Below, one piece after another: positions 1 to 38,474 of a stretch of DNA of 38,474 nt. Positions within the stretch are counted from its first letter, which is position 1; each line of letters starts with the position of its first letter. The position numbers were made by a program, and so were the translations under genes. The DNA comes from a virus (Duplodnaviria; Heunggongvirae; Uroviricota; Caudoviricetes): the IMG/VR virus record IMGVR_UViG_2778261226_000006; one strand, given 5' to 3'. The notes below the pieces were generated by a model. The model was given only the letters and a program-made list of their open reading frames with translations. It searched no databases and was not told where the DNA came from.

Positions 1-1053
1 TTACGGGGTAATGCCAACCGCTGCCGCCACTTTGTCGCCACTTGGCAGCGTTGCCAGAGGATTGAAACGGAGCGCCGTTTCCAGATGATCTGGTGCCAGA
101 TGTGCGTAACGCATAGTCATTTTTATATCGTGGTGTCCGAGAATTTTTTGTAAGGCGAGAATGTTTCCACCCGACATCATGAAGTGCGCCGCAAATGTAT
201 GGCGCAGAACGTGTGTGAGTTGACCGCGAGGGAGCACGATAGACGTTTTTTCCATCACGGATAAAAATTGAAAATAGCAGTCTGTAAAGAAATTGAACCC
301 ATCAAGCGCCATGATCTCTTCGTAAAGCTCTTTACTGATAGGGATGCTTCTGTTTTTCTTCCCCTTCGTTCTGACAAAGGTAATTCGGTATTTGGTCACC
401 TGTGAGCGGGTAAGATTTACGGCTTCACGCCAGCGTGCGCCTGTGCTTAAGCATATCTTAACTACCAGTGCCAGAATCGGGTCCTGACGTTTACAATCAG
501 CCAGCAATTCAACAATCTGCTCATGGGTAAGCCATGCCATCTCTTTTTCTGCGATGGTGAATTTTCGCATGTTCTCCAGTGGGTTCGGATACGACCATTC
601 GCCCAGGCGGGATAGTTCGCTAAAAACACTACTTAGATAGCTTTGCTCCAGGTTAATGGTGACCGGGCTTGCTCCTTTCTTCCATTTCTCGCTGAAGTAG
701 ATCTCACCTGTCAGGCGTTTATCTCGATAGTGGGCAAACATTTTAGAGGTGAGATCGGTTGCTAGGGGATTGCCCAGAGCGTCAACCATCAACAGCAATT
801 TATCATAGACATGCTGCCCAGCGGTTAGAGATTTACCATGTAGTTTGAACCATAGCTCAACCACGTCTTTCAGTGTTCGACGATCCACTGATTCTCCCAG
901 CCAGGGCTTTGCTTCGGTTTCTTCCATCGTATGGCGCTCAAAAGCCAGAGCTTCGCCTTTGGTGGCGAATTGTTTACGCACACGACGCCCACTACGTCCG
1001 GCGGGGTAACATTCGCAAAGCCATTTTCCTGTGGTGAGTTTTCGTACTGCCAT
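1..1053 (-). CDS. int: Tyrosine integrase (P2/186-family phage integrase)
   Basis: Track ORF 1..1131 (-); preferred start is ATG at 1051-1053 (Met27 of track ORF) preceded by GGAGGG SD; C-terminal HxxR...Y signature (HVLRHTFAAH ... RYAHL); stop codon occupies window positions 1-3. Confidence 0.85.
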   Translation of the reverse strand: MAVRKLTTGKWLCECYPAGRSGRRVRKQFATKGEALAFERHTMEETEAKPWLGESVDRRTLKDVVELWFKLHGKSLTAGQHVYDKLLLMVDALGNPLATDLTSKMFAHYRDKRLTGEIYFSEKWKKGASPVTINLEQSYLSSVFSELSRLGEWSYPNPLENMRKFTIAEKEMAWLTHEQIVELLADCKRQDPILALVVKICLSTGARWREAVNLTRSQVTKYRITFVRTKGKKNRSIPISKELYEEIMALDGFNFFTDCYFQFLSVMEKTSIVLPRGQLTHVLRHTFAAHFMMSGGNILALQKILGHHDIKMTMRYAHLAPDHLETALRFNPLATLPSGDKVAAAVGITP

Positions 1054-1239
1054 AAAAAATGCCCTCCAATAGAGAGCATTTTTACTGTATGTATAACCAG
1101 TGTCAATGTATGAAATCCTGCGACCATACATCTCACTGAAGCCATAATGAAGTTGGCTATTTTTTGCTATGTGAGTATGTGACTTTTGCGGTTAGCCTGC
1201 GGCTCATTGTTATATTAGGCGCAGATATAAAAGCAAAAT

Positions 1240-1431
1240 TTATCGCGAGTTTTTAGTACAGATTTTTTTTGATTTACTAATAGTTCCATCATTGCAAACG
1301 AACTTTCCATCGGAGGTACAGTGAGAGACACCTCCCTTTTTCCCAGAACAAGGATAATTTTTAGCATAGGTAGTTAGTGGGTTTAATAACAAAGAGCATG
1401 ATAAAACCACAAAAAATACCTTACCAAGCAT
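1240..1431 (-). CDS. Small secreted Cys-rich basic peptide, unknown function (candidate lysogenic-conversion moron)
   Basis: 63-aa ORF immediately downstream of repressor gene on same strand; strong SD (GGGAGGA) 5-6 nt before ATG at 1429-1431; N-terminal hydrophobic signal-like segment [23 protein letters not shown] then ~40-aa Lys-rich region with 4 Cys; AT-rich. Confidence 0.5.
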
Positions 1432-1446
1432 AGTTTCCTCCCGGTA

Positions 1447-2016
1447 TTACCTAACGTACTTAATTGTTAAACTTATAATTTTCCCAATTATTTCAACATC
1501 TTCTATCTTGCACTCGAAGGCTCTGTTTCCACCTTCAACGAAGATTCTTCCACCGGGTAAACGAGTAATGTCGCGGATTGTTATTTCGCCATCAATACTT
1601 ATTACCCATTTACCGTCACGTATATCATCAAATTCTTTATCACAAATAAATTCAGAATTGTTATCTGTGATGACAAAAGGTTTTTTAAACGTAGAGGGTA
1701 GAAATCCCTTATCAAAAATATAAAAACCGTCTTCACGCAAGGCACCATCAGATAATACATATTTAGCAACTTCCATAGTATTTGTATTACCTGAAGTTTG
1801 CTTTGAACCATGTCCGGTTGTGAGCCAATTAAGCGAGGTGCCCGTTTCAAGGGCGCACTGGATTACCCATTCTGCTGGGAATGAGTCACGCATGTAGCGT
1901 GTGGCGAGTGTACTTTTAGAGATTCCTAAATGATCGCACAACGCCTGTCGAGTTTTGAATCCATAAGCTTCTACCATGCGCTCTATAGCGCCTCGTCCGC
2001 CTTTCTCCAAATTCAT
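1447..2016 (-). CDS. cI: CI-type immunity repressor (186-like, long form with N-terminal HTH)
   Basis: Track ORF 1447..2022 begins with GTG; in-frame ATG at 2014-2016 has GGAG SD; HTH-like segment RQALCDHLGISKSTLATRYMRD; divergent from apl/cox-like gene; position between int and cox as in P2/186 prophages. Confidence 0.8.
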   Translation of the reverse strand: MNLEKGGRGAIERMVEAYGFKTRQALCDHLGISKSTLATRYMRDSFPAEWVIQCALETGTSLNWLTTGHGSKQTSGNTNTMEVAKYVLSDGALREDGFYIFDKGFLPSTFKKPFVITDNNSEFICDKEFDDIRDGKWVISIDGEITIRDITRLPGGRIFVEGGNRAFECKIEDVEIIGKIISLTIKYVR

Positions 2017-2141
2017 GGTCACTCCAAGTGAACTTTTATCTTGACGATTTCAATGTGCGATCGTATGTTTATGGTGTTCACAAAATACAAACGATCCGTA
2101 TTCGTCCTGATTAATCATCATTAAACGAGGAATGTTGCATC
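2017..2141. promoter_or_regulatory. Divergent lysis/lysogeny switch region (operators and promoters between cI and apl/cox)
   Basis: 125-bp intergenic region between divergently transcribed repressor and cox/apl; inverted hexamers GTGAAC (2028-2033) and GTTCAC (2076-2081); TTGACG -35-like hexamer at 2041-2046; exact operators not resolved. Confidence 0.35.
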
Positions 2142-2363
2142 ATGAGACCTAACATTTCAATCACTCTTACCACGCCTCATGTGACTATTGAACGCTATAG
2201 CGAGCTGACAGGGCTGTCCATCGATACCATCAATGACATGTTGGCTGACGGACGCCTTATCCGTCACCGTCTGCGCAAAGATAAAAAACGTGAAAAAGTG
2301 ATGATCAACATAGCAGCCATGACCGTTGATGCGCTTTCAGAATGCAATCTAAACCTTAATTAG
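2142..2363 (+). CDS. Cox/Apl-type excisionase and switch regulator
   Basis: 73-aa ORF, first gene of rightward early operon, SD ACGAGGAA before ATG 2142; size and position match P2 Cox / 186 Apl. Confidence 0.7.
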
Positions 2364-2395
2364 TTCGATTCTGAAATACATCAGAGGCATTGACC

Positions 2396-2905
2396 ATGTT
2401 TGATTACCAAGTTTCCAAACATCCACATTTTGATGAAGCCTGTCGTGCATTCGCATTGCGCCACAACCTAGTGCAACTGGCAGAACGTGCAGGCATGAAT
2501 GTGCAGATTCTGCGGAACAAGCTGAACCCAGCTCAACCTCATTTATTAACCGCACCAGAAATCTGGTTGCTTACCGATCTGACTGAAGATTCAACGCTGG
2601 TAGATGGCTTTCTGGCACAGATTCACTGCCTGCCATGTGTACCGATTAATGAGGTGGCAAAAGAGAAACTGCCGCATTACGTCATGAGTGCAACTGCAGA
2701 GATAGGGCGTGTCGCGGCAGGTGCGGTTTCTGGCGATGTAAAAACCAGTGCAGGCCGTCGTGATGCGATCAGCAGCATTAACTCTGTTACACGACTGATG
2801 GCGCTGGCTGCTGTTTCATTGCAGGCCCGTTTACAGGCTAATCCTGCGATGGCGAGTGCAGTTGATACCGTGACTGGCCTCGGTGCTTCATTCGGTTTGC
2901 TGTGA
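2396..2905 (+). CDS. cII: CII-like early regulatory protein (186 CII family)
   Basis: Track ORF starts at TTG 2390; ATG at 2396 with GAGG SD gives 169 aa, the size I recall for 186 CII; position immediately after apl/cox. Confidence 0.55.
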
Positions 2906-2912
2906 GGTGCTT

Positions 2913-3113
2913 ATGCTGACGAAAGAACCATCATTTGCATCGCTGCTGGTAAAACAAAGTCCGGCAATGCACTACGGTCACGGCTGGATCATGGGTGAGG
3001 ATGGTACACGCTGGCATCCGTGCCGTTCACAAGATGAATTGCTGGCAGAACTATCTACGAAAAAACGGGGGAACAAATGGCTATTGAAGGCGCTGCGGCG
3101 ACTGTTCCATTAA
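2913..3113 (+). CDS. Hypothetical early-region protein
   Basis: ATG 2913 preceded by GAGGTG SD, immediately after cII stop (2903-2905); 66 aa; no recognisable motif. Confidence 0.4.
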   Translation: MLTKEPSFASLLVKQSPAMHYGHGWIMGEDGTRWHPCRSQDELLAELSTKKRGNKWLLKALRRLFH

Positions 3114-3418
3114 GACCCGGTGAACGCCTGAATGGACTTAATCATATTGCGGAGTTAAGGGCGAAAGTTTTTGGTTTGAATATTGAGTCAGAGCTTGAGC
3201 GGTTTATTAAAGATATGCGTGATCCTCGGGATATCAATAATGAACAAAATAAACGGGCACTGGCTGCCATATTCTTTATGGCAAAAATTCCAGCTGAACG
3301 TCATAGCATCAGCATTAATGAGCTGACCACTGACGAAAAGCGGGAGTTGATTAAAGCAATGAATCATTTTCGTGCAGTGGTGAGCTTATTTCCCAGACGG
3401 CTAACCATGCCGAATTAA
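3077..3418 (+). CDS. Hypothetical early-region protein
   Basis: 113-aa ORF with GGGGGAA SD before ATG 3077; overlaps the preceding ORF in another frame. Confidence 0.45.
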   Translation: MAIEGAAATVPLRPGERLNGLNHIAELRAKVFGLNIESELERFIKDMRDPRDINNEQNKRALAAIFFMAKIPAERHSISINELTTDEKRELIKAMNHFRAVVSLFPRRLTMPN

Positions 3419-3485
3419 CCAACTAATGAAATTAATGGCGTAAACCCGCCGGGCATCCCTTTATCTAAATTCAGGAGAATTGCTT

Positions 3486-3719
3486 ATGCGTAATATTGAA
3501 ACCCTCACGACCAAAACCGGACCGGATGATGCAGGTCTTAATCTTTTACTGACAGAGGCTCGTCTGGAAGAACGCCGGGCAAGGGCTGAAGCAATGGCTG
3601 CTCGCCTCGATAGCCTGGCGTGTCATATCACCTCCCGCCAGCTAAACCACGTCGAAGCGGCAGAACTGCTGCGTGTGACTGCTGAAGCAATCCAGAACGA
3701 AGCGCAGGAGATCCACTGA
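3486..3719 (+). CDS. Hypothetical early-region protein (helical, Arg/Glu-rich)
   Basis: ATG 3486 with AGGAGA SD 7 nt upstream; 77 aa; stop TGA overlaps next start (TGATG at 3717-3721). Confidence 0.45.
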   Translation: MRNIETLTTKTGPDDAGLNLLLTEARLEERRARAEAMAARLDSLACHITSRQLNHVEAAELLRVTAEAIQNEAQEIH

Positions 3720-3946
3720 TGGCTGATGCAATGGATCTCGTACAGCAGCGCGTTGAAGAAGAACGCCAACGCCATATCCGTGCTGCCCGTGCCAAAACGC
3801 CGGGCGTGTCCCGCGTGCTTTGCGTTGAGTGTGAAGCGCCAATTCCGCCAGCACGCCGCCGTGCCATTCCGGGTGTGCAGCTTTGCATTACCTGTCAGGA
3901 AATCGCAGAGCTGAAAGGCAAACATTACAACGGATGTGCTGTATGA
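3719..3946 (+). CDS. TraR/DksA-family C4 zinc-finger protein
   Basis: 75 aa with CxxC...CxxC (CVECEAPI ... CITCQE) in the arrangement typical of phage TraR-like proteins; translationally coupled to flanking genes. Confidence 0.7.
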   Translation: MADAMDLVQQRVEEERQRHIRAARAKTPGVSRVLCVECEAPIPPARRRAIPGVQLCITCQEIAELKGKHYNGCAV

Positions 3947-4797
3947 GCACCATCCTGAAATGGGCAGGAAATAAAACCGCCATAATGTCCGAACTGAAAA
4001 AGCATCTTCCTGCTGGCCCGCGACTGGTTGAACCTTTCGCGGGTTCCTGTGCAGTGATGATGGAGACGGATTATCCCAGCTATCTTGTTGCGGATATTAA
4101 TCCTGATTTAATCAACCTCTATAAAAAGGTTGCTGCTGATTGTGAGGCGTTTATATCTCGTGCCAGAGCTTTATTTGAGGAAGCAAACAGGGAGGTGGCT
4201 TATTACAACATAAGGCAGGAGTTTAATTACTCCACTGAAATTACTGATTTCATGAAAGCGGTATATTTCCTGTATCTCAATCGTCACGGTTACCGTGGTT
4301 TATGTCGCTATAACAAGAGCAGGCATTTCAACATTCCCTACGGTAATTATAAAAATCCGTATTTCCCTGAAAAAGAAATTCGCGCATTTGCAGAGAAAGC
4401 CCAGCGGGCAACGTTTATCTGCGCCAGCTTTGATGAAACGCTGGCGATGTTGAAGGTGGGGGATGTGGTGTATTGCGATCCGCCTTATGACGGTACGTTT
4501 TCCGGCTATCACACTGATGGTTTCACTGAAGATGATCAGTATCACCTGGCATCCATTCTTGAACATCGGTCATCAGAAGGACATCCGGTCATTGTTTCTA
4601 ACAGTAACACGTCTTTGACCCGGTCCCTTTATCGTAATTTCACTCACCACTACATCAGGGCGAAACGCAGCATCGGCGTTGCAGCGGGGGAGGGAAAATT
4701 TGCAACAGAGATGATTGCCACTAAATCTGCTAATTGGTTTAGTGCCGATTTTAGTAGGGGACGTGACTCTACTGTTATTTTCGGGGTGCAAGTGTGA
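3943..4797 (+). CDS. dam: DNA adenine (N6) methyltransferase, Dam family
   Basis: ATGA overlap with upstream stop (3943-3946); SAM-binding motif FAGSCAV near N-terminus and catalytic DPPY motif; track ORF 3883..4797 has a likely spurious 5' extension. Confidence 0.85.
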
Positions 4798-5624
4798 AAG
4801 AAATGCACCACGGAATTCATCATTTCCATGGGACGCCTGTCTGGGGAAGTGCTGGCGACGTTCATCGTATTGCGGTGAGCGGAGCTGGCGCTTTCGTCTC
4901 CTATGTACGACCAGATCAGATTGCGGCGTCCATTCAGCACGCTCAGGTCGTCGGCATTGATAACGGCGCATTTTCTGCATGGGTGCGTGGGCTAAAAATT
5001 AACTGGAGTGATTTTTATAAATGGCTCCTGAACTATTACCACCATCCTAAGGTCGCTTTTTTTGTCATTCCTGATGTTGTGGACGGAGGTGAACGTGACA
5101 ATGATGCCCTGATAAACGAAGTTCCGAAAATGTTCTACGGGAAGGCAACTCCCGTCTGGCATCTGCACGAGTCAATCGATCGGCTTATCGAGCTATGTCG
5201 TGAATGGCCTCGTGTCTGCTTTGGATCGTCTGGTGAATATGCGGCTATCAGAACTGCGCACTGGCATCGTCGTATGCAGGACGCTTTTGAAGCAATTTAT
5301 TGCCGACACAATTTCAAAACAGCTGTTCATGGTTTGCGCATGCTTGACGGTCGTGTGTTGGGAAATTACCCACTGGCGACTGCCGACAGTACAAATCTTG
5401 CCTGCAATGTCCCCAAATTTAATAGCAAATATCCTGAGCTGACGCGGGCTATTCAGGAGGCTGAGTATTCGCGCAATCTGACGGAAAAGGAGCTGAAAGC
5501 TGTCATTCTGAAAAACCGTTGCGCAATTTTAAAAGGTGCAATTGAAGCTGTTCGCCCACCTTCAGTTTCTGATTGGCTGTCGAATGGTTTGCAGCCTTCA
5601 CAGCTCGAACTGGAGATTGCGTAA
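4794..5624 (+). CDS. Hypothetical protein co-operonic with dam; possible TGT-fold (DpdA-like) enzyme, unverified
   Basis: 276-aa ORF overlapping dam stop (GTGA) and A start (TAATG); His-rich N-terminus; segment [12 protein letters not shown] resembles the D-S/N-G-G/A-F catalytic loop of tRNA-guanine transglycosylase-fold proteins; no C-terminal Zn CxCxxC; function assignment is a by-eye hypothesis. Confidence 0.5.
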
Positions 5625-7996
5625 TGAACTACAGCTATTCCTGGAATGCTGAGAAAAAAGCAATCAATCCTTACGTAGAGACAGAAGAGCAATCTTCAGT
5701 TTCTGCGCTTTCAAACCTGATCGCTCTGTACGCTGCCGATAACGAGCAGGAACAGCTGCGCCGCGAGGCACTGAGTGATCAGGTCTGGGAGCGTTATTTC
5801 TTTAATGAATCCCGTGATCCTGTCCAGCGCGAAATGGAGCAGGATAAGCTCATTAGTCGGGCAAAGCTGGCGCATGAGCAGCAGCGTTTTAATCCAGATA
5901 TGGTCATTCTGGCGGACGTCAATGCCCAGCCTTCCCATATCAGCAAGCCGCTGATGCAACGTATTGAATACTTCAGCAGCCTGGGCAGGCCAAAGGCTTA
6001 TTCCCGCTATTTGCGTGAGACGATTAAGCCATGTCTGGAACGGCTGGAGCATGTACGCGACTGTCAGCTATCCACTTCTTTTCGCTTTATGGCAAGCCAT
6101 GAAGGGCTGGACGGCCTGCTGATCCTGCCTGAAATGAGTCAGGATCAGGTGAAACGCCTGTCCACCCTGGTAGCTGCGCATATGAGCATGTGCCTTGATG
6201 CAGCTTGTGGCGATTTGTATGTCACCGATGACGTTAAGCCAGAAGAAATCCGCAAGACATGGGAAAAGGTGGCAGCGGAAACCCTGCGTCTGGATGTCAT
6301 CCCGCCTGCGTTTGAGCAACTCCGCCGGAAAAGAAACCGCCGTAAACCCGTGCCCTATGAACTCATTCCGGGTTCGCTGGCGCGTATGTTGTGCGCTGAC
6401 TGGTGGTACCGGAAATTATGGAAGATGCGTTGCGAATGGCGGGAAGAGCAGTTGCGTGCTGTCTGCCTGGTCAGCAAAAAAGCATCTCCCTATGTCAGCT
6501 ATGAAGCCGTGATGCATAAACGTGAGCAGCGCCGTAAGTCGCTGGAGTTTTTTCGTTCTCATGAACTGGTGAACGAAGACGGCGACACGCTGGACATGGA
6601 GGATGTGGTAAACGCCAGCAGCAGCAACCCTGCGCATCGCCGCAATGAGATGATGGCCTGTGTTAAAGGCCTGGAGCTTATCGCGGAAATGCGCGGTGAC
6701 TGCGCCGTTTTCTACACCATCACCTGTCCGTCACGTTTCCATTCCACGCTAAATAATGGCAGGCCCAACCCAACTTGGACAAATGCGACGGTAAGACAAA
6801 GCAGTGATTATCTGGTCGGCATATTTGCTGCATTTCGTAAGGCGATGCACAAAGCCGGATTGCGGTGGTATGGCGTGCGGGTGGCTGAGCCGCATCATGA
6901 CGGTACAGTTCACTGGCACCTGTTGTGTTTTATGCGCAAAAAAGACCGCCGCGCCATCACTGCATTACTGCGTAAGTTTGCCATCCGTGAAGACCGCGAG
7001 GAACTGGGCAATAACACTGGGCCGCGCTTTAAGTCTGAGTTGATTAACCCGCGCAAAGGTACGCCAACAAGCTACATCGCGAAATACATCAGTAAGAACA
7101 TTGACGGGCGTGGTCTGGCTGGCGAGATCAGCAAGGAAACGGGTAAATCTCTGCGTGATAACGCTGAATACGTTAATGCCTGGGCGTCTCTGCATCGTGT
7201 TCAGCAATTCCGCTTCTTTGGCATTCCGGGGCGTCAGGCTTACCGTGAACTGCGATTGCTGGCTGGTCAGGCGGCAAGGCAACAGGGTGACAAAAAAGCA
7301 GGTGCGCCGGTACTGGATAACCCGCGCCTTGATGCCATTCTGGCTGCAGCTGATGCTGGTTGCTTTGCCACCTACATCATGAAGCAGGGCGGCGTACTGG
7401 TTCCCCGTAAATATCACCTCATCAGAACCGCTTATGAAATCAACGAAGAGCCGACCGCCTATGGCGATCACGGTATTCGTATTTATGGCATCTGGTCACC
7501 CATTGCAGAGGGCAAGATCTGCACTCATGCAGTGAAGTGGAAAATGGTTCGTAAAGCCGTTGACGTTCAGGAGGCGGCAGCCGACCAGGGCGCTTGCGCC
7601 CCTTGGACTCGTGGCAATAACTGTCCCCTTGCTGAAAATTTGAACCAACAAGGGAAAGACAAATCAGCTGATGGGGATACCAGAACGGACATTACCCACA
7701 TGGATGACAAGGAGTTGCACGATTACCTGCACAGTATGAACAAAAAAGAGCGCCGGGAACTGGCTGCAAGGTTACGCCTGGTGAAACCGAAACGGCGTAG
7801 AGACTACAAACAGCGAATTACAGACCATCAACGACAGCAGCTCGTCTATGAACTGAAGTCCAGAGGATTTGATGGCAGCGAGAAAGAGGTCGATTTACTC
7901 CTTCGCGGCGGCAGTATTCCGTCAGGAGCAGGCCTGCGTGTCTTCTATCGGAACCAGCGTTTGCAGGAAGATGATAAGTGGCGGAACCTGTATTAA
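5624..7996 (+). CDS. A: Replication initiation protein A (rolling-circle HUH endonuclease)
   Basis: 790 aa from ATG 5624 (TAATG overlap with upstream gene); HUH-like motif VHWHLL and two-tyrosine motif YIAKYISK (Y-x3-Y); size and position match P2/186 gene A; track ORF 5573 start is a likely 5' extension. Confidence 0.85.
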
Positions 7997-8090
7997 TTAC
8001 GCGGGTTAACAATTCGTGCTCTTAATAATACCAGGCATATCAGGCTGATGAACGTAAAAAAACGTTTTACATCAGTAAGATTATTATATA

Positions 8091-8106
8091 CTGTAAATAT
8101 AAACAG
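8091..8106. promoter_or_regulatory. LexA (SOS) box CTGT-N8-ACAG
   Basis: taCTGTaaatataaACAGtg matches the LexA consensus CTGT-N8-ACAG with AT-rich spacer; lies about 45 bp upstream of the small ORF / DinI-like pair. Confidence 0.5.
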
Positions 8107-8149
8107 TGGTTATCTATACAGTATTGTTTGCGGTGTCATAGGAGGAAAG

Positions 8150-8338
8150 ATGCAGGACTATTTTTTGGAGTCTTTGAAGCTCCAGCGCATTGATTTTTTT
8201 CTTAAGCTTGTAGCGGCTAGTGAGTGTAGTGATGAAGAGAAGGGGCTGGCCCTGCAGTGGGTTTCTGAATTGACTGATGAACTCATGGCAAAAATCAGAA
8301 GCCACGAATACAACCGCTCAATGGATGTCATCAGCTGA
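8150..8338 (+). CDS. Small hypothetical protein (SOS-controlled operon, first gene)
   Basis: ATG 8150 preceded by strong SD AGGAGGAAAG; 62 aa; track ORF 8048..8338 has a 5' extension through the promoter region. Confidence 0.45.
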   Translation: MQDYFLESLKLQRIDFFLKLVAASECSDEEKGLALQWVSELTDELMAKIRSHEYNRSMDVIS

Positions 8339-8348
8339 GGTGACTTTT

Positions 8349-8582
8349 ATGCGCATTGAAATAATGATCGATAAAGAGCAGAAGATTAGCCAGTCTACCC
8401 TGGACGCTCTGGAGTCCGAGCTTTACCGCAACCTGCAACCCATCTATCCCAAGACCGCTATCCGCATCCGTAAAGGGTCGGCAAACGGCGTTGAGCTGAG
8501 TGGCTTAAAGCTTGATGAAGACAAAAAGCGGGTGATGGAAATTATGCAACAGGTTTGGGAAGACGACAGCTGGCTGCACTAA
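8349..8582 (+). CDS. DinI-like protein (DinI / Tum C-terminal family)
   Basis: 77 aa starting MRIEIMIDK and ending ...QQVWEDDSWLH, matching the DinI pattern MRIEV ... W..D.W as I recall it; SD GAGGTG; downstream of LexA box. Confidence 0.7.
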   Translation: MRIEIMIDKEQKISQSTLDALESELYRNLQPIYPKTAIRIRKGSANGVELSGLKLDEDKKRVMEIMQQVWEDDSWLH

Positions 8583-8700
8583 GGAACGTTCCTGATGTAA
8601 GAACTTGAATCTGACGTCAGCAAGGTTGAACAACGAGAGTAGCGAGGCGTTAGCCATGGGTAAAAAAGACAGTAATCACCAGATTATTTATCGGGGCTAG

Positions 8701-8916
8701 GTGCTGGAACGTTTAACCCTTGGCGACTGGGTCTTCTTTCAACGCCCAAAGGAGTGTGGCGGAGGTTTTTGGTTGGGCCGCATCTATGAAGACTGCTTCT
8801 GGCTTGAGCTGGAATTCCCCGTTTCGCTATATGACGGCCTGGGGTTTTTGATGGAAGTCACTAGGGTAGAGCAGAGAAGTGATGAGGTTGACGCGAATTA
8901 TCCCCTGTTTGATTAA
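8701..8916 (+). CDS. Possible small hypothetical protein (GTG start)
   Basis: 71-aa ORF with GTG start and GGGG upstream; no recognisable motif; may be spurious. Confidence 0.2.
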   Translation: MLERLTLGDWVFFQRPKECGGGFWLGRIYEDCFWLELEFPVSLYDGLGFLMEVTRVEQRSDEVDANYPLFD

Positions 8917-8935
8917 AAATGTATTAGCTTATAAT
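8908..8935 (+). promoter_or_regulatory. Candidate sigma70 promoter for the 203-aa ORF
   Basis: -10 TATAAT (8930-8935) with -35-like TTTGAT (8908-8913) at 16-bp spacing; 30 bp upstream of ATG 8965. Confidence 0.3.
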
Positions 8936-8964
8936 GGAATACTATTTTTGCAGGTGGGGGCGCA

Positions 8965-9576
8965 ATGGATTTAGTCTTTAAAGTTCTGGCTTCGTTGGGT
9001 GGGGTGTCTTTTGTTGCATCTGGCATATTTGTTTGGATCGGGAAAGTTTATTTAGAAAGATATAAGTCGCGGCTAAACAAAGATATTGCTGAATTTCAAT
9101 CACAACTGAGTGCAACTAATGAAAGAATAAAGGCTAAGTTAGACAATTCTGTTTATGTAACGAAAGCGTATTTTGATAAGGAGTTATCAGCATATAGTCT
9201 CATTTGGAATTCGATGTTTGAAACCAGAGAAAGCGTGCTTAAGCTGAGGCCTGCGCTGGATCATGTTGACCCCAACGAACCATTTGAAGAGAGAAAATTT
9301 AGAAGGTTGAAAGTTTTTTTTGATGCATTTAACACTTTTGTTACAAGTGTTGAATCTAACAAACCGTTCATCTCACCAGAGGTTTATATAATCTTGGACC
9401 GTTTCCGGAAGGAATGCCTTTCAGAGTCAATATCGTTTAAGCATAGCGATCCAGAATTTGACGGGCAAAATTATTGGAAAGAGGCGGAGTTGAACCATAC
9501 AACCATCACCAAGCTTTTTGATGAGACGTGTGATGCAATTCGAAACAGGATGCACACATTAACTGTGGTTACGTAG
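8965..9576 (+). CDS. Membrane-anchored hypothetical protein in the tin/old position (candidate exclusion/defence gene)
   Basis: 203 aa; N-terminal hydrophobic helix VLASLGGVSFVASGIFVWIG followed by charged helical domain; AT-rich relative to phage core; own promoter and SD GGTGGGGG; located between replication gene and candidate cos. Confidence 0.6.
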   Translation: MDLVFKVLASLGGVSFVASGIFVWIGKVYLERYKSRLNKDIAEFQSQLSATNERIKAKLDNSVYVTKAYFDKELSAYSLIWNSMFETRESVLKLRPALDHVDPNEPFEERKFRRLKVFFDAFNTFVTSVESNKPFISPEVYIILDRFRKECLSESISFKHSDPEFDGQNYWKEAELNHTTITKLFDETCDAIRNRMHTLTVVT

Positions 9577-9668
9577 GTTTCCAAAAAGTCTCGATGCCCG
9601 CTTTGGAGATTGTGCATGTCTATGCCGCATGAATCCGCATGATCGTTTGAGGATCGTTTTAGCTGAGG

Positions 9669-9694
9669 CCCGCCAGGAGTGGCGGGATTTTGCT
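9669..9694 (+). terminator. Candidate terminator hairpin after the 203-aa ORF
   Basis: CCCGCC (9669-9674) / GGCGGG (9681-9686) stem with 6-nt loop, followed by ATTTTGCTT. Confidence 0.3.
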
Positions 9695-9737
9695 TATGTC
9701 ATGCAGGCGCATGAAAACCGCTACATAAAGCGGGCAG

Positions 9738-9756
9738 GCGTGGCGGGGATACGAGC
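9738..9756. other. Candidate cos site (cohesive-end region)
   Basis: GGCGTGGCGGGGA (9738-9750) matches the first 13 nt of the 186/P2 cohesive-end sequence as I recall it (GGCG[T/A]GGCGGGGAAAGCA); lies in a repeat-rich GC-richer non-coding stretch between the A-side accessory genes and the Q side, where cos sits in P2 prophages. Confidence 0.4.
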
Positions 9757-9825
9757 GCGCGCAAATATGGAAATTAGCTGCGTTTTGTTATATATAGGAG
9801 AGATATTAAAAGGGTAGGCACCACT

Positions 9826-10350
9826 ATGACTGTTTTACACCTTGTAGCAGACCACCTTGTTAAGCAGGCTAATACAACCCATAGAAAGGGGGAGGTGCAC
9901 GCAATATTAGCAGATGCATATGGTCGTTCTGCTTTTAATCGGTATTATTATGCTTGTTTTCTTAACGTCCGTGAGTTTGTTTCAACTATTGATTCCAATT
10001 GGGGCAAGGTCAAGCATGCAGATGTTCCAAAATTATTACGTGATAGTGTAAGTAGAAAGATAGAAGTTGAGCTCCAAAAATCAGAAAAAATTGGCGATAT
10101 AACTTTATGTGAATATAAATCTAAAAAGAGCTTAATACGTACTTCACTGAACAATATGGCTTCAACTATGGCATTGGCATATACAATTAGGGGAGTTGTT
10201 GATTATGAGCCGGAAATTGAGATGATATTCTGTAATGGCAGTTTTTCGATTAATAAAACATCAGTGGCTTCGGCTAAGGGGTGGCTACAAACCATTAATT
10301 CAGAAAGATCGAAGGTTACCAGAATTATGAAGGAGATTGGCTTTGTCTAA
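9826..10350 (+). CDS. Hypothetical protein, upstream gene of pair preceding the retron (candidate accessory/effector)
   Basis: 174-aa ORF from ATG 9826; overlaps the next ORF; no Walker, HNH, TM or other recognisable motif by eye. Confidence 0.6.
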   Translation: MTVLHLVADHLVKQANTTHRKGEVHAILADAYGRSAFNRYYYACFLNVREFVSTIDSNWGKVKHADVPKLLRDSVSRKIEVELQKSEKIGDITLCEYKSKKSLIRTSLNNMASTMALAYTIRGVVDYEPEIEMIFCNGSFSINKTSVASAKGWLQTINSERSKVTRIMKEIGFV

Positions 10351-11080
10351 CCAGAAAATATTATCAGAATTGTTGGTAAAATTCCCGTTTATAAAAGTTA
10401 AAGATGTAACAGATTTTATGGATACAATTCTGTTGATCATCCCAATTAACAAAATAGTACCATTGTCTGCTTCGAATAGTATAACAAAACGCCAGATATC
10501 TTTATTGGTGAAACGAATAACAGAAAAGCTAAATGTAAGAGTGTTGATTAGTTACTCACCATTTTCAGATAAAGACAATATTGAAGCGGCTTTAGTGGCG
10601 TTAGCGAGAAGTAATTTTAAAAAAGGGAAGATATCTGATTTGAATTTATCTTTCTTTGATTCGCAAAACGCAGTGCTTTATGTCTTTTGTAAAAACCTTA
10701 CATTATCAGAACGCGAGAAGTGGGAGTCGTTAGTTGTAGGGATATTAAACGGTTTTAATATAAAAGTGACTTCATTTGTATATGAGGCTAAAAATAATCC
10801 TGAACCTACAATGATGGTTATTTTAAGAGCGGCAAAAAAATGTCAGCCCTTTGATCTTCCAAGATTGTTCAGTCAACTTGATAATGGCGATTATCATATT
10901 GAATCACTTGATTGGCTGAATGGGAAGCTAGACAACTTACGTAAGAAAGGATTTTTATTAAGAAGCCATGACGGAACTTATAGAATGACATTGTCAGGGT
11001 TAGAAATAGTTCCAGTGACTAAATCTAGGCAAAGTTCTGATATAGAGAGGGTCCTTTATCTTGCACGCAAACATCTATAG
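10337..11080 (+). CDS. Hypothetical protein, second gene of pair preceding the retron (candidate accessory/effector)
   Basis: 247 aa as tracked from TTG 10337; likely start TTG 10343 with AAGGAG SD (10330-10335), implying translational coupling to the upstream ORF; alternating hydrophobic/charged N-terminal region, C-terminal segment KKGFLLRSHDGTYRMTLSGLEIV; family unknown. Confidence 0.6.
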   Translation: MALSNQKILSELLVKFPFIKVKDVTDFMDTILLIIPINKIVPLSASNSITKRQISLLVKRITEKLNVRVLISYSPFSDKDNIEAALVALARSNFKKGKISDLNLSFFDSQNAVLYVFCKNLTLSEREKWESLVVGILNGFNIKVTSFVYEAKNNPEPTMMVILRAAKKCQPFDLPRLFSQLDNGDYHIESLDWLNGKLDNLRKKGFLLRSHDGTYRMTLSGLEIVPVTKSRQSSDIERVLYLARKHL

Positions 11081-11089
11081 TGGTATATT
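11061..11089 (+). promoter_or_regulatory. Candidate sigma70 promoter for retron msr-msd-ret transcript
   Basis: -35 TTGCAC (11061-11066), 17-bp spacer, -10 TATATT (11084-11089); predicted start about 11096, coinciding with the a1 repeat. Confidence 0.45.
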
Positions 11090-11095
11090 CGCGTT

Positions 11096-11268
11096 GGTAG
11101 TGGCGTTCACGAGAGTATGCATCATGCTCATTTGTGAAGGTCGCGGACAGAATGTGCGCCTGCGAATCAGCAGTCGTTCCTTCGAAACGTCTGCTGATTC
11201 GCAGGCGTCATCAACGAAAGTTTTCATCAGCTTTGCTTAAGGATTGACCTTATGAAAACGCCACTACC
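11096..11268 (+). ncRNA. Candidate retron non-coding RNA (msr-msd)
   Basis: 12-nt perfect inverted repeat GGTAGTGGCGTT (11096-11107) / AACGCCACTACC (11257-11268) as a1/a2; GAGAG immediately after a1 (candidate branching G region); 17-bp perfect stem 11157-11173 / 11191-11207 as msd hairpin; directly upstream of and overlapping the start of the retron-type RT. Confidence 0.5.
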
Positions 11269-12229
11269 CTTATTTTTCACATTCACTGATGCCGAACAGT
11301 TTCTTAAGGCGTTGAGCACACCGCTGAGAGATAGATATTCTGCGGAACTTATTCGACTACAAGGCCTCAGGCTTCCCCCATTAGTTTCTTGGAGTATCTT
11401 GTCTGTTGCCATTGGCGTAAGCCCACAATTTATTACTTCGTTAATTAAGAATAAGTCAAAATACTATCGTGTTTTTTCTATTTCCAAAGGAAGAGGAAAG
11501 AAAAAAAGAATTATTGAAGCACCCAAGGTTAGTATAAAAATCATTCAGTCTTGGGTCGCTCATCATTTAAGCATTAATCATAGTCTTGGCATAAGTGAAA
11601 ATGCATATGCTTTTATCCCAGGTAAGAATGGGATATATGAAGCTGCAAGTAAACATTGTGGTGCAAAATGGATCCTGTCTATTGATTTAAGAGATTTTTT
11701 CCATACGATCACTTCAGATATAGTGATTTCAACATTAGTTGAAATCGGATATAGAGCCGATCAGGCTGCTAAATTGAGTGAATTACTTACCTTGAATCAG
11801 AGACTTCCGCAAGGTGCGCCAAGTAGCCCTGTTATCTCAAATTTAGTATTTAGGTCAACTGACTTAAAGATTAATGAGTTGATTTCTAATACGGGTATTA
11901 AATATACTAGATATGCTGATGATTTGACCTTCTCCGGTGATGATGAAACATTTGATATCGAGGAACTTAAAGATAATGTTGTAGAGTTGTTACTATCTGA
12001 TAATTGGGTTGTGGCTGAGGAAAAACTCAGAATAGCTAGGATTCCTAATAGATTAAAAGTACATGGTTTTCTAGTTCATGAAAATAAACCTAGATTGACT
12101 AAAGGCTATCGAAATAAAATTAGAGCATATAAACATTTATTGAGGACTGGGAAAATAGTTGAGAAGGATTTTGATAAAATTAAAGGGCATGTTAACTATA
12201 GTGAATATATTGATAGATTGAATGAGTAA
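11252..12229 (+). CDS. ret: Retron-type reverse transcriptase
   Basis: 325 aa; RT motifs LSIDLRDFFHTIT, LPQGAPSSPVISNLVF and YTRYADDLTFSG (YADD catalytic box), plus RLKVHGFLV in the position of the retron VTG motif; N-terminal Y..F.I.K..G..R.I..P pattern; close by-eye similarity to Ec86-type retron RT motifs. Confidence 0.9.
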   Translation: MKTPLPLFFTFTDAEQFLKALSTPLRDRYSAELIRLQGLRLPPLVSWSILSVAIGVSPQFITSLIKNKSKYYRVFSISKGRGKKKRIIEAPKVSIKIIQSWVAHHLSINHSLGISENAYAFIPGKNGIYEAASKHCGAKWILSIDLRDFFHTITSDIVISTLVEIGYRADQAAKLSELLTLNQRLPQGAPSSPVISNLVFRSTDLKINELISNTGIKYTRYADDLTFSGDDETFDIEELKDNVVELLLSDNWVVAEEKLRIARIPNRLKVHGFLVHENKPRLTKGYRNKIRAYKHLLRTGKIVEKDFDKIKGHVNYSEYIDRLNE

Positions 12230-12246
12230 GGGCCTAGCCCTTACTC
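12224..12246. terminator. Bidirectional hairpin spanning the convergent ret and Q stop regions
   Basis: GAGTAAGGGC (12224-12233) / GCCCTTACTC (12237-12246), 10-bp perfect stem, 3-nt loop; ret stop TAA 12227-12229 lies in the left arm, Q stop at 12249-12251 just beyond. Confidence 0.4.
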
Positions 12247-12248
12247 AT

Positions 12249-13280
12249 TTAATTTAATGTGTATATTCCAAAGGATATGATTTTATCTCCTATCCAGTTA
12301 TTTAACTCTTCTAGTCTTCTCTGTAATGGTATTAACTCATTCCTCACAAAAACAAGGCTTGCCTTCTCCACATCCCCAAAACCCCCAACATTATTAGGCA
12401 TTATCCCCATCATTTGTGGGGGTACACGATGCGCCGCCATCATGTCGTCCCGGCTTACGTTCTTGATGTTCAGAAACTCATCCTTCGCCGCGACTTCTGA
12501 TAACGGGATAATCTGAAGTCCGTCCTTTTTGCCGTTAGGAGAGTACATAAACAGATTGCGGAAGTTACCTGGTCCTTTGGCGCTTTTCATTGCATTGCGG
12601 AGGTTGTTCACATCCTCCTGGTTTTGTGCGGCGTCGGTCATGTACATGATGAAGCCTGCATGACTGCCGTTGATGTAATACTTCCGGCGGAACAGCGTGG
12701 CGGACTCGTTGAGCAGGGCTGACGGAATGGCAGAAAGATAACCGGGCAGGCCGTAGATCTCCTGGTTGATGTCCGGTTCCATCAGATGAAAAATGCTGCC
12801 TTTCGTGAACTGATACGGCTGGGTTGTCATACCGTATTGCACAAACCAGTAGGTATCCAGGTCTAACCCGCGTCGGGTGTATTTTGCCAGAGCAGGCTCA
12901 AGGGCGATAACTTCACCAAACCGGTTCGTGCGTTTCTCCAGGTAGGCGTTACCAAATACCAGATAGTCCTGCACAAAACGTGAAAAAGCCTGTTGGCTGA
13001 GCAGCGGGTGAGGGATGTAGGTGCTGGTCAGAATGTTGCATTTCACCGCAATCGGTGAGCTGTGATGCACGGCGGCGCGGAAGGTTCGCGCCAGTCCGTC
13101 AAAGCTGACGGGAGGCTCATACCAGCGATCTGTCTGTACGCATTCCACATAGTCCAGCAGTTCGCGGCGGTCAAGTACTGGAATGGGATCACCGAAGCTG
13201 AAAGCCTCAGCCGTTGGAGCGTTGCCTGGTTTTGTGTTGTGATCAACCTTTACCAGTTTGATGTTTTTATGTTTGCTCAT
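12249..13280 (-). CDS. Q: Portal protein (P2 gpQ-like)
   Basis: 343 aa, essentially the size of P2 Q; position before terminase large subunit on the same strand; ATGA overlap with upstream gene. Confidence 0.85.
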   Translation of the reverse strand: MSKHKNIKLVKVDHNTKPGNAPTAEAFSFGDPIPVLDRRELLDYVECVQTDRWYEPPVSFDGLARTFRAAVHHSSPIAVKCNILTSTYIPHPLLSQQAFSRFVQDYLVFGNAYLEKRTNRFGEVIALEPALAKYTRRGLDLDTYWFVQYGMTTQPYQFTKGSIFHLMEPDINQEIYGLPGYLSAIPSALLNESATLFRRKYYINGSHAGFIMYMTDAAQNQEDVNNLRNAMKSAKGPGNFRNLFMYSPNGKKDGLQIIPLSEVAAKDEFLNIKNVSRDDMMAAHRVPPQMMGIMPNNVGGFGDVEKASLVFVRNELIPLQRRLEELNNWIGDKIISFGIYTLN

Positions 13281-13987
13281 TCTGCCAGCTCCTCGTTAGC
13301 AAGAGGCCATTCGCACATAAACAGCATTCCCCAGTCCTCTGCTGATAATTCTTTTTTCATATCATTCAGCCAGTTATCAGTAAACAACATTGCTCCTGAT
13401 GCTACTGCATCATCAGCGGTGAATACCATGCGGGTTACACTGTTGTTTCTGCTTAGCTTTTTATATTCCTGCCATGCCTCCGGGTTAGGGCTGGGAGTGG
13501 TGTAGTAGGTGGCGTGGTGGTGTGCGTGCAAGGACATTCCTTTGGCGAGAGTAATCATATTTCTCGGTGATTCAGCCCAGGCATACTCTGACACGTAGAC
13601 ATTTCCACTGAGTGCGGCGGCGTGGCACTTGAGGTCGATAAAATAAATGACCGCACCATTGGGAAACTCCAGATATGTTTTGCCAGATTTTATTTTTCCA
13701 GTGCGCGTATAAGCTGCGGTCTGGCTTAAAAATGCTGACACATAGGCTTTGACTGCCTGCGCTGATGCGGTGCTGCAGCAGAGGAAAATCTGGTTACGCC
13801 CGGTATGCAGTGCATCGATCAGGGCCTCATAGGCAAAAAAGAAATCCGCTCCTGCCTGGCGCATTTTTGTGAGTAAACGGTTTCTACTCTTTGGGCCAGT
13901 GTTCCACTCATACTGGTAATCAAAGAAAGTGCTATCCACCGGAAGTCCCGCGATAGTCATGAGGTTAGTTGGGATTGGGGGCATCAA
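13277..13987 (-). CDS. Terminase large-subunit ATPase-domain paralog (truncated, diverged)
   Basis: 236 aa; aligns by eye to the central region of the adjacent P protein (AGADFFFAYEALIDALHTGRNQIFL vs IGATFYFAHEALIDALLTGRNQIFL; FPNGAVIYF vs LPNGATLYF; NVYVSEYAW vs NLYLDEYFW); lacks P's N-terminal ~150 aa and C-terminal nuclease region; ATGA overlaps at both ends. Confidence 0.7.
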   Translation of the reverse strand: MMPPIPTNLMTIAGLPVDSTFFDYQYEWNTGPKSRNRLLTKMRQAGADFFFAYEALIDALHTGRNQIFLCCSTASAQAVKAYVSAFLSQTAAYTRTGKIKSGKTYLEFPNGAVIYFIDLKCHAAALSGNVYVSEYAWAESPRNMITLAKGMSLHAHHHATYYTTPSPNPEAWQEYKKLSRNNSVTRMVFTADDAVASGAMLFTDNWLNDMKKELSAEDWGMLFMCEWPLANEELAE

Positions 13988-15750
13988 AAAATCTCCACAA
14001 TATTGCTGGTATTGGCGGACTCGCCCTGCAGCGGTTCGTTAAACAGTGCGTGCATTGTTGCCCAGGCCAGATCGGCATGGCTGGCTTCTTCGCTGCGGCT
14101 GGCTTCATAGGTCGGGCGGTTGCCGCTGGCGGTGGTGGCGCGACGGATTGCCATAAATGACTGCGCAATGTCGGTGTGCCCGGCGTCAAACTCCAGACGG
14201 CGGTGGCTGATAATGTCGTAGGCCTTGAGTACCAGGGCGTTTTTAACGTTGGGGTTGTAGACAAACTCCCGGACGGCAGGAAAGAACGCTTTCACGTTCT
14301 CGTAAACTCCGTGACCGACACCTGTCGAGTCGATACCGATATAGGTCACGTTGTACTGTTCGGTCAGTTTTTTGATGGCGTCAGCCTGGGCGCGGAAGTC
14401 CATCCCGCGCCACTGGTGACGCTCAAGAATGCGAAACTTACCGCCTGGCACGGCTGGCGGTGCCACCACCACGCATCCGGCGCTGTCGCCGTTCTGCGTA
14501 CCTTTTGCCGGGTCATAACCGATCCACACTTCTCGCCAGCCAAACGGGCGCAGGGCCAGTGCATGAAAGTCGGTCCAGACTTCCCAACTGTCCACCATGC
14601 ATGCCTGCAGCTCGCTGAGCGGAAATACGGACGCGAGATCGTCCACGAATTCACACATCAGCAGGTTCTGGTATTCGTCCGGGCTGTATTCCATGCGCAA
14701 CTGGTCAAGGTCGAACAGGTTACAGCCGCCGCGCACCGCATCTTCCACGGTGACTATCTGGCGGTATTGCCCGTCTGCACACAGCAGGCCTGGAGCCAGA
14801 TTGCTGTGGGACAGGTCGATGTCCACCTTGTCGGCTTTATTGCGCCCACGGTTGAATAGCGCACCGGACCAGAACGGATAAGCACTGTGTGTCAGGCTGG
14901 ATGGCGTGGAAAAATAGGTTTGTCGCCATTTTTTGTGAATAGCCATACCGGAAGCCACTTTGCGCAGCTCCTGGAATTTCGGTATCCAGAAATATTCATC
15001 CAGATACAGGTTTCCGTGGTAACTCTGGGCCGTGCGGGCATTGGTGCCGAGGAAATACAGTGTGGCCCCGTTGGGAAGCACCATCGGATCGCCTTTCAGC
15101 TCCACTTCCACTTCTTTGGCGAAGTCGATGATGTACTGCTTAAAGACGTGGGCCTGTGCCTTGCTGGCGGAAAGGAAAATCTGGTTACGTCCGGTAAGCA
15201 GAGCGTCAATCAGGGCTTCATGGGCAAAGTAAAAGGTCGCGCCGATCTGGCGTGACTTCAGCAGGTTGCGGATGCGGTTGGTTTTTCCGGCTTCCCACCA
15301 GTGGCGCTGGTAGTTGAACATGGAGGAATGGAAGATTTCTTCCAGCTTCTCAATCTGCTCATCGGTGAAAACATTCTTTTCCGGCTGACGGCGCGGGCCT
15401 TTGTTGCGGTTGGCGACGTTAGGGTTTAAGTCGGCTTCGTTGCCGCCATTGTTAAACTTGCCGATCCGCGCGTGGCGTTCCGACTGGCGCGCCAGCAGGT
15501 CAATCTCTTTGAAATCTTTCCCTTCTTTGTGCTCCTTCATAATGAGCTGGCAGTAGCGTGCGGCGGTGGTGAGCTGCATCTGATCCAGCGGCCCATAGTC
15601 ACCCCACTTGTCGCGTTTCTTCCAGCTGTGAACGGTTGCAACTTTCTCGCCCAGCATTTCAGCAATGCGGGCTACACGGTATCCCTGAAAGTACAGCAGC
15701 ATGGCCTGCCGACGGGGATCGAGATCTGCGGGTGTCAGTGTGGTGTTCAT
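13984..15750 (-). CDS. P: Terminase large subunit (P2 gpP-like ATPase/nuclease)
   Basis: 588 aa, close to P2 P size; N-terminal HTH-like region, central ATPase region, C-terminal extension; divergent from O across a late-promoter region. Confidence 0.9.
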   Translation of the reverse strand: MNTTLTPADLDPRRQAMLLYFQGYRVARIAEMLGEKVATVHSWKKRDKWGDYGPLDQMQLTTAARYCQLIMKEHKEGKDFKEIDLLARQSERHARIGKFNNGGNEADLNPNVANRNKGPRRQPEKNVFTDEQIEKLEEIFHSSMFNYQRHWWEAGKTNRIRNLLKSRQIGATFYFAHEALIDALLTGRNQIFLSASKAQAHVFKQYIIDFAKEVEVELKGDPMVLPNGATLYFLGTNARTAQSYHGNLYLDEYFWIPKFQELRKVASGMAIHKKWRQTYFSTPSSLTHSAYPFWSGALFNRGRNKADKVDIDLSHSNLAPGLLCADGQYRQIVTVEDAVRGGCNLFDLDQLRMEYSPDEYQNLLMCEFVDDLASVFPLSELQACMVDSWEVWTDFHALALRPFGWREVWIGYDPAKGTQNGDSAGCVVVAPPAVPGGKFRILERHQWRGMDFRAQADAIKKLTEQYNVTYIGIDSTGVGHGVYENVKAFFPAVREFVYNPNVKNALVLKAYDIISHRRLEFDAGHTDIAQSFMAIRRATTASGNRPTYEASRSEEASHADLAWATMHALFNEPLQGESANTSNIVEIF

Positions 15751-15796
15751 GGCACAAACCTACAGCCTTGAATGAAGGCTTTCCCCGCCTGCGGTT

Positions 15797-15814
15797 TGTG
15801 TGGTAGTCGGTACA
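15797..15814. promoter_or_regulatory. Ogr-type late-activator box (TGT-N12-ACA) in the P/O divergent promoter region
   Basis: TGTgtggtagtcggtACA in the 142-bp intergenic region between P and O, where P2 has its divergent late promoters. Confidence 0.5.
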
Positions 15815-15892
15815 AATACCGCGCATTGTTTCACTGCCCCCATCACCGCAACCATAAGGCTCCAGTAAGTTTTTTCTAACGGAGCACGGCTC

Positions 15893-16726
15893 ATGACAGT
15901 GAAAGCAAAGCGTTTTCGCATCGGGGTGGAAGGTGCCACCACCGACGGACGCGAAATCCAGCGTGAATGGCTGGAACAGATGGCAGCCAGCTACAACCCG
16001 GCGGTGTACACCGCGCTGATTAACCTTGAGCACATCAAGTCTTATCTGCCGGACAGCACCTTTAACCGCTACGGCAAGGTGACGGCGCTGTTTGCTGAAG
16101 AAATCACGGAAGGTCCGCTGGCGGGCAAGATGGCACTGTATGCCGACGTTGAGCCAACGGAGTCCCTGGTGGAACTGGTGAAAAAAGGCCAGAAATTATT
16201 CACCTCTATGGAAGTCAGCCCGAAGTTTGCTGATACGGGCAAAGCCTACCTGGTCGGCCTGGCTGCTACAGATGATCCCGCCAGTCTGGGTACGGAAATG
16301 CTGACATTCAGCGCCAGTGCAGCCCATAACCCGCTGGCAAACCGCAAGCAGAATCCTGCCAATCTCTTTACCGCTGCAGAGGAAACGGTGATCGAACTGG
16401 AAGAAATCCAGGATGACAAACCGTCCCTGTTTTCCCGCGTCACGGCGCTGTTCACCAAAAAAGAGCAGTCAGACGATGCCCGGTTCTCTGATGTGCATAA
16501 GGCCGTGGAGCTGGTCGCCACTGAGCAGCAAAACCTGAGTGCGCGCACCGAAAAATCCCTGTCTGAACAGGAAGAACGCCTGTCTGAGCTGGAGACAGCC
16601 CTGCAGGCACAGCAGACCGCCTTTAACGAACTGGTGGACAAGCTGAGCCATGAAGACAGCCGCCAGGACTACCGCCAGCGTGCAACAGGCGGTAACGCCC
16701 CCGCTGACACTCTGACCAATTGCTGA
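15893..16726 (+). CDS. O: Capsid scaffolding protein (P2 gpO-like)
   Basis: 277 aa; first gene of rightward late operon; size and order match P2 O. Confidence 0.85.
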   Translation: MTVKAKRFRIGVEGATTDGREIQREWLEQMAASYNPAVYTALINLEHIKSYLPDSTFNRYGKVTALFAEEITEGPLAGKMALYADVEPTESLVELVKKGQKLFTSMEVSPKFADTGKAYLVGLAATDDPASLGTEMLTFSASAAHNPLANRKQNPANLFTAAEETVIELEEIQDDKPSLFSRVTALFTKKEQSDDARFSDVHKAVELVATEQQNLSARTEKSLSEQEERLSELETALQAQQTAFNELVDKLSHEDSRQDYRQRATGGNAPADTLTNC

Positions 16727-16742
16727 TGGAGCACAAAACCTG

Positions 16743-17801
16743 ATGAAGAAGAATACCCGCTTTGCTTTTAACGCTTACCTGCAGCAGCTGGCGCGTCTGA
16801 ACGGTGTGGCAGTTGAAGAACTGTCCAGCAAGTTCACTGTAGAGCCGTCCGTGCAGCAGACGCTGGAAGACCAGATCCAGCAGTCCGCCGCATTCCTGAC
16901 GCTGATTAACGTCACGCCAGTGACTGAGCAGTCCGGTCAGCTGCTTGGATTGGGTGTTGGCAGCACCATTGCCGGAACCACTGATACCACCGCGAAAGAG
17001 CGTGAGCCTGTCGATCCGACGCTGATGGTCGATGTGGAATATAAATGCGAGCAGACCAACTTTGACACGGTGCTGACCTACGCGAAGCTGGATCTGTGGG
17101 CGAAGTTTCAGGATTTCCAGGTGCGCATCCGTGACGCCATCGTGAAACGTCAGGCACTGGACCGCATCATGATCGGCTTTAACGGCGTGAAGCGTGCGAA
17201 AACCTCCAACCGTAGCGAAAACCCGCTGCTGCAGGATGTGAACAAAGGCTGGCTGCAGAAAATCCGTGAGGATGCACCGGATCACGTCATGGGCAGCACC
17301 ACCACGGGCGGTGAAACCACTCCGGGGGCGGTGAAAGTCGGGAAAGGTGGCGAATATGCCAACCTGGACGCCGTGGTGATGGATGCCGTTAATGAGCTTA
17401 TCGACGTGGTCTACCAGGACGATGACGATCTGGTGGTGATTTGTGGTCGTGAACTGCTGTCTGACAAGTATTTCCCGCTGGTCAACAAAGAGCAGGAAAA
17501 CAGTGAAAAACTGGCTGCCGATATGATCATCAGCCAGAAACGCATGGGTGGCCTGCAGGCCGTGCGTGCGCCATTCTTCCCGCCGAATGCGCTGCTGATC
17601 ACCCGTCTGGATAACCTGTCCATCTACTGGCAGGAAGACACCCGCCGCCGTTCAGTTATCGACAACCCGAAACGTGACCGGATTGAAAACTTTGAATCCG
17701 TTAACGAAGCCTATGTGGTTGAGGACTACCGCTGCGCCGCACTGGTGGAAAACATCCAGATTGGCGACTTCAGCGCCGCCGCAGCAGAAACCGGAGCGTA
17801 A
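16743..17801 (+). CDS. N: Major capsid protein (P2 gpN-like)
   Basis: 352 aa; follows scaffold gene; size matches P2 N. Confidence 0.85.
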   Translation: MKKNTRFAFNAYLQQLARLNGVAVEELSSKFTVEPSVQQTLEDQIQQSAAFLTLINVTPVTEQSGQLLGLGVGSTIAGTTDTTAKEREPVDPTLMVDVEYKCEQTNFDTVLTYAKLDLWAKFQDFQVRIRDAIVKRQALDRIMIGFNGVKRAKTSNRSENPLLQDVNKGWLQKIREDAPDHVMGSTTTGGETTPGAVKVGKGGEYANLDAVVMDAVNELIDVVYQDDDDLVVICGRELLSDKYFPLVNKEQENSEKLAADMIISQKRMGGLQAVRAPFFPPNALLITRLDNLSIYWQEDTRRRSVIDNPKRDRIENFESVNEAYVVEDYRCAALVENIQIGDFSAAAAETGA

Positions 17802-17804
17802 TCC

Positions 17805-18455
17805 ATGAGCCTGAGTCCCGCACGGCAGCATCGCCTGCGCGTTCAGGCTGAACAGGCCGCCCGTGAGGGTGGCAGTGTTCGCCACGCGTCGGGCTATGAC
17901 CTGATGCTGCTGCAACTGGCAGAAGACCGCCGCCGTCTCAAGGGCGTTCAGTCCACGGTGAAAAAAGCGGAAATCAAGGTGGAGCTGCTGCCGAAATATG
18001 CCGCCTGGGCGGAGGGCGTCCTGGCTGCCGGAGGCGCTCAACAGGATGACGTGCTGATGTACGTGATGCTGTGGCGCATTGATGCCGGAGATTATGCCGG
18101 GGCGCTGGAGATCGGGCGTCATGCCCTGCGTCATGGCTGGGTGATGCCGCTGGGTAACCGCAACGTGCAGACCGTGCTGGCAGAGGAAATGGCAGACGCC
18201 GCGCAGAGCGCAATACTTGCCGCCACCGGCTTTGATGCCGATCTGTTGTTGCAGACGCTGGAGCTGACAGACGGTCTGGATATGCCGGACCAGTCACGGG
18301 CGCGTCTGCATAAAGCGATTGGCGCTGTCCTGAGTGAAAGCAATCCGGCTTCCGCCCTTAATCATCTCAACCATGCGTTACAGCTCGATCCCCGCTGTGG
18401 CGTGAAAAAAGACAAACAGCAGCTGGAGCGCAGACTGCGCAATGACAGCCGCTGA
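17805..18455 (+). CDS. M: Terminase small (endonuclease) subunit (P2 gpM-like)
   Basis: 216 aa; position after N as in P2. Confidence 0.75.
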   Translation: MSLSPARQHRLRVQAEQAAREGGSVRHASGYDLMLLQLAEDRRRLKGVQSTVKKAEIKVELLPKYAAWAEGVLAAGGAQQDDVLMYVMLWRIDAGDYAGALEIGRHALRHGWVMPLGNRNVQTVLAEEMADAAQSAILAATGFDADLLLQTLELTDGLDMPDQSRARLHKAIGAVLSESNPASALNHLNHALQLDPRCGVKKDKQQLERRLRNDSR

Positions 18456-18550
18456 CAGAACGTGCCCCCGCGCACGGGCGGCACGGGGTGGCGAAAGGCA
18501 CTGCCACATCAAAACCCCGTCCACCGCCCTCTATTTCAGGAGAAAGCAGC

Positions 18551-19015
18551 ATGAAGTTTGTTGCGCCAGAACAGGCACCGGAACAGGCGGAAATCATCAG
18601 GAATACGCCGTTCTGGCCTGATGTGGACTTGTCGGAGTTTCGCAGTGTCATGCGCACTGACGGCACGGTGACGCAGCCGCGTTTAAAGCAGGTTGCGCTG
18701 TCGGCAATTTCGGAGGTTAACGCAGAGCTGTATGAGTTTCGCAGACGTCAGCAGATGCTGGGGTATGCGTCGCTGGCTGAGGTTCCGGCGGAACAGCTGG
18801 ACGGCAAAAGTGAGCGCATCCAGCACTATTTCAACGCGGTTTACTGCTGGGCATGCGCCATGCTCAACGAACGATACCAGGACTATGACGCCACGGCATC
18901 CGGTGTGAAGCGAGGCGAGGAACTGGCGGAATCCAGCGGTGATTTGTGGCGTGACGCCCGCTGGGCCATCAGCCGGGTGCAGGATGCGCCGCACTGCACA
19001 GTGGAGCTTATCTGA
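18551..19015 (+). CDS. L: Head completion/stabilisation protein (P2 gpL-like)
   Basis: ATG 18551 with SD CAGGAGAAAG; 154 aa; track ORF 18488 start is an extension; ATGA overlap with next gene. Confidence 0.75.
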   Translation: MKFVAPEQAPEQAEIIRNTPFWPDVDLSEFRSVMRTDGTVTQPRLKQVALSAISEVNAELYEFRRRQQMLGYASLAEVPAEQLDGKSERIQHYFNAVYCWACAMLNERYQDYDATASGVKRGEELAESSGDLWRDARWAISRVQDAPHCTVELI

Positions 19016-19218
19016 TGAAAGTGCGTGCGCATCAGTATGACACGGTGGACGCGCTTTGCTGGCGTCATTACGGGCGCACGCAGGGTGTCACGGAGCAGGT
19101 ACTGAAGGCAAATCCGGGGCTTGCCGAATATGGCCCCTTTTTACCTCACGGGCTGCAGGTGGAGCTGCCGGACATTCCGACCACCACCACCGTGCAGACC
19201 GTCCAGCTATGGGACTGA
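19015..19218 (+). CDS. X: Tail protein X (P2 gpX-like)
   Basis: 67 aa, the size of P2 X; position between L and lysis genes. Confidence 0.75.
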   Translation: MKVRAHQYDTVDALCWRHYGRTQGVTEQVLKANPGLAEYGPFLPHGLQVELPDIPTTTTVQTVQLWD

Positions 19219-19221
19219 ATT

Positions 19222-19437
19222 ATGACGCTTGAGCGAATCAGCGCCTTTATCACGTACTGCATCGCCGTTGTGCTGGCCTGGCTGGGTGATTTGTCCATCA
19301 AGGATGCCTCAACGCTGGGCGGCCTGATGATCGGTGTGCTGATGCTGGCTATCAACTGGTACTACAAACACAAAGCCTACCAGCTTCTGCGCGACGGGCA
19401 GATCTCGCGGGAGGACTATGAATCCATCAATCGTTAA
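19222..19437 (+). CDS. Holin, class II two-TM (pinholin-like)
   Basis: 71 aa with two hydrophobic segments (ISAFITYCIAVVLAWL, GGLMIGVLMLAINWYY) and charged C-terminus; immediately precedes the endolysin. Confidence 0.7.
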   Translation: MTLERISAFITYCIAVVLAWLGDLSIKDASTLGGLMIGVLMLAINWYYKHKAYQLLRDGQISREDYESINR

Positions 19438-19930
19438 ACGCTGCCTTGTCGGGGCCGTGCTGGCTATTGCTGCCACGCTGCCGGGTTTTCAGCAGCTTCA
19501 CACCTCCGTGGAAGGGCTGAAACTGATTGCCGATTACGAAGGTTGTCGTCTGCAGCCGTATCAGTGCAGCGCGGGTGTCTGGACCGACGGCATTGGTAAT
19601 ACGTCGGGCGTCATTCCCGGCAAAACCATTACGGAGCGACAGGCAGCAGAAGGGCTGATCTCCAACGTGCTGCGTGTGGAGCGGGCGCTGGAAAGGTGTG
19701 TGAAGCAACAGCCGCCGCAGAAGGTGTATGACGCTGCGGTGTCGTTTGCCTTCAACGTGGGTACGGGCAATGCCTGCAGTTCCACGCTGGTGAAATTGCT
19801 CAATCAGCGGCGCTGGGCGGATGCGTGCCGACAGTTGCCGCGCTGGGTGTATGTAAAAGGTGTGTTTAATCAGGGGCTGGATAACCGCCGTGCGCGGGAG
19901 ATGGCCTGGTGCTTACAGGGAGCAAACTGA
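19418..19930 (+). CDS. Endolysin, T4-lysozyme-like with N-terminal signal-anchor-release (SAR) domain
   Basis: 170 aa; N-terminal weakly hydrophobic Gly/Ala-rich segment KRCLVGAVLAIAATLPG followed by lysozyme-type catalytic region EG...D...T (ADYEGCRLQPYQCSAGVWTDGIGNT). Confidence 0.8.
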   Translation: MNPSIVKRCLVGAVLAIAATLPGFQQLHTSVEGLKLIADYEGCRLQPYQCSAGVWTDGIGNTSGVIPGKTITERQAAEGLISNVLRVERALERCVKQQPPQKVYDAAVSFAFNVGTGNACSSTLVKLLNQRRWADACRQLPRWVYVKGVFNQGLDNRRAREMAWCLQGAN

Positions 19931-19931
19931 A

Positions 19932-20309
19932 ATGAAAAAGAAAGTAATCAGCGGGCTGTTTCTGATGTTATGGATAGCGCTGTTAATCGCCGCAATGGTG
20001 TATCCGCAGGGGATTTTTCCGGTACTGGCAGCATCTGGTGTCTGGGTAGCCTGTGTGCTGACATGGGCAGTAATTCCGGTATCACTGGCTGCGTTAATTA
20101 AGAACGGCCCGCTCTGGCAGGAGTTGAGGGCATCTTTGCTGAAGACAATTACCCGAAAAGAAAACGTATTTATCAGCTGGATGATGCGATTGCTGATTGT
20201 CGTCAGTCTCGCCTGGACGGGGTGGGCTATTACCCTGGTCTTTTATCTACTGACCGTTATTGCCTTCTGGATCACCCGTAATCAGATGGCGCAACAGGTA
20301 GCAGCATGA
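19932..20309 (+). CDS. lysA: LysA-like multi-TM lysis regulator
   Basis: ATG 19932 (SD AGGGAG); about 125 aa with four hydrophobic segments; position after endolysin as P2 lysA. Confidence 0.6.
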   Translation: MKKKVISGLFLMLWIALLIAAMVYPQGIFPVLAASGVWVACVLTWAVIPVSLAALIKNGPLWQELRASLLKTITRKENVFISWMMRLLIVVSLAWTGWAITLVFYLLTVIAFWITRNQMAQQVAA

Positions 20310-20734
20310 ACCGGTTGCTGCTGGTTGTGCTGGCGTTATTACTGGCGGCGCTGGGCTGGCAGACGTGGCGGCTGGCTGATGCCAGCCAGACCATCAGCAC
20401 GCAGGCAGATGAGCTTCGGAGCAAAAGCCAGGCACTGGCAAAGAGCAACAGCCAGCTTATCAGCCTGTCCATTCTGACAGAAACCAACAACCGGGAGCAG
20501 GCGCGACTCTATGCCGACGCAGAACAGACCAGCGCACTACTGAGACAACGACAACACCGGATTGAGGAACTGAAACGTGAGAACGAGAATTTACGCCGCT
20601 GGGCTGATACTCCTTTGCCTGCTGACATTATCCGGCTGCGGGAACGCCCCACACTCACCGGAGGTGCAGCTTACCGTCAGTGGTTGTCCGCGAGTGACGC
20701 AGTGTCGGCTGGGGCAGGCAGCGCCTCGCACTAA
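20306..20734 (+). CDS. lysB: i-spanin (Rz / LysB-like)
   Basis: 142 aa; N-terminal TM (LLLVVLALLLAALGW) then coiled-coil-like periplasmic region; ATGA overlap with lysA. Confidence 0.75.
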   Translation: MNRLLLVVLALLLAALGWQTWRLADASQTISTQADELRSKSQALAKSNSQLISLSILTETNNREQARLYADAEQTSALLRQRQHRIEELKRENENLRRWADTPLPADIIRLRERPTLTGGAAYRQWLSASDAVSAGAGSASH

Positions 20735-20867
20735 CGGTGACCTGAACGCGTTGCTGGATGAAACGGAGGCCGCCTGGGCGGTCTGTGCAGACAAAGTGGA
20801 CATGATTATTGCGTGTCAGGAGCGAAACAGTGAACAAACCACAATCCCTGCGCCACGCCCTCAATAA
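20577..20867 (+). CDS. lysC: o-spanin lipoprotein (Rz1 / LysC-like), embedded out of frame in lysB
   Basis: GTG start inside lysB; signal peptide with lipobox LSGC (MRTRIYAAGLILLCLLTLSGC); Pro-rich C-terminus; extends past the lysB stop. Confidence 0.7.
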   Translation: MRTRIYAAGLILLCLLTLSGCGNAPHSPEVQLTVSGCPRVTQCRLGQAAPRTNGDLNALLDETEAAWAVCADKVDMIIACQERNSEQTTIPAPRPQ

Positions 20868-21261
20868 AGCGGTGCCTTATGTCCGCAATAACCCGGACAA
20901 ACTGCATCTGTTTGTGGATAACGGTTCGCTGGTTGCCACGGGGGCCAGCTCCATGTCGTGGGAGTACCGTTACACACTGAACGCGGTGATTGAGGATTTC
21001 AGCGGCGACCAGAATCTGCTGATGGCCCCGGTTTTGCTGTGGCTGAGGGATAACCAGCCCGATGCCATCAATAACCCGGCGTTACGGGAAAAGCTATTCA
21101 CCTTTGAGGTGGATATTCTGCGCAACGATGTCTGTGATATCAGCCTGAACCTGCAACTGACGGAACGTGTGCTGGTCAGCACTGACGGCAGTGTGTCGAG
21201 CGTTGAAGCTATAGCGGAACCTGATGCACCTGAAGAAATGTGGACGGTGAAACGTGGCTGA
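20830..21261 (+). CDS. R: Tail completion protein (P2 gpR-like)
   Basis: Track ORF 20809 (TTG); GTG 20830 with AGGAG SD gives 143 aa; position and size match P2 R. Confidence 0.65.
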   Translation: MNKPQSLRHALNKAVPYVRNNPDKLHLFVDNGSLVATGASSMSWEYRYTLNAVIEDFSGDQNLLMAPVLLWLRDNQPDAINNPALREKLFTFEVDILRNDVCDISLNLQLTERVLVSTDGSVSSVEAIAEPDAPEEMWTVKRG

Positions 21262-21700
21262 ACTGCAGAAGGTGGACGACTGGCTGAGTGCCTTGCTGGC
21301 GAATCTGGAACCAGCCTCGAGAAGCCGCATGATGCGCCAGCTGGCGCAGGAACTTCGCCGGACACAGCAGCAGAATATCAGGATGCAGCGCAACCCTGAC
21401 GGCAGCAGCTATGAACCGCGACGGGTAACAGCACGCAGTAAAAAAGGCCGTATCAAACGTCAGATGTTTGCAAAGCTGCGCACCACAAAATACCTGAAAA
21501 CTGCTGCCAGCACCGACTCTGCCAGCGTGCAGTTTGAAGGCAAGGTGCAGCGCATTGCCCGCGTTCACCATTACGGCCTGCGAGATCGCGTCAGTCGTAA
21601 GGGACCGGAGGTGCGTTACGCAGAGCGTCGCCTTCTGGGTGTAAATGATGATGTTGAGGCAATGACCCGCGACATGATTCTGCAATGGCTGGCGGGGTGA
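21254..21700 (+). CDS. S: Tail completion / virion morphogenesis protein (P2 gpS-like)
   Basis: 148 aa; GTG start overlapping the R stop; position matches P2 S. Confidence 0.7.
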   Translation: MAELQKVDDWLSALLANLEPASRSRMMRQLAQELRRTQQQNIRMQRNPDGSSYEPRRVTARSKKGRIKRQMFAKLRTTKYLKTAASTDSASVQFEGKVQRIARVHHYGLRDRVSRKGPEVRYAERRLLGVNDDVEAMTRDMILQWLAG

Positions 21701-21704
21701 TCTT

Positions 21705-21722
21705 TGTATCAGCACTGATACA
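21705..21722. promoter_or_regulatory. Ogr-type late-activator box (TGT-N12-ACA) upstream of V
   Basis: TGTatcagcactgatACA, spacer itself partly palindromic; about 50 bp upstream of V start, the expected place for the P2 PV late promoter. Confidence 0.5.
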
Positions 21723-21768
21723 AGTTGCAGCACTGCCGCCTTTCTTCCCCTGATGGCAACCTTTCCCT

Positions 21769-22347
21769 ATGAACGCACAATTAACCGAAATCATGCGCCT
21801 TATCACCAACCTGATCCGCACAGGGGTAGTCACCGAAGTGGACAGGGAAAACTGGCTTTGCCGGGTGAAAACGGGCGAGCTTGAAACCAACTGGATCAGC
21901 TGGCTGACGCTGCGTGCCGGGAATGCCCGTACATGGTGGCGACCATCGGAAGGTGAGCAGGTGGTGCTGCTGAGTCTGGGCGGCAATCTGGAAACCGCCT
22001 TTGCGCTGCCCGCTGTCTATTCGAATCAGTTCGCACCACCGTCGACGTCGGCGGACGCCTGCGTGACAGAACATCCTGACGGTGGCTGGTTTGAATACGA
22101 ACCCGCCACCGGGCGCTGGTATGTCAGGGGCATCAAATCAATGGTCATTGAGGCTGCTGACAACATCACCATGAAAACCAGTGAGTTTGTACTGGAGGCT
22201 GACCGCACGCGCATTAACAGCGAAGTGGTGATCAATGGTGGCGTTACCCAGGGCGGCGGAGCGATGAGTTCTAACGGGATCGTGGTTGATGCGCATCAGC
22301 ATACTGGCGTCCTGAAAGGCGGCGATACAACCGGAGGCCCGGTATGA
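21769..22347 (+). CDS. V: Baseplate spike/assembly protein (P2 gpV-like)
   Basis: 192 aa; first gene after the late promoter box; order V-W-J-I-H-G as in P2. Confidence 0.8.
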   Translation: MNAQLTEIMRLITNLIRTGVVTEVDRENWLCRVKTGELETNWISWLTLRAGNARTWWRPSEGEQVVLLSLGGNLETAFALPAVYSNQFAPPSTSADACVTEHPDGGWFEYEPATGRWYVRGIKSMVIEAADNITMKTSEFVLEADRTRINSEVVINGGVTQGGGAMSSNGIVVDAHQHTGVLKGGDTTGGPV

Positions 22348-22703
22348 CGCTTTATAGCGGGATGAACAATACCAGCGGCAAAGTCATTACTGATATTGAT
22401 CATCTGCGCCAGTCGGTGCGGGACATTCTGCTGACACCGCAGGGTAGCCGTATTGCCCGCCGGGAATATGGTTCCCTGCTGTCGGCACTGATAGATCAGC
22501 CACAAAATCCGGCATTACGCCTGCAGGTCATGTCGGCAGTGTATGTGGCGCTGAGTCGCTGGGAGCCACGGTTGACGCTGGATTCCATCACCATCAACAG
22601 CAATTTTGACGGTTCAATGGTGGTGGAGCTGACCGGGCGGCGGAATAACGGTGTGCCTGTGTCCCTTTCCGTATCAACAGGAGCAGAGAATGGCAGTGAT
22701 TGA
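22344..22703 (+). CDS. W: Baseplate wedge protein (P2 gpW-like)
   Basis: 119 aa; ATGA overlap with V; position and size match P2 W. Confidence 0.8.
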   Translation: MTLYSGMNNTSGKVITDIDHLRQSVRDILLTPQGSRIARREYGSLLSALIDQPQNPALRLQVMSAVYVALSRWEPRLTLDSITINSNFDGSMVVELTGRRNNGVPVSLSVSTGAENGSD

Positions 22704-23598
22704 CCTTTCGCAGTTGCCTGCACCGCAGATTGTGGATGTGCCGGACTTTGAGACGCTGCTTGCCGAACGCAAGGCAGAATTTGTGGCGCTTCATCCGAAA
22801 GATGAGCAGGAAGCAGTGATCCGCACGCTGGAACTGGAATCTGAACCCGCCACTAAATTGTTGCAGGAGAACGCTTACCGTGAGTTGCTTCTGCGCCAGC
22901 GCATTAACGAAGCCGCGCAGGCGGTGATGGTGGCTTACGCGATGGGCGGCGATCTTGACCAGCTCGCTGCCAACTACAACGTGACACGCCTGACGGTGAC
23001 GCCTGCTGATAATGATGCTGTGCCGCCCGTTGCAGCTGTGATGGAAAGCGATGAAGCGTTGCGCCTGCGTGTGCCTGCAGCCTTTGAAGGGCTTTCTGTT
23101 GCGGGGCCAACTGCAGCTTATGAATTTCATGCCCGAAGCGCCGACGGTCGGGTGGCGGATGCCAGTGCAACCAGCCCGGCACCTGCAGAGGTGGTGCTGA
23201 CTGTCCTTAGCCGCGAAGGCGATGGAACTGCAGAAAAAGACCTGCTGGACGTGGTGGAAAAAGCTCTGAACAGTGAGAACGTCCGCCCGGTGGCTGACCG
23301 TCTTACGGTTCGCAGCGCAGAAATCATCCCGTATCGCGTGGAAGCCACCATTTTTCTCTATCCGGGACCGGAAGTAGAGCCGGTAATGGCAGCGGCAAAA
23401 GCCAGTCTGCAGAAGTACATTGCCAGCCAGACGAGGCTTGGTCGGGATATTCGCCGTAGCGCCATCTTTGCTGCTCTGCATGTTGAGGGTGTTCAACGTG
23501 TGGAACTGGCTTCTCCGCTGGCGGATGTGGTCCTGAACAAAACACAGGCGGCATCATGTACGCAGTGGAGCGTAACCAACGGAGGAACGGATGAATAG
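22690..23598 (+). CDS. J: Baseplate protein J (P2 gpJ-like)
   Basis: ATG 22690 (SD AGGAGCAGAGA) gives 302 aa, the size I recall for P2 J; track ORF 22651 is a 5' extension. Confidence 0.8.
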   Translation: MAVIDLSQLPAPQIVDVPDFETLLAERKAEFVALHPKDEQEAVIRTLELESEPATKLLQENAYRELLLRQRINEAAQAVMVAYAMGGDLDQLAANYNVTRLTVTPADNDAVPPVAAVMESDEALRLRVPAAFEGLSVAGPTAAYEFHARSADGRVADASATSPAPAEVVLTVLSREGDGTAEKDLLDVVEKALNSENVRPVADRLTVRSAEIIPYRVEATIFLYPGPEVEPVMAAAKASLQKYIASQTRLGRDIRRSAIFAALHVEGVQRVELASPLADVVLNKTQAASCTQWSVTNGGTDE

Positions 23599-24196
23599 TC
23601 TGCTGCCACCGGGTTCAACTTCACTGGAGCGCCGACTGGCGCAAACCTGTAGCGGGATTTCTGATTTGCAGGTGCCGCTGCGTGACTTGTGGAATCCGGC
23701 TACCTGTCCGGTCAGCTTCCTGCCTTATCTCGCCTGGGCGTTCTCTGTGGATCGCTGGGATGAGGGCTGGACAGAAAGCGTCAAACGCCAGGTAGTGAAG
23801 GATGCTTTTTATATTCATCAGCATAAAGGAACCACCAGTGCCGTGCGGCGGGTGGTGGAACCGTTCGGATTCCTGATCCGCATTATTGAGTGGTGGCAGA
23901 CCGGAGAAACACCGGGCACGTTTCGCCTGGATATCGGCGTGCAGGACCAGGGCATCACTGAAGATACCTATCTGGAACTTGAGCGACTGATAAGCGATGC
24001 CAAACCATGTAGCCGCCACATGATCGGCATGTCCATCAATCTGCAGACCAGCGGCCCGCATTGGGTGGGAGCCGCCAGCTATCTTGGCGAAGAAATCACG
24101 ATCTATCCGTATATCAACGAAACGATTATTTCCGGTGGCACCGCGCATGAAGGCGGGGCGGTCCATGTTATTGACACAATGAGAGTGAATCCATGA
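23591..24196 (+). CDS. I: Baseplate / tail-fibre attachment protein (P2 gpI-like)
   Basis: 201 aa; overlaps J stop and H start; position matches P2 I. Confidence 0.75.
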   Translation: MNSLLPPGSTSLERRLAQTCSGISDLQVPLRDLWNPATCPVSFLPYLAWAFSVDRWDEGWTESVKRQVVKDAFYIHQHKGTTSAVRRVVEPFGFLIRIIEWWQTGETPGTFRLDIGVQDQGITEDTYLELERLISDAKPCSRHMIGMSINLQTSGPHWVGAASYLGEEITIYPYINETIISGGTAHEGGAVHVIDTMRVNP

Positions 24197-25713
24197 GCAC
24201 AAAATTTTATACCCTGCTGACGGATATTGGCGCGGCGAAACTTGCCAGCGCCGCCGCGCTCGGTGTGCCGCTAAAAATTACCCATATGGCGGTGGGCGAT
24301 GGCGGTGGAGTATTGCCAACGCCGGACGCAAAGCAGACGGCACTGGTAAATGAGAAACGCCGGGCTGCGCTGAATATGCTTTATATCGACCCGCAGAACA
24401 GCAGCCAGATTATTGCCGAACAGGTGATCCCTGAAAACGAGGGCGGTTGGTGGATACGTGAAGTGGGCTTGTTTGATGAGTCCGGGGCATTGATTGCCGT
24501 GGGCAACTGCCCGGAAAGCTATAAGCCGCAACTGGCTGAAGGTAGCGGGCGCACTCAGACCGTGCGCATGGTGCTGATTACCAGCAGCACGGACAATATC
24601 ACCCTGAAAATCGACCCTGCTGTAGTGCTGGCAACCCGCAAGTATGTGGATGACAAGGCACTGGAGCTGAAGGTGTACGCGGATAATCAGATGGCAAAAC
24701 ATCTTGCCGCACCGGACCCGCATTCACAGTACGCGCCAAAAGCCAGCCCAACATTTACCGGAACCCCCAAAGCGCCGACGCCAGCGGCGGGGAATAATAC
24801 CACGCAACTTGCGACCACCGCGTTTGTTCAGGCGGCACTGACAGCCCTGATTAATGGTGCGCCAGCCACGCTGGACACGCTGAAAGAAATAGCCGCAGCC
24901 ATTAACAATGATCCGAATTTCAGTACCACCATTAACAATGCGCTGGCACTAAAAGCACCGTTGTCGAGTCCGGCACTCACCGGAACGCCAACAGCCCCCA
25001 CGGCGGCGCAGTCGGTCAACAATACACAGATTGCCACTACGGCTTTTGTGAAATCGGCGATTGCAGGAATGGTGGGTTCTGCACCTGCTGCACTGGATAC
25101 ACTGAACGAACTGGCGGCGGCACTGGGGAATGATCCGAACTTTGCCACGACAATGCTTAATGCGCTGGCAGGTAAACAACCGCTGGACAATACGCTTACC
25201 AATTTGAGTGGAAAGGATGTAGCTGGTCTTCTCGCATACCTTGGTTTGGGAGAAGGCTCTGCATTACCGGTTGGTGTGCCTATTCCGTGGCCTTCAGCCA
25301 CTCCGCCAATGGGGTGGCTAAAATGTAACGGAGCAGTATTTTCTTCTGAAAAGTACCCAAATCTGGCAAAGGCTTACCCAACATTAAAATTACCAGATTT
25401 ACGCGGTGAATTTATTCGTGGCTGGGATGATGGGCGCGGGATTGACTCTGGTCGTAACTTATTATCTGCACAGAATGATGCAATTCAGAATATTGTTGGT
25501 TCTTTTGGGCGTACCCAGCTTTTTAGAGACGTACTTAGTTCAGGGCCATTTAGTCAACATGGGCAAGTATTATCTACAGGTCTAAAGGAAGCCGAAATTA
25601 TTGAGGGTTATGGCGCTTATAACTGGACATTCGACGCATCTCGCTCAGTTCGCACAGCATCTGAAACCCGCTCCCGTAACATCGCCTTTAATTATATTGT
25701 GAGGGCTGCATGA
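24193..25713 (+). CDS. H: Tail fibre protein (P2 gpH-like) with invertible C-terminal segment
   Basis: 506 aa; internal tandem ~72-aa repeats; C-terminal ~153 aa lies beyond the crossover site at 25229-25254 (encoding LGLGE) and is exchangeable by inversion. Confidence 0.85.
   Translation: MSTKFYTLLTDIGAAKLASAAALGVPLKITHMAVGDGGGVLPTPDAKQTALVNEKRRAALNMLYIDPQNSSQIIAEQVIPENEGGWWIREVGLFDESGALIAVGNCPESYKPQLAEGSGRTQTVRMVLITSSTDNITLKIDPAVVLATRKYVDDKALELKVYADNQMAKHLAAPDPHSQYAPKASPTFTGTPKAPTPAAGNNTTQLATTAFVQAALTALINGAPATLDTLKEIAAAINNDPNFSTTINNALALKAPLSSPALTGTPTAPTAAQSVNNTQIATTAFVKSAIAGMVGSAPAALDTLNELAAALGNDPNFATTMLNALAGKQPLDNTLTNLSGKDVAGLLAYLGLGEGSALPVGVPIPWPSATPPMGWLKCNGAVFSSEKYPNLAKAYPTLKLPDLRGEFIRGWDDGRGIDSGRNLLSAQNDAIQNIVGSFGRTQLFRDVLSSGPFSQHGQVLSTGLKEAEIIEGYGAYNWTFDASRSVRTASETRSRNIAFNYIVRAA
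24730..25190 (+). repeat. Tandem in-frame repeat (2 copies, about 225 bp each) inside tail fibre gene H
   Basis: Protein-level repeats ...GTPKAPTPAAGNNTTQLATTAFV...DTLKEIAAAINNDPNFSTTINNALALKAPL and ...GTPTAPTAAQSVNNTQIATTAFV...DTLNELAAALGNDPNFATTMLNALAGKQPL. Confidence 0.6.
25229..25254. other. Invertase crossover site, left (hix/gix/cix-like 26-bp site)
   Basis: TTCTCGCATACCTTGGTTTGGGAGAA: imperfect palindrome; right half-site TTGGTTTGGGAGAA is repeated in inverted orientation at 27174-27199; located inside H at the constant/variable boundary. Confidence 0.7.
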
Positions 25714-26315
25714 TAAGTAAAGCTGTATTAAATAATGAACTCATCGCCACAAAGGCCGGAGACATTACCGTTTATAATTATGATGGTGAAACACGGGAAT
25801 ATATTTCCACATCAACTGAATATCTTGCTGTGGGTGTCGGTATCCCGGCATGTTCCTGTTTAGATGCTCCTGGCTCATATAAAGCTGGTTATGCAATTTG
25901 CCGTTCTGCAGATTTTAACTCATGGGAATATGTGCCAGACCATCGCGGTGAAATCGTCTATAGCACCGAAACAGGAGAATCAAAAGAAATCACAGTTCCG
26001 GGTGATTACCCTGAAAATACAACCACTATCGCCCCGTTAACGTCATACGATAAATGGGATGGTGAGAAATGGGTGACCGACACTGAGGCACAGCATAACG
26101 CCGCAGTAGACGCGGCAGAAGTACGGCGCCAGTCACTGATTGATGCGGCTATGGCTTCCATTAGTCTGATTCAGCTGAAATTGCAGGCCGGGCGGAAGCT
26201 GACGCAGGCAGAAACAACCCGGCTTAACGCTGTGCTGGATTACATTGACGCGGTGACTGCAACAGATATCAGCACCGCGCCGGATGTCATCTGGCCTGAA
26301 CTACCGGAGGCGTAG
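25710..26315 (+). CDS. G: Tail fibre assembly protein (P2 gpG-like), currently expressed orientation
   Basis: 201 aa; ATGA overlap with H stop; inside invertible segment. Confidence 0.75.
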   Translation: MISKAVLNNELIATKAGDITVYNYDGETREYISTSTEYLAVGVGIPACSCLDAPGSYKAGYAICRSADFNSWEYVPDHRGEIVYSTETGESKEITVPGDYPENTTTIAPLTSYDKWDGEKWVTDTEAQHNAAVDAAEVRRQSLIDAAMASISLIQLKLQAGRKLTQAETTRLNAVLDYIDAVTATDISTAPDVIWPELPEA

Positions 26316-26730
26316 GCCATTCAATATCTGGAGCACTGGAGGTATCAACCAGTTCCAGTGCGTCCAGATAATCCAGCCATAAATTATATTGTTCCAGCTC
26401 GTCACCTTTCAGACGACCAATAGCAGCTTTGCCAGGCCACTGATGGGTATTGATGTAGGTATTGACTTCTGAAACCAAAGATATTTTTTTCATTTCAGCC
26501 GCCAGCACCTCATCCTCTTTTGAAGGCGGCGGGGAATTAATCCATATTGGCCGTCCTGAACTGTCAGCGCCAATTTCTTTCCCTTCTGGATGCAGCCCAA
26601 GAAATTGCTCATATGTTTCTCTGGTAATTTCAATAACATCATCAGGAAGCGTTCCCGCATCCTCATATTCTGGAAACAATTCTTGCAGATAAAAACTTTT
26701 ACTTCCGGGTGAAAAGAATACTGAGTTCAT
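26287..26730 (-). CDS. Alternative tail fibre assembly protein (silent orientation)
   Basis: 147 aa on minus strand, convergent with G; C-terminal region (LWLDYLDALELVDTSSAPDIEWP) resembles G C-terminus (NAVLDYIDAVTATDISTAPDVIWP); follows alternative fibre exon. Confidence 0.7.
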   Translation of the reverse strand: MNSVFFSPGSKSFYLQELFPEYEDAGTLPDDVIEITRETYEQFLGLHPEGKEIGADSSGRPIWINSPPPSKEDEVLAAEMKKISLVSEVNTYINTHQWPGKAAIGRLKGDELEQYNLWLDYLDALELVDTSSAPDIEWPTPPVVQAR

Positions 26731-26732
26731 TC

Positions 26733-27199
26733 TTACCGTCCAATGATTAACGCTGAGACGCTGGTATCTGAAGGAAAGGCTGCATTCAGTGGTTTGTCGA
26801 CTTTGAACACAATCGTATTATTCCCCCTGACAGCGGCAAAAGAACAAACCGCCGTCGCGTATGAACCTGTAATATTACTGGATACACCACCATAGGCTGT
26901 TGTTGATACCAGAGGGATAACGCCCAGCACCTTATTAGGAAATACAAAGGGCAATGTGGCTGTGGCAATATAAGACTTATTAGAACCTGTGATGGCATAA
27001 GCATTATCAGTCATTCCATTCATCGCCACTGGGCCGCTTATACTTACAGTAACCATCTGAATGATTAGCCCGTCAGGTTGACGAATCACAAAATTTCCAT
27101 TGCCACCAGTAGCCGTCCAGAAAGACATATCAGGGATTTGGTTTTCCCCGTTGCCCACATTCCGTTTTGCCGCTTCTCCCAAACCAACGTTTAAGAAAA
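26733..27199 (-). CDS. Alternative tail fibre C-terminal exon (promoterless; fused to H N-terminus after inversion)
   Basis: Minus-strand ORF 26733..27227; the reading frame through the right crossover site encodes VGLGEA, matching LGLGEG at the left site in H, so inversion creates an in-frame fusion. Confidence 0.65.
27174..27199. other. Invertase crossover site, right (inverted copy)
   Basis: TTCTCCCAAACCAACGTTTAAGAAAA; left half TTCTCCCAAACCAA is the reverse complement of the TTGGTTTGGGAGAA half-site at 25241-25254. Confidence 0.7.
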
Positions 27200-27254
27200 T
27201 GCAGAGGTAACAGCTAACTGGCATCATCTCCGGTTTTTATTCAGGGGGATGATC

Positions 27255-27821
27255 ATGCTTATTGGCTATGTACGCGTGTCAACAAATGACCAGAACACCG
27301 ATTTGCAACGTAATGCACTGAACTGCGCGGGATGTGAGCGGATTTTTGAGGACAAAATCAGTGGCACTAAGTCCGACAGACCGGGGCTGAAAAAACTACT
27401 CAGGACACTATCGGTAGGAGACACGCTGGTTGTCTGGAAGCTGGACAGGTTGGGGCGCAGTATGCGGCATCTTGTTACGCTGATAGAAGAGTTGCGCCAG
27501 CGTGGTGTGAATTTCAGAAGCCTGACTGACAGTATTGATACCAGTACCCCAATGGGCCGTTTCTTTTTTCATGTCATGGGTGCCCTGGCTGAAATGGAAC
27601 GCGAACTGATAGTTGAACGCACCAGGGCAGGGCTGGCTGCAGCTCGTGCCAAAGGCAGAGTAGGTGGACGCCGTCCTAAGTTGACCACCGAACAGTGGGC
27701 ACAGATTGGGCGTTTACTCGAGGCCGGAGAATCAAGACAGCGTATTGCACTGATTTTTGATGTAGGCGTTTCTACCATTTATAGAAAATTTCCGGCAAAT
27801 AAGATCAATGAATCCCCCTGA
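27255..27821 (+). CDS. Serine DNA invertase (Gin/Pin/Cin/Hin family)
   Basis: Begins MLIGYVRVSTNDQNTDLQRNAL with catalytic Ser in YVRVS; near-colinear by-eye match to Gin along its length including C-terminal HTH; ATG 27249 is an alternative start. Confidence 0.9.
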   Translation: MLIGYVRVSTNDQNTDLQRNALNCAGCERIFEDKISGTKSDRPGLKKLLRTLSVGDTLVVWKLDRLGRSMRHLVTLIEELRQRGVNFRSLTDSIDTSTPMGRFFFHVMGALAEMERELIVERTRAGLAAARAKGRVGGRRPKLTTEQWAQIGRLLEAGESRQRIALIFDVGVSTIYRKFPANKINESP

Positions 27822-27869
27822 ATCAGCATTATGTTGATTATCCCTGCAAGCAGACAAATACCGTTATTT

Positions 27870-27887
27870 TGTGTGAATAACGACACA
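27870..27887. promoter_or_regulatory. Ogr-type late-activator box (TGT-N12-ACA) upstream of FI
   Basis: TGTgtgaataacgacACA about 75 bp upstream of the FI start; expected position of the P2 PF late promoter. Confidence 0.5.
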
Positions 27888-27963
27888 ACTGCGCTTAGCT
27901 GTTTGTCAGGCACAATCACTTCAACATAGGGCGAAGCCTAATCCAATCAGGAGGTTCGCCACT

Positions 27964-29136
27964 ATGGCTCAGGATTACCACCACGGGGTGCGCGTTGTTG
28001 AAGTCAACGAAGGCACCCGATCTATTACCACGGTGAGCACCGCCATCGTGGGTATGGTCTGCACGGGCGATGATGCCGATGCAAAAATGTTTCCTCTTAA
28101 TAAACCCGTGCTGATCACTGATGTGCTGACTGCCAGCGGTAAAGCGGGTGAGTCCGGTACTCTGGCCCGTTCGCTGGATGCCATCGCTGACCAGGCAAAA
28201 CCCGTGACCATTGTTGTGCGTGTGCCGCAGGGTGAAACGGAAGACGAAACCACGACCAATATCATCGGCGCAGTGACTGCTGAAGGTAAAAAAACAGGTA
28301 TGAAAGCCCTGTTATCTGCCCAGTCACAGCTCGGCGTTAAACCGCGCATTCTCGGCGTGCCAGGCCACGACACCAAGGCGGTAGCTACTGAGTTGCTGAG
28401 CGTGGCGCAAAGCCTGCGTGGATTTGCTTACCTGTCAGCGTATGGCTGCAAGACAGTGCAGGAGGCGATCACTTACCGCGAAAACTTCAGCCAGCGCGAA
28501 GGGATGCTGATCTGGCCTGACTTTACTGGCTGGGACACGGTGCTGAATGCCGAAGCAACGGCATATGCCACCGCCCGTGCGCTTGGTCTGCGCGCCAAAA
28601 TTGACGAGCAGACCGGATGGCACAAAAGCCTGTCCAATGTGGGCGTGAACGGTGTCACCGGAATTTCTGCAGATGTGTTCTGGGATCTGCAGGACCCGGC
28701 AACCGATGCAGGTCTGCTGAACCAGAACGACGTCACCACGCTTGTGCGTAAAGACGGTTTCCGCTTCTGGGGGTCCCGCTGCCTGAGTGATGACCCGCTC
28801 TTTGCCTTCGAAAACTACACCCGCACGGCGCAGGTGCTGACGGACACGATGGCAGAAGCACACATGTGGGCGGTGGATAAACCGCTTAACCCGTCGCTGG
28901 CCCGCGACATTATCGAAGGTATCCGCGCCAAAATGCGCAGCCTGGTCAGTCAGGGCTATCTCATTGGTGGTGATTGCTGGCTGGATGAGTCGGTGAACGA
29001 CAAAGACACGCTGAAAGCCGGAAAACTCACCATCGACTACGACTACACGCCAGTGCCGCCACTTGAAAACCTGATGCTGCGTCAGCGCATCACCGATCAG
29101 TACCTGGTGAATTTCGCCAGCCAGGTCAGCGCGTAA
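27964..29136 (+). CDS. FI: Tail sheath protein (P2 gpFI-like)
   Basis: 390 aa; SD AGGAGG; followed by tube gene; size matches P2 FI. Confidence 0.85.
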
Positions 29137-29145
29137 GGGGACAAC

Positions 29146-29661
29146 ATGGCTTTACCACGCAAATTAAAACACCTGAACCTGTTTAACGACGGGAACAACT
29201 GGCAGGGGATCGTTGAGTCGCTGACGCTGCCGAAATTTACCCGCAAATATGAGAAGTATCGCGGCGGCGGAATGCCGGGTGCGGTGGATGTGGATCTGGG
29301 GCTTGATGACAGTGCGCTGGACACAGAATTTTCCATTGGTGGTACTGAATTGCTGCTGTTTAAACAGATGGGTAAAGCCACGGTGGATGGCATCCAGCTG
29401 CGCTTTACCGGCTCTATTCAGCGTGACGATACCGGGGAAGTGCAGGCCGTGGAGCTTGTCGTGCGTGGACGTCACAAAGAAGTGGATTCCGGCGAGTGGA
29501 AGACGGGCGAAAGCAACACCACCAAAGTGACCAGTACCAACAGCTACGCGAAGCTGACCATCAATGGTGAGGTGCTCTATGAAGTGGACCTTATCAACAT
29601 GGTGGAAATTGTGGACGGTGTGGACCTGATGGAAGCGCACCGCAACGCCCTCGGCCTCTGA
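29146..29661 (+). CDS. FII: Tail tube protein (P2 gpFII-like)
   Basis: 171 aa; immediately after sheath gene. Confidence 0.85.
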   Translation: MALPRKLKHLNLFNDGNNWQGIVESLTLPKFTRKYEKYRGGGMPGAVDVDLGLDDSALDTEFSIGGTELLLFKQMGKATVDGIQLRFTGSIQRDDTGEVQAVELVVRGRHKEVDSGEWKTGESNTTKVTSTNSYAKLTINGEVLYEVDLINMVEIVDGVDLMEAHRNALGL

Positions 29662-29715
29662 TATATCTGAACGGCGCGGGATACCGCGCCAGAACCCAAT
29701 TGACAGGACAGCAAA

Positions 29716-30018
29716 ATGAGCGATAAGCAGACTGAAAAGACCATTCAACTGGATACCCCCATCAAGCGCGGTAAAACAGAAATCACCGAAATTGTGCTGC
29801 GTAAACCGCAGTCCGGTGCGCTGCGCGGTACACGCCTGCAGGCCATTATGGATATGGATGTAAACGCGATGATGACCGTGATCCCCCGCATCTCCAGTCC
29901 GGCACTGACTGCACAGGAAATTGCAGAGATGGACCCGGCAGATCTCACTGCCATGTCGGTTGAGGTTGTCACTTTTTTGTTGAAGAAGTCGGTGCTTGCC
30001 GGTTTACCGACAGCCTGA
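29716..30018 (+). CDS. E: Tail assembly chaperone E (P2 gpE-like)
   Basis: 100 aa; precedes tape measure gene; contains slippery heptamer near its 3' end. Confidence 0.75.
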   Translation: MSDKQTEKTIQLDTPIKRGKTEITEIVLRKPQSGALRGTRLQAIMDMDVNAMMTVIPRISSPALTAQEIAEMDPADLTAMSVEVVTFLLKKSVLAGLPTA

Positions 30019-30152
30019 CGGTTGACGATCTGGTGGCAGATATCGCCACCATTTTTCACTGGCCGCCATCCGTTACTGACGTTATGCCGCTGACCGAAGT
30101 GCTGGAATGGCGGTATAAAGCGATTCAGAGAAGCGGGGCCAACGATGAGTGA
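29716..30152 (+). CDS. E+E' frameshift fusion product (tail assembly chaperone, -1 frameshift at 29973-29979)
   Basis: The -1 frame downstream of the slippery site contains no stop until 30150-30152, overlapping the tape measure start; analogous to the P2 E/E+E' and lambda G/GT arrangement. Confidence 0.55.
29973..29979 (+). other. Programmed -1 ribosomal frameshift slippery site T_TTT_TTG
   Basis: X_XXY_YYZ heptamer in the E zero frame (codons ACT TTT TTG); the -1 frame is open from here to TGA at 30150-30152. Confidence 0.6.
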
Positions 30153-33100
30153 TAACAACCTGCGTCTGCAGGTCATTCTTAATGCGGTTGACAAGCTCAC
30201 CCGCCCATTTCGATCTGCGCAGGCCAGTTCAAGAGAACTGGCTGCTGCTGTCAAAAAATCCCGCGATGCAATAAAGCAGCTTGATCAGGCCGGGAGCAGT
30301 CTGGACAGCTTCCGAAAGCTGCAGGCAGAAAATCAGAAATTAGGCGACAGGCTGAACTATGCCCGCCAGCGTGCAAATTTGCTCAGTCAGGAACTGGGAG
30401 CGATGGGGCCGCCTTCGCAACGTCAGGTTGTTGCTCTGGGCCGTCAACGGCTGGCTGTTCAGCGCCTGGAAGAACGCCAGAAAAAGCTGCAGCAGCAGAC
30501 GGCGCTTGTGCGTGCTGAACTGTACCGGGCGGGAATTTCTGCGAAAGACGATGCGGGAGCAACTGCCCGTTTAGCCCGTGAAACATCACGTTATAACCAG
30601 GAACTTTCGAAACAGGAGGCGCGGCTGAAGCGACTGGGGGAAGCTCAGCGCAGGATGAATGCAGCGCGTGCCAGTTATGCCCGTTCGCTGGAGGTGCGTG
30701 ATCGTATTGCAGGTGCCGGAGCCACCACCACGGCTGCAGGGCTGGCAATGGGCGCACCAGTGATGGCGGCAGTAAAAAGCTATACCAGCATGGAAGATGC
30801 CATGAAAGGTGTGGCAAAGCAGGTCAATGGCCTGCGTGACGATAATGGCAACCGCACTGCACGTTTTTATGAAATGCAGGATGCCATCAAGGCTGCCAGC
30901 GAACAGTTGCCGATGGAAAACGGTGCGGTGGATTTCGCTGCACTGGTTGAAGGTGGTGCGCGCATGAACGTCGCAAACCCTGACGACAGCTGGGAAGACC
31001 AGAAACGTGACCTGCTGGCCTTCGCCAGTACGGCAGCAAAGGCGGCAACAGCCTTTGAGCTGCCAGCGGATGAACTGTCAGAAAGTCTGGGGAAAATCGC
31101 CCAGCTCTACAAAATACCTACCCGCAATATTGAACAGCTCGGCGATGCGCTGAACTATCTGGATGATAACGCCATGTCGAAAGGGGCAGACATCATTGAT
31201 GTGATGCAACGTCTGGGCGGTGTGGCTGACCGTCTGGATTATCGTAAAGCGGCGGCGCTGGGTTCCACCTTCCTGACACTGGGCGCTGCGCCAGAGGTTG
31301 CAGCCAGTGCAGCAAACGCGATGGTGCGTGAATTGTCCATTGCCACCATGCAAAGCAAGAGTTTCTTTGAAGGGATGAATCTGCTGAAACTCAATCCTGA
31401 AGCGATTGAAAAGCAGATGACGAAGGATGCGATGGGAACCATCCAGCGCGTGCTGGAGAAGGTAAACGCGCTGCCGCAGGACAAGCGCCTGTCTGCCATG
31501 ACTATGTTGTTTGGTAAAGAGTTTGGCGATGATGCGGCGAAACTGGCAAACAACCTGCCGGAACTGCAGCGTCAGTTAAAACTGACAGCGGGCAATGATG
31601 CGCTCGGCTCCATGCAGAAAGAATCCGACATTAACAAGGATTCACTTTCTGCGCAGTGGTTGCTGGTCAAAACCGGAGCGCAGAACACCTTCAGCAGCCT
31701 GGGCGAAACGCTGCGCCAGCCGCTGATGGATATTCTGTACACGGTGAAAAGCGTCACGGGGGCGTTGCGTCGCTGGGTGGAAGCTAACCCGGAACTGACA
31801 GGCACACTGATGAAAGCATCGGCTGTTGTGGCTGCGGTTACCGTCGGCCTCGGCACCTTAGCGGTGGCGCTGGCTGCAGTGCTGGGGCCGCTGGCAGTGA
31901 TCCGTCTGGGATTCTCTGTGTTGGGTATCAAAACGTTATCTTCCGTTACGGCAGCAGTAACTCGAACCAGCAGCGCGTTGTCCTGGCTGGCTGGCGCACC
32001 ACTGGCACTGCTGCGACGCGGGCTTGCTTCATCGGGCAACGCCGCAGGTTTACTTACTGCGCCGTTGTCGTCTTTGCGCCGCACGGCATCACTGACGGGA
32101 AATGTCCTGAAAACTGTAGCAGGTGCGCCGGTTGCACTTTTGCGGTCTGGATTATCCGGTTTACGTGCTGTTGCTGTGATGTTTATGAATCCTCTGGCGA
32201 TGCTGCGCGTTGCCCTGTATGCCATATCTGGTCTGTTAGGTGCTCTGCTCAGTCCGATAGGTCTTGTGGTTACTGCACTGGCGGGCGTGGCGCTGGTTGT
32301 CTGGAAATACTGGCAACCCATCACCGCATTTCTCGGTGGCGTGGTGGAAGGATTCAAAGCGGCGGCAGGTCCCATCAGTGCAGCGTTCGAACCGCTTAAG
32401 CCCGTGTTCCAGTGGATTGGCGACAAAGTGCAGGCGCTGTGGGGCTGGTTTACTGATCTGCTGACGCCCGTTAAGTCGACCTCTGCCGAACTGCAGAGCG
32501 CAGCGGCAATGGGGCGGCGATTCGGGGAGGCACTGGCGGAAGGGCTGAATATGGTCATGCATCCGCTGGACTCCCTGAAATCCGGCGTTTCCTGGTTGCT
32601 GGAGAAGCTCGGCATTGTCAGTAAAGAGGCCGCAAAGGCAAAACTGCCGGAAAGCGTGACGCGTCAGCAACCTGCGACGGTGAATGCAGACGGTAAAGTG
32701 ATGATGCCATCGGGTGGTTTTCCATCATGGGGATATGGCTTTGCGGGGATGTATGACAGCGGCGGGTATATCCCGCGCGGGCAGTTTGGCATCGTCGGTG
32801 AAAACGGGCCGGAAATTGTTAACGGCCCGGCAAATGTGACCAGCCGGAGAAATACAGCTGCACTGGCTGCCGTTGTTGCCGGAATGATGGGCGTTGCTGC
32901 CGCGCCAGCAGAGCTTCCACCGTTGCACCCTTTGGCACTTCCCGCGAAAGGTGGAGAAGCAATTGTGAGTCGCGCAGCCACTGTGCCGCTCGTTCAACGG
33001 ATTGAGGCACCGACGCAGATCATCATTCAGACGCAGCCAGGACAAAGTGCGCAGGATATTGCGCGGGAGGTGGCACGCCAGCTTGATGAACGTGAACGCA

Positions 33101-33156
33101 GGCTGAAGGCAAAAGCCAGGAGTAACTACAGCGATCAGGGGGGATACGACGCATGA
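30145..33156 (+). CDS. T: Tail tape measure protein (P2 gpT-like)
   Basis: 1003 aa; coiled-coil-rich N-terminal region, hydrophobic central segments; position between E and U. Confidence 0.85.
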   Translation: MSDNNLRLQVILNAVDKLTRPFRSAQASSRELAAAVKKSRDAIKQLDQAGSSLDSFRKLQAENQKLGDRLNYARQRANLLSQELGAMGPPSQRQVVALGRQRLAVQRLEERQKKLQQQTALVRAELYRAGISAKDDAGATARLARETSRYNQELSKQEARLKRLGEAQRRMNAARASYARSLEVRDRIAGAGATTTAAGLAMGAPVMAAVKSYTSMEDAMKGVAKQVNGLRDDNGNRTARFYEMQDAIKAASEQLPMENGAVDFAALVEGGARMNVANPDDSWEDQKRDLLAFASTAAKAATAFELPADELSESLGKIAQLYKIPTRNIEQLGDALNYLDDNAMSKGADIIDVMQRLGGVADRLDYRKAAALGSTFLTLGAAPEVAASAANAMVRELSIATMQSKSFFEGMNLLKLNPEAIEKQMTKDAMGTIQRVLEKVNALPQDKRLSAMTMLFGKEFGDDAAKLANNLPELQRQLKLTAGNDALGSMQKESDINKDSLSAQWLLVKTGAQNTFSSLGETLRQPLMDILYTVKSVTGALRRWVEANPELTGTLMKASAVVAAVTVGLGTLAVALAAVLGPLAVIRLGFSVLGIKTLSSVTAAVTRTSSALSWLAGAPLALLRRGLASSGNAAGLLTAPLSSLRRTASLTGNVLKTVAGAPVALLRSGLSGLRAVAVMFMNPLAMLRVALYAISGLLGALLSPIGLVVTALAGVALVVWKYWQPITAFLGGVVEGFKAAAGPISAAFEPLKPVFQWIGDKVQALWGWFTDLLTPVKSTSAELQSAAAMGRRFGEALAEGLNMVMHPLDSLKSGVSWLLEKLGIVSKEAAKAKLPESVTRQQPATVNADGKVMMPSGGFPSWGYGFAGMYDSGGYIPRGQFGIVGENGPEIVNGPANVTSRRNTAALAAVVAGMMGVAAAPAELPPLHPLALPAKGGEAIVSRAATVPLVQRIEAPTQIIIQTQPGQSAQDIAREVARQLDERERRLKAKARSNYSDQGGYDA

Positions 33157-33638
33157 TGATGGTGCTGGGATTGTACGTGTTTATGCTGCGCACCGTTCCG
33201 TATCAGGAACTGCAGTATCAACGCAGCTGGCGACATGCGGCAAACAGTCGGGTAAACCGACGTCCGTCCACGCAGTTTCTGGGACCGGAAAACGACATGT
33301 TGACGCTTTCCGGTGTTCTTATGCCGGAAATAACAGGCGGCAGGCTGTCGTTGCTGGCACTGGAGCAGATGGCAGAACAGGGGAAAGCATGGCCCCTGAT
33401 TGAAGGCAGCGGCACGATTTACGGAATGTATGTGATTGAGGGACTGAATCAGACTAAAACGGAGTTTTTCCGCGACGGTATGCCGCGCCGAATTGAGTTC
33501 ACCCTGTCGCTCAAACGAGTGGATGAATCCCTGTCCGATATGTTCGGTGATCTCAGTGCGCAACTGAATAATCTGCAGGACACGGCAACGTCTGCCTTAA
33601 GCGATATCAGTAAAACGGTGGGAGGGCTGCTGTCGTGA
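33153..33638 (+). CDS. U: Tail protein U (P2 gpU-like)
   Basis: 161 aa; ATGA overlap with T; size matches P2 U. Confidence 0.8.
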   Translation: MMMVLGLYVFMLRTVPYQELQYQRSWRHAANSRVNRRPSTQFLGPENDMLTLSGVLMPEITGGRLSLLALEQMAEQGKAWPLIEGSGTIYGMYVIEGLNQTKTEFFRDGMPRRIEFTLSLKRVDESLSDMFGDLSAQLNNLQDTATSALSDISKTVGGLLS

Positions 33639-34735
33639 ATTTCAGCTCTGAACTGCTTAACAAAGGCAACAAAACTCCCGCATTCAGCATCAGTATTGAG
33701 GGCAGGGATATCACCACTGTGCTGGATAACCGCCTGATGAGTTTGACGCTGACGGATAACCGGGGCTTTGAAGCGGACCAGCTTGATCTGGAGCTGGATG
33801 ACGCTGACGGAAAAATCGTGCTGCCGCGCCGTGGTGCGGTTATTACGCTGGCGCTGGGCTGGAAGGGGCAGCCGCTTTTCCCGAAAGGGGCATTCACAGT
33901 GGACGAGATTGAACACACTGGCGCACCGGACCGCCTGACTATCCGGGCGCGAAGTGCTGATTTTCGGGAAACGCTGAATACCCGCCGTGAAAAGTCGTGG
34001 CACAAGACCACGGTCGGGGAAGTGGTGAAGGAAATAGCCGCGCGGCACAAACTGAAGATGGCACTGGCTAAAGACTTGTCGGATAAACCCGTGGAGCATA
34101 TAGACCAGACTAATGAGAGTGACGGCAGTTTTTTGATGCGGCTGGCGCGCCAGTACGGTGCTATTGCGTCGGTGAAAAATGGCAATCTGTTATTCATCCG
34201 GCAGGGACAGGGTAAAAGTGCCAGCGGTAAACCACTACCGGTGATCACTATCACACGTAAGGATGGCGACAGTCACCGCTTTACCCTGGCAGATCGCGGA
34301 GCCTATACGGGCGTAATTGCCAGTTGGTTGCATACCCGCGAACCCGCGAAGAAAGAAAGCACAACGGTGAAGCGTAAGCGCAGGACTAAGAATCGGAAGA
34401 AAGAGCCGGAAGCGAAGCAGGGCGATTACCTGGTGGGTACGGATGAAAACGTGCTGGTACTTAATCGCACTTATGCCAACCGGAGCAACGCTGAACGGGC
34501 AGCGAAAATGCAGTGGGAACGCCTGCAACGCGGCGTTGCGTCATTCTCGCTACAACTGGCGGAAGGTCGGGCAGATCTCTACACGGAAATGCCAGTGAAA
34601 GTCAGTGGCTTTAAACAGCCGATAGATGATGCGGAATGGACTATTACCACCCTGACGCATACTGTCAGCCCGGATAACGGTTTTACGACCAGTCTGGAGC
34701 TTGAAGTGAAGATTGATGATTTCGAAATGGAATGA
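33635..34735 (+). CDS. D: Tail protein D (P2 gpD-like, late control gene D)
   Basis: 366 aa; overlaps U stop; last tail gene before ogr. Confidence 0.8.
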   Translation: MNFSSELLNKGNKTPAFSISIEGRDITTVLDNRLMSLTLTDNRGFEADQLDLELDDADGKIVLPRRGAVITLALGWKGQPLFPKGAFTVDEIEHTGAPDRLTIRARSADFRETLNTRREKSWHKTTVGEVVKEIAARHKLKMALAKDLSDKPVEHIDQTNESDGSFLMRLARQYGAIASVKNGNLLFIRQGQGKSASGKPLPVITITRKDGDSHRFTLADRGAYTGVIASWLHTREPAKKESTTVKRKRRTKNRKKEPEAKQGDYLVGTDENVLVLNRTYANRSNAERAAKMQWERLQRGVASFSLQLAEGRADLYTEMPVKVSGFKQPIDDAEWTITTLTHTVSPDNGFTTSLELEVKIDDFEME

Positions 34736-34825
34736 TTCTTCGCAATGGAGAACTTTTAAGTTTTCAAAATGGAATAATGCGGTATCATTATTGTGAATTT
34801 AGCAAAAATGGGGAGAACTCGAAAA

Positions 34826-35044
34826 ATGATGATTTGCCCACTGTGTGGAAGTGCCGCCCATACTCGCAGCAGTTTTCAGGTATCTTCATTGACCAAAGAG
34901 CGTTACAACCAGTGCCAGAACATTAACTGCAGCCATACTTTTGTTACCCATGAAACTTTTGTTCGTTCGATTGCAACGCCAAAAGAGTCAAATCCGGTTC
35001 AGCCGCATCCAATGAAATCAGGACAGGTGGCGCTCTCTCTTTGA
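34826..35044 (+). CDS. ogr: Ogr-type zinc-finger late transcription activator
   Basis: Starts MMICPLCGSAAH with C-x2-C ... C-x4-C zinc-finger arrangement (CPLC ... CQNINC), matching the Ogr/Delta pattern; track ORF 34793 start is a likely extension (ATG at 34826 or 34829). Confidence 0.8.
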   Translation: MMICPLCGSAAHTRSSFQVSSLTKERYNQCQNINCSHTFVTHETFVRSIATPKESNPVQPHPMKSGQVALSL

Positions 35045-35112
35045 CTCTGCCGCCATTTTTTCACCATTGCTAAAAACAGTGATTCTAAAAATCATTGTTT
35101 TCGAATAAGTGC

Positions 35113-35631
35113 CTAGCATCCGATAAGGTCGTTTGCTTCAAACTTTGGCAAATGATACTCATTTGCCAAATGTTCGTTATCTTTGTTATTTTTTAAATAT
35201 TTGTATTTTAATGTATTTTTATCTTCATTGTATGATAATAAAGCTTCCCCGATAGGAACATCACGCCACCCTATTTGAATGCAAAGAAGGATAGTGACCT
35301 GCCCTTTATGGTTTAGCTTACCCGAGAATGTAAAGGTGCATTTCTCTTCATCAAGGCTTGTTGATGAACAGTTAGTGATAGTCCCTGCCAAATTGCCGAC
35401 GACATCTGATGACTCAATTTTTATGCTTATTATATTCTCATTATGGTTGCGAATATCACCAACATTGTTCCAGTTTTTTGAGACTAGAAGCTCAATAATT
35501 CTTTTTTTCTTAAGGCGTTTTACTTCCTTTGCCTGTGGTGAGTATAAGAGGTATGCGGGTATGCCTGCTACAATTGCCAGCACAGCTAATATAATGGTAA
35601 CCATCTGAAGTCCTTGTTCTTCTGCCGCCAT
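35113..35631 (-). CDS. AT-rich membrane-anchored hypothetical protein between ogr and the host junction (candidate moron)
   Basis: 172 aa; N-terminal hydrophobic helix MVTIILAVLAIVAGIPAYLL; Lys/Asn-rich; much lower GC than the phage core; start codon lies inside a 14-bp direct repeat. Confidence 0.55.
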   Translation of the reverse strand: MAAEEQGLQMVTIILAVLAIVAGIPAYLLYSPQAKEVKRLKKKRIIELLVSKNWNNVGDIRNHNENIISIKIESSDVVGNLAGTITNCSSTSLDEEKCTFTFSGKLNHKGQVTILLCIQIGWRDVPIGEALLSYNEDKNTLKYKYLKNNKDNEHLANEYHLPKFEANDLIGC

Positions 35632-35698
35632 TTTGCCGCCAAAGATAAGTAAAGTAGTTTCTAACTTATTGATTATGGAATGGAAGAATAGCAGGCAA

Positions 35699-35742
35699 CA
35701 AAAAACCCATCAACCTTGAACCGAAATGGCGGGGTTGATGGG
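35699..35742 (-). terminator. Rho-independent terminator downstream of ybjL
   Basis: CCCATCAACC (35706-35715) / GGTTGATGGG (35733-35742) 10-bp stem; on the minus strand followed by a U-tract (plus-strand A-run 35700-35705). Confidence 0.6.
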
Positions 35743-35854
35743 CTCCACAAAATGGGGACATCAAAGAAAAGCAGTGGCACTAATTAAGACTGATGCCCTG
35801 CGGAAAAGTTCTGCGGTTGTGCAAAAAAATTTCATTTTCAGGGCAACTTCAGTT

Positions 35855-37540
35855 TTATCCTAATCCTGGCCATACCATGACGATGATTGTCCCTGCCAGC
35901 GTCAGCAGGACGTTGGCGATTGCGTAGGTGCCCGCATAGCCCAGCGCAGGGATGTTACTGCGAGCTGTATCACTGATGATCTCCATTGCCGGCGCGCAGG
36001 TGCGTGCGCCCATCATTGCGCCGAACAACAGTGCGCGGTTCATTCGCAATACATAAGCACCGAACAAGAAACAGATAACCACGGGCACAAGACTGACAAT
36101 TAATCCGGCAATCAACATCTGACCGCCAATCGCGCCCAGGCCGTTATTAATACCGCTACCGGCGCTCAGACCAACGCCTGCCATAAACACCATCAAGCCG
36201 AACTCTTTCACCATGCTTAATGCACCTTGCGGAATGTAACCGAAGGTCGGGTGGTTAGCACGCATAAAGCCCAGCATAATTCCGGCGAATAACAACCCGG
36301 CAGCGTTCCCCATGCCGAAACTGAATGTGCTGAACTGGAAGGTGATCATCCCGATCATCAGCCCAATAACAAAGAAGGCGCAAAATGCCAGCAGGTCAGT
36401 GACCTGGCTGTGAATCGAGATAAAGCCGATGCGATCGGCGATGGTTTTTACGCGACGGGCATCACCGCTGACTTGTAAAACGTCACCTTTGTTAAGCACG
36501 ACGTTGTCATCTATCGGCATCTCAATCTGGCTACGAATGACGCGGTTAAGGAAGCAACCGTGATCGGTCAACTTCAGTTGTGCGAGACGTTTACCTACAG
36601 CGTTATGGTTTTTAACGACCACTTCTTCAGTGACGATACGCATGTCGAGAAGGTCACGATCGAAAACTTCTTTACCGTTACGGAAGCTGGGATCGAGTCG
36701 GGCATGGGCGTCGGGATAGCCTACCAACGCTATTTCATCGCCCATTTGTAGCACGGCATCACCGTCTGGATTTGCCAGAATCCCGTTACGTCGAATACGT
36801 TCAATGTAGCAGCCGGTTTGTCGATAAATACCCAGTTCACGCAGATTTTTGCCGTCGGTCCAGGCCACCAGCTCCGGGCCGACGCGATAGGCGCGGATCA
36901 CCGGTAAATAAACCTTACGGTTGGCATCAGTGTCCAGGCCACGTTCGCGGGCGATTTGCTGGGCGCTGGTCTGTAAGTCCTGATGCTGCAATTTCGGCAA
37001 GTAACGCGCACCAACAATCAAACTCACCAGACCGATTAAATAGGTTAAGGCATACCCGAGGCTCAGATTATCCAGTGCCAGTGAGAGCTGCCTGCTTTCC
37101 ATGCCGAAATGACGCAGTGTATCGCCAGCACCGACCAGAACCGGTGTCGACGTCATAGAGCCTGCTAACATACCGGCCGTCAGGCCAATATCCCAGCCAA
37201 ACAGCTTACCTAACCCTAAGGCGATCACCAGCGCACTGCCAACCATCACCAGTGCTAACATTAGGTAATTTTTCCCATCGCGAAAAAAAATGGAAAAAAA
37301 GTTCGGTCCGGCTTCGACCCCGACGCAGAAAATAAACAGCATAAAGCCAAGATTAAGCGCATCGGTGTTAATGCTGAAATGTTGTTGGCCTAATAACAGC
37401 GATACGACTAAAACGCCAATGGAATTACCCAGTTGGATCGAACCAAGTCGTAACTTTCCGAGACATAGCCCAAGCGCGAGGACCACAAATAATAACAGAA
37501 TGTAATTCCCATTTAACAATTCGGCGACGTTTATATTCAC
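35855..37540 (-). CDS. ybjL: Putative transporter YbjL (host gene)
   Basis: 561 aa; polytopic membrane protein with central soluble domains; sequence recognised as E. coli YbjL from memory. Confidence 0.85.
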
Positions 37541-37809
37541 GGAGGCTAACTTCTTGTTTACTAGTAAGCTGTTGAAAGAAATGGTAATTTACGATAATGT
37601 TTTTTACCAGAATTCAGGGCGCAGATTCATTCAGCGCACCTAAACGATAGTAAAGTAACAATATATTTTACTAGTGTAATCACATTAGGTATCAACGGCT
37701 ATATGAATTGCGTTGGCCTATATTAGCATGGAATGCGAAGCGGCTTTATCTTACTGAACGCCACACTGGCGAAAAATGTGTTCGATAGACGCAGTGTCAG
37801 GAGGAACGA

Positions 37810-38187
37810 GTGAAACATAAACAACGTTGGGCGGGGGCAATCTGCTGTTTTGTCCTCTTCATTGTGGTGTGCCTTTTTCTGGCGACGCACATGAAAGGCG
37901 CTTTTCGGGCTGCCGGGCATCCTGAAATCGGCTTGCTATTTTTCATTCTTCCTGGAGCAGTTGCCAGTTTCTTTTCACAGCGTAGAGAAGTCCTGAAACC
38001 TCTATTTGGCGCAATGCTGGCGGCACCCTGTTCAATGCTCATTATGCGGCTGTTTTTTTCACCGACGCGCTCATTCTGGCAAGAGCTGGCATGGTTACTA
38101 AGCGCGGTGTTCTGGTGTGCGCTGGGGGCACTGTGTTTCTTATTTATCAGTAGTTTGTTTAAACCACAGCACAGAAAAAATCAGTAA
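37810..38187 (+). CDS. ybjM: Inner membrane protein YbjM (host gene)
   Basis: 125 aa, four hydrophobic segments; adjacent to ybjL and grxA as in E. coli K-12. Confidence 0.8.
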   Translation: MKHKQRWAGAICCFVLFIVVCLFLATHMKGAFRAAGHPEIGLLFFILPGAVASFFSQRREVLKPLFGAMLAAPCSMLIMRLFFSPTRSFWQELAWLLSAVFWCALGALCFLFISSLFKPQHRKNQ

Positions 38188-38206
38188 AGCCCTCAACGCG
38201 AGGGCT
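38188..38206. terminator. Hairpin between convergent ybjM and grxA
   Basis: AGCCCTC (38188-38194) / GAGGGCT (38200-38206) stem with 5-nt loop; plus-strand A-run upstream serves as U-tract for the minus-strand transcript. Confidence 0.45.
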
Positions 38207-38216
38207 TGTCAGACGA

Positions 38217-38474
38217 TCAGGCGTCCAGATTTTCTTTCACCCATGCAGCAAAATCGGTATAGCCGCCGATATGTTGCTGATCGACAAAAATCTGCGGCAC
38301 GGTTTCTACGGGTTTACCTGCCTTTTGTTGTAGATCTTCTTTAGTGATCCCTTCCGCACGAATATCTACATACTGATACTGAAAATCATCGCGTTCATTG
38401 CTCAATTTCTCAGCCAGATCTTTTGCACGCACACAGTAAGGGCAACCCGAACGACCAAAAATAACGGTTTGCAT
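38217..38474 (-). CDS. grxA: Glutaredoxin 1 (host gene)
   Basis: 85 aa with CPYC active site (RSGCPYCVRAK); start codon is at the window edge. Confidence 0.9.
   Translation of the reverse strand: MQTVIFGRSGCPYCVRAKDLAEKLSNERDDFQYQYVDIRAEGITKEDLQQKAGKPVETVPQIFVDQQHIGGYTDFAAWVKENLDA

Follow-up and report, generated by a model that had tools for sequence, protein, structure and literature searches.

Lysogeny operons of the Peduoviridae and the YdcA family

Genes that are carried between the repressor and the integrase of temperate phages are illustrated by glo of the Vibrio phage K139. This member of the Peduoviridae has glo within its lysogenic operon, in the interval from cI to int, and the product has a signal peptide and is annotated as periplasmic and as taking part in phage exclusion (PMC4870250). 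In K139-like phages, the cI-int interval has been recognized as a defence hotspot by Rousset et al. (PMC9122126), and a 2026 survey reports a minor defence hotspot of P2 between integrase and primase (PMC13586616). The content of the cI-int slot differs among the reference phages: in P2, a gap of 115 nt between C and int has no annotated gene, as an earlier preliminary description of the locus discussed here had pointed out, in 186, cI and int overlap, and in HP1, the slot holds four unrelated small ORFs.

Two proteins outside phages are also relevant, YdcA of Escherichia coli K-12 (b1419; PF27300/PRK10040), the founding member of its family, and Dis2 (Lpg0823) of Legionella pneumophila. The former is encoded on the chromosome next to cybB, and organic-acid tolerance is the only phenotype found in the literature for the chromosomal gene: E. 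coli W became sensitive to 300 mM 3-hydroxypropionate when ydcA was deleted, and acid induction of ydcA through YdcI is cited in the same work (PMC7642389). The latter belongs to a type IV secretion system (T4SS), namely Dot/Icm, where it resides near the outer membrane in the cap and consists of two similar lobes pinned by five disulfides (PMC8486379). Dis2 binds the proteins DotC, DotD, and DotK, not DNA (PMC8486379, PMC12716638), is dispensable, its deletion having only subtle effects (PMC12716638), and has been described as Legionella-specific and without homologues (PMC8486379, PMC12716638).

Organization of the lysogeny module

The DNA considered here belongs to a P2/186-like (Peduoviridae) E. 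coli prophage and comprises 38,474 nt (IMG/VR record IMGVR_UViG_2778261226_000006), a stretch referred to as the window in the following, with all positions counted from its first letter. The lysogeny module lies at the window start and is read on the minus strand. Its repressor gene (1447..2022, minus strand; the start called by PGAP is 2016) encodes a cI repressor of the 186/HP1 type (PF07022, 2.8e-33; PF16452, 2e-28), not a C repressor of the P2 type, and ends with a TAA at 1447-1449. A CDS for a YdcA-family pre-protein of 63 aa (1240..1431, minus strand; ATG at 1429-1431, stop codon at 1240-1242), present in the ORF list and annotated identically by RefSeq/PGAP as 'YdcA family protein' (WP_001321204.1), begins 15 nt beyond this stop, and the Shine-Dalgarno sequence GGGAGG (1437..1442, minus strand) can be read inside the 15-nt gap, 5 nt before the ATG. 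Both the strong ribosome-binding site and the location between cI and int on one strand had been described previously and are borne out. We infer that cI is the upstream gene in the transcription unit of the ORF. On the other side, the sequence reads through a spacer of 186 nt (1054..1239, minus strand), which is 93% identical between E. coli alleles, to the ATG of int (1..1053, minus strand), encoding a tyrosine integrase (PF24624, 3.2e-32; PF00589, 7.2e-22). Beyond cI, an apl/cox-like gene (2142..2363) is followed by cII (2390..2905), both on the plus strand. An Rfam search gave no match within 950-2200 at E <= 1, and RybB alone was matched when the whole window was searched.

The GC content of the ORF is 34.9%, compared with 50.8% for the whole window, in agreement with the AT-rich patch reported earlier, but the bias is not confined to the ORF, as the spacer (37.6%) and cI (40.1%) show it too. 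Absence from P2 and 186, along with this atypical composition, makes the ORF accessory cargo of the lysogeny operon. To this extent, its earlier designation as a lysogenic-conversion moron is appropriate; however, it belongs to a widespread family and is not an orphan.

Family membership and selection

Searches against protein families, a check recommended in the preliminary description, assign the ORF to the YdcA family. Residues 5-63 score 116.1 bits with NF007463 (NCBIfam, PRK10040.1-2) against a cut-off of 93, phrog_6000 matches with an E of 4.6e-34, and homologues at 97% identity carry the Pfam family PF27300, named YdcA. The sister NCBIfam model, NF007462, yields 68 bits, below its cut-off of 118. 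A local Pfam-A scan of the ORF returned a noise match only, because that copy of the database does not contain PF27300. An exhaustive search with the family profile recovered 469 cluster representatives at E <= 0.001, and the family includes the core chromosomal E. coli gene ydcA.

Two E. coli alleles of the ORF differ by 10-11 synonymous versus 1-2 non-synonymous changes (binomial P about 4e-6), with a dN/dS of 0.02-0.04, and no replacements occur other than T20A, within the signal peptide, and K24R, at +1. Across bacterial orders, the sequence is conserved, the mature part being kept while the signal peptide diverges. Given the match to the family HMM (E ~4e-34) and the synonymous excess between alleles, the ORF is a real gene and more than a chance reading frame; judged from these sequence comparisons, it is a member of the known YdcA family (PF27300) under strong purifying selection.

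A scan of IMG/VR found more than 532 loci carrying the gene, and the best 80, which were inspected, are all near-identical copies and therefore constitute population data without new contexts. Among these 80, the ORF is intact in every one (80/80), and the adjacent cI is 87 to 100% identical. Of 5426 complete E. coli genomes, 632 contain the DNA of 1112-1446, BL21 and ATCC 8739 among them. In one lysogenic strain, the ORF is truncated by ISKpn26, and the gene is therefore dispensable for the viability of lysogens.

Signal peptide and mature protein

The N-terminus, previously noted to resemble a signal peptide, displays the n-, h-, and c-regions of one, namely, MLGK, a hydrophobic core of 12 residues, and NPLTTYA. 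From sequence rules and family conservation, we infer a signal peptide of the Sec type in codons 1-23 (1363..1431, minus strand), with predicted cleavage by SPase I after Ala23 (TYA/K). In the alignment of homologues, the first ~23 residues are hypervariable yet hydrophobic, every aligned homologue (29/29) has Ala at -1, and position -3 is A, S, or T by eye. An alternative assignment as a lipoprotein through Cys12 (VLSC) was rejected, as only 11 residues precede this cysteine, which is not conserved in the aligned homologues.

The mature peptide of 40 aa predicted in this way (1243..1362, minus strand), which holds the invariant columns of the family alignment, has a mass of 4.27 kDa, a pI of 9.6 (9.64), and a net charge of about +7, with 8 Lys, 1 Arg, 2 Asp, and 4 Cys, in keeping with the Lys-rich region of about 40 aa and four cysteines described beforehand. 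The ~36 residues after the signal peptide are highly conserved in the family alignment. The four cysteines are invariant and spaced C-x9-C-x7-C-x11-C, accompanied by the motifs GKKGG and SxSKK; the invariant columns are C28, C38, C46, C58, K32, G33, G34, D48, G49, S52, S54, and K55. The general family pattern, C-x9-C-x6/7-C-x11-C with GG[IV] and DG..S.SK, is present in the ORF and in 139 of 149 representatives. AlphaFold2 models the mature part with confidence (pLDDT 81) as a small fold of one short helical turn plus a beta-hairpin.

YdcA of E. coli K-12 has the same layout, a signal peptide followed by a single four-Cys domain of ~36 aa, and has both motifs, GxKGG and SxSKK, in common with the phage protein; in their mature regions, the two are identical at 26/37 positions (~70%). 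The phage protein differs from it in having another signal peptide and being more basic, and the phage type fits NF007463, not NF007462.

Dis2 (PDB 7MUC/7MUD) is the only solved structure with detectable similarity to the phage protein, both by sequence (phmmer E 3.1e-5; profile search E 1.6e-4) and by Foldseek, in which it is the top match (7MUC chain AN; prob 0.94, TMq 0.64, 38% identity over 39 columns), the second match having a prob of 0.05. In addition, a Dis2 orthologue is annotated with PF27300. Dis2 is exported and disulfide-pinned, as is predicted for the phage protein, but it contains two tandem lobes with five disulfides as opposed to one lobe with four Cys, and it functions within a T4SS, whereas a near-identical prophage in RefSeq has no T4SS genes annotated. 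The sequence and model comparisons suggest that Dis2 is a tandem of two YdcA-like modules; being apparently built of such modules, it is probably not Legionella-specific.

Transcription of the ORF

A consensus promoter scan detected no promoter-like site between cI and the ORF. A candidate for the lysogenic promoter is the element TTGAAA-17-CAACAT (2132..2160, minus strand), which occupies the position equivalent to that of pL of 186 and can be proposed as its counterpart by position only; it is not in the output of the consensus scan, and its -35 falls within the 5' end of the apl-like gene. The preliminary description regarded the ORF as a moron, for which a promoter and a terminator of its own would be anticipated; neither flanks it in consensus scans, and the gene appears to use pL instead.

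Ahead of the hairpin at 1055..1083 (minus strand), no terminator-like site was found. This hairpin, predicted by RNA folding, has 13 bp followed by a U-run and is terminator-like, and is the only one of this kind on the ORF strand, lying 157 nt downstream in the int module. On the minus strand, its folding energy is -17.5 kcal/mol (z -5.68), versus -10.2 kcal/mol on the plus strand, and its 3' arm holds the Shine-Dalgarno sequence of int, GGAGGG. The whole 186-nt spacer, of which the hairpin is the dominant element, also folds better than shuffled controls (z -3.75). A promoter-like element, TTGACA-17-AAAAAT at 1106..1078, overlaps the 5' arm of the hairpin. An intrinsic terminator directly after the ORF was considered and discarded, the stem-loop at ~1170-1245 being not significant (z -1.63) and devoid of a U-run.

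Judged from the folding predictions, the hairpin at 1055-1083 probably separates cI-YdcA from int as a boundary or an attenuator. Read most simply, the constitutive lysogenic unit would consist of cI and the YdcA gene, with int attenuated or separately driven. Literature searches with ydcA and the RefSeq protein accessions returned no transcript, peptide, localisation, or phenotype data for the phage gene, and its expression in lysogens is deduced from selection and from the layout of the operon.

The slot between cI and int in other phages

Klebsiella phage 4LV2017 and Escherichia phage 813R9 have int and cII proteins that match those of the window at 99-100% identity, but the cI of the window is only 48-53% identical to theirs. 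In 4LV2017, the slot is occupied by a 349-aa protein of no assigned function, and in vB_EcoM-813R9 by the known defence protein PD-Lambda-1, a protein of 558 aa with a T5orf172 nuclease domain, which shares the slot and the same int and cII with the window but is large, cytoplasmic, and unrelated in sequence. When 1000-2100 was compared with phage genomes by megablast, the match to 4LV2017 covered only 1001-1111, the start of int, and thus the DNA of the cassette is absent from the isolated-phage collection. Within the spacer, only the int-proximal part, ~1054-1111, is common to sibling phages with other cargo. As DNA homology with 4LV2017 and 813R9 ends at ~1111, the exchanged cassette consists of cI plus cargo, and the ORF is replaced by other cargo in both of these phages and in HP1.

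At least five prophage lineages, HP2 among them, repeat the order cI-YdcA-(cargo)-int, and their cI proteins are only 27-71% identical. Arrangements of cI-YdcA-int or cI-YdcA-KAP_NTPase-int are found in E. coli, Enterobacter, and Yersinia prophages, with cI-YdcA-int seen in three Yersinia species. In E. coli and relatives, a 61-aa form of YdcA is followed by an inserted KAP NTPase, a cytoplasmic protein of 443 aa that is unrelated to YdcA and is added downstream of it, not replacing it, in a slot with the same int and cII (99-100% aa) around it; in Enterobacter hormaechei, a 56-aa form ends 2 nt ahead of int. Among enterobacterial prophage lineages in which cI is 34-71% identical, mature YdcA is identical at 30/36 to 36/38 positions.

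The Haemophilus phages HP2/S2, whose host is a naturally competent species of the Pasteurellaceae, carry an unannotated homologue of 60 aa (locus L001, 2920-3102) that is ~69% identical in the mature part by hand count. Its start overlaps the cI stop (TAATG), and it lies immediately behind a CI of 191 aa and upstream of int. Unlike in the window, it is followed before int by orf1(S), which encodes a second exported protein with a tRNA_anti-like OB fold. Glo of K139 resembles the ORF in position and in having a signal peptide, but it is 137 aa long, lacks the Cys pattern, and is separated from cI by orf2. Homology between the two proteins was not detected by hhalign, which pairs only 12 signal-peptide residues with a probability of 9.7%, and PADLOC-DB 2.0 contains no model matching the ORF at E <= 0.01.

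Architectures of the YdcA domain

In 121 of 139 representatives, the YdcA domain begins within residue 45 (median start, residue 29), directly behind the signal peptide, and its net charge across the family is +3 in the median, with values from -1 to +7. Tandem arrays contain 2 to 3 copies of the domain, which is also found fused to Lys-rich tails or repeats and at the N-terminus of four kinds of exported nuclease whose folds are unrelated, namely, Endonuclease_NS (L048, which comes from Methylococcales, P0153, P0161, and P0184), SNase (P0102 and P0213), a PLD-like domain (P0170), and, with a weak match, HNH (P0187). Mobile elements have been reported to use periplasmic nucleases against incoming DNA (PMC12378983). 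Judged from these sequences, the combination of fusions, arrays, and signal peptides is what a module for binding or targeting shows, not an enzyme, a toxin, or a single-target inhibitor.

Members of the family are located on small mobilisable plasmids of Acinetobacter and Psychrobacter, on Rhizobium plasmids, and in Moraxella and Acinetobacter phages. When the genes downstream of YdcA homologues were searched for a conserved partner, only a membrane protein pair specific to Moraxellaceae plasmids emerged, and nothing in common with orf1(S) of HP2 or with the window. In a survey of 76-77 species-level loci, the neighbours, among them cybB, CI repressor, integrase, gp25-like, and T5orf172 genes, were heterogeneous and gave no single functional signal.

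A proposed function and its alternatives

In the model favoured here, the YdcA gene would be transcribed together with cI from the lysogenic promoter pL and translated from its own strong ribosome-binding site, and for these reasons its product would be made continuously in lysogens. The pre-protein would be exported by Sec and cleaved after Ala23, and the mature part of 40 residues would be oxidised in the periplasm to a two-disulfide, strongly cationic mini-protein that stays there. Export, disulfides, and co-transcription, taken jointly, are predicted with high confidence from the sequence. In the cell envelope, the mini-protein would be neither enzyme nor toxin but a binding module that works by itself, with a polyanion or an outer-membrane-proximal complex as its most likely ligand, and the likeliest benefit to the prophage would be interference with foreign DNA crossing the periplasm, in a manner akin to superinfection exclusion and by analogy with Glo of K139. 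The last step, a function directed at polyanions or DNA entry, can be put forward only tentatively and is possible rather than probable, whereas the description as a whole, a periplasmic YdcA-family binding module made with cI and possibly acting against incoming DNA, may be accepted with slightly more confidence than doubt. In its favour, the same slot elsewhere holds genes that benefit the lysogen, such as those for PD-Lambda-1 in 813R9 and Glo in K139. Counting against it are that no PADLOC model matches the ORF, that a lysogen with the truncated ORF is viable, that the host already carries a chromosomal ydcA, that Dis2 binds proteins, and that the charge of the domain can be as low as -1 in the family; moreover, no nuclease or partner gene lies beside the ORF in the window, and what the fusions indicate may therefore not apply to a protein that stands alone.

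The part of the preliminary interpretation that retains its value is that the product is an envelope factor, and one alternative develops it differently: the protein may supplement or replace host YdcA as a fitness factor in envelope or acid stress and have no role against incoming DNA. The identity of its mature region to K-12 YdcA at 26/37 positions and the link of ydcA to 3-hydroxypropionate and acid (PMC7642389) are consistent with this, but the phenotype comes from one indirect report that concerns the host paralogue, the phage-type subfamily is kept apart in NCBIfam (68 bits on NF007462 against a cut-off of 118), and the nuclease fusions and the position after cI across divergent phages are left unexplained, which makes such a role unlikely. 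Somewhat further from what is expected, and improbable, is that the protein attaches as an accessory subunit to a machine of the outer membrane (a secretin, T4SS, T6SS, or phage receptor complex), in the way of Dis2 on Dot/Icm, and modifies or blocks it by protein-protein contacts. Dis2, the sole structural relative, contacts DotC, DotD, and DotK under the outer membrane (PMC8486379, PMC12716638), a 135-aa enterobacterial paralogue adjoins a gp25/TssE-like gene, and some copies are named 'conjugal transfer protein' in UniRef; on the other hand, that name has no stated basis, genes for secretion systems are absent from the window, the phage protein has one lobe, compared with the two lobes and five disulfides of Dis2, and the nuclease fusions are not explained by docking.

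The remaining possibilities carry far less weight. A secreted toxin or bacteriocin, as the preliminary description had suggested, or an antimicrobial peptide, released to kill competitors, is brought to mind by a mature part that is small, cationic (net about +7), and disulfide-stabilised, resembling defensin-like peptides, but can scarcely be upheld: the protein has a Sec signal only, with no double-glycine leader, the neighbours are only cI and int, with no ABC/T1SS exporter, lysis gene, or immunity gene adjacent, the family includes core chromosomal genes and enzyme-fused domains, and the same cells carry the paralogue ydcA. Small disulfide-rich inhibitors of the periplasm are an established class, and sub-threshold matches to Pin-II type proteinase inhibitors (E 0.24-2.2) also speak for a protease or lysozyme inhibitor, which might, for example, shield the lysogen from muralytic or proteolytic enzymes of phage or host. 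This has a marginally better standing, though still a very poor one, given that the matches are non-significant and do not recur in fold searches, and that no gene for a target enzyme is linked to the ORF. Least credible of all, and practically negligible, is an ORF with no function or with a regulatory one only, for example a spacer that is translated just to tune int expression; its position between cI and int and the structured spacer that follows, with a hairpin masking the int ribosome-binding site, would suit this role, but a dN/dS of 0.02-0.04, conservation of the protein sequence across bacterial orders with 469 family representatives, and conservation of the mature peptide while the signal peptide diverges argue against it.

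Implications for lysogens and for the YdcA family

That the gene is annotated in RefSeq and that the YdcA family has a name were already known, and no unusual mechanism is shown by the analysis. New here are the recurrent coupling of YdcA to CI-type repressors in several lineages of the Peduoviridae, the unannotated homologue directly after cI in HP2/S2, the link to Dis2, and the fusions to exported nucleases. Lying directly after the repressor gene, the ORF is probably expressed in lysogens, which, on sequence grounds, probably make a YdcA-family protein. Approximately 1 in 9 complete E. coli genomes carries the cassette (632/5426), laboratory strains such as BL21 and ATCC 8739 among them, and therefore a 4-kDa protein, predicted to be exported, is probably made constitutively in very widely used cells. 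Extreme conservation of the mature peptide beside a diverging repressor, a slot that in other phages is home to proven defence or exclusion genes, and fusions to four classes of exported nuclease together mark a selected, lysogen-expressed function.

A broader proposal, distinctly speculative and unlikely at present, is that the YdcA domain is an unrecognised periplasmic or extracellular module that binds nucleic acids or DNA-entry sites and intercepts DNA in the periplasm. Stand-alone copies would then be deployed by phages and plasmids, especially in Enterobacterales and in the naturally competent genera Haemophilus, Moraxella, Acinetobacter, and Neisseria, and temperate P2/186-like phages would co-express the module with their repressor. 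If this is true, these proteins would represent a new and very small class of superinfection-exclusion or anti-HGT factors, and a function would be assigned to YdcA of E. coli and to the lobes of Dis2 in Legionella.

Distribution and architecture of the YdcA domain

Apart from small proteins such as the 63-aa product encoded between cI and int in the window (1240-1431, minus strand), YdcA-like domains occur as modules of larger proteins. They form the N-terminal module of exported nucleases with unrelated folds (fetched locus L048, 4989-5933; family proteins P0102, P0153, P0161, P0170, P0184, P0187, and P0213), the fused folds being Endonuclease_NS, SNase, PLD-like and, weakly, HNH, and they are also found as tandem arrays of two to three copies (P0065-P0067). 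Dis2 (Lpg0823), an outer-membrane-cap subunit of the Legionella Dot/Icm T4SS, has been published as Legionella-specific and without structural homologues (PMC8486379, PMC12716638). The YdcA motif aligns to both lobes of Dis2 (PDB 7MUC, chain AN), and a Dis2 orthologue carries the annotation of the YdcA family, PF27300 (the comparison covered proteins P0228 and P0229); therefore, Dis2 appears to be made up of YdcA-like modules in tandem.

On enterobacterial chromosomes, a paralogue of about 135 aa consists of the YdcA domain and a C-terminal extension containing Cys (loci L026, L040-L042, L045-L047, L050-L052, L063, L066, L067, L069, L077, and L083, with the match at 5001 onwards). At most of these loci a T5orf172/MUG113 protein of about 414 aa comes next, and at some, the L040 group, a gp25/TssE-like gene comes before the paralogue. 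YdcA-like genes are also carried by 4-5 kb plasmids, namely pApiMCR53a of Acinetobacter pittii (L087, 728-1697) and pA40P1 of Psychrobacter (L088, 1281-2440), on both of which the next gene encodes a homologous protein, membrane-anchored and 243 to 319 aa long. The two genes may constitute a module limited to Moraxellaceae.

Prophage context and predicted signals ahead of int

At the right-hand end of the window, the RybB sRNA is matched with 105 bits (35697-35775, minus strand) and a permease gene of the Asp-Al_Ex/TrkA_C type lies at 35855-37540 (minus strand), and therefore the right-hand 3 kb or so is probably host chromosome; the predicted prophage site probably lies between rcdA and rybB. 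In the P2 gpA-portal hotspot, the prophage carries a type IX retron-like defence cassette (9826-12229, plus strand), composed of HEPN_IX (9826-10350; E 1.4e-52), HTH_IX (10337-11080; E 1.5e-61), and RT_IX (11252-12229; E 4.2e-129), all on the plus strand, and the 172-nt gap ahead of RT_IX could be the place of the msr/msd RNA.

Directly ahead of the int ATG, RNA folding predicts a strong, strand-specific hairpin followed by a U-run (1055-1083, minus strand; -17.5 kcal/mol, z -5.68), whose 3' arm contains the int Shine-Dalgarno. This suggests that int on transcripts reading through from pL, the candidate lysogenic promoter of cI and the YdcA gene, would be either terminated or masked. A promoter-like TTGACA-17-AAAAAT (1078-1106, minus strand) overlaps the 5' arm, such that a transcript starting there would leave the int ribosome-binding site free.

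Variable cargo between cI and int

The interval between cI and int is occupied differently among related phages. In Haemophilus phage HP2 it holds an unannotated YdcA homologue of 60 aa (NC_003315, 2487-2669; L001, 2920-3102), whose start codon overlaps the cI stop (TAATG) and which is followed by orf1(S), an exported protein with a tRNA_anti-like OB fold, and then by int; phage S2 matches in the same region. Escherichia phage vB_EcoM-813R9, with the same flanking int and cII as the window, has PD-Lambda-1 there (L005, 3591-5267; E 3.1e-120), and the YdcA gene of other E. coli prophages has a KAP-family NTPase inserted after it (L092, 142-1473; L177, 3698-5029). In the E. coli O19:H7 730V1 lysogen (L093, 373-1655), an ISKpn26 insertion cuts off the 3' end of the YdcA gene, yet cI is intact. 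This strain is a natural YdcA knock-out, usable in phenotype comparison.

Follow-up and report, generated by a model that had tools for sequence, protein, structure and literature searches.

Among the relatives of the gene analysed here are the DpdA1 proteins of the Queuovirinae (Escherichia phages CAjan and 9g), which are proven to insert preQ0 into DNA. Deletion of dpdA abolishes dPreQ0 in phage CAjan DNA, and expression of phage 9g DpdA by itself in E. coli yields dPreQ0 in plasmid DNA (PMC6884629). The genomes of CAjan and 9g include folE/queD/queE/queC, with or without Gat-QueC and YhhQ as well, and 25-32% of their guanines are modified. Stand-alone DpdA proteins are also known. Those of the Salmonella P2-like phages SEN1 and SW9, Pantoea phage MED16 and Salmonella phage 7-11 were placed in "group 3" by Hutinet et al. 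2019 (PMC6884629) and in the "DpdA/TGT_1" cluster by Simoliuniene et al. 2021 (PMC8306585). MED16, in which only DpdA is encoded, contains dADG at 354 per 10^6 nucleotides (0.13% of guanines), and phage 7-11, likewise DpdA-only, contains dADG at 50 per 10^6 nucleotides (0.02% of guanines) (PMC6884629, PMC8306585). The DpdA-only mycobacteriophage Orion showed no modification, but its host lacks the pathway (PMC6884629). Bacterial DpdA (Salmonella Montevideo, PDB 7UI4) is a 413-aa protein with a structural zinc site and a large Ins8 insertion; it requires the ATPase DpdB and works with DpdC, which is needed for bacterial dADG formation, and with the restriction genes dpdD-K. Cap10 of type IV CBASS (PDB 9NTN) binds 7-amido-7-deazaguanine on the CD-NTase N-terminus and is encoded in a defence operon with the QueC-like Cap9.

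A stretch of 38,474 nucleotides from a tailed phage (the window), a P2/186-like prophage of E. coli, was analysed, and the gene for a 276-aa protein in it (ORF276) was compared with these systems. ORF276 lies in a run of plus-strand genes. The run includes a DUF2732 gene (3480..3719; PF10809 at 4e-29, phrog_128), followed by a gene for a 75-aa TraR/DksA-family C4 zinc-finger protein (3719..3946) that matches PF01258 (4e-11), TIGR02419 (67 bits, cutoff 59.7) and phrog_54 (1e-29) and has its zinc-finger cysteines at C35-x2-C38...C56-x2-C59. Next come a 284-aa Dam-family N6-adenine DNA methyltransferase (3943..4797), ORF276 itself (4794..5624) and replication gene A for the rolling-circle nicking endonuclease (5624..7996; PF05840 3e-128, phrog_91 1e-287), with which the coupled run ends. 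Read from the sequence, the junctions are TGATG at 3717-3721 (DUF2732 stop and TraR start), ATGA at 3943-3946 (TraR stop and Dam start), GTGA at 4794-4797 (Dam stop and ORF276 GTG start) and TAATG at 5622-5626 (ORF276 stop and gene A start). The original prediction had placed TraR, Dam and the 276-aa ORF at 3719-5624, upstream of gene A, and had described the genes as coupled through overlapping codons, and this was found to be correct. All of the overlaps it listed are present, but TGATG couples DUF2732 to TraR and is not a junction among the three genes it named.

Further upstream, a promoter-like site was found at 2041..2069 on the plus strand (TTGACG-17-TATGTT, 9/12 consensus matches), beside the CI repressor gene (1447-2022, minus strand), which is divergent from it. 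By consensus match, this site is likely the early lytic promoter (pR equivalent) of the operon that contains ORF276, and its position beside the divergent CI gene would fit the organisation of phage 186.

The start of ORF276 was assigned by comparison. RefSeq/PGAP uses ATG 4803, which gives a 273-aa protein (WP_001420002.1) and would separate the gene from Dam by 5 nt in place of the overlap. Among ~45 distinct upstream sequences taken from related loci, the great majority have a start codon exactly 27 nt 5′ of a conserved H-[FY]-H-G. This codon is ATG in most Dam-less relatives and GTG (as GTGA) in most of those with Dam, and in an 84%-identical group GTG is the sole start 3′ of the Dam stop. 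When measured from this codon, the ORF length was 828 nt in 12/12 frames (the window and 11 representative loci). These comparative data favour GTG 4794 over ATG 4803, which is not conserved among the relatives and was rejected as the true start. The dN/dS of ORF276 against six relatives was 0.04-0.10, with dS near saturation; judged from the sequence, ORF276 is a genuine gene on which purifying selection acts strongly.

The family membership of ORF276 was examined with profile and pairwise comparisons. ORF276 matches phrog_887 ("queuine tRNA-ribosyltransferase") with E=2.4e-96, and the same family takes CAjan DpdA (8e-96), MED16 DpdA, phage 7-11 DpdA and the HK106 homologue. When a profile of 62 diverse relatives was aligned to CAjan DpdA by hhalign, a probability of 98.8% was obtained (E=8e-17, 171 columns), with DNGAF, H123, G144, H179 and D198-S199 in register and DNGAF opposite DSGAF, although the identity between ORF276 and Queuovirinae DpdA1 is only ~17-22% and D94 is out of register. 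Identity is higher to the singleton proteins. SEN1 gp38 and SW9 gp39, whose genes occupy the equivalent slot ahead of gene A, are 75% identical, and MED16 DpdA (gp38) and 7-11 gp032 are 55% and 34% identical over approximately the full length. On the basis of this family membership, ORF276 is a stand-alone ("singleton") phage DpdA, a kind of gene that has already been described. Like the other singleton gamma-proteobacterial DpdA proteins, it belongs to phrog_887, falls within ~230-276 aa, shares the invariant residues and is found in a phage without preQ0 genes. The SEN1 gene also encodes 276 aa directly upstream of gene A, whereas a DUF5405 gene is present there in the position occupied by the GTGA-overlapping Dam in the E. 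coli locus. MED16 and 7-11 are lytic or unrelated phages, and the DNA data come from such relatives and not from P2-like members. ORF276 had been called unassigned; this is true of RefSeq, where it is labelled "hypothetical", but not of PHROGs, nor of the literature, in which the SEN1/SW9 proteins have been discussed as DpdA homologues (PMC8306585).

Searches of Pfam, NCBIfam and PADLOC (including its Dpd models, which also did not match TraR or Dam) gave no match for ORF276. It had no match to the Pfam TGT model PF01702 above the gathering score, while E. coli TGT scores 560 bits, and Pfam searches with the 62 diverse family representatives were likewise empty, for TGT at E<=1. Since CAjan DpdA fails the Pfam TGT model too, this failure is no argument against DpdA function. 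PDB sequence searches with ORF276 alone and with two profiles returned chance coiled-coil matches only, and CAjan DpdA likewise has no PDB sequence match. The hhalign probability of the family profile against E. coli TGT was 0.9%, a value that is uninformative because the template was a single sequence.

The AlphaFold2 model of ORF276 (pLDDT 90.3) is a TGT-like (beta/alpha)8 TIM barrel, and its best matches among solved structures are Cap10, bacterial DpdA and archaeal TGT. Against BFVD, a viral structure library, 31 matches were obtained at E<=1e-3, several of which are phage "queuine tRNA-ribosyltransferase" entries and one a protein from Vibrio phage nt-1, a phage that encodes DpdA2. Together with the phrog_887 membership shared with the validated CAjan DpdA and the profile alignment, this model bears out the initial by-eye guess of a DpdA-like transglycosylase. 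The absence of the zinc subdomain, which had also been proposed, agrees with the sequence: ORF276 has no zinc-binding CxCxxC...H cluster, and only C204 and C243 are conserved after the barrel. The region past the last barrel strand is short (~70 residues), predicted to be mostly helical, and variable among relatives.

Across the 62 representatives, whose mean column identity is 28%, the sole invariant residues are D56, D94, H123, H179, D198 and S199, and each is at the C-terminal end of a barrel strand in the model. The D56-N-G-A-F60 motif (codons 4959..4973, plus strand) was noted originally as recalling the TGT catalytic loop, and the invariance of D56 and its position opposite the CAjan motif are in line with this. 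In the model it falls at the C-terminal end of strand 52-56; it corresponds by motif to D95/F99 of bacterial DpdA and is predicted to provide the general acid/base Asp and a base-stacking Phe. D198-S199 (TADST; codons 5385..5390, plus strand), at the end of strand 196-199 in the model and opposite CDSS of CAjan DpdA, would provide the catalytic nucleophile, D198, the counterpart of D256 in bacterial DpdA and D248 in Cap10. H179 (VHGLRML; codon 5328..5330, plus strand), opposite a His in CAjan DpdA, is the predicted hydrogen-bond partner of the nucleophile; in Cap10, H226 pairs with the nucleophile D248 with a similar spacing. H123 (WHLHES; codon 5160..5162, plus strand) is the conserved His of DpdA-type enzymes and is also opposite a His in CAjan DpdA; H181 of bacterial DpdA serves Watson-Crick-edge recognition, and the DpdA2 subfamily lacks the H123-equivalent His (PMC6884629). 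D94 (IPDV; codon 5073..5075, plus strand), just after strand 87-91, is predicted to be the guanine-recognition Asp, a role played by D130 in bacterial DpdA. This is the weakest of the assignments because CAjan DpdA has a Ser at this position, its nearest Asp being three residues further on. The Ser-Ser of GSSG was also considered as a determinant of specificity for the amide base and was rejected, as phage 7-11, which also has dADG, has GCMG there.

These residues bear on whether ORF276 might be a diverged TIM-barrel enzyme with another activity, such as an excision-only DNA glycosylase or a sugar-acting enzyme, whose DpdA likeness is ancestral only. We regard this as the least probable of the readings considered. 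The invariant residues are exactly those that transglycosylation requires, a close homologue adjoins a gene of the preQ0-transporter family, and the DNA of phages that carry homologues contains 7-deazaguanine (PMC6884629, PMC8306585).

With tRNA-guanine transglycosylases (bacterial TGT, ArcTGT and QTRT1), ORF276 shares the fold and, as we infer from the conserved Asp pair, a double-displacement mechanism. It differs from them in having no detectable sequence match, in being ~100 aa shorter, in lacking the zinc subdomain and in its probable substrate, DNA. Its place in the TGT superfamily and the label "queuine tRNA-ribosyltransferase", which both PHROGs and GenBank annotators give to the family, would be consistent with a tRNA-directed enzyme that changes how host or phage tRNAs are modified in the course of infection. 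Such a role is highly improbable, given that the label is inherited from the superfamily, that ORF276 has neither the zinc subdomain nor the Pfam match that E. coli TGT gives so strongly, that no tRNA genes were found in the window and that the characterised phrog_887 members modify DNA (PMC6884629).

The structural match to Cap10 raises a further alternative. Cap10 is the best solved match and handles a protein-linked base, not DNA, which counts against a DNA-acting enzyme and would suit a protein that binds or transfers protein-attached 7-amido-7-deazaguanine, for example against type IV CBASS or in protein tagging. The two proteins are 11% identical, and ORF276 stands by itself among phage early genes rather than in a defence operon. 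Neither a QueC-like Cap9 nor a CD-NTase with a Gly-rich N-terminal tail is present in the window, and no nearby gene encodes an M(G/S)G(G/S)GG N-terminus. Moreover, the sequence kinship of ORF276 is with DNA-acting phage DpdA, it keeps the DpdA-type H123 at the third base-recognition position, for which K154 is named in Cap10 (a correspondence deduced from residue order), and MED16 and 7-11 carry the base in their DNA. The likeness may reflect the small size and zinc-subdomain loss that both proteins share. A Cap10-like function is considered quite improbable.

The neighbouring methyltransferase was also characterised. It matches PF02086 (MethyltransfD12; 1e-75), TIGR00571 (314 bits, cutoff 115) and the PADLOC orphan methyltransferase model (6e-109). 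The FAGSCAV (residues 32-38) and DPPY (residues 179-182, nt 4477-4488) motifs attributed to it can both be read from the sequence, in keeping with the D12-class profile match. Its GATC specificity is presumed only, because its score of 284 against the E. coli Dam equivalog model is below the cutoff of 441. Among 90 loci, which include many near-duplicates of a few prophage lineages, Dam is directly upstream of DpdA in 51, and ~30 P2-like loci have DpdA without Dam. In Klebsiella 4LV2017-type phages, Dam is joined straight to gene A. An obligate pair of Dam and DpdA was thus rejected, as each is found in the slot without the other in many P2-like phages, and for the same reason the earlier description of ORF276 as a DNA-modifying partner of Dam was too strong. 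The slot is variable, and Dam and DpdA occupy it as independent modules. The exact cassette was found in at least 102 of 5,426 complete E. coli genomes. Approximately 1,140 of the 1,244 complete E. coli genomes that partly match the region have no full-length match, presumably owing to the same variability of the slot.

In order to act as a DNA transglycosylase, ORF276 would need a 7-deazaguanine base. [quoted passage not shown] All genes that it has in common with a near-identical E. coli E2 prophage are standard P2 genes, and the cargo slot holds a retron and no que or dpd genes. Because the prophage lacks preQ0-synthesis genes, the base would have to be supplied by the host. E. coli, the host species, has queA and tgt, and the hosts of DpdA-only enterobacterial phages encode the complete queuosine pathway (PMC6884629). 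The modification of plasmid DNA by 9g DpdA alone shows that the preQ0 pool of E. coli is sufficient (PMC6884629). In the Flyfo siphovirus Tbat1_6, a 61%-identical homologue directly adjoins a gene for a YhhQ/Vut_1-family transporter (PF02592, 40.5 bits, cutoff 27.2); YhhQ is a specific preQ0 transporter according to Hutinet 2019 (PMC6884629).

We consider it likely, with a probability of roughly 70%, that ORF276 is a zinc-less minimal DNA-guanine transglycosylase that uses a host-supplied base to place a sparse mark, most likely for defence evasion. The gene is probably co-transcribed with TraR, Dam and gene A in an early lytic operon, and in the lysogen this operon would be silenced by the prophage repressor. 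After induction or infection, ORF276 would act on replicating phage DNA. [quoted passage not shown] The queuosine pathway of the host would supply this base, as preQ0 or possibly its amide ADG. Extrapolation from the two analysed relatives suggests a few to a few tens of dPreQ0 or dADG per ~33-kb genome. The most likely purpose of this sparse mark, alongside Dam methylation, would be escape from host defences that target DNA.

The zinc site, Ins8, DpdB, DpdC and dpdD-K of the bacterial system are all absent from the ORF276 locus, where the neighbours are P2 early and replication genes. The absence of both DpdB and DpdC counts against the transglycosylase reading proposed here, and if dADG is the product, as in MED16 and 7-11, its formation would need another explanation. 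Also on the opposing side stand the empty Pfam TGT, NCBIfam, PADLOC Dpd and PDB sequence searches, the Ser opposite D94 in CAjan DpdA, the lack of protection in MED16 described below and the unmodified DNA of Orion, albeit from a host lacking the pathway. A possible, though doubtful, elaboration is that the stand-alone, zinc-less DpdA clade of temperate P2-like and lambdoid enterobacterial phages is a self-sufficient, sequence-specific writer of 7-amido-7-deazaguanine that takes ADG, an intermediate of the QueC reaction, directly from the host, with no need for DpdB or DpdC. Such a writer might mark each genome at only ~3-25 places, all within a defined motif, and so add a second layer of epigenetic information to Dam methylation. 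It would explain why dADG and not dPreQ0 is found in DpdA-only phages, and why the nearest structure is the ADG-binding Cap10.

The purpose of the mark was considered separately from its chemistry. With the same chemistry, a few site-specific DpdA marks could regulate processes on the phage's own DNA, for example how protein A uses the origin, how the DNA is packaged or how it is told apart from host DNA, instead of countering restriction. The coupling of ORF276 to gene A, in a position kept across P2-like relatives, and the very low density of the mark in MED16 and 7-11 point in this direction. In MED16, the closest relative with analysed DNA, the low-level dADG did not protect against the restriction enzymes used, and the authors of that study themselves raise roles other than restriction (PMC8306585). 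The panel of enzymes used on MED16 DNA was limited, however, and the family also occupies unrelated slots in lambdoid and lytic phages, beside xis/int in HK106 and among the early genes of 7-11, which speaks against a link to P2 replication. The gene is missing from many P2-like phages, so DpdA is accessory, as counter-defence genes usually are. A regulatory role is considered unlikely, and defence evasion by a sparse DNA mark is the reading we prefer; an anti-restriction role of ORF276 itself is putative.

ORF276 does not represent a new type of system. In RefSeq, WP_001420002.1 and hundreds of its relatives from enterobacterial prophages are entered as "hypothetical"; they should be relabelled as DpdA-family DNA transglycosylases. 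Moreover, a temperate, inducible and genetically tractable P2/186-like E. coli prophage would be a convenient system in which to ask what singleton DpdA proteins do, which base they insert and at which sites, and whether marks on ~0.02-0.1% of guanines are relevant to defence evasion. This question matters more now that several host systems attacking deazaguanine-modified DNA have been described.

A P2/186-like prophage, sitting between rcdA and rybB/ybjL in Escherichia coli, makes up the window; its left end extends beyond the window. The 2.4-kb stretch around ORF276, the 276-aa gene between Dam and replication gene A, was 99.9% identical to chromosomes such as those of APEC O78 and strain E2. 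Integrase (1-1131) and CI repressor (1447-2022) lie on the minus strand. The plus strand carries a promoter-like site (2041-2069), CII (2390-2905), Fil (2883-3113 as the longest ORF, 2913-3113 in the RefSeq annotation), DUF5347 (3077-3418), DUF2732 (3480-3719), TraR (3719-3946), Dam (3943-4797), ORF276 (4794-5624) and gene A (5624-7996). No above-chance terminator-like site broke this early gene run, which makes a single early lytic transcript, like that of phage 186, the most likely inferred arrangement. The host sRNA gene rybB (Rfam RF00110, 105 bits; 35697-35775, minus strand) was found between ogr and ybjL at the right-hand prophage boundary and may be at or close to the attachment site.

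All features named in the original prediction were found: the junctions TGATG (3717-3721, DUF2732/TraR), ATGA (3943-3946, TraR/Dam), GTGA (4794-4797, Dam/ORF276) and TAATG (5622-5626, ORF276/A), the C4 finger of TraR, the FAGSCAV and DPPY motifs of Dam, which scored far over the curated D12/Dam family cutoffs, and the D56-N-G-A-F60 loop of ORF276. The sole doubtful item was the start codon of ORF276, which RefSeq places at ATG 4803 to give 273 aa (WP_001420002.1). The upstream sequences of ~45 distinct related loci were compared, and a start codon lay exactly 27 nt 5′ of a conserved H-[FY]-H-G motif in the large majority of them. At this position Dam-less relatives mostly have ATG, often in ATGA or right behind TAA, and Dam-bearing relatives mostly have GTG inside GTGA. 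For an 84%-identical group, GTG was the sole start usable 3′ of the Dam stop. Counted from this shared start position, the ORF length was 828 nt in 12/12 frames measured (the window and 11 representative loci). This comparison suggests that the GTG start, and therefore the overlap with Dam, is better supported than ATG 4803. The dN/dS of 0.04-0.10 against six relatives, with dS close to saturation, shows clearly that ORF276 is a real gene.

ORF276 had tentatively been predicted to be a TGT-like, DpdA-like enzyme, DpdA being the protein that swaps guanine in DNA for a 7-deazaguanine base. No match was obtained in Pfam, NCBIfam, PADLOC or PDB sequence searches, and the curated-library and PDB sequence searches were still empty when family profiles were used or all 62 diverse relatives were scanned. 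PHROGs, on the other hand, returned phrog_887, "queuine tRNA-ribosyltransferase" (E=2.4e-96); a tRNA-directed activity, which this inherited annotation would suggest, is unlikely for ORF276. The same phrog also matched the DpdA of Escherichia phage CAjan (8e-96) and took in those of Pantoea phage MED16, Salmonella phage 7-11 and lambdoid phage HK106. CAjan DpdA was counted as experimentally validated because deletion of its gene abolishes dPreQ0 in phage DNA (Hutinet et al., 2019, PMC6884629). The ORF276 family profile (62 representatives, mean column identity 28%) aligned with CAjan DpdA over 171 columns with 98.8% probability (E=8e-17). The motif pairs (ORF276/CAjan) DNGAF/DSGAF, WH(123)LHE/FHFGE, G(144)SSG/GGMVG, VH(179)GL/LHAF and AD(198)ST/CDSS were all in register. 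The sole invariant residues over the representatives were D56, D94, H123, H179, D198 and S199, with D94, opposite a serine in CAjan, as the single weak spot of the residue match.

Structure prediction, which had been proposed as a check, gave a barrel model of ORF276 (AlphaFold2; pLDDT 90.3, pTM 0.88), in which the invariant residues occupy the C-terminal ends of successive barrel strands, the place of the active site in TIM barrels. In order and spacing, these residues match the key ones that mutagenesis or structure identified in bacterial DpdA, namely the acid/base D95, the base-recognition residues F99, D130 and H181, and the nucleophile D256 (PMC10164549). They likewise match D73, D122, H226 and D248 of the type IV CBASS protein Cap10. 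A TIM-barrel enzyme of different chemistry is unlikely, since the identity of the invariant residues speaks against it. The predicted lack of a zinc subdomain also held: the sequence contains no CxCxxC...H cluster, only two conserved cysteines behind the barrel, and Cap10 lacks the cluster as well. Taken together, phrog_887, the CAjan alignment and the barrel model support the predicted structure and function, and ORF276 adds a new member, from E. coli, to a phage DpdA group already in the literature.

This group is the "singleton" cluster, DpdA without preQ0-synthesis genes, which is specific to gamma-proteobacterial phages (Hutinet et al., PMC6884629). The closest phage proteins by tblastn were gp38 of Salmonella phage SEN1, also 276 aa long, and gp39 of SW9 (75% identity); both phages are P2-like and carry the gene in the same slot, directly 5′ of gene A. 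Homologues with 60-61% identity, from an E. coli O111 phage and Flyfo siphovirus Tbat1_6, came next, followed by the DpdA of MED16 (55%), HK106 (38%) and phage 7-11 (34%). On the MED16 branch, the study of Simoliuniene et al. (2021, PMC8306585) named no viral homologues other than SEN1 gp38 and SW9 gp39; it also reported an HHpred match to Thermotoga TGT with 99.2% probability. The Tbat1_6 homologue (61%) directly adjoins a gene of the YhhQ/Vut_1 transporter family, for which Hutinet et al. (2019, PMC6884629) give YhhQ as the specific preQ0 transporter, indicating a functional link to preQ0. In CAjan, one gene within its own que cluster bears the annotation putative preQ0 transporter.

Dam as an obligate partner of DpdA was not borne out, each being found in the slot without the other. 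Among 90 related loci fetched, many of them near-duplicates from few prophage lineages, Dam was directly 5′ of DpdA in 51. About 30 P2-like loci have DpdA behind TraR or a small ORF without Dam; in Klebsiella phage 4LV2017 and many relatives Dam abuts gene A and DpdA is absent. What lies between TraR and A is thus variable: this slot can be occupied by Dam, by DpdA, by the two together or by other small genes, and every insertion in it kept tight or overlapping junctions. Part of the region was matched by 1,244 complete E. coli genomes, of which only 102 had the full cassette. An adenine methylase also turns up close to DpdA in unrelated settings, ~1.2 kb 5′ in MED16 and directly 3′ in a Rosenbergiella locus. 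The recurring combination is what would be expected if two DNA-modification modules had collected in the early region, and does not show mutual dependence.

Several further arrangements were observed. In Rosenbergiella metrosideri (locus L014, 6001-7686), a DpdA homologue of 62% identity stands in no recognisable P2 setting, with a Dam-like gene (34% identical to the window Dam) ~110 nt 3′, the reverse of the window order. One Logan contig encodes a 421-aa in-frame Dam-DpdA fusion (P0011; compare 3943-5624), which joins Dam residues 1 to ~192, with DPPY included, to DpdA residues 46-276. The fusion originated by deletion across the gene junction, lacks the first DpdA barrel strands and is probably a non-functional variant or assembly artefact. 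In the APEC O78 prophage (NC_020163.1 1,640,269-1,641,200) the TraR-Dam-DpdA-A early region is whole while almost all late genes are gone and a portal fragment is fused to a tape-measure fragment; thus, the cassette survives in a defective prophage.

A complete type IX retron defence system (9826-12229, plus strand) occupies the P2 cargo hotspot, which lies between DinI and the portal gene; it is composed of HEPN_IX (9826-10350, E=1e-52), HTH_IX (10337-11080, E=1.5e-61) and RT_IX (11252-12229, E=4e-129, also Pfam RVT_1); no Rfam match and no msr/msd RNA were found in the retron region. A 203-aa ORF without family match (8965-9576) lies 5′ of it. Near-identical prophages have different cargo at this place, namely DUF2971 and an AAA ATPase in strain E2, and a hypothetical protein and a TIR protein in APEC O78. 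An extra 236-aa ORF (13277-13987, minus strand) lies between terminase ATPase gene P (13984-15750) and portal gene Q (12249-13280) with a 4-nt overlap on either side. This ORF corresponds to the N-terminal domain of the terminase ATPase (Pfam Terminase_6N, 3e-17) in a diverged, stand-alone copy, with only ~36% identity to ordinary P2-family terminases but 66-71% to equivalent extra ORFs of Yersinia phage vB_YpM_MLG42 and Escherichia phage 500465-1, and is missing from the otherwise near-identical E2 prophage. A Hin/Gin-type serine invertase (27249-27821; Resolvase 7e-53 and HTH_7) adjoins opposing cassettes of tail-fibre C-terminus and tail-fibre assembly (25710-26315, plus strand; 26287-26730 and 26733-27227, minus strand). 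The region 25710-27821 looks like an invertible host-range switch, which is absent from the E2 prophage.

Phage DpdA replaces guanine in DNA by preQ0; phage 9g DpdA alone suffices in E. coli, drawing on the host preQ0 pool, and the queuosine pathway is complete in the hosts of DpdA-only enterobacterial phages (PMC6884629). For the window, this analysis contributes family membership, fold, the conserved catalytic residues and purifying selection, and it found no que, dpdB or dpdC genes in the prophage. Upon induction, the early operon would yield TraR, Dam, DpdA and protein A jointly, and DpdA would act on replicated phage DNA, with D198 forming the covalent ribosyl intermediate and D56 serving as acid/base, putting in a 7-deazaguanine of host origin at few sites. 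The published dADG densities are 50 per 10^6 nucleotides in phage 7-11 (Hutinet et al., PMC6884629) and 354 per 10^6, or 0.13% of guanines, in MED16 (Simoliuniene et al., 2021, PMC8306585). By extrapolation, ~3-25 modified guanines might be present per ~33-kb genome, the density expected of a defined 5-6 bp motif.

Both of these analysed DpdA-only phages contain dADG, not dPreQ0 (PMC6884629; PMC8306585), and lack DpdC, which makes dADG in bacteria (PMC10164549). Together with Cap10, which binds a 7-amido base and is the nearest solved structure to the ORF276 model, this could mean that the singleton clade takes ADG directly, although we consider it unlikely. The Cap10 match, and the fact that DpdA-only phages carry the base as an amide, have also suggested a Cap10-like activity directed at protein; however, no Cap9 or CD-NTase partner is present, and the sequence kinship is with DNA-acting enzymes. 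For a DNA-acting DpdA, least certain of all is what the modification does biologically. It is usually assumed to evade DNA-targeting defences, but the guanine-containing restriction sites tested in MED16 DNA were not protected (Simoliuniene et al., 2021, PMC8306585), and modified guanines are now known to draw dedicated host defences. The same chemistry could serve to regulate replication or packaging, as the coupling to gene A suggests, but in HK106 and 7-11 the family is found in unrelated slots.

The family comprises 4,313 relatives in large protein databases (90%-identity clusters; 555 clusters at 50%), almost all without a name, and its recognition as DpdA corrects a widespread "hypothetical protein" annotation. 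Moreover, being temperate, tractable and resident in E. coli, the prophage is well suited to studying singleton DpdA function.

What the first reader, a model, noticed from the sequence alone, without database searches (positions are those of the whole stretch)
8908..9694. Stand-alone membrane-anchored 203-aa gene with its own promoter in the tin/old accessory position
An AT-rich single-gene unit (TATAAT promoter, strong SD, terminator-like hairpin) lies between the conserved A-side genes and the candidate cos site, where P2 carries its exclusion genes old and tin. The protein has one N-terminal TM helix and a charged helical domain with no motif I recognise. It is a candidate single-gene exclusion or abortive-infection determinant.
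Basis: inference. Interest (0 to 1): 0.6.

Follow-up and report, generated by a model that had tools for sequence, protein, structure and literature searches.

The report
Membrane-anchored prophage moron, unnamed family
A real, separately expressed prophage gene encodes a membrane-tethered helical-bundle protein from a large uncharacterised family carried by phages and satellites, probably to exclude rival phages, though this is untested.

Summary
ORF 8965-9576 is a real 203-aa gene under purifying selection (dN/dS 0.11). It is AT-rich (38% GC) and lies in the variable slot between the gpA-side genes and cos (9737-9755) of a P2-like prophage, where P2 carries tin/old.

It is not part of the type IX retron just beyond cos. 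Among 29 P2-like loci with this gene, the slot beyond cos holds 17 different cargos.

Published RNA-seq of the 98%-identical LF82/Cartapus ortholog shows it transcribed in the lysogen while its upstream neighbour is at background. The "terminator" hairpin belongs to the conserved cos flank, not to the gene.

The family is large: 1178 representative clusters, with no Pfam or PADLOC model. Members sit in accessory slots of temperate phages and satellites of Proteobacteria, Firmicutes and Chloroflexota.

The AlphaFold2 model (pLDDT 94.7) shows a conserved Gly-rich TM helix running into a stalk and a cytoplasmic four-helix bundle. The bundle has no catalytic motif and only generic fold matches. 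There is no homology to Tin, Old, SieA, SieB, Sie2009 or PdpSau.

A stand-alone membrane-based exclusion or abortive-infection role is the best reading, but it rests on context and architecture only.

The parts
8656..8916 (+). Decayed upstream neighbour (phrog_2100 small phage gene). It is part of the same transferable cargo block but is a pseudogene here, with TAG at 8698-8700.
   Evidence: phrog_2100 E 1.4e-28. Intact at 86 aa in Cartapus; nonsense codon in the window and strain H1; frameshifted in the Enterobacter loci. Homologs occur in unrelated phages without the 203-aa gene.
8909..8935 (+). Promoter-like region: TTGATT (8909-8914), 15-nt spacer, TATAAT (8930-8935).
   Evidence: Sequence. 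The -10 is invariant in E. coli and Enterobacter orthologs. Not called by the consensus scan because of the spacer length. Autonomous transcription of the LF82 ortholog in lysogens: PMC9928086 Table 1 and S1 Table.
8952..8957 (+). Shine-Dalgarno-like AGGTGG, 7 nt upstream of the ATG.
   Evidence: Sequence.
8965..9576 (+). CDS of the 203-aa bitopic membrane protein (phrog_26391; unnamed family).
   Evidence: dN/dS 0.11.
8983..9042 (+). Codons 7-26: the single transmembrane helix with a conserved small-residue motif (G12 G13, G20, G26).
   Evidence: Hydropathy. 92 of 97 family members have exactly one N-terminal TM segment. Positive-inside bias holds in 94 of 97. The TM is as conserved as the bundle helices: 1.96 bits per position, Gly at 63-76% of members at positions 12, 13 and 26.
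9043..9147 (+). Codons 27-61: helical stalk, continuous with the TM helix.
   Evidence: Deep-alignment AlphaFold2 model: one helix spans residues 2-92, pLDDT 95-98 in this stretch.
9148..9564 (+). Codons 62-200: cytoplasmic four-helix bundle. Conserved residues are E73, W81, L94-R95-P96, P134-F135, E154, I192-R193, R195.
9611..9762 (.). Conserved cos-flank backbone. It contains the terminator-like hairpin (9669-9686) and the cos cohesive-end region (9737-9755). This is the right border of the variable slot and is not part of the gene cassette.
   Evidence: Alignment with loci lacking the gene; hairpin; match to P2 cosR; Cartapus cos annotation.

Best explanation
This is a stand-alone prophage moron. 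It is transcribed from its own promoter in the lysogen.

The product is a bitopic inner-membrane protein with about 6 residues outside. It has one conserved Gly/Ala/Ser-rich TM helix. That helix continues as a rigid stalk of about 35 residues into a cytoplasmic four-helix bundle with no catalytic motif.

It belongs to a large, unnamed family. Temperate phages and phage satellites of several phyla carry members in their accessory slots.

The most likely function is single-protein defence of the lysogen against other phages, acting at the cytoplasmic face of the membrane. In this model the bundle is a binding or sensing module for a phage product, for example an ejected or early protein. The conserved TM helices are the effector: they associate in the membrane and either leak or depolarise it (abortive infection) or obstruct genome entry.

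Shown: gene reality, architecture, topology bias, autonomous expression of the ortholog, independence from neighbours, and accessory-slot distribution.

Inferred: the anti-phage role, the sensor/effector split, and oligomerisation.
For: - Real and selected: dN/dS 0.11, while the adjacent phrog_2100 gene decays.
- Expressed in lysogeny on its own: LF82_789/CARTA_47 is one of two Cartapus morons. Its log2 fpkm is 5.4-5.6 in LB, against 3.1-3.3 for the gene upstream, and rises to 10.5 in macrophages.
- Location: the A-side slot of the P2 gpA-gpQ hotspot described as a defence reservoir (PMC9122126).
- Independent of neighbours: 29 loci carry 17 different Q-side cargos. Most are known or candidate defences: retrons, OLD-like, AbiU, ShosTA, the PADLOC candidate (PDC) families and others.
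- No conserved partner: none at the P2-like loci, where cos bounds the gene downstream and only a decaying phrog_2100 pseudogene lies upstream. In the 11 other contexts compared, 19 flanking ORFs plus the phrog_2100 ORF share no similarity at E <= 1e-3.
- Wide MGE distribution: Pseudomonas phage Riah beside cI; C. innocuum phage Maintenon; an L. plantarum PICI-like element after int; enterobacterial satellites right after int-alpA; a Chloroflexota prophage.
- Architecture: pLDDT 94.7 model.
- Topology: N-out/C-in by the positive-inside rule in 94 of 97 members.
- TM motif: as conserved as the soluble domain. This argues that the helix does more than anchor the protein.
- Precedent: AbiP and PdpSau are single prophage or plasmid genes with one N-terminal TM helix and a cytoplasmic domain. 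PdpSau alters membrane polarity and permeability on infection, leading to cell death (PMC10127798). AbiP toxicity is triggered by a phage major tail protein (PMC13064643).
Against: - No phenotype is known for any member.
- No hit to any PADLOC model in 97 members.
- Not found by accession in the DefensePredictor supplements. Listed only as 'hypothetical' in Rousset's tables.
- The bundle matches only generic binding or sensor bundles.
- The conserved charged residues could be purely structural salt bridges.
- The transcript also rises in DMEM and in macrophages, as does the neighbouring DUF4145 gene. This could point to a host-physiology role or to general derepression.
- Oligomerisation and membrane action are pure inference. 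The monomer model cannot show them.
- The -35 element is poor.
Confidence: 0.4

Rival explanations
1. Pure superinfection exclusion. The protein sits at the inner membrane and blocks genome entry of incoming phages without harming the cell, as P22 SieA, T4 Imm, HK97 gp15 or lactococcal Sie2009 do.
For: It is a prophage-expressed membrane protein. In satellites and in the L. plantarum element, the gene sits right after int. That is the lysogeny-module position where Sie2009 sits in Tuc2009. It is constitutively expressed in the LF82 lysogen, which implies no gross toxicity.
Against: Only about 6 residues face the periplasm. Nearly all the mass is on a stalk about 50 A inside the cytoplasm, which is an odd geometry for plugging an entry channel. 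There is no homology to SieA, SieB or Sie2009 (0 bits or less). The same family occurs in Gram-positive and Gram-negative elements whose entry routes differ.
Confidence: 0.2
2. Lysogenic-conversion factor unrelated to phages. It would be a membrane-tethered adaptor that modulates a host membrane or stress pathway and benefits the lysogen, for example under nutrient limitation or inside macrophages.
For: The LF82 ortholog rises about 30-fold from LB to 6 h in macrophages. The four-helix-bundle fold resembles adaptor and sensor bundles such as the FAT domain and Tar/TorS sensor domains.
Against: The adjacent DUF4145 gene shows the same induction, so the rise may be generic. Family members occur in soil and water MAGs, Lactiplantibacillus, Pseudomonas and Clostridium phages. 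A pathogen-specific role is therefore unlikely. Carriage is restricted to phage and satellite accessory slots next to defence genes.
Confidence: 0.15
3. Function in the element's own life cycle. Possibilities include control of lysis timing (antiholin-like), membrane tethering of replication or packaging, or helper-satellite interference.
For: In satellites it is co-oriented with int-alpA. In phage Maintenon and the Chloroflexota prophage it lies near terminase genes. Here it abuts cos.
Against: It is expressed while the lytic genes are silent. It is present in only 52 of 5426 E. coli genomes, and other P2-like prophages carry unrelated genes in the same slot. It is therefore dispensable for the P2 cycle. 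Cartapus and its relatives keep the usual P2 lysis and packaging genes.
Confidence: 0.12
4. It is a fourth component or accessory of the adjacent type IX retron (9826-12229).
For: The two are only 250 nt apart on the same strand.
Against: The cos site lies between them, so they sit at opposite ends of the packaged genome. The same gene is paired with 17 different Q-side cargos in 29 loci. It also occurs in satellites and phages with no retron. PADLOC's type IX retron models cover the three downstream genes only.
Confidence: 0.02

Closest known systems
AbiC/AbiP group and S. aureus PdpSau (single-gene, membrane-anchored abortive-infection proteins)
   Same: All are a single accessory gene on a prophage or plasmid, with an N-terminal TM helix and the bulk of the protein in the cytoplasm. 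They are not toxic until infection. PdpSau alters membrane polarity and permeability after infection, and AbiP toxicity is triggered by a phage major tail protein (PMC10127798, PMC13064643). This is the closest analogy for how the window protein may work.
   Different: There is no sequence relationship. None of 97 family members hits Pfam Abi_C or PADLOC AbiC. PdpSau scores 0.0 bits against the family HMM. AbiP and PdpSau are described with a nucleic-acid-binding, OB-like, positively charged domain. This protein has an all-alpha bundle on a stalk, and the family's net charge is about neutral (median -1).
Superinfection-exclusion membrane proteins (P22 SieA and SieB, lactococcal Sie2009)
   Same: They are small, prophage-expressed membrane proteins encoded in lysogeny or accessory modules. 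In satellites the position next to int mirrors Sie2009.
   Different: There is no homology (0 bits or less). TM number and topology differ. For this family nothing is known about DNA entry.
P2 Tin and Old (the exclusion genes in this slot of P2 itself)
   Same: Same genomic slot between gpA/orf91 and cos. They are non-essential and expressed from the prophage.
   Different: They are unrelated proteins. Tin and Old are soluble, and Old is an ATPase-nuclease. They lie on the opposite strand and form a two-gene transcript.
Four-helix-bundle sensor domains of chemoreceptors and histidine kinases (Tar/Tsr LBD, TorS, Adeh_2942)
   Different: Identity is 3-12%, and the Foldseek E-value is at best 0.03. 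Those domains are periplasmic, sit between two TM helices, and feed a signalling output. This bundle is cytoplasmic by charge bias, follows a single TM helix, and has no output domain. Designed bundles and talin score nearly as well, so the match is to a generic fold.

Membership tests
PHROG phrog_26391 (unknown function) | Full-length match to the family profile. | tested here: met
   E 8.7e-142, residues 1-203 against profile positions 1-203 of 203. The family carries no functional annotation.
Type IX retron (HEPN_IX + HTH_IX + RT_IX) | The gene is a conserved, co-inherited component of the retron operon. | tested here: not met
   No PADLOC hit for the gene. cos lies between it and the retron. 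29 loci with the gene carry 17 different Q-side cargos.
P2 Tin / Old exclusion proteins | Sequence homology to Tin or Old. | tested here: not met
   Family HMM against P2 Tin gives -0.4 bits and against Old -0.9 bits. Only the genomic slot is shared.
AbiC/AbiP/PdpSau group | Homology of the extra-membrane domain (Pfam Abi_C, PADLOC AbiC, PdpSau). | tested here: not met
   No Abi_C or AbiC hit in 97 members. PdpSau scores 0.0 bits. The AbiP sequence itself was not available to test.
AbiC/AbiP/PdpSau group | N-terminal TM anchor with a cytoplasmic C-terminal domain, encoded as a single accessory gene. | tested here: met
AbiC/AbiP/PdpSau group | Abortive-infection phenotype with a membrane change on infection. 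| not testable with these tools
   Requires infection assays.
Sie proteins (SieA, SieB, Sie2009) | Sequence homology. | tested here: not met
   SieA -0.1 bits, SieB -0.4 bits, Sie2009 -1.7 bits. No SieB Pfam hit in 97 members.
Sie proteins (SieA, SieB, Sie2009) | Blocks entry or development of superinfecting phage when expressed from the prophage. | not testable with these tools
   Expression from the prophage is shown for the LF82 ortholog. The phenotype is unknown.
HEPN superfamily | Rx4-6H motif on a four-helix core. | tested here: not met
4HB_MCP / TarH-type sensor domain | Periplasmic four-helix bundle between two TM helices, coupled to a signalling output. | tested here: not met

The most novel reading that the evidence does not exclude
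The window gene may be the E. coli representative of a new, cross-phylum family of single-protein anti-phage sensor-effectors. The family has more than 1000 clusters. Phages and their satellites would carry it as a standing first layer of immunity beside swappable defence systems.

In this reading, a cytoplasmic four-helix bundle held about 50 A below the membrane detects an incoming phage component. The conserved Gly-rich TM helices then assemble to collapse the membrane potential or to close the entry route.
Probability: 0.3. Interest if true: 0.7.

Novelty: new variant of a known kind. Interest (0 to 1): 0.5.

Why it matters
If the cassette protects against phages, it would add a very compact (0.7 kb) and widespread defence family. 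Current defence annotation misses it: PADLOC and Pfam give nothing, and RefSeq sometimes mislabels it valyl-tRNA synthetase.

It would also show that the P2 cos hotspot is bipartite. One side holds a stable single-gene module, while the Q-side slot across cos holds many different cargos, and the two sides combine independently.

The gene is naturally expressed in the Crohn's-associated strain LF82 and is strongly induced in macrophages. A phenotype would therefore be directly relevant to prophage-host biology in the gut.

If no phage phenotype is found, the family is still a large, well-folded membrane protein family of unknown function that is specific to mobile elements.

Tried and rejected
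- Retron component: rejected.
- Two-gene unit with the upstream phrog_2100 ORF: rejected. That ORF is a pseudogene here and in other loci, and it occurs alone in other phages.
- "Tiny enterobacterial family": the word-indexed search found only 18 clusters. The exhaustive HMM search found 1178, so the first impression was a sensitivity artefact.
- HEPN RNase idea, from the RxRxH motif in close relatives: rejected by family conservation and fold search.
- Own terminator: the hairpin is cos-flank backbone.
- Sequence search of PDB chains: nothing better than E 0.5.
- BFVD Foldseek: nothing at E <= 0.001.
- The afdb50 library was not available.
With a closer alignment it found only 2 loci in species-representative genomes.
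- Neighbours of distant homologs gave no Pfam or PADLOC clue.
- Literature: Rousset 2022 lists the protein only as 'hypothetical' in its hotspot tables. The DefensePredictor supplements do not contain its accessions. No supplement text is held for the 2026 NAR P2/P4 paper. The LF82 CRISPRi preprint supplement lacks the locus tag. Brenes & Laub 2025 (Cell Host Microbe) is not held, so I could not check whether that selection recovered this gene.

Full report
**What is there**

The window is a P2-like (Peduoviridae) prophage.
- gpA is at 5573-7996.
- After it come a small phrog_698 ORF, a DinI gene (to 8582) and a phrog_2100 ORF (8656-8916).
- Then comes the target ORF, 8965-9576 (+), 203 aa.
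- The target is AT-rich: 38.4% GC against 52.6% for gpA.
- It has an SD-like AGGTGG 7 nt before the ATG and a perfect TATAAT at 8930-8935.
- The best -35 (TTGATT) is 15 nt from the -10, so the consensus scan does not report a promoter here.

Downstream, a GC-rich hairpin (9669-9686) followed by ATTTTGCTT is present.

The cos site lies at 9737-9755. This stretch matches 14 of 19 bases of P2 cosR, and the hairpin just before it is conserved. The linear record of phage Cartapus ends at window position 9704 and annotates cos in its first 59 nt. P2's own tin and old genes lie on the same side of cos but on the other strand.

**Borders of the unit**

BLAST against P2-like prophages that lack the gene shows shared backbone up to about 8650-8700 and again from 9611 to 9762.

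The variable A-side slot is therefore about 8650-9611. In other E. coli prophages it holds a GNAT gene, a DUF6236 gene, or a hypothetical plus a DUF6575 gene.

The hairpin sits in the conserved cos flank. It is not the gene's own terminator, although it may still stop transcription.

The cargo block that moves between E. coli and Enterobacter prophages includes the phrog_2100 ORF. That ORF carries a nonsense codon here and in strain H1, and it is frameshifted in Enterobacter. The 203-aa gene, by contrast, is intact, with dN/dS of 0.11 at dS 0.86. phrog_2100 homologs also occur alone in unrelated phages. The functional unit is the single gene.

**Independence from the retron**

The three ORFs beyond cos are a complete type IX retron by PADLOC:
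- HEPN_IX, 9826-10350, E 1.4e-52.
- HTH_IX, 10337-11080, E 1.5e-61.
- RT_IX, 11252-12229, E 4e-129.

The target is not part of it, because cos separates them. In 29 P2-like loci that carry the gene, the slot between cos and the portal gene falls into 17 unrelated sequence clusters. The loci come from the window, RefSeq E. coli, Enterobacter assemblies and IMG/VR. The clusters include:
- St85-type retrons, DUF4145, and an OLD-like AAA_15/TOPRIM protein;
- AAA_21 plus RloB, and SLFN plus HATPase_c_4;
- PDC-S49 (KAP NTPase), PDC-S59 and PDC-S33 (RelA_SpoT);
- ShosTA, AbiU/AIPR and PDC-M03.

The hotspot is therefore bipartite, and the two sides recombine freely.

**Expression**

The 98%-identical ortholog in E. 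coli LF82 (prophage Cartapus; LF82_789 = CARTA_47) is one of only two Cartapus morons in published RNA-seq. It is 7-fold above prophage background in LB. Its log2 fpkm values are:

| Condition | log2 fpkm |
|---|---|
| LB | 5.4-5.6 |
| DMEM | 7.1-8.6 |
| Macrophages | 9.0-10.5 |

The gene immediately upstream (CARTA_46) stays at 3.1-3.3 in LB (PMC9928086 Table 1 and S1 Table). That step-up supports a promoter in or just before the 48-nt gap. This region is nearly identical in the window.

**The family**

Pfam, NCBIfam and PADLOC give nothing. PHROGs gives a full-length match to phrog_26391, which has unknown function.

The word-indexed search found only 18 enterobacterial clusters. The exhaustive profile search found 1178 representatives at E <= 1e-3 and 523 at E <= 1e-10. 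Nearly all are 190-220 aa and align end to end. None of 97 diverse members hits a meaningful Pfam or PADLOC family.

Members occur in these places:
- Pseudomonas phage Riah, next to the cI region.
- C. innocuum phage Maintenon.
- A circular PICI-like element of L. plantarum, after int.
- Enterobacterial satellites, right after int-alpA.
- A Chloroflexota prophage upstream of the terminase.
- Next to a STAND NTPase in a metagenomic contig.

Flanking ORFs in these contexts share no similarity with each other. There is no conserved partner.

**Structure and topology**

With the 97-sequence alignment, AlphaFold2 gives pLDDT 94.7 and pTM 0.77. One continuous helix spans residues 2-92 and forms the TM segment, the stalk and the first bundle helix. 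Three further helices (107-131, 138-160, 168-200) close a four-helix bundle. The shallow-alignment model agrees apart from a kink.

Of 97 members, 92 have exactly one N-terminal TM segment. K/R residues average 0.4 before the TM segment and 3.2 after it. The bias is in the same direction in 94 of 97. This predicts that the N-terminus is outside and the bundle is in the cytoplasm.

The TM helix is as conserved as the bundle helices, at 1.96 bits per position. Gly is found at positions 12, 13 and 26 in 63-76% of members, and small residues occupy positions 10, 14, 15, 20, 22 and 23. That is more than a passive anchor needs.

Family-wide conserved polar residues are E73, R95, D99, R114, E154, N177, R193 and R195. 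No His is conserved, and there is no recognisable catalytic constellation.

Fold searches return only generic bundles:
- Foldseek against PDB: no match at E <= 0.001; the best is 0.03, to FAT and Tar domains.
- Foldseek against BFVD: no match at E <= 0.001.
- Sequence search of PDB chains: nothing.

**Comparison with known exclusion and Abi proteins**

A family HMM recovers the distant true members (85-156 bits). It gives 0 bits or less for P2 Tin and Old, P22 SieA, SieB and gp17, Tuc2009 Sie2009, and S. aureus PdpSau. The protein is not a member of any of these families.

The closest functional analogues are AbiP and PdpSau. Each is a single accessory gene with one N-terminal TM helix and a cytoplasmic domain. 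AbiP toxicity is triggered by a phage major tail protein, and PdpSau alters membrane polarity and permeability after infection.

**Interpretation**

The evidence supports a stand-alone moron that is expressed in the lysogen. It encodes a membrane-tethered, non-enzymatic binding module. It is carried only in accessory slots of temperate phages and satellites, and here it sits in a hotspot otherwise filled with defence systems.

The best reading is a single-protein anti-phage function at the inner face of the membrane. The bundle would act as sensor and the conserved TM helices as effector (confidence 0.4).

The rivals are:
- a non-lethal entry block (0.2);
- a host-physiology conversion factor (0.15);
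- a role in the element's own cycle (0.12).

No experiment on any family member was found. Rousset et al. list the protein only as 'hypothetical' in their hotspot tables. One relevant paper, Brenes & Laub 2025, could not be read.

**Verdict**

The gene is an uncharacterised, widely distributed family that current defence annotation misses, and it is worth a simple plaque-assay test. Interest 0.5.

Noticed in passing
window 9826-12229: A complete type IX retron lies on the Q side of cos: HEPN_IX 9826-10350, HTH_IX 10337-11080, RT_IX 11252-12229. The ncRNA is probably in the 11081-11251 gap. Rfam gives no hit there.
   Followed up: partly
window 8650-9611 and 9763-12251: The P2 gpA-gpQ hotspot is bipartite. 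The slot on the A side of cos and the slot on the Q side swap independently. 29 loci with the same A-side gene carry 17 different Q-side cargos, mostly known or candidate defence systems.
   Followed up: yes
window 8656-8916: The phrog_2100 small gene is a pseudogene here, with TAG at 8698-8700. It is also broken in strain H1 and frameshifted in the Enterobacter loci. It is intact (86 aa) in phage Cartapus.
   Followed up: yes
L009 6071-7714; L022 5084-6728; L021 5302-7695 and 16607-16621: The satellites that carry 36-47% homologs appear to be integrated inside late genes of lambda-like prophages. In L009 and L022 the int gene abuts an 84-91 aa fragment of the major capsid gene E. In L021 the element sits between a GpA_ATPase fragment and a GpA_nuclease ORF of the large terminase.
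   Followed up: no
window 35697-35775 (-): RybB sRNA (Rfam, 105 bits). This part of the window is host chromosome, so the prophage ends before it.
   Followed up: no
RefSeq hits H32, H34, H35, H37: Several RefSeq genomes annotate this gene as 'valyl-tRNA synthetase'. The likely cause is a sub-threshold coiled-coil match to PF10458 (E 0.0097, 16.6 bits against a cut-off of 25.9).
   Followed up: partly
window 9629-9817: A 62-aa ORF (phrog_28685) runs straight across the cos cohesive-end site. It is unlikely to be a real gene in the linear phage genome.
   Followed up: no
L005 3465-4337 (E. coli 2012EL-2448): A 90%-identical copy of the gene carries frameshifts and stop codons. It lies in a degraded prophage remnant next to dprA. 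Similar unannotated copies occur in other STEC genomes (H47-H49).
   Followed up: partly
L029 5662-6216 (Pseudomonas phage Riah): The gene next to the Riah homolog has a weak bulb-lectin (B_lectin) match. It may be a lectin-like bacteriocin moron.
   Followed up: no

What the first reader, a model, noticed from the sequence alone, without database searches (positions are those of the whole stretch)
9580..9825. Candidate cos region splits the accessory genes into a right-end island and a left-end retron island
GGCGTGGCGGGGA at 9738-9750 matches the start of the P2/186 cohesive end as I recall it. It lies in a GC-richer, repeat-rich non-coding stretch with CCGCATGA repeated 10 bp apart, GATCGTTT repeated twice, and a CCCGCC/GGCGGG hairpin. 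If this is cos, the retron cluster (9826-12229) is inserted between cos and Q, where P2 has only a short packaging flank. That raises the question of how packaging signals are kept.
Basis: partly seen in the sequence, partly recalled or inferred. Interest (0 to 1): 0.45.

Follow-up and report, generated by a model that had tools for sequence, protein, structure and literature searches.

The report
P2-family phage cos packaging site
This stretch is the DNA-packaging (cos) site of a P2/186-type prophage, flanked on each side by swappable accessory genes (here a type IX retron on one side); the layout has been known since 1996, so the call is correct but ordinary.

Summary
It lies in a 151-bp block (9612-9762) homologous to the annotated cos sites of 186, P2 and P4 (42-44 of 55 positions around the nick). 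The first 26 bp are identical to phages SEN8 and Cartapus. Among 38 distinct related loci, identity is about 85-100% inside the block and falls to chance at 9611 and 9763.

The predicted cohesive end is 9737-9755, GGCGTGGCGGGGATACGAG. To the right lies a complete type IX retron (HEPN, wHTH, msr-msd, RT) running to the portal gene Q. P2 and 186 have only about 190 bp there.

The conserved signal is compact: 125 bp on the right-end side and 26 bp on the left. Cargo starts immediately outside it, and isolated phages carry 0.7-2.2 kb at this position.

The layout is published (Dodd & Egan 1996; Rousset 2022). Cleavage itself is untested.

Three side observations:
- The invariant nick segment acts as a recombination hinge.
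- The last ~15 portal codons travel with the cargo.
- A twin-GATC element is specific to this lineage.

The parts
9612..9762 (.). cos core module: the conserved packaging and cleavage signal, 125 bp on the right-end side of the nick and 26 bp on the left-end side
   Evidence: About 85-100% column identity among 38 distinct loci with the same cos type, falling to about 25-30% at 9611 and 9763. blastn matches to 40 loci start at about 9612 and end at about 9762. Aligns with the annotated cos regions of 186, P2 and P4.
9737..9755 (+). Predicted 19-nt 5' cohesive end GGCGTGGCGGGGATACGAG. Top-strand nick 5' of 9737; bottom-strand nick between 9755 and 9756.
   Evidence: In register with the annotated 19-nt cohesive ends of 186 (15/19) and P2 (14/19). 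Identical to the 19-mer annotated as a putative cos site at the start of the phage SEN8 record. The nick positions are inferred by homology, not measured.
9756..9762 (+). CGCGCGC, the last conserved element on the left-end side
   Evidence: P2 and 186 have TGCGCGC and P4 has CGCGCGC at the same position. All related loci diverge immediately after it.
9614..9641 (+). Three GCATG boxes (9614, 9627, 9637).
   Evidence: The same three (T)GCAT(G) boxes with similar spacing occur in 186, P2, P4 and in the 125-sequence family alignment. Enrichment P about 4e-6.
9641..9655 (.). Twin GATC (Dam) sites 11 bp apart.
   Evidence: Two or more GATC are present here in 38 of 42 cos cores of the TACGAG/TACGAT type, against 4 of 83 of all other types (3 TAGCAT, 1 AAGTAT).
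9669..9686 (.). GC-rich inverted repeat CCCGCCA-GGAG-TGGCGGG
   Evidence: Pairing is kept in 65% of cells across 125 distinct family members, against 24-32% when the partner is slid by 1-3 columns. Pair 9670/9685 occurs as CG, GC or AT. The repeat is present in 186 and P4 but weak in P2.
9700..9713 (.). GCAT boxes 4 and 5 (CATGCAGGCGCATG), followed by AAAACC
   Evidence: TCATGCA-N3-GCAT(G/T)AAAACC is conserved in 186, P4 and the family consensus.
9718..9733 (.). Short inverted repeat CCGCT-N6-AGCGG abutting the nick
   Evidence: 66% of cells are paired in the family alignment, against 23-44% for the slid controls.
8089..8582 (+). LexA box (8089-8107), a small ORF, and a DinI/Tum-like gene (8350-8582): the basal part of the right-end region
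   Evidence: CTGT-N8-ACAG at 8091-8106. Pfam DinI E=3.8e-24. 186 has the same arrangement as p95-LexA-tum.
8965..9576 (+). Right-end island cargo: a 203-aa ORF of unknown function
   Evidence: Full-length match to phrog_26391 (unknown function). No Pfam or PADLOC assignment. Present in Cartapus and E. coli 2018-05-5CC but absent from other carriers of the same retron.
9763..9825 (+). Leader of the retron cassette; the left boundary of the left-end island is at 9763-9765
   Evidence: Identity to related loci drops to chance here. No sigma-70 consensus promoter was found.
9826..10350 (+). Type IX retron HEPN-like protein (174 aa)
   Evidence: PADLOC HEPN_IX E=1.4e-52, full length.
10343..11080 (+). 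Type IX retron winged-HTH protein (245 aa), overlapping the HEPN gene by 8 bp
   Evidence: PADLOC HTH_IX E=1.5e-61. The start follows the RefSeq annotation of the identical gene. The 8-bp overlap is as described for type IX (PMC7736814).
11096..11268 (+). Retron non-coding RNA (msr-msd): 12-nt a1/a2 inverted repeats at 11096-11107 and 11257-11268, and a 22-bp msd hairpin at 11157-11207
   Evidence: The fold has z = -8.3 against shuffles.
11252..12229 (+). Retron reverse transcriptase (325 aa)
   Evidence: PADLOC RT_IX E=4.2e-129. Pfam RVT_1 E=5.4e-23.
12224..12246 (.). Perfect 10-bp hairpin GAGTAAGGGC-CTA-GCCCTTACTC between the convergent RT and portal stop codons. It takes the place of the tQ/tW terminator of P2/186.
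   Evidence: Read directly from the sequence. Not flagged by the terminator scan. tQ and tW are annotated at the equivalent place in P2 and 186.
12249..13280 (-). Portal gene Q. Its last 100 nt are 29% GC against 52% for the rest of the gene. Nucleotide homology to related loci resumes only at about 12251-12361, typically around 12290, so roughly the last 15 codons belong to the exchanged cassette.
   Evidence: Pfam Phage_portal. GC values. Homology restart points. The tail co-varies with the cargo.
13984..15750 (-). Terminase large subunit (gpP), the enzyme expected to cut cos
   Evidence: Pfam Terminase_5, Terminase_6N and Terminase_6C.
17805..18455 (+). Terminase small subunit (gpM), the expected cos-recognition subunit
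   Evidence: Pfam Phage_term_smal E=2.3e-40.

Best explanation
Window 9612-9762 is the cos site of a 186/Fels-2-related P2-family (Peduoviridae) prophage.

**Inferred mechanism.** This rests on homology and on what is established for P2 and 186, and was not tested here.
- After induction the phage terminase (gpM 17805-18455 and gpP 13984-15750) recognises the roughly 125 bp on the right-end side. That side holds five GCAT boxes, a GC-rich inverted repeat, and a short inverted repeat next to the nick.
- Terminase then makes staggered nicks 5' of 9737 on the top strand and between 9755 and 9756 on the bottom strand.
- The result is linear virion DNA with 19-nt 5' cohesive ends, GGCGTGGCGGGGATACGAG.

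**What is shown.**
- Only 26 bp to the right of the top-strand nick (left-end side) are conserved.
- DNA on both sides of this module is free to vary. The window carries a small right-end island (ORF 8965-9576, downstream of a LexA-controlled DinI/Tum-like operon). It also carries a left-end island: a complete type IX retron from 9763 to about 12290, which brings its own version of the last ~15 portal codons.
- The invariant nick segment and the portal gene serve as the homology arms through which cassettes are exchanged.
For: **Sequence homology**
- Identity to the annotated 186 cos is 15/19 in the overhang, 44/55 in the -29..+26 core and 72/125 on the right-end side. P2 and P4 give 42/55 and 43/55.
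- The five GCAT boxes and both inverted repeats are shared across 125 distinct family members.

**Identity to isolated phages**
- The first 26 bp are identical to SEN8, a plaque-forming Felsduovirus whose record is linearised exactly at this 19-mer.
- They are also identical to phage Cartapus and to the prophage remnant carrying retron Ec86 in E. coli C41(DE3).

**Boundaries**
- Conservation boundaries fall at 9612 and 9762 in 38 distinct loci.

**Context**
- The order is integrase, CI/CII, Dam, gpA, LexA-DinI, cos, then Q and P divergent from O, N, M and L.

**Cargo is tolerated at this position**
- SEN8 has two genes (2.2 kb) and Cartapus one gene between cos and the portal gene.
- In this cos lineage, 20 of 23 IMG/VR loci have 0.56-3.4 kb there. 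For P2-type cos the figure is 4 of 25.
- About 1,290 of 5,426 complete E. coli genomes have this cos core and portal gene. Every two-piece match in the 40 rows listed carries a different cargo between them: PIN, AIPR, TIR, DprA, SIR2, retron St85/Ec86 and others.

**Hinge**
- The window equals E. coli 2018-05-5CC up to 9764 and E. coli MFDS1016424 from 9721 onward.
- The same retron sits beside three different right-end flanks and several core haplotypes.

**Literature**
- Ec67 and Ec86 replace about 180 bp between cos and the packaging-gene terminator of a 186-related prophage (Dodd & Egan 1996, as cited in PMC6868368).
- The cosL-Q position is described as a hotspot (PMC5694545).
- The gpA-gpQ interval is described as a hotspot adjacent to cos (PMC9122126).
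Against: - No virion ends have been mapped for this cos variant. SEN8's site is labelled 'putative', and Cartapus's depositors started their record 32 nt upstream with a 59-nt 'putative cos'.
- Overhang positions 14-19 (TACGAG) differ from P2/186 (AAGCAC/AAGCAT). An altered nick offset therefore cannot be excluded from sequence alone.
- One study found that longer flanks around the P2/P4 cos improved cosmid transduction (PMC9594776). Sequences outside the conserved core may therefore affect efficiency.
- Whether this particular prophage is inducible is unknown.
- The pattern used to collect loci fixed 18 of the 26 nick-region positions. The 100% identity at those positions is partly by construction; the drop to chance outside them is not.
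Confidence: 0.9

Rival explanations
1. The site is a genuine cos homologue but is functionally dead here. The prophage would be defective, or the 2.5-kb insertion would have separated cos from something it needs, so no packaging occurs from this site.
For: - Function was not tested.
- E. coli B carries the same cos type in a prophage remnant whose replication gene is annotated as incomplete.
- Longer flanks improved cos-plasmid transduction in one study.
Against: - The core is identical over all 151 bp to that of another E. coli prophage with an empty cos-Q gap.
- The 26-bp nick region is identical to isolated phages that themselves carry 0.7-2.2 kb at this position.
- All hallmark replication, packaging, head and tail genes checked are present as full-length ORFs with strong Pfam matches. 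A LexA-DinI/Tum-like induction module is also present.
- The identical retron RT gene is indexed in 90 blocks of the assembly collection. All 8 contexts shown are P2-type, which fits spread by a mobile phage.
Confidence: 0.08
2. The site is a functional cos, but terminase cuts at different positions in this lineage, giving a different overhang length or offset. The last six bases of the P2/186 overhang are replaced here.
For: - Positions 14-19 are TACGAG here against AAGCAT/AAGCAC in 186/P2.
- The family shows at least nine variants at these six positions, while positions 1-13 and 20-26 are nearly fixed.
- No end-mapping was found for this variant.
Against: - The flanking conserved blocks keep exactly the same spacing as in P2, 186 and P4...AAGCGGGCA before the nick and (T/C)GCGCGC after position 19.
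- The SEN8 authors placed the ends at the same 19-mer.
Confidence: 0.07
3. The match is not a packaging site at all. It would be a chance GC-rich match inside a regulatory or terminator region between two accessory operons.
For: The consensus scan flags 9669-9686 as terminator-like on the + strand and 9733-9718 on the - strand.
Against: - The 151-bp block aligns with annotated cos sites of three reference phages.
- It is the only part of the gpA-Q interval conserved among dozens of otherwise different loci.
- The T-run after the hairpin is not conserved in 186 or P4.
Confidence: 0.01

Closest known systems
cos of coliphage 186 (Eganvirus; NC_001317, cohesive end GGCGTGGCGGGGAAAGCAT)
   Same: - The first 13 overhang bases are identical, and 44 of 55 positions in the -29..+26 core match.
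- It has the same GCAT boxes, GC-rich inverted repeat and ...CATAAAG(C/T)GGGCA motif before the nick.
- Its position is the same, between a LexA-controlled tum/DinI operon and the portal gene.
   Different: - Overhang positions 14-19 are TACGAG, not AAGCAT.
- A twin-GATC element is present here and absent in 186.
- 186 has only 195 bp (with terminator tW) between cos and the portal stop. The window has 2,512 bp.
cos of Salmonella phage SEN8 (Felsduovirus, KT630647.2) and Escherichia phage Cartapus (Elveevirus, NC_070909)
   Same: - The 26-bp nick region is identical, including the 19-mer that the SEN8 authors give as cos.
- The right-end core is 88% identical to SEN8 and 97% to Cartapus.
- Both carry cargo genes between cos and the portal gene.
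   Different: The cargo differs: a hypothetical protein plus an HNH endonuclease in SEN8, a DUF4145 protein in Cartapus, and a type IX retron here. In both records the cos site is labelled putative.
Retrons Ec67 and Ec86 in 186-related prophages (Dodd & Egan 1996, Virology 219:115)
   Same: [quoted passage not shown]
- The Ec86 locus in E. coli C41(DE3) has the identical 26-bp nick region. It diverges from the window immediately after CGCGCGC, exactly as other cargos do.
   Different: - Ec86 is a type II retron (NDT-like effector plus RT) and Ec67 is type I-C (RT-Toprim). The window has a type IX retron (HEPN, wHTH, RT), which is rare at this site: 3 of 5,426 complete E. coli genomes.
- The 1996 paper itself could not be read here.
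P2/P4 cos-adjacent defence hotspot (Rousset et al. 2022, PMC9122126)
   Same: A variable anti-phage cargo region lies between gpA and gpQ, adjacent to cos, and includes retrons.
   Different: - That study treats gpA-gpQ as one locus. Here the interval resolves into two independently assorting islands separated by the 151-bp cos module.
- In P2 proper the cargo (old, tin) lies on the gpA side. In this lineage it lies mostly on the Q side.

Membership tests
P2-family (Peduoviridae) cos site | 19-nt cohesive-end sequence of the form GGCG(A/T)GGCGGGGA-N6, followed by (T/C)GCGCGC | tested here: met
   9737-9762 is GGCGTGGCGGGGATACGAGCGCGCGC. It matches 186 at 15/19 plus 6/7 and P4 at 14/19 plus 7/7. 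The N6 part varies within the family.
P2-family (Peduoviridae) cos site | The conserved ~55-bp core shared by P2, P4 and relatives (Ziermann & Calendar 1990, as cited in PMC5694545 and PMC9594776) | tested here: met
   Over -29..+26, the window matches 186 at 44/55, P2 at 42/55 and P4 at 43/55. The exact limits of the published 55-bp core were taken as the P2/P4 shared block, because the original paper was not available.
P2-family (Peduoviridae) cos site | Location between the gpA-side accessory region and the portal/terminase genes Q and P, which run divergently from O, N, M and L | tested here: met
   Pfam matches: Phage_GPA 5573-7996, Phage_portal 12249-13280(-), terminase 13984-15750(-), GPO, P2 capsid, small terminase, GPL.
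P2-family (Peduoviridae) cos site | Cleavage by the cognate terminase to give 19-nt 5' cohesive ends on virion DNA | not testable with these tools
   This needs virion DNA. Only 'putative' annotations exist for this cos variant.
cos-to-portal cargo hotspot of P2-like phages | Unrelated gene content at the same slot in otherwise homologous phages, bounded by cos and the portal gene | tested here: met
   Many different cargos lie between the same cos core and portal gene in E. coli genomes and phage records. Slot length ranges from 164 to 3,381 bp in this lineage. Empty-site relatives are L007 and L132.
Type IX retron (Mestre et al. 2020) | Gene order HEPN-like then winged-HTH (overlapping by about 8 bp), upstream of the ncRNA and a clade-7 RT | tested here: met
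   PADLOC HEPN_IX 1.4e-52, HTH_IX 1.5e-61 and RT_IX 4.2e-129, all full length. The genes overlap by 8 bp at 10343-10350. Family description.
Type IX retron (Mestre et al. 2020) | msr-msd RNA with terminal a1/a2 inverted repeats and an msd hairpin | tested here: met
   12-nt perfect a1/a2 repeats at 11096-11107 and 11257-11268, and a 22-bp hairpin at 11157-11207. Fold z = -8.3. No Rfam family matched.
Type IX retron (Mestre et al. 2020) | Production of msDNA and anti-phage activity | not testable with these tools
   Requires experiment.

The most novel reading that the evidence does not exclude
In this lineage the cos module may be more than a passive cutting site. It holds two GATC sites one helical turn apart (9641-9644 and 9652-9655). 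They are kept in 38 of 42 cos cores of this type, and the 7-bp spacer between them is somewhat less conserved. They are present in only 4 of 83 cores of other P2-family types. The lineage usually encodes its own Dam-class methyltransferase (3883-4797 here). Packaging or cos cleavage could therefore be gated by adenine methylation, as is known for the P1 pac site. That would tie terminase action to replication or methylation state.
Probability: 0.1. Interest if true: 0.45.

Novelty: already known. Interest (0 to 1): 0.15.

Why it matters
- For annotation, the finding fixes the virion genome ends. It shows that the retron lies at the extreme left end of the packaged DNA and the 203-aa ORF at the extreme right end.
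- It adds a rare cargo, a type IX retron, to a well-documented defence hotspot.
- The practical value is modest. The 151-bp module with base-precise boundaries is a ready-made minimal cos candidate for cosmid or phagemid design in this helper lineage.
- The hinge behaviour explains how defence cassettes are shuffled between P2-like prophages without loss of packaging.
- Nothing here challenges current understanding.

Tried and rejected
- **Rfam, whole window at gathering thresholds.** The only hit was the host sRNA RybB at 35697-35775. Nothing matched in the cos or retron region.
- **P4-like satellites with the TACGAG overhang.** Finding one would have shown independently that this variant is packaged. 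The satellites in the sample carry GAGCAT, AAGCAC or AAGCAT variants only.
- **Relatives of the retron RT in IMG/VR viral contigs.** None was confirmed. An exact-match look-up in assemblies worked instead.
- **Dodd & Egan 1996.** The paper is not in the held library, so its content is cited only through papers that cite it.
- **Promoter for the retron operon.** The sigma-70 consensus scan found none in the 9763-9825 leader, so the promoter remains unidentified.
- **Terminator reading of the 9669-9686 hairpin.** I considered it as the terminator of the right-end operon. This stays open but unsupported, because the T-run is not conserved in 186 or P4 while the inverted repeat is.
- **Dam gene and twin-GATC association.** The counts are 13/19 against 2/29.

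Full report
**1. The observation**

- The other listed features are all there:
  - CCGCATGA occurs twice, 10 bp apart, at 9625 and 9635.
  - GATCGTTT occurs twice, 11 bp apart, at 9641 and 9652.
  - The CCCGCCA/TGGCGGG inverted repeat is at 9669-9686.
- The stretch lies between ORFs that end at 9576 and start at 9826.
- The core is 57.6% GC, against 38% and 36% for the flanks.
- GCATG occurs five times in 125 bp against 0.22 expected. No other 125-bp stretch of the window has more.

**2. What it is**

The window is a P2-family prophage of the 186/Fels-2 type. The genes confirmed are:

| Module | Genes |
|---|---|
| Lysogeny and early | integrase, 186-type CI and CII, a D12 (Dam-class) methyltransferase |
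| Replication | gpA |
| Induction | LexA box upstream of a DinI/Tum-like gene |
| Packaging and head | portal Q and terminase P, divergent from O, N, M and L |
| Tail and late control | gpD, Ogr |

The reference records for 186 and P2 annotate their 19-nt cohesive ends at positions 1-19. I joined each record's right end to its left end and aligned the junctions with the window. The alignment shows homology well beyond the 13-mer:
- window: ...GCATGAAAACCGCTACATAAAGCGGGCA|GGCGTGGCGGGGATACGAG CGCGCGC
- 186: ...GCATTAAAACCGACCCATAAAGTGGGCA|GGCGTGGCGGGGAAAGCAT TGCGCGC

Identity counts:

| Region | 186 | P2 | P4 |
|---|---|---|---|
| -29..+26 core (55 bp) | 44/55 | 42/55 | 43/55 |
| 125 bp on the right-end side | 72/125 | 57/125 | 68/125 |

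- three GCAT boxes at about -124, -111 and -101;
- a GC-rich inverted repeat, paired in 65% of cells against 24-32% in slid controls;
- two more GCAT boxes followed by AAAACC;
- a short inverted repeat abutting the nick.

**3. Boundaries of the signal**

- A pattern scan of viral contigs returned 120 loci. The overhang variant found here, TACGAG at positions 14-19, was the commonest. It goes with portal and gpA proteins 80-97% identical to the window's.
- Among 38 distinct loci of this type, column identity to the window is about 85-100% from 9612 to 9762. It drops to about 25-30%, which is chance level, at 9611 and at 9763.
- blastn gives the same limits.
- The conserved packaging module is therefore 151 bp: 125 bp on the right-end side of the top-strand nick and only 26 bp on the left-end side.
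Cargo is simply inserted outside a compact signal that lies almost entirely on the other side of the cut.

**4. Evidence that such an arrangement works**

- Salmonella phage SEN8 was propagated from a plaque and sequenced from purified particles. Its authors give ggcgtggcggggatacgag as the cos site (PMC5427200).
- The SEN8 record starts at that 19-mer and ends at the equivalent of window 9736. It carries two genes (2.2 kb) between cos and the portal gene.
- Phage Cartapus has the same 26 bp and a DUF4145 gene in the slot.
- In the IMG/VR sample, 20 of 23 loci of this cos type carry 0.56-3.4 kb between cos and the portal stop. For P2-type cos the figure is 4 of 25; there the cargo (old and tin in P2 itself) lies on the gpA side instead.
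- About 1,290 of 5,426 complete E. coli genomes have this cos core and portal gene. In the 40 rows listed, every two-piece match has a different cargo between them, among them PIN, AIPR, TIR, SEFIR, DprA, SIR2, DUF262 and retron St85/Ec86.

**5. The cargo here**

- 9826-12229 is a complete type IX retron:
  - PADLOC HEPN_IX, HTH_IX and RT_IX all match at full length, with E-values from 1e-52 to 1e-129.
  - The first two genes overlap by 8 bp, as described for the type.
  - The ncRNA has 12-nt a1/a2 repeats and a 22-bp msd hairpin, with fold z = -8.3.
- A perfect 10-bp hairpin at 12224-12246 sits between the convergent RT and portal stop codons, where P2 and 186 have tQ and tW.
- The cassette is rare at this site in complete E. 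coli genomes, at 3 of 5,426.
- The identical RT protein is nevertheless indexed in 90 blocks of the public assembly collection (24 contigs were read). All eight contexts displayed show the same P2-type left-end arrangement.

**6. Independent assortment and the hinge**

- The window is identical to E. coli 2018-05-5CC from at least 9477 through 9764. That span includes all 11 polymorphic positions of the cos core. That strain has an empty cos-Q gap of 182 bp.
- The window is identical to E. coli MFDS1016424, which has the same retron, from 9721 onward. It is unrelated to that strain to the left of 9612.
- The crossover that produced the window's combination therefore lies within 9721-9764. This is the invariant segment holding the nick, the cohesive end and CGCGCGC.
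- Carriers of the identical retron have at least three different right-end flanks (no extra gene, the 203-aa ORF, or a 219-aa ORF). Their cos cores are mosaic haplotypes.
- No complete E. coli genome in the collection has the window's exact combination. The draft assembly GCA_002233375.1 is identical across this region.

**7. Comparison with the literature**

[quoted passage not shown] - Rousset et al. 2022 describe the gpA-gpQ interval adjacent to cos as a hotspot of anti-phage systems, including retrons (PMC9122126).
- The Ec86 locus of E. coli C41(DE3) has the same 26-bp nick region as the window and diverges right after it.
- The finding is therefore a correct identification of a known element in a known arrangement. 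The only new instance-level detail is a type IX retron as cargo.

**8. What remains inferred**

- The nick positions, the 19-nt overhang and the functionality of this prophage rest on homology.
- Overhang positions 14-19 differ from P2/186, and no end-mapping for this variant was found.
- One report that longer flanks improve cos-plasmid transduction (PMC9594776) is a caution against treating the 151-bp core as fully sufficient.

**9. Side observations**

- **Portal tail.**
  - The last ~15 codons of the portal gene belong to the exchanged cassette.
  - The final 100 nt of Q are 29% GC against 52% for the rest.
  - Occupied sites average 37% GC in the last 60 nt, against 53% for empty sites. 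This correlates with cargo GC at r = 0.61.
  - Loci with different cargo share only about 59% identity in the last 48 nt, against 85% further in. The two same-cargo pairs share 100%.
- **Twin GATC.** The twin-GATC element in the core is specific to this cos lineage, at 38/42 against 4/83. The lineage usually carries a Dam-class methyltransferase. That association is confounded by ancestry.
- **Unexplained repeat.** A 10-nt perfect inverted repeat, at 9595-9604 and 9727-9736, brackets the right-end part of the core.

Noticed in passing
window 12249-12360 (3' end of portal gene Q): The last ~15-35 codons of the portal gene are AT-rich like the cargo: 29% GC in the last 100 nt, against 52% for the rest of the gene. 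They co-vary with the cargo type across related loci. The right junction of the exchanged cassette therefore lies inside the portal ORF, and each cassette brings its own portal C-terminal tail (motif ...ELNxW(L/I)xxxxIxFxxYxL).
   Followed up: partly
window 9721-9764: The recombination joint that created this prophage's combination of right-end island and retron maps to the invariant nick and cohesive-end segment. The window matches one E. coli strain up to 9764 and another from 9721 onward. Other carriers of the same retron show mosaic cos-core haplotypes.
   Followed up: yes
window 9641-9655, and 3883-4797: Two GATC sites 11 bp apart inside the cos core are kept in 38 of 42 cores of this cos type but in only 4 of 83 of other P2-family types. 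The prophage encodes a D12 (Dam-class) adenine methyltransferase. A Dam gene lies upstream of gpA in 13 of 19 twin-GATC loci against 2 of 29 others, but this is confounded by phylogeny.
   Followed up: partly
window 9595-9604 and 9727-9736: A perfect 10-nt inverted repeat, TGCCCGCTTT / AAAGCGGGCA. The right arm is the last 10 nt of the predicted right end. The left arm lies just outside the conserved cos core and is seen only in loci with the same right-end island. My rough estimate of the chance expectation in a 400-bp region is about 0.1. Unexplained.
   Followed up: no
window 8089-8582: A near-consensus LexA box, TACTGTAAATATAAACAGT, lies upstream of a small ORF and a DinI/Tum-like gene, as in the 186 p95-tum SOS operon. 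The prophage is probably SOS-inducible.
   Followed up: partly
window 8965-9576: The only extra gene of the right-end island is a 203-aa ORF with a full-length match to phrog_26391 (unknown function) and no Pfam or PADLOC assignment. Some RefSeq records label its homologue 'valyl-tRNA synthetase', apparently from a weak sub-threshold match to the Val_tRNA-synt_C arm.
   Followed up: partly
window 9629-9817: Annotation pipelines call a 62-aa ORF (or a pseudogene with an internal stop) running straight across the cos core in related genomes. It is most likely spurious.
   Followed up: no
window 13211-13987: Nucleotide homology to related prophages stops at about 13211, so the first ~23 portal codons vary. 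An extra 236-aa ORF with a Terminase_6N domain sits between Q and P, as in 186. It is absent from some carriers of the same retron.
   Followed up: no
window 26287-27821: A serine invertase (Resolvase plus HTH_7, 27249-27821) lies next to two reverse-strand ORFs downstream of the tail-fibre genes H and G. This looks like an invertible host-range segment.
   Followed up: no
window 35113-37540: Host DNA begins after ogr: the RybB sRNA is at 35697-35775 (-) and an Asp-Al_Ex/TrkA_C transporter gene at 35855-37540 (-). attR therefore lies at about 35.05-35.7 kb. An unassigned AT-rich 172-aa ORF (35113-35631, -) sits in between.
   Followed up: no

What the first reader, a model, noticed from the sequence alone, without database searches (positions are those of the whole stretch)
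9826..12246. Retron between the candidate cos site and portal gene Q, with two upstream ORFs of unknown family as the only possible effectors
The RT (11252-12229) has retron-type motifs. A promoter (-35 TTGCAC, 17-bp spacer, -10 TATATT) places the transcript start at a 12-nt repeat (11096-11107) that is perfectly complementary to 11257-11268, as a1/a2. Between them lies a 17-bp perfect stem (11157-11173 / 11191-11207), as expected for msd. No ORF can follow ret, because Q converges 20 bp downstream. Any protein partner must therefore be the co-oriented overlapping pair upstream (174 and 247 aa), which shows no TM segment, Walker motif, HNH or TOPRIM by eye. This may be a retron with an undescribed effector module, or a retron next to an independent two-gene system.
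Basis: partly seen in the sequence, partly recalled or inferred. Interest (0 to 1): 0.8.

Follow-up and report, generated by a model that had tools for sequence, protein, structure and literature searches.

The report
Known type IX retron in P2 prophage
This is an intact copy of an already described anti-phage system, the type IX retron (a toxic HEPN RNase, a winged-helix partner protein, a non-coding RNA and a reverse transcriptase), carried as cargo next to the packaging site of a P2-like prophage; it is ordinary, not a new effector module.

Summary
The RT ORF, the 12-nt a1/a2 inverted repeat, the long msd hairpin, a promoter just upstream of a1, and convergence with portal gene Q are all present.

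The two upstream ORFs are not an unknown family. They are the defining accessory genes of type IX retrons:
- 174-aa ORF: PADLOC HEPN_IX, E = 1e-52.
- 245/247-aa ORF: PADLOC HTH_IX, E = 2e-61.
- RT: PADLOC RT_IX, E = 4e-129.

All three proteins align over essentially their full length to the solved Retron-Kva2 complex (PDB 36ht), at 60%, 51% and 64% identity. Every catalytic residue and almost every residue that contacts msDNA is conserved.

The 173-nt ncRNA has the same length as the Kva2 ncRNA. Its helices are backed by compensatory changes across 15 loci from several phyla.

The identical locus in E. coli MFDS1016424 (RT WP_088551309.1) is already listed in the retron IX catalogue of a 2026 preprint.

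Three 2026 preprints give the mechanism. The msDNA, WH protein and RT cage a HEPN RNase. A phage nuclease or a phage DNA-binding protein disturbs the msDNA, and the freed HEPN cuts tRNA and rRNA, aborting the infection.

Verdict: already known, low interest.

The parts
9738..9756 (.). Candidate cos cohesive-end sequence of the P2-like prophage (context only, not part of the retron).
   Evidence: GGCGTGGCGGGGATACGAG here versus P2 cosL GGCGAGGCGGGGAAAGCAC. Homology to a retron-free sister prophage ends at 9764, 8 nt to the right of this sequence.
9826..10350 (+). HEPN RNase effector (toxin), 174 aa. Catalytic H64 is at nt 10015-10017 and R122 at nt 10189-10191.
   Evidence: PADLOC HEPN_IX 1.4e-52. 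PDB 36ht 'Retron-Kva2 HEPN' 5e-67 over residues 1-174. H10, Q14, Y40-42, H64 and R122 are conserved.
10343..11080 (+). Winged-helix / KH-KH-HTH protein (WH), 245 aa from TTG 10343. The ORF finder's alternative start at 10337 gives 247 aa. It bridges RT-msDNA and HEPN and acts as an antitoxin.
   Evidence: PADLOC HTH_IX 1.5e-61. PDB 36ht 'Retron-Kva2 WH' 3.6e-78. The msDNA-contact residues R50, Q51, K57, D190, N193, D197, R200, K201 and R207 are conserved. The 245-aa form is the annotated one.
11061..11089 (+). Candidate promoter of the ncRNA-RT transcript: -35 TTGCAC (11061-11066), TGg (11081-11083), -10 TATATT (11084-11089). The inferred transcript start is at or near 11096.
   Evidence: Read directly from the sequence. 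It was not called by the consensus scan. In 14 of 15 homologous loci a TAnnnT hexamer ends 5-7 nt upstream of a1; 11 of those have the TGn extension. This is an inference; the start has not been mapped.
11096..11268 (+). Retron ncRNA (msr-msd), 173 nt, the same length as the Kva2 ncRNA (G1-C173).
   Evidence: Minimum free energy -81.3 kcal/mol, z = -8.1 against shuffled sequences. 93.6% of cells are paired, against about 40% in the slid-register controls, and 24 of 35 pairs show compensatory changes. The numbering matches the Kva2-like locus L084.
11096..11107 (+). a1, the 5' arm of the terminal stem.
   Evidence: Perfectly complementary to 11257-11268. The end-anchored stem is kept in all 15 loci, with 7 different sequences.
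11113..11129 (+). msr stem-loop 1 (ncRNA 18-34). In Kva2 this hairpin is bound by the RT thumb domain.
   Evidence: 4 of 7 pairs are compensatory and 98% of cells are paired. Hayashi et al. describe the Kva2 stem-loop G18-C34.
11140..11215 (+). msd template (ncRNA 45-120). The predicted msDNA is its reverse complement: 76 nt, trimmed to about 71 nt.
   Evidence: By homology with Kva2, where G45-C120 is reverse transcribed. The predicted msDNA was computed. All 18 msDNA positions named in Hayashi et al. that I checked by eye carry the same base here: dG1, dA5, dT6, dA8, dC9, dG10, dG16, dT31, dG33, dA34, dG36, dT50, dC58, dG59, dC60, dA61, dA63 and dG68.
11157..11207 (+). msd hairpin (stem-loop 2) with the conserved tip CCTTCGAA.
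   Evidence: 22-nt arms, 95% complementary. 19 of 22 pairs are compensatory across 15 loci. The loop bases are invariant.
11216..11235 (+). Stem-loop 3, G-AAAG...CTTT-G. This is the probable priming stem, with opposing G121 (11216) and branching G140 (11235).
   Evidence: G121, A122-A124, U137-U139 and G140 are invariant in all 15 loci. Hayashi et al. place the Kva2 branching G at G139 and the opposing G at G121. For this window the assignment is an inference.
11257..11268 (+). a2, the 3' arm of the terminal stem. It overlaps RT codons 2-6.
   Evidence: In every locus examined, a2 lies inside the 5' end of the RT gene.
11252..12229 (+). Retron reverse transcriptase, 325 aa. YADD is at nt 11912-11923.
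   Evidence: PADLOC RT_IX 4.2e-129; the next best model scores 6e-67. PDB 36ht RT 1.5e-145 over residues 1-325. R73, F75 and Y221-D224 are conserved. It is identical to WP_088551309.1.
12214..12256 (.). Inverted repeat covering the stop codons of RT and Q. It is a candidate bidirectional terminator.
   Evidence: 20-nt arms, 90% complementary, 3-nt loop. The terminator scan did not list it because the T run is weak.
12249..13280 (-). Portal gene Q (context).
   Evidence: Pfam Phage_portal 1e-17.

Best explanation
Window 9826-12229 is an intact type IX retron, an orthologue of Retron-Kva2, Retron-Sen3 and Retron-Yin1. It sits as low-GC cargo in the cos-proximal defence hotspot of a P2-like prophage.

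1. The ncRNA (11096-11268) is transcribed, probably from its own extended -10 promoter as well as by read-through from the operon.
2. The RT binds msr stem-loop 1 and primes from the 2'-OH of a guanosine at the internal stem 11216-11235.
3. The RT copies 11215 down to 11140 into a hairpin msDNA of about 71-76 nt.
4. RT, msDNA and the WH protein assemble around HEPN dimers into a higher-order complex that blocks access to the composite H64/R122 RNase site.
5. A phage factor cuts or remodels the msDNA. In the homologues this factor is a lambda-Exo-like nuclease, a PD-(D/E)XK nuclease, or the T5 D5 DNA-binding protein.
6. HEPN is released and cleaves tRNA anticodon loops and rRNA.
7. Translation stops and the infection aborts, which protects the lysogen population.
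For: Shown here:
- All three proteins hit the type IX-specific PADLOC models.
- They match the three protein chains of PDB 36ht over essentially their full length, at 60%, 51% and 64% identity to the near-identical Kva2-like locus L084.
- The catalytic residues (HEPN H64 and R122; RT Y221-D224) and 10 of 13 published WH interface residues are conserved.
- The gene order and the 171-nt spacing between WH and RT are conserved in the Enterobacterales loci. The 8-bp HEPN/WH overlap is kept in most of them.
- The ncRNA is 173 nt, as in Kva2. It folds de novo into a1/a2 plus three or four hairpins, z = -8.1.
- Covariation is strong: 24 of 35 pairs are compensatory and 0 of 500 shuffles reach the observed value. 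The a1/a2 stem is maintained with 7 different sequences.
- The predicted msDNA carries the conserved tip TTCGAAGG, and the same base as Kva2 at all 18 contact positions I checked.
- The identical locus in E. coli MFDS1016424 is listed in Table S1 of Carabias et al..

From the literature:
- Defence, toxicity, structures and triggers are described in 10.64898/2026.07.14.738597, 10.64898/2026.07.14.737667 and PMC13405049.
- The type was defined in PMC7736814.
- The gpA-gpQ cos-proximal hotspot was described in PMC9122126.

Context:
- GC content is 35.9% in the retron and 50.8% in the window.
- A sister prophage that is 99% identical up to 9764 lacks the retron.
Against: - Nothing has been tested experimentally on this exact variant. 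It is only 51-64% identical to Kva2, so its phage range and trigger could differ.
- Three WH interface residues differ from Kva2: N54L, Y134I and L138F.
- The three preprints disagree on the trigger (nuclease cleavage versus HTH-protein binding) and on the assembly geometry (sheet, ring or asymmetric particle). They are not peer reviewed.
- Rfam has no matching family, so the ncRNA identification rests on my own alignment of 15 loci.
Confidence: 0.93

Rival explanations
1. A retron with a previously undescribed two-protein effector module.
For: Pfam, NCBIfam and PHROGs give no hit for either protein. RefSeq annotates both as 'hypothetical protein'.
Against: PADLOC HEPN_IX scores 1.4e-52 and HTH_IX 1.5e-61. 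The solved Retron-Kva2 HEPN and WH chains match at 5e-67 and 3.6e-78. Mestre et al. 2020 describe exactly this architecture. The locus is in a published type IX list.
Confidence: 0.01
2. A two-component retron (ncRNA + RT) that merely lies beside an independent HEPN/WH toxin-antitoxin pair.
For: In Kva2 the WH protein alone can largely neutralise HEPN toxicity, so the pair has toxin-antitoxin-like behaviour. The ncRNA-RT unit appears to have its own promoter.
Against: The order HEPN-WH-ncRNA-RT, with the same 171-nt spacing before the RT, is kept in P2 prophages, a P4-like island, ICE-like regions and chromosomal islands. It is also kept, with a different spacing, in an Aquipseudomonas locus. 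In the homologues, a WH deletion, an RT YADD mutation and deletion of the msDNA loop each abolish defence, and all four components form one complex. The WH residues that read the msDNA tip are conserved here.
Confidence: 0.03
3. Sub-question on priming. The alternative is the canonical retron architecture assumed by the reader: the a1/a2 stem (11096-11107 / 11257-11268) is the priming stem and the branching G lies next to a1, rather than priming occurring at the internal stem 11216-11235.
For: a1/a2 is strongly conserved by compensation. Some distant type IX loci have a G right after a1. Two of the three preprints describe the ncRNA simply as canonical.
Against: In this window the base after a1 is C13 (then A14), and the base before a2 is A161, so there is no opposing G-G pair there. 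Canonical priming would give an msDNA of about 117 nt, whereas the measured msDNAs of the homologues are about 55-71 nt. cDNA sequencing in Kva2 starts near C120, and G121/G139 were assigned as the opposing and branching G. G-AAA...UUU-G is invariant in all 15 loci.
Confidence: 0.2
4. A decayed, non-functional remnant of a type IX retron.
For: None specific. One E. coli copy has a pseudogenised neighbouring 62-aa ORF.
Against: All three ORFs are full length with every catalytic residue intact. The three proteins and the ncRNA are identical in another complete E. coli genome. The exact RT sequence is indexed in 90 blocks of the public assembly collection.
Confidence: 0.04

Closest known systems
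Retron-Kva2 (Klebsiella variicola), type IX retron; PDB 36ht; Hayashi et al. and Hibshman et al., 2026 preprints
   Same: - Same four components in the same order.
- Protein lengths are 174, 245 and 325-327 aa.
- The ncRNA is 173 nt.
- HEPN H64 and R122, RT YADD 221-224, the WH residues that read the msDNA, the msDNA tip and the G-AAAG/CUUU-G stem are all conserved.
   Different: - Identity is only 60% (HEPN), 51% (WH) and 64% (RT).
- There is one extra nucleotide in the loop of stem-loop 3.
- WH differs at N54L, Y134I and L138F.
- The genomic context is a P2-like prophage rather than a SIR2-containing island.
- This variant has not been tested experimentally.
Retron-Sen3 (Salmonella enterica subsp. 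arizonae) and Retron-Yin1 (Yersinia intermedia), type IX; Carabias et al. 2026
   Same: - Same family.
- Sen3 residue numbering (H64, D223/D224, D197/R200/K201/R207) coincides with this locus.
- A 71-nt msDNA is expected.
- The window's RT (WP_088551309.1) is listed in their Table S1.
   Different: The ring assembly and the B14T nuclease trigger were shown only for those two systems.
Retron-Eco1 (Ec86), type II-A
   Same: Its RT is the next closest solved structure (7e-33). According to Hayashi et al., the HTH domain of its effector resembles WH domain 3. It shares the general logic of an msDNA-held toxin.
   Different: Its effector is an N-glycosidase/NDT protein, not a HEPN RNase. It has a single accessory gene and canonical priming next to a1/a2.
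P2 old/tin locus and the gpA-gpQ cos-proximal defence hotspot (Rousset et al. 2022, PMC9122126)
   Same: Variable anti-phage cargo lies next to cos, between replication gene A and portal gene Q. Retrons are among the reported cargos.
   Different: Here the retron lies on the Q side of cos, in what is a 167-bp gap in P2. P2's old and tin lie on the A side.

Membership tests
Type IX retron (Mestre et al. 2020) | RT belongs to the type IX retron RT clade and has a YADD active site. | tested here: met
   PADLOC RT_IX 4.2e-129 across the whole profile; the next best model (RT_II-A) scores 6e-67. Kva2 RT 1.5e-145. Y221-A-D-D224 present.
Type IX retron (Mestre et al. 2020) | The first upstream gene encodes the cluster 1740_1 HEPN protein, whose non-canonical active site is formed by a distant His and Arg. 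| tested here: met
   HEPN_IX 1.4e-52. Kva2 HEPN 5e-67. H64 and R122 are present. An Rx4H at residues 20-25 exists here but is not conserved in Kva2.
Type IX retron (Mestre et al. 2020) | The second gene overlaps the first by about 8 bp and encodes a protein with a C-terminal winged-helix domain. | tested here: met
   HTH_IX 1.5e-61. Kva2 WH 3.6e-78. The overlap is 8 bp with the TTG 10343 start.
Type IX retron (Mestre et al. 2020) | A structured msr-msd ncRNA lies between the WH gene and the RT gene. | tested here: met
   173 nt at 11096-11268. Fold z-score -8.1. Covariation: 24 of 35 pairs compensatory, 0 of 500 shuffles as high. The terminal stem is kept in all 15 loci. There is no Rfam family to compare against.
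Type IX retron (Mestre et al. 2020) | The msDNA hairpin tip is read by conserved WH residues (D197, R200, K201, R207, D190, N193). | tested here: met
   All six residues are conserved. The predicted msDNA has dT31, dG33, dA34 and dG36, as in Kva2.
Type IX retron (Mestre et al. 2020) | The locus produces msDNA and assembles an RT-msDNA-WH-HEPN complex. | not testable with these tools
   This needs expression, nucleic-acid gels and co-purification.
Type IX retron (Mestre et al. 2020) | Abortive-infection defence that depends on both RT and HEPN activity. | not testable with these tools
   Shown for Kva2 and Sen3 only.
Type IX retron (Mestre et al. 2020) | The locus is already catalogued as type IX. 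| tested here: met
   WP_088551309.1 (E. coli MFDS1016424) appears in Table S1 of Carabias et al.. The proteins and the ncRNA of that locus are identical to the window.
Canonical retron ncRNA (priming at the a1/a2 stem) | The branching G lies immediately 3' of a1, with an opposing G immediately 5' of a2. | tested here: not met
   The base after a1 is C13 (then A14), and A161 lies before a2. Instead, an invariant G...G pair flanks the internal stem at 11216 and 11235. The actual branch point was not testable.
P2-like cos-proximal defence hotspot (Rousset et al. 2022) | Variable cargo lies between replication gene A and portal gene Q, adjacent to cos, in a P2-like prophage. | tested here: met
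   The gene order is A (5573-7996), DinI, the candidate cos site (9738-9756), the retron, Q, then P. A sister prophage has only 155 bp between the end of its cos-region match and Q. The hotspot definition is quoted.
HEPN-MNT type toxin-antitoxin pair | The HEPN partner is a minimal nucleotidyltransferase. | tested here: not met
   The partner is a KH-KH-HTH protein (HTH_IX). It gives no nucleotidyltransferase hit in Pfam or PADLOC.

The most novel reading that the evidence does not exclude
Type IX retrons as a whole, including this copy, may use an internal priming stem (invariant G-AAA...UUU-G, window 11216-11235) instead of the a1/a2 stem. In that reading the covarying a1/a2 duplex only clamps the RNA ends. 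Because a2 covers RT codons 2-6 and a small hairpin covers the RT Shine-Dalgarno sequence, the folded ncRNA could also throttle RT translation. My 15-locus comparison extends the internal-priming claim of one preprint, made for Kva2 only, across several phyla. It adds no direct evidence.
Probability: 0.5. Interest if true: 0.3.

Novelty: already known. Interest (0 to 1): 0.1.

Why it matters
It matters little as a discovery. The system type was defined in 2020, standard defence-annotation HMMs detect it, a structure has been solved, three 2026 preprints give a mechanism, and this exact E. coli locus is already listed in a published catalogue.

The practical value is as annotation:
- RefSeq still labels the HEPN and WH genes 'hypothetical protein'.
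- The locus shows a type IX retron carried by a P2-like phage on the Q side of cos.
- The comparative ncRNA alignment gives independent support for the helices and for the unusual internal priming stem.

Tried and rejected
- **Rfam:** an E-value scan of 10800-11500 gave only chance-level hits (microRNA hairpins, a CRISPR repeat). No retron msr family matched, so Rfam neither helps nor contradicts.
- **Pfam, NCBIfam and PHROGs:** these libraries have no model for the HEPN or WH proteins.
- **First genome-contig scan:** a scan with the single RT protein found nothing.
- **Second genome-contig scan:** Only L001-L006 were usable as distant type IX loci. The closer loci came from the look-up of encoding contigs.
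- **MAFFT alignment of the ncRNAs:** it mis-registered a1/a2 in the distant sequences. I therefore counted that stem end-anchored in a script and left it out of the count of structure pairs.
- **Consensus promoter scan:** I kept the promoter only because of its positional conservation.
- **Link between the retron and the extra terminase-domain gene downstream of Q:** rejected. The Pantoea P2-like locus has the retron without that gene.
- **Structure prediction and fold search:** not run. The sequence matches to solved chains were already unambiguous.


Full report
**Observation**

- The RT ORF is 11252-12229, 325 aa. It matches Pfam RVT_1 and has YADD at residues 221-224.
- The a1/a2 pair, 11096-11107 and 11257-11268, is a perfect 12-nt inverted repeat.
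- The central hairpin is longer than reported: 22-nt arms at 11157-11178 and 11186-11207, with one mismatch.
- Portal gene Q (12249-13280, minus strand; Pfam Phage_portal) converges on the RT, with 20 nt between the stop codons.
- A 20-nt-arm inverted repeat covers both stop codons.
- The proposed promoter (TTGCAC, 17-nt spacer, TATATT) is in the sequence. A consensus scan missed it because the -35 element matches only 3 of 6 positions. It is an extended -10 promoter (TGg-TATATT). In 14 of 15 homologous loci, from Enterobacterales to Rhodobacteraceae and Anaerolineales, a TAnnnT hexamer ends 5-7 nt before a1. I therefore accept the promoter as likely but unmapped.

**What the upstream ORFs are**

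PADLOC's retron models identify all three proteins as type IX components:

| Protein | PADLOC model | E-value |
|---|---|---|
| 174-aa ORF | HEPN_IX | 1.4e-52 |
| 245/247-aa ORF | HTH_IX | 1.5e-61 |
| RT | RT_IX | 4.2e-129 (next best retron type 6e-67) |

A sequence search of the PDB finds entry 36ht. Its chains 'Retron-Kva2 HEPN', 'Retron-Kva2 WH' and 'Retron-Kva2 Reverse Transcriptase' match at 5e-67, 3.6e-78 and 1.5e-145, each over essentially the whole protein.

Mestre et al. 2020 (PMC7736814) defined type IX as two genes upstream of the retron module: a HEPN protein lacking the canonical Rx4-6H histidine, then a gene overlapping it by about 8 bp that encodes a C-terminal winged-helix protein. 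That is this locus. With a start at TTG 10343 the overlap is exactly 8 bp, an AAGGAG Shine-Dalgarno sequence sits 9 nt upstream, and the product is 245 aa, as in Kva2. This 245-aa form is the one annotated in public genomes. Pfam, NCBIfam and PHROGs have no model for either accessory protein. This explains the 'hypothetical protein' labels and why nothing was visible by eye.

**Functional residues**

I compared the window with locus L084, whose HEPN differs from the PDB Kva2 chain at only 2 residues.
- Identity is 60% (HEPN), 51% (WH) and 64% (RT).
- HEPN H10, Y40-42, H64 and R122 are conserved. Q14 matches the PDB Kva2 chain; L084 has L at that position.
- RT R73, F75 and Y221-D224 are conserved.
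- WH R50, Q51, K57, L87, D190, N193, D197, R200, K201 and R207 are conserved.
- Only WH N54L, Y134I and L138F differ.

**The ncRNA**

The stretch from a1 to a2 is 173 nt, the same as the Kva2 ncRNA (G1-C173). The residue numbers quoted by Hayashi et al. (G18, C34, A35, G44, G45, C120, G121) fall on the same bases here.

De novo folding gives the terminal a1/a2 stem, an msr hairpin (11113-11129), the long msd hairpin, a short stem at 11216-11235 and a small hairpin over the RT Shine-Dalgarno sequence. The minimum free energy is -81.3 kcal/mol, z = -8.1.

I collected 14 further loci and aligned the ncRNAs. For stem-loops 1-3:
- 93.6% of cells are standard pairs, against about 40% when the partner is slid by 1-3 columns.
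- 24 of 35 pairs show changes on both sides.
- 0 of 500 shuffles reach the observed values.

Counted from the two ends, the a1/a2 stem is maintained in all 15 loci with 7 different sequences. The msd loop CCTTCGAA is conserved: five of its eight bases (T83, C85, T86, C88 plus nearly invariant T87, G89) are invariant or nearly so across all 15 loci.

**Priming site**

In this window no G flanks that stem: C13 and A14 follow a1, and A161 precedes a2.

Hayashi et al. sequenced the Kva2 cDNA. They concluded that G45-C120 is copied, that G139 and G121 at the ends of stem-loop 3 are the branching and opposing guanosines, and that the 76-nt product is trimmed to 71 nt. Sen3 msDNA is also 71 nt. Canonical priming would give about 117 nt.

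In my alignment G121, AAA, UUU and the 3' G (G140 here, window 11235) are invariant in all 15 loci. Invariance fits a sequence-specific priming site but is not covariation evidence.

The predicted msDNA is the reverse complement of 11140-11215. At all 18 positions named as contacts or landmarks in Kva2 that I checked, it carries the same base. I rate internal priming at about 0.8 for this locus, by homology.

**Mechanism (inferred from homologues)**

In Kva2, Sen3 and Yin1, the following results hold:
- HEPN alone is toxic.
- WH, or RT-ncRNA-WH, neutralises that toxicity.
- RT YADD mutants, HEPN H64/R122 mutants, a WH deletion and deletion of the msDNA loop each abolish defence.
- RT, msDNA, WH and HEPN form higher-order assemblies that occlude the HEPN dimer's active site.

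Reported triggers are a lambda-Exo-like nuclease of Bas24, the PD-(D/E)XK nuclease B14T of Bas14 (both cut the msDNA), and T5 D5, which binds the msDNA. Activated HEPN cuts tRNA anticodon loops and rRNA, causing growth arrest. Because every residue and nucleotide implicated is conserved here, the same mechanism is the best explanation. No step of it has been shown for this variant.

**Context**

The window is a P2-like prophage. The gene order is:
1. integrase
2. replication gene A (5573-7996)
3. a DinI-like gene
4. a 203-aa ORF of unknown function
5. the candidate cos site
6. the retron
7. Q
8. a 236-aa terminase-ATPase paralogue
9. P

.

The candidate cos site, 9738-9756, matches P2 cosL at 12 of its first 13 bases. 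In P2 only 167 bp separate cos from Q. An E. coli sister prophage is 99.2% identical up to window position 9764 and then has 155 bp before Q.

Homology between the two prophages resumes at 86% within Q and at 97% from 13982. The retron therefore lies in a 4.2-kb mosaic segment (9765-13981), with a GC content of 35.9% against 50.8% for the window.

The gpA-gpQ interval next to cos is the known P2 defence hotspot, and retrons are among its reported cargos (PMC9122126). Related type IX retrons sit next to a P2 portal gene in Pantoea, in a P4-like island beside smpB in a Citrobacter sedlakii-type locus, and in ICE-like or defence islands elsewhere.

**Prior knowledge of this exact locus**

- Only 3 of 5,426 complete E. 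coli genomes carry the whole locus.
- The exact RT sequence is indexed in 90 blocks of the public assembly collection, and named cluster members come from E. coli and Salmonella enterica.
- In E. coli MFDS1016424 the three proteins and the ncRNA are identical to the window.
- That strain's RT, WP_088551309.1, is listed among retron IX homologues in Table S1 of Carabias et al..

**Verdict**

The interpretation as a retron whose partners are the upstream gene pair is right. The suggestion of an undescribed effector module is wrong. This is an already known, already catalogued type IX retron, and interest is low.

Noticed in passing
window 13277-13987 (-): A 236-aa ORF sits between portal gene Q and the full terminase gene P. 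It is an ATPase-domain-only paralogue of the large terminase: 34% identical to gpP residues 142-368, Pfam Terminase_6N 3e-17, phrog_3746 1e-85. It is present in every contig examined that carries the identical RT. It is absent from P2, from the sister E. coli prophage and from the Pantoea P2-like locus. Its function is unknown; it could be a decoy, a regulator or a remnant.
   Followed up: partly
window 9765-13981: Compared with a sister prophage that is 99% identical on both sides, this 4.2-kb segment is mosaic. It contains the retron, a Q allele only 86% identical, and the extra terminase-domain ORF. The left breakpoint lies 8 nt to the right of the candidate cos 19-mer.
   Followed up: partly
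window 8965-9576 (+): A 203-aa ORF lies on the A side of cos. It matches phrog_26391 (unknown function) and has no PADLOC, Pfam or NCBIfam hit. It is present in some retron-bearing prophages and absent from others. It may be further variable hotspot cargo.
   Followed up: partly
window 9629-9817 (+): A 62-aa ORF (phrog_28685) spans the candidate cos site 9738-9756, so it would be split in the packaged linear genome. RefSeq marks the equivalent ORF in E. coli MFDS1016424 as a pseudogene with an internal stop.
   Followed up: no
window 11239-11268: In the folded ncRNA, the RT Shine-Dalgarno sequence (AAGGA, 11239-11243) lies in a small AAGG/CCUU hairpin, and RT codons 2-6 form a2. In every locus examined, a2 lies inside the 5' end of the RT gene. 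This hints at coupling between ncRNA folding and RT translation.
   Followed up: no
window 9883-9900 (HEPN residues 20-25): The HEPN has an RKGEVH sequence that fits the canonical Rx4H pattern. The His is not conserved in Kva2 (RKGAQT), and the functional residues are H64 and R122. It is probably fortuitous.
   Followed up: yes
L085 (Citrobacter sedlakii-type locus), L087/L088 (Yersinia, Pectobacterium): Close relatives of this retron (75-88% RT identity) sit in other mobile contexts. One is a P4-like island beside smpB, with a DUF927 primase, AlpA and an integrase. Others are ICE-like regions with ArdC and TraG/TrwB genes. The same cassette therefore moves between P2 phages, P4-like satellites and conjugative elements.
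   Followed up: no

What the first reader, a model, noticed from the sequence alone, without database searches (positions are those of the whole stretch)
25229..27821. Gin/Pin-type invertase with a 1.97-kb invertible tail-fibre segment in a P2-like tail module
The 26-bp imperfect palindromes at 25229-25254 and 27174-27199 share the half-site TTGGTTTGGGAGAA in inverted orientation. The reading frames across both sites encode LGLGE, so inversion swaps the H C-terminus and its assembly chaperone for the alternative pair on the opposite strand. The adjacent invertase has the YVRVS catalytic serine context. This is a host-range switch of the Mu G-segment type, sitting at the P2 Z/fun accessory position.
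Basis: partly seen in the sequence, partly recalled or inferred. Interest (0 to 1): 0.5.

Follow-up and report, generated by a model that had tools for sequence, protein, structure and literature searches.

The report
Invertible tail-fibre switch in P2-like prophage
This is an ordinary, well-known kind of phage host-range switch: a Pin/Gin-type enzyme flips a 1.95-kb DNA segment so that a P2-like prophage of E. coli makes one of two alternative tail-fibre tips, each with its own assembly chaperone.

Summary
Two 26-bp imperfect palindromes (25229-25254, 27174-27199) share an exact 14-bp core in inverted orientation, and these are the only two copies in the window. They bracket two opposed cassettes, each a tail-fibre C-terminus plus a chaperone. 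Next to them is an intact 188-aa serine invertase: 85% identical to e14 PinE, 77% to P1 Cin and 73% to Mu Gin.

An in-silico flip at the central TT/AA dinucleotide keeps tail-fibre gene H in frame (506 aa becomes 500 aa).

Both orientations of this module occur in complete E. coli genomes: 29 native and 21 flipped. Two pig isolates are identical over 50 kb except that the segment is inverted, with breakpoints inside the core.

The right-hand site matches e14's right site at 25 of 26 positions. It is identical (26/26) to the site of a P2-like prophage locus in EPEC E2348/69 that was reported phase-variable by sequencing (PMC4272514).

The closest relative is e14 P/Pin, not Mu G/Gin. It is a two-state switch, not a shufflon.

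Not shown here: inversion in this strain itself, Fis/enhancer dependence, and the host-range effect.

Novelty: already known. Interest: low.

The parts
24193..25240 (+). Constant part of tail-fibre gene H (Hc), up to the crossover. Its N-terminus is the P2-type tail-collar fibre domain.
   Evidence: Pfam Phage_tail_fib covers residues 1-150, E = 6.7e-65. Residues 181-340 are 80% identical to P1 S residues 253-412.
25229..25254 (+). Left recombination site (pix/cix-like, 12+2+12) inside H: TTCTCGCATACC-TT-GGTTTGGGAGAA. The central TT is at 25241-25242.
   Evidence: It matches the e14 left site at 23/26, and its centre aligns with the annotated P1 cix crossover.
25243..25713 (+). Sv: the currently expressed variable C-terminus of H. 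It has a tail-collar domain and resembles e14 StfE.
   Evidence: Pfam Collar, E = 5.4e-15. phrog_523 tail collar fiber, E = 1.5e-73. 56% identical to e14 StfE.
25710..26315 (+). U: the tail-fibre assembly chaperone paired with Sv (TfaE-like). Its start overlaps the H stop codon (ATGA).
   Evidence: Pfam Caudo_TAP, E = 1.2e-31. 90.5% identical to e14 TfaE. Sequence.
26287..26730 (-). U': the alternative chaperone (TfaP-like), on the opposite strand. Its 3' end overlaps the 3' end of U by 29 nt.
   Evidence: Pfam Caudo_TAP, E = 4e-28. 56% identical to e14 TfaP.
26733..27185 (-). Sv': the alternative, currently unfused tail-fibre C-terminus. After inversion it is joined in frame to Hc.
   Evidence: The in-silico flip gives a 500-aa H'. 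phrog_12714, E = 1.2e-47, plus weaker tail-fibre PHROG families. Weak Pfam Gp53-like_C match, 22.1 bits against a cutoff of 24.9. In flipped relatives it is annotated as the C-terminus of the 'phage tail protein'.
27174..27199 (+). Right recombination site: TTCTCCCAAACC-AA-CGTTTAAGAAAA. The central AA is at 27186-27187.
   Evidence: It matches the e14 right site at 25/26 and is identical (26/26) to the right site of the phase-variable P2 locus of EPEC E2348/69 (PMC4272514 Table S1).
27255..27821 (+). Pin/Gin/Cin-type serine DNA invertase, 188 aa, with nucleophile Ser9 in YVRVS.
   Evidence: Pfam Resolvase, E = 6.6e-53, and HTH_7, E = 1.4e-15. PDB Gin 3UJ3, E = 1.6e-92. Identity 84.8% to PinE, 77.4% to Cin, 73.4% to Gin. 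Catalytic and Fis-contact residues are conserved.
27273..27344 (+). Candidate recombinational enhancer: nt 19-90 of the invertase gene, homologous to the annotated Cin enhancer. Inferred, not shown.
   Evidence: The P1 record annotates the enhancer at cin nt 19-90. Over that stretch the window is 77.8% identical to cin and 87.5% to pinE, against 70.8% and 79.7% over nt 91-405. Synonymous-codon identity is 0.54 there against 0.40 elsewhere.

Best explanation
This is a two-state, site-specific DNA inversion switch of the Din (Gin/Cin/Pin/Hin) type, built into the tail-fibre gene of a 186/P2-family prophage of E. coli.

How it most likely works:
1. The 188-aa serine invertase (27255-27821) binds as dimers to the two 26-bp sites, one inside gene H and one just upstream of its own gene.
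2. It most likely assembles with a Fis-bound enhancer located in the 5' end of its own coding sequence.
3. It cuts both sites at the central TT/AA dinucleotide and rotates the strands, which inverts 25241-27187.

In the present orientation, the constant part of H is fused to a collar-domain C-terminus (Sv, StfE-like) and is followed by its chaperone U (TfaE-like). After inversion, the same constant part is fused in frame to a different C-terminus (Sv', gp53-like) and followed by chaperone U' (TfaP-like). A lysogen population therefore releases virions with two different receptor-binding tips, which is host-range bet-hedging.

Shown here: the anatomy, the in-frame fusion in both orientations, family membership of the enzyme and the sites, and natural occurrence of both orientations with breakpoints inside the core.

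Inferred: catalysis by this particular enzyme, Fis/enhancer dependence, and the host-range consequence.
For: Sites and core.

The central dinucleotide is identical in inverted orientation (TT/AA), as in the annotated P1 cix sites, and it aligns with their crossover point.

The enzyme has Resolvase and HTH_7 domains and is 73-85% identical to Gin, Cin and PinE. The catalytic residues are present, as are the residues reported to be specific to Fis/enhancer-dependent invertases: Hin K47, K/R48, K/R51, Q151, R154 and L155, per PMC3798978.

There are two opposed Sv+Tfa cassette pairs. H stays in frame after the flip, 506 aa becoming 500 aa.

The whole 3.8-kb module is found native in 29 complete E. 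coli genomes and flipped in 21, at 80% coverage or more. The best flipped match is 98.0% identical over the full length. A direct blastn against strain 2012C-4502 shows window 25654-27190 reversed between forward-matching flanks.

Strains 1504D004 and 1604D011 have no differences over 50 kb outside the block, and the block is inverted between them. The breakpoints lie within TTGGTTTGGGAGAAG, and the outer half-sites stay unchanged.

The same core is reported to recombine in vivo in e14 (PMC12529663; PMC4272514) and in a P2-like prophage of EPEC whose right site is 26/26 identical to the window's.
Against: The window is a single sequence, so no inversion was observed in this strain itself. The exact H' protein predicted from the flip is not in the protein collection, but this says little, because the native H allele is itself known from only one contig.

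The enhancer is only inferred. Its conservation cannot be cleanly separated from coding constraint.

No convincing sigma-70 promoter for the invertase was found by the simple scan.

The receptor specificities of the two tips are unknown.
Confidence: 0.9

Rival explanations
1. The switch mainly serves the lysogen as an anti-phage device, not the phage as a host-range switch. A short minus-strand ORF starts outside the segment (ATG 27227/27224, leader MMPVSCYLCIFLNVGLGE) and reads through the right site into whichever cassette faces it. This would give a free receptor-binding fragment that masks surface receptors, as reported for e14 StfE2.
For: The leader ORF is conserved with the start of e14 stfE: MMPFACYFFIFINVGLGE in e14 against MMPVSCYLCIFLNVGLGE here. 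PMC12529663 reports that e14 StfE2, made by P-segment inversion, blocks T2 adsorption and contains a gp53-like domain. The window's Sv' also has a weak gp53-like match.
Against: The prophage looks complete and its tail module is intact, so the virion role has a clear substrate.

The leader overlaps the invertase upstream region and the recombination site, so its conservation may be a DNA-level constraint.

The GGAG lies 0-3 nt from the ATGs, which is poor spacing for a ribosome-binding site. No promoter was detected for it. The e14 claim rests on one study of a defective prophage.
Confidence: 0.07
2. The module is an inactive relic. The sites and invertase are still recognisable, but the segment is frozen in this strain. 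The orientation differences among genomes would then reflect ancient events or flipping in trans by other Pin-family enzymes.
For: Only one orientation is seen in the window and in its two closest relatives, EA7 (99.6%) and C2 (99.5%). Pin-family enzymes are reported to act in trans on each other's sites (PMC12529663).
Against: The invertase ORF is intact with all catalytic residues. Both sites are intact and have matching central dinucleotides.

Orientation counts are nearly balanced at 29 to 21. A pair of isolates with no other difference over 50 kb differs by the flip, which argues for frequent, recent inversion in this module family.
Confidence: 0.03

Closest known systems
e14 P segment with PinE (E. 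coli K-12 defective prophage: stfP/tfaP/tfaE/stfE-pinE)
   Same: The gene order is the same: Sv, tfa, tfa', Sv', invertase. The 15-bp core is the same, with sites matching at 23/26 and 25/26. The invertase is 84.8% identical. TfaE is 90.5% identical, StfE 56% and TfaP 56%. The two tfa genes overlap at their 3' ends by 29 nt in both systems. Inversion is documented experimentally (PMC4272514, PMC12529663).
   Different: e14 is a defective lambdoid element with a truncated tail-fibre gene. Here the segment sits in a complete P2/186-type prophage with a full-length H. The Sv' cassette has no detectable similarity to e14 StfP at E < 1e-3.
Invertible tail-fibre loci of the P2-like prophages of EPEC E2348/69 (Goldberg et al. 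2014, PMC4272514)
   Same: These are in a P2-type tail module with the invertase immediately upstream of the sheath gene FI. The right site is 26/26 identical, and the left site shares the same 14-bp inner half. The invertases are 80-82% identical and the TfaE-like chaperone 89%. Phase variation was detected by sequencing of single-colony populations (Table S1). PCR confirmation is stated for e14 and for the four-variant P2 locus.
   Different: The simple EPEC locus lies in a truncated prophage that has lost the constant part of H. The other EPEC locus is a three-site shufflon with 215-bp repeats. The window has exactly two sites.
Mu G segment with Gin, and P1 C segment with Cin
   Same: The logic is the same: a constant Sc fused to alternative Sv or Sv', each with its own U or U' chaperone. 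The sites are 26 bp with a 2-bp crossover, and the enhancer lies inside the invertase gene. The invertase is 73% identical to Gin and 77% to Cin.
   Different: The segment is shorter: 1.95 kb against about 3 kb for G and about 4.2 kb for C. The cassettes are unrelated to Mu and P1 S/U. The sites match gix poorly: 7-8 mismatches to the consensus used here, against 2-6 for the window's own sites. The virion context is P2-type, not Mu or P1. In P1, cin lies on the other side of the segment relative to S.
Reference phage P2 (NC_001895), the G - fun(Z) - FI region
   Same: The flanking tail genes are the same and in the same order (V W J I H G ... FI FII E E' T U D). The insertion point lies between the tail-fibre chaperone gene and the pF late promoter.
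   Different: P2 has a non-invertible H/G pair and carries fun(Z) at this position. It has no invertase and no second cassette.

Membership tests
Fis/enhancer-dependent DNA invertases (Din group: Gin, Cin, Pin, Hin; small serine recombinases) | N-terminal resolvase-type catalytic domain with a serine nucleophile, plus a C-terminal HTH_7 DNA-binding domain, about 190 aa in all | tested here: met
   Pfam Resolvase, E = 6.6e-53, and HTH_7, E = 1.4e-15. Y5, R7, S9, R42, D64, R65 and R68 are identical to Gin, Cin and PinE. PDB Gin, E = 1.6e-92.
Fis/enhancer-dependent DNA invertases (Din group: Gin, Cin, Pin, Hin; small serine recombinases) | Residues reported as uniquely conserved in enhancer-dependent invertases: Hin K47, K/R48, K/R51, Q151, R154, L155 (PMC3798978) | tested here: met
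   K46, K47, R50, Q150, R153 and L154 are present (numbering is one lower because the nucleophile here is S9). They match Gin, Cin and PinE, allowing K/R at the two positions where the paper does (paper read).
Fis/enhancer-dependent DNA invertases (Din group: Gin, Cin, Pin, Hin; small serine recombinases) | Two 26-bp imperfectly palindromic recombination sites in inverted orientation, with the same 2-bp crossover dinucleotide | tested here: met
   The sites are at 25229-25254 and 27174-27199, with centre TT and AA. They align with the annotated cix sites and crossover of P1 and with the e14 sites.
Fis/enhancer-dependent DNA invertases (Din group: Gin, Cin, Pin, Hin; small serine recombinases) | A cis recombinational enhancer with two Fis sites, located in the 5' part of the invertase gene | tested here: inconclusive
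   The stretch homologous to the annotated Cin enhancer (gene nt 19-90) is more conserved than the rest of the gene. Synonymous-codon identity is 0.54 there against 0.40 elsewhere. Two G-N13-C 15-mers at nt 22-36 and 71-85 keep their positions in gin and pinE, and the second also in cin. There are only four sequences, the stretch also carries coding constraint, and no binding data exist.
Fis/enhancer-dependent DNA invertases (Din group: Gin, Cin, Pin, Hin; small serine recombinases) | Inversion depends on host Fis and on DNA supercoiling | not testable with these tools
   This needs an in vitro inversion assay or a fis mutant.
Invertible tail-fibre host-range segments (Mu G / P1 C / e14 P type) | The crossover site lies inside the tail-fibre ORF and separates a constant N-terminal part from alternative C-termini. 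The fusion is in frame in both orientations. | tested here: met
   Native H is 506 aa and flipped H' is 500 aa, both open to a stop codon. Relatives in the flipped state are annotated with a 1503-nt H.
Invertible tail-fibre host-range segments (Mu G / P1 C / e14 P type) | Each alternative C-terminus is followed by its own tail-fibre assembly chaperone, and the two pairs face each other | tested here: met
   Both chaperones match Caudo_TAP: 25710-26315 on the + strand and 26287-26730 on the - strand.
Invertible tail-fibre host-range segments (Mu G / P1 C / e14 P type) | Both orientations actually occur | tested here: met
   Met for close relatives of the module: 29 native against 21 flipped genomes, a near-isogenic pair and a reversed blastn block. 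It cannot be tested for the source strain itself from one sequence.
Invertible tail-fibre host-range segments (Mu G / P1 C / e14 P type) | The two orientations give different host ranges | not testable with these tools
   This needs plating of phage from orientation-locked lysogens.
P2-like (Peduoviridae) tail module | Gene order V-W-J-I-H-G ... FI-FII-E-E'-T-U-D-ogr, with a P2-type H N-terminus | tested here: met
   The window is 96-99% identical to the annotated EA7 prophage over most of its length (92% across the portal gene). Pfam Phage_tail_fib, E = 6.7e-65. Order of the reference P2 genes from G to D.
Shufflon / multiple-inversion systems (p15B Min, EPEC P2 four-variant locus) | Three or more recombination sites, giving more than two arrangements | tested here: not met
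   There are only two copies of the core in the whole window, allowing up to 2 mismatches. No further 26-bp site with 8 or fewer mismatches to the consensus was found in 23-29 kb.

The most novel reading that the evidence does not exclude
The cassette facing the invertase is not silent. It would be translated from the conserved short leader ORF that starts outside the segment (27227/27224, minus strand), giving the lysogen a free receptor-binding fragment that changes with orientation and blocks adsorption of other phages, as claimed for e14 StfE2. The same flip would then switch virion host range and lysogen superinfection immunity together, in a fully functional P2-like prophage.
Probability: 0.07. 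Interest if true: 0.5.

Novelty: already known. Interest (0 to 1): 0.1.

Why it matters
It matters little as a discovery. This is a textbook phase-variation mechanism, and the same arrangement in P2-like prophages has already been reported phase-variable experimentally.

It has three practical uses:
1. Annotation. RefSeq labels the unfused cassette as 'hypothetical protein' and the enzyme as 'recombinase family protein', and the orientation in an assembly is an arbitrary snapshot.
2. Comparative genomics. The flip and the cassette exchange produce spurious 'differences' between clonal isolates.
3. Phage host-range prediction. Each such prophage encodes two receptor-binding tips, not one.

Tried and rejected
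- An exact-sequence look-up of the predicted flipped H' (500 aa) found nothing. The native H allele is on only one contig, so the test had no power.
- The sigma-70 and terminator scan around the segment gave chance-level hits, and none sits convincingly upstream of the invertase.
- The synonymous-site test for the enhancer showed only a modest excess with four sequences, so I report it as inconclusive. The candidate Fis cores are 49 bp apart centre to centre by my count. My recollection of the published spacing is 48 bp, so I do not claim these are the Fis sites.
- Shufflon reading rejected: there are only two sites.
- 'Mu G-type' as the nearest relative rejected in favour of e14 P/Pin, on sites, enzyme and cassettes.
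- RecA-type inversion between the 15-bp repeats, or an assembly artefact, was considered. The breakpoints coincide with the invertase core, the outer half-sites stay in place, and the same sites are reported phase-variable experimentally. I give these readings negligible weight.
- An Rfam scan of the window found nothing relevant to the switch.
- The 16 mismatches inside the flipped block of the sister pair could not be explained with the tools available.


Full report
**1. Observation**

The region was read directly. The longest inverted repeat in 23-29 kb has arms at 25229-25255 and 27173-27199 (27 nt, 81% complementary).

Written as 12+2+12, the sites are:
- Left: TTCTCGCATACC-TT-GGTTTGGGAGAA
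- Right: TTCTCCCAAACC-AA-CGTTTAAGAAAA

Each site is an imperfect palindrome: 20/26 and 16/26 positions match its own reverse complement. The left site matches the reverse complement of the right site at 21/26.

The 14-mer TTGGTTTGGGAGAA occurs exactly twice in the 38.5-kb window, once per strand, even with up to 2 mismatches allowed. By chance 0.29 matches are expected, and none of 100 shuffles gave two.

Two small corrections apply. The right site encodes VGLGE on the minus strand, not LGLGE. The exchanged block is 1947 bp (25241-27187), while 1971 bp is the outer-to-outer span.

**2. Anatomy**

- Gene H (24193-25713, 506 aa) has the P2-type tail-collar fibre N-terminus (E = 6.7e-65) and a Collar domain in the part downstream of the left site.
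- A Caudo_TAP chaperone (25710-26315) overlaps the H stop codon.
- On the opposite strand lie a second Caudo_TAP chaperone (26287-26730) and a 150-aa tail-fibre C-terminus (26733-27185). The latter matches PHROG tail-fibre families and, weakly, Gp53-like_C.
- The invertase (27255-27821, 188 aa) lies 55 bp beyond the right site.
- After the invertase come FI, FII, E, E', T, U, D and ogr.

**3. Does a flip make sense?**

Inverting 25241-27187 in silico leaves H open. It yields a 500-aa protein whose first residues, through LAYLGLGE, are unchanged and whose tail is the Sv' cassette. The stop codon of H' is followed three bases later by the start of U' (flipped sequence).

The central dinucleotides (TT on the left, AA on the right) are the same dinucleotide in inverted orientation. 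Strand exchange by a serine invertase needs this. The annotated cix sites of P1 and the sites of Mu and e14 follow the same rule. The P1 record places the crossover in the middle of that dinucleotide, and this aligns with 25241-25242.

**4. The enzyme**

Pfam gives Resolvase (E = 6.6e-53) plus HTH_7 (E = 1.4e-15). The best solved structure is Mu Gin (3UJ3, E = 1.6e-92, residues 1-184). Global identity is 84.8% to e14 PinE, 77.4% to P1 Cin and 73.4% to Mu Gin.

The nucleophile Ser9 and the conserved Arg and Asp residues are present. So are the positions that McLean et al. (PMC3798978) report as uniquely conserved in Fis/enhancer-dependent invertases.

The P1 record annotates the Cin enhancer at nt 19-90 of cin. 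The homologous stretch of the window gene is more conserved than the rest of the gene at the DNA level and at synonymous sites. With four sequences and overlapping coding constraint, I call this inconclusive.

**5. Natural evidence for inversion**

- Junction search. A 600-nt query spanning the flipped left junction is matched at 80% coverage or more in 24 complete E. coli genomes, 23 of them over essentially its full length, with up to 99.3% identity.
- Whole module. The 3.8-kb module is covered at 80% or more in 29 genomes in the native form and in 21 in the flipped form. The best flipped match is 98.0% identical over 100% of the query.
- Direct alignment. Against strain 2012C-4502, window 13982-25255 and 27173-32209 align forward, while 25654-27190 aligns reversed.
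- Near-isogenic pair. Two pig isolates from one site, 1504D004 and 1604D011, both have genomes of 5,198,112 bp. They show no differences over 50 kb outside the block, and the block is inverted between them. The largest block that re-inverts cleanly begins exactly at the central TT and ends at the central AA. The outer half-sites are unchanged in both genomes.

**6. Link to experiments**

Goldberg et al. (PMC4272514) detected co-existing orientations in single-colony cultures for e14 and for two P2-like prophages of EPEC E2348/69. PCR confirmation is stated for e14 and for the four-variant P2 locus. Their Table S1 gives coordinates and repeats.

I fetched both EPEC loci. The simple one has the same gene order as the window. 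Its right site is identical to the window's at 26/26, it has the same inner half on the left, and its invertase is 80% identical.

For e14, PMC12529663 reports the repeats TTGGTTTGGGAGAAGG / CCTTCTCCCAAACCAA, which contain the same core as here. It also reports inversion by PinE, PinQ and PinR.

**7. Nearest relative**

The window's sites match the e14 sites at 23/26 and 25/26. The gix sites are much more distant. The expressed cassette is StfE/TfaE-like (56% and 90.5% identity) and U' is TfaP-like (56%). No Mu or P1 cassette matches. The system is therefore best described as a Pin-type P segment in a complete P2/186-family prophage, not as a Mu G segment.

**8. What is not shown**

Not shown: inversion in this very strain, dependence on Fis and the enhancer, transcription of the invertase (no clear promoter), and the receptors of the two tips.

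**9. Alternative reading**

A short minus-strand ORF starts outside the segment and reads through the right site. Its leader is conserved with the start of e14 stfE. A 2025 paper claims that the e14 product formed this way blocks phage adsorption. The leader overlaps the site and the invertase upstream region, its ribosome-binding spacing is poor, and the prophage is otherwise complete. I give this reading a low probability.

**10. Verdict**

The kind of system is already known and has been reported phase-variable experimentally in this very phage context. Interest is low.

Noticed in passing
window 8965-12229 (+): The cargo between replication gene A and the portal gene is a type IX retron by PADLOC models: HEPN_IX 9826-10350 (E = 1.4e-52), HTH_IX 10337-11080 (E = 1.5e-61) and RT_IX 11252-12229 (E = 4.2e-129; Pfam RVT_1). 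A further 203-aa ORF (8965-9576) matches nothing. Rfam gave no msr/msd hit at the gathering threshold. Relatives carry other cargo at this spot: a retron Ec67 RT/endonuclease, a TIR protein, or ParA plus SIR2.
   Followed up: partly
L009/L010 (NZ_CP149565.1 / NZ_CP149553.1) 2006338-2007223: The two otherwise identical sister genomes differ at 16 positions inside the flipped block. All 16 lie within about 900 bp covering the 3' end of U, all of U' and Sv'. One genome carries the window-type base at 13 of the 16. This may be gene conversion from a paralogous cassette or a polishing artefact. It remains unresolved.
   Followed up: partly
window 27200-27227 (-): A short leader ORF (MMPVSCYLCIFLNVGLGE) starts outside the invertible segment and reads through the right site into the unfused cassette. 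It is conserved with the start of e14 stfE, and part of it (ATGCCA, MP) is conserved in Mu. RefSeq annotates the resulting ORF as 'hypothetical protein' or 'phage tail protein'.
   Followed up: partly
window 35697-35775 (-): The host sRNA gene rybB (Rfam RF00110, 105 bits) lies just beyond the right end of the prophage, next to ybjL (35855-37540). The same chromosomal neighbourhood flanks the prophage in strain EA7.
   Followed up: no
window 27871-27888: Between the invertase stop codon and FI there is a TGT-N12-ACA dyad (TGTGTGAATAACGACACA). From my own knowledge, this is the form of the Ogr/Delta activator site of P2 late promoters. It would mean pF is retained downstream of the inserted invertase (sequence; P2 pF annotation).
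   Followed up: no
window 21700-21769: Relatives carry an extra gene between the virion morphogenesis gene (S-like) and V: an 816-nt minus-strand hypothetical gene in EA7, and a TIR-domain gene in 1504D004. The window has only a 68-bp gap there. This looks like a second cargo hotspot in this prophage family.
   Followed up: no
window 24733-25212 (H residues 181-340): The constant part of H is 80% identical over 160 aa to P1 tail-fibre S residues 253-412. The variable cassettes are unrelated to those of P1, which illustrates the mosaic exchange of tail-fibre modules between unrelated phages.
   Followed up: no
window 27239-27250 and 27812-27823: A perfect 12-bp inverted repeat (ATTCAGGGGGAT / ATCCCCCTGAAT) brackets the invertase gene almost exactly, from just upstream of the start to across the stop codon (I22). 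By my own estimate, about one perfect 12-mer pair is expected by chance in 6 kb, so it may mean nothing.
   Followed up: no
phage records H3-H15 (Klebsiella phages Kp48xx, KP12): The same module, at about 93% identity over 76% of the query, occurs in Klebsiella pneumoniae prophages. The invertase's 90% cluster has 2365 members and includes Klebsiella entries. The switch family therefore crosses genera, with cassette replacement.
   Followed up: no
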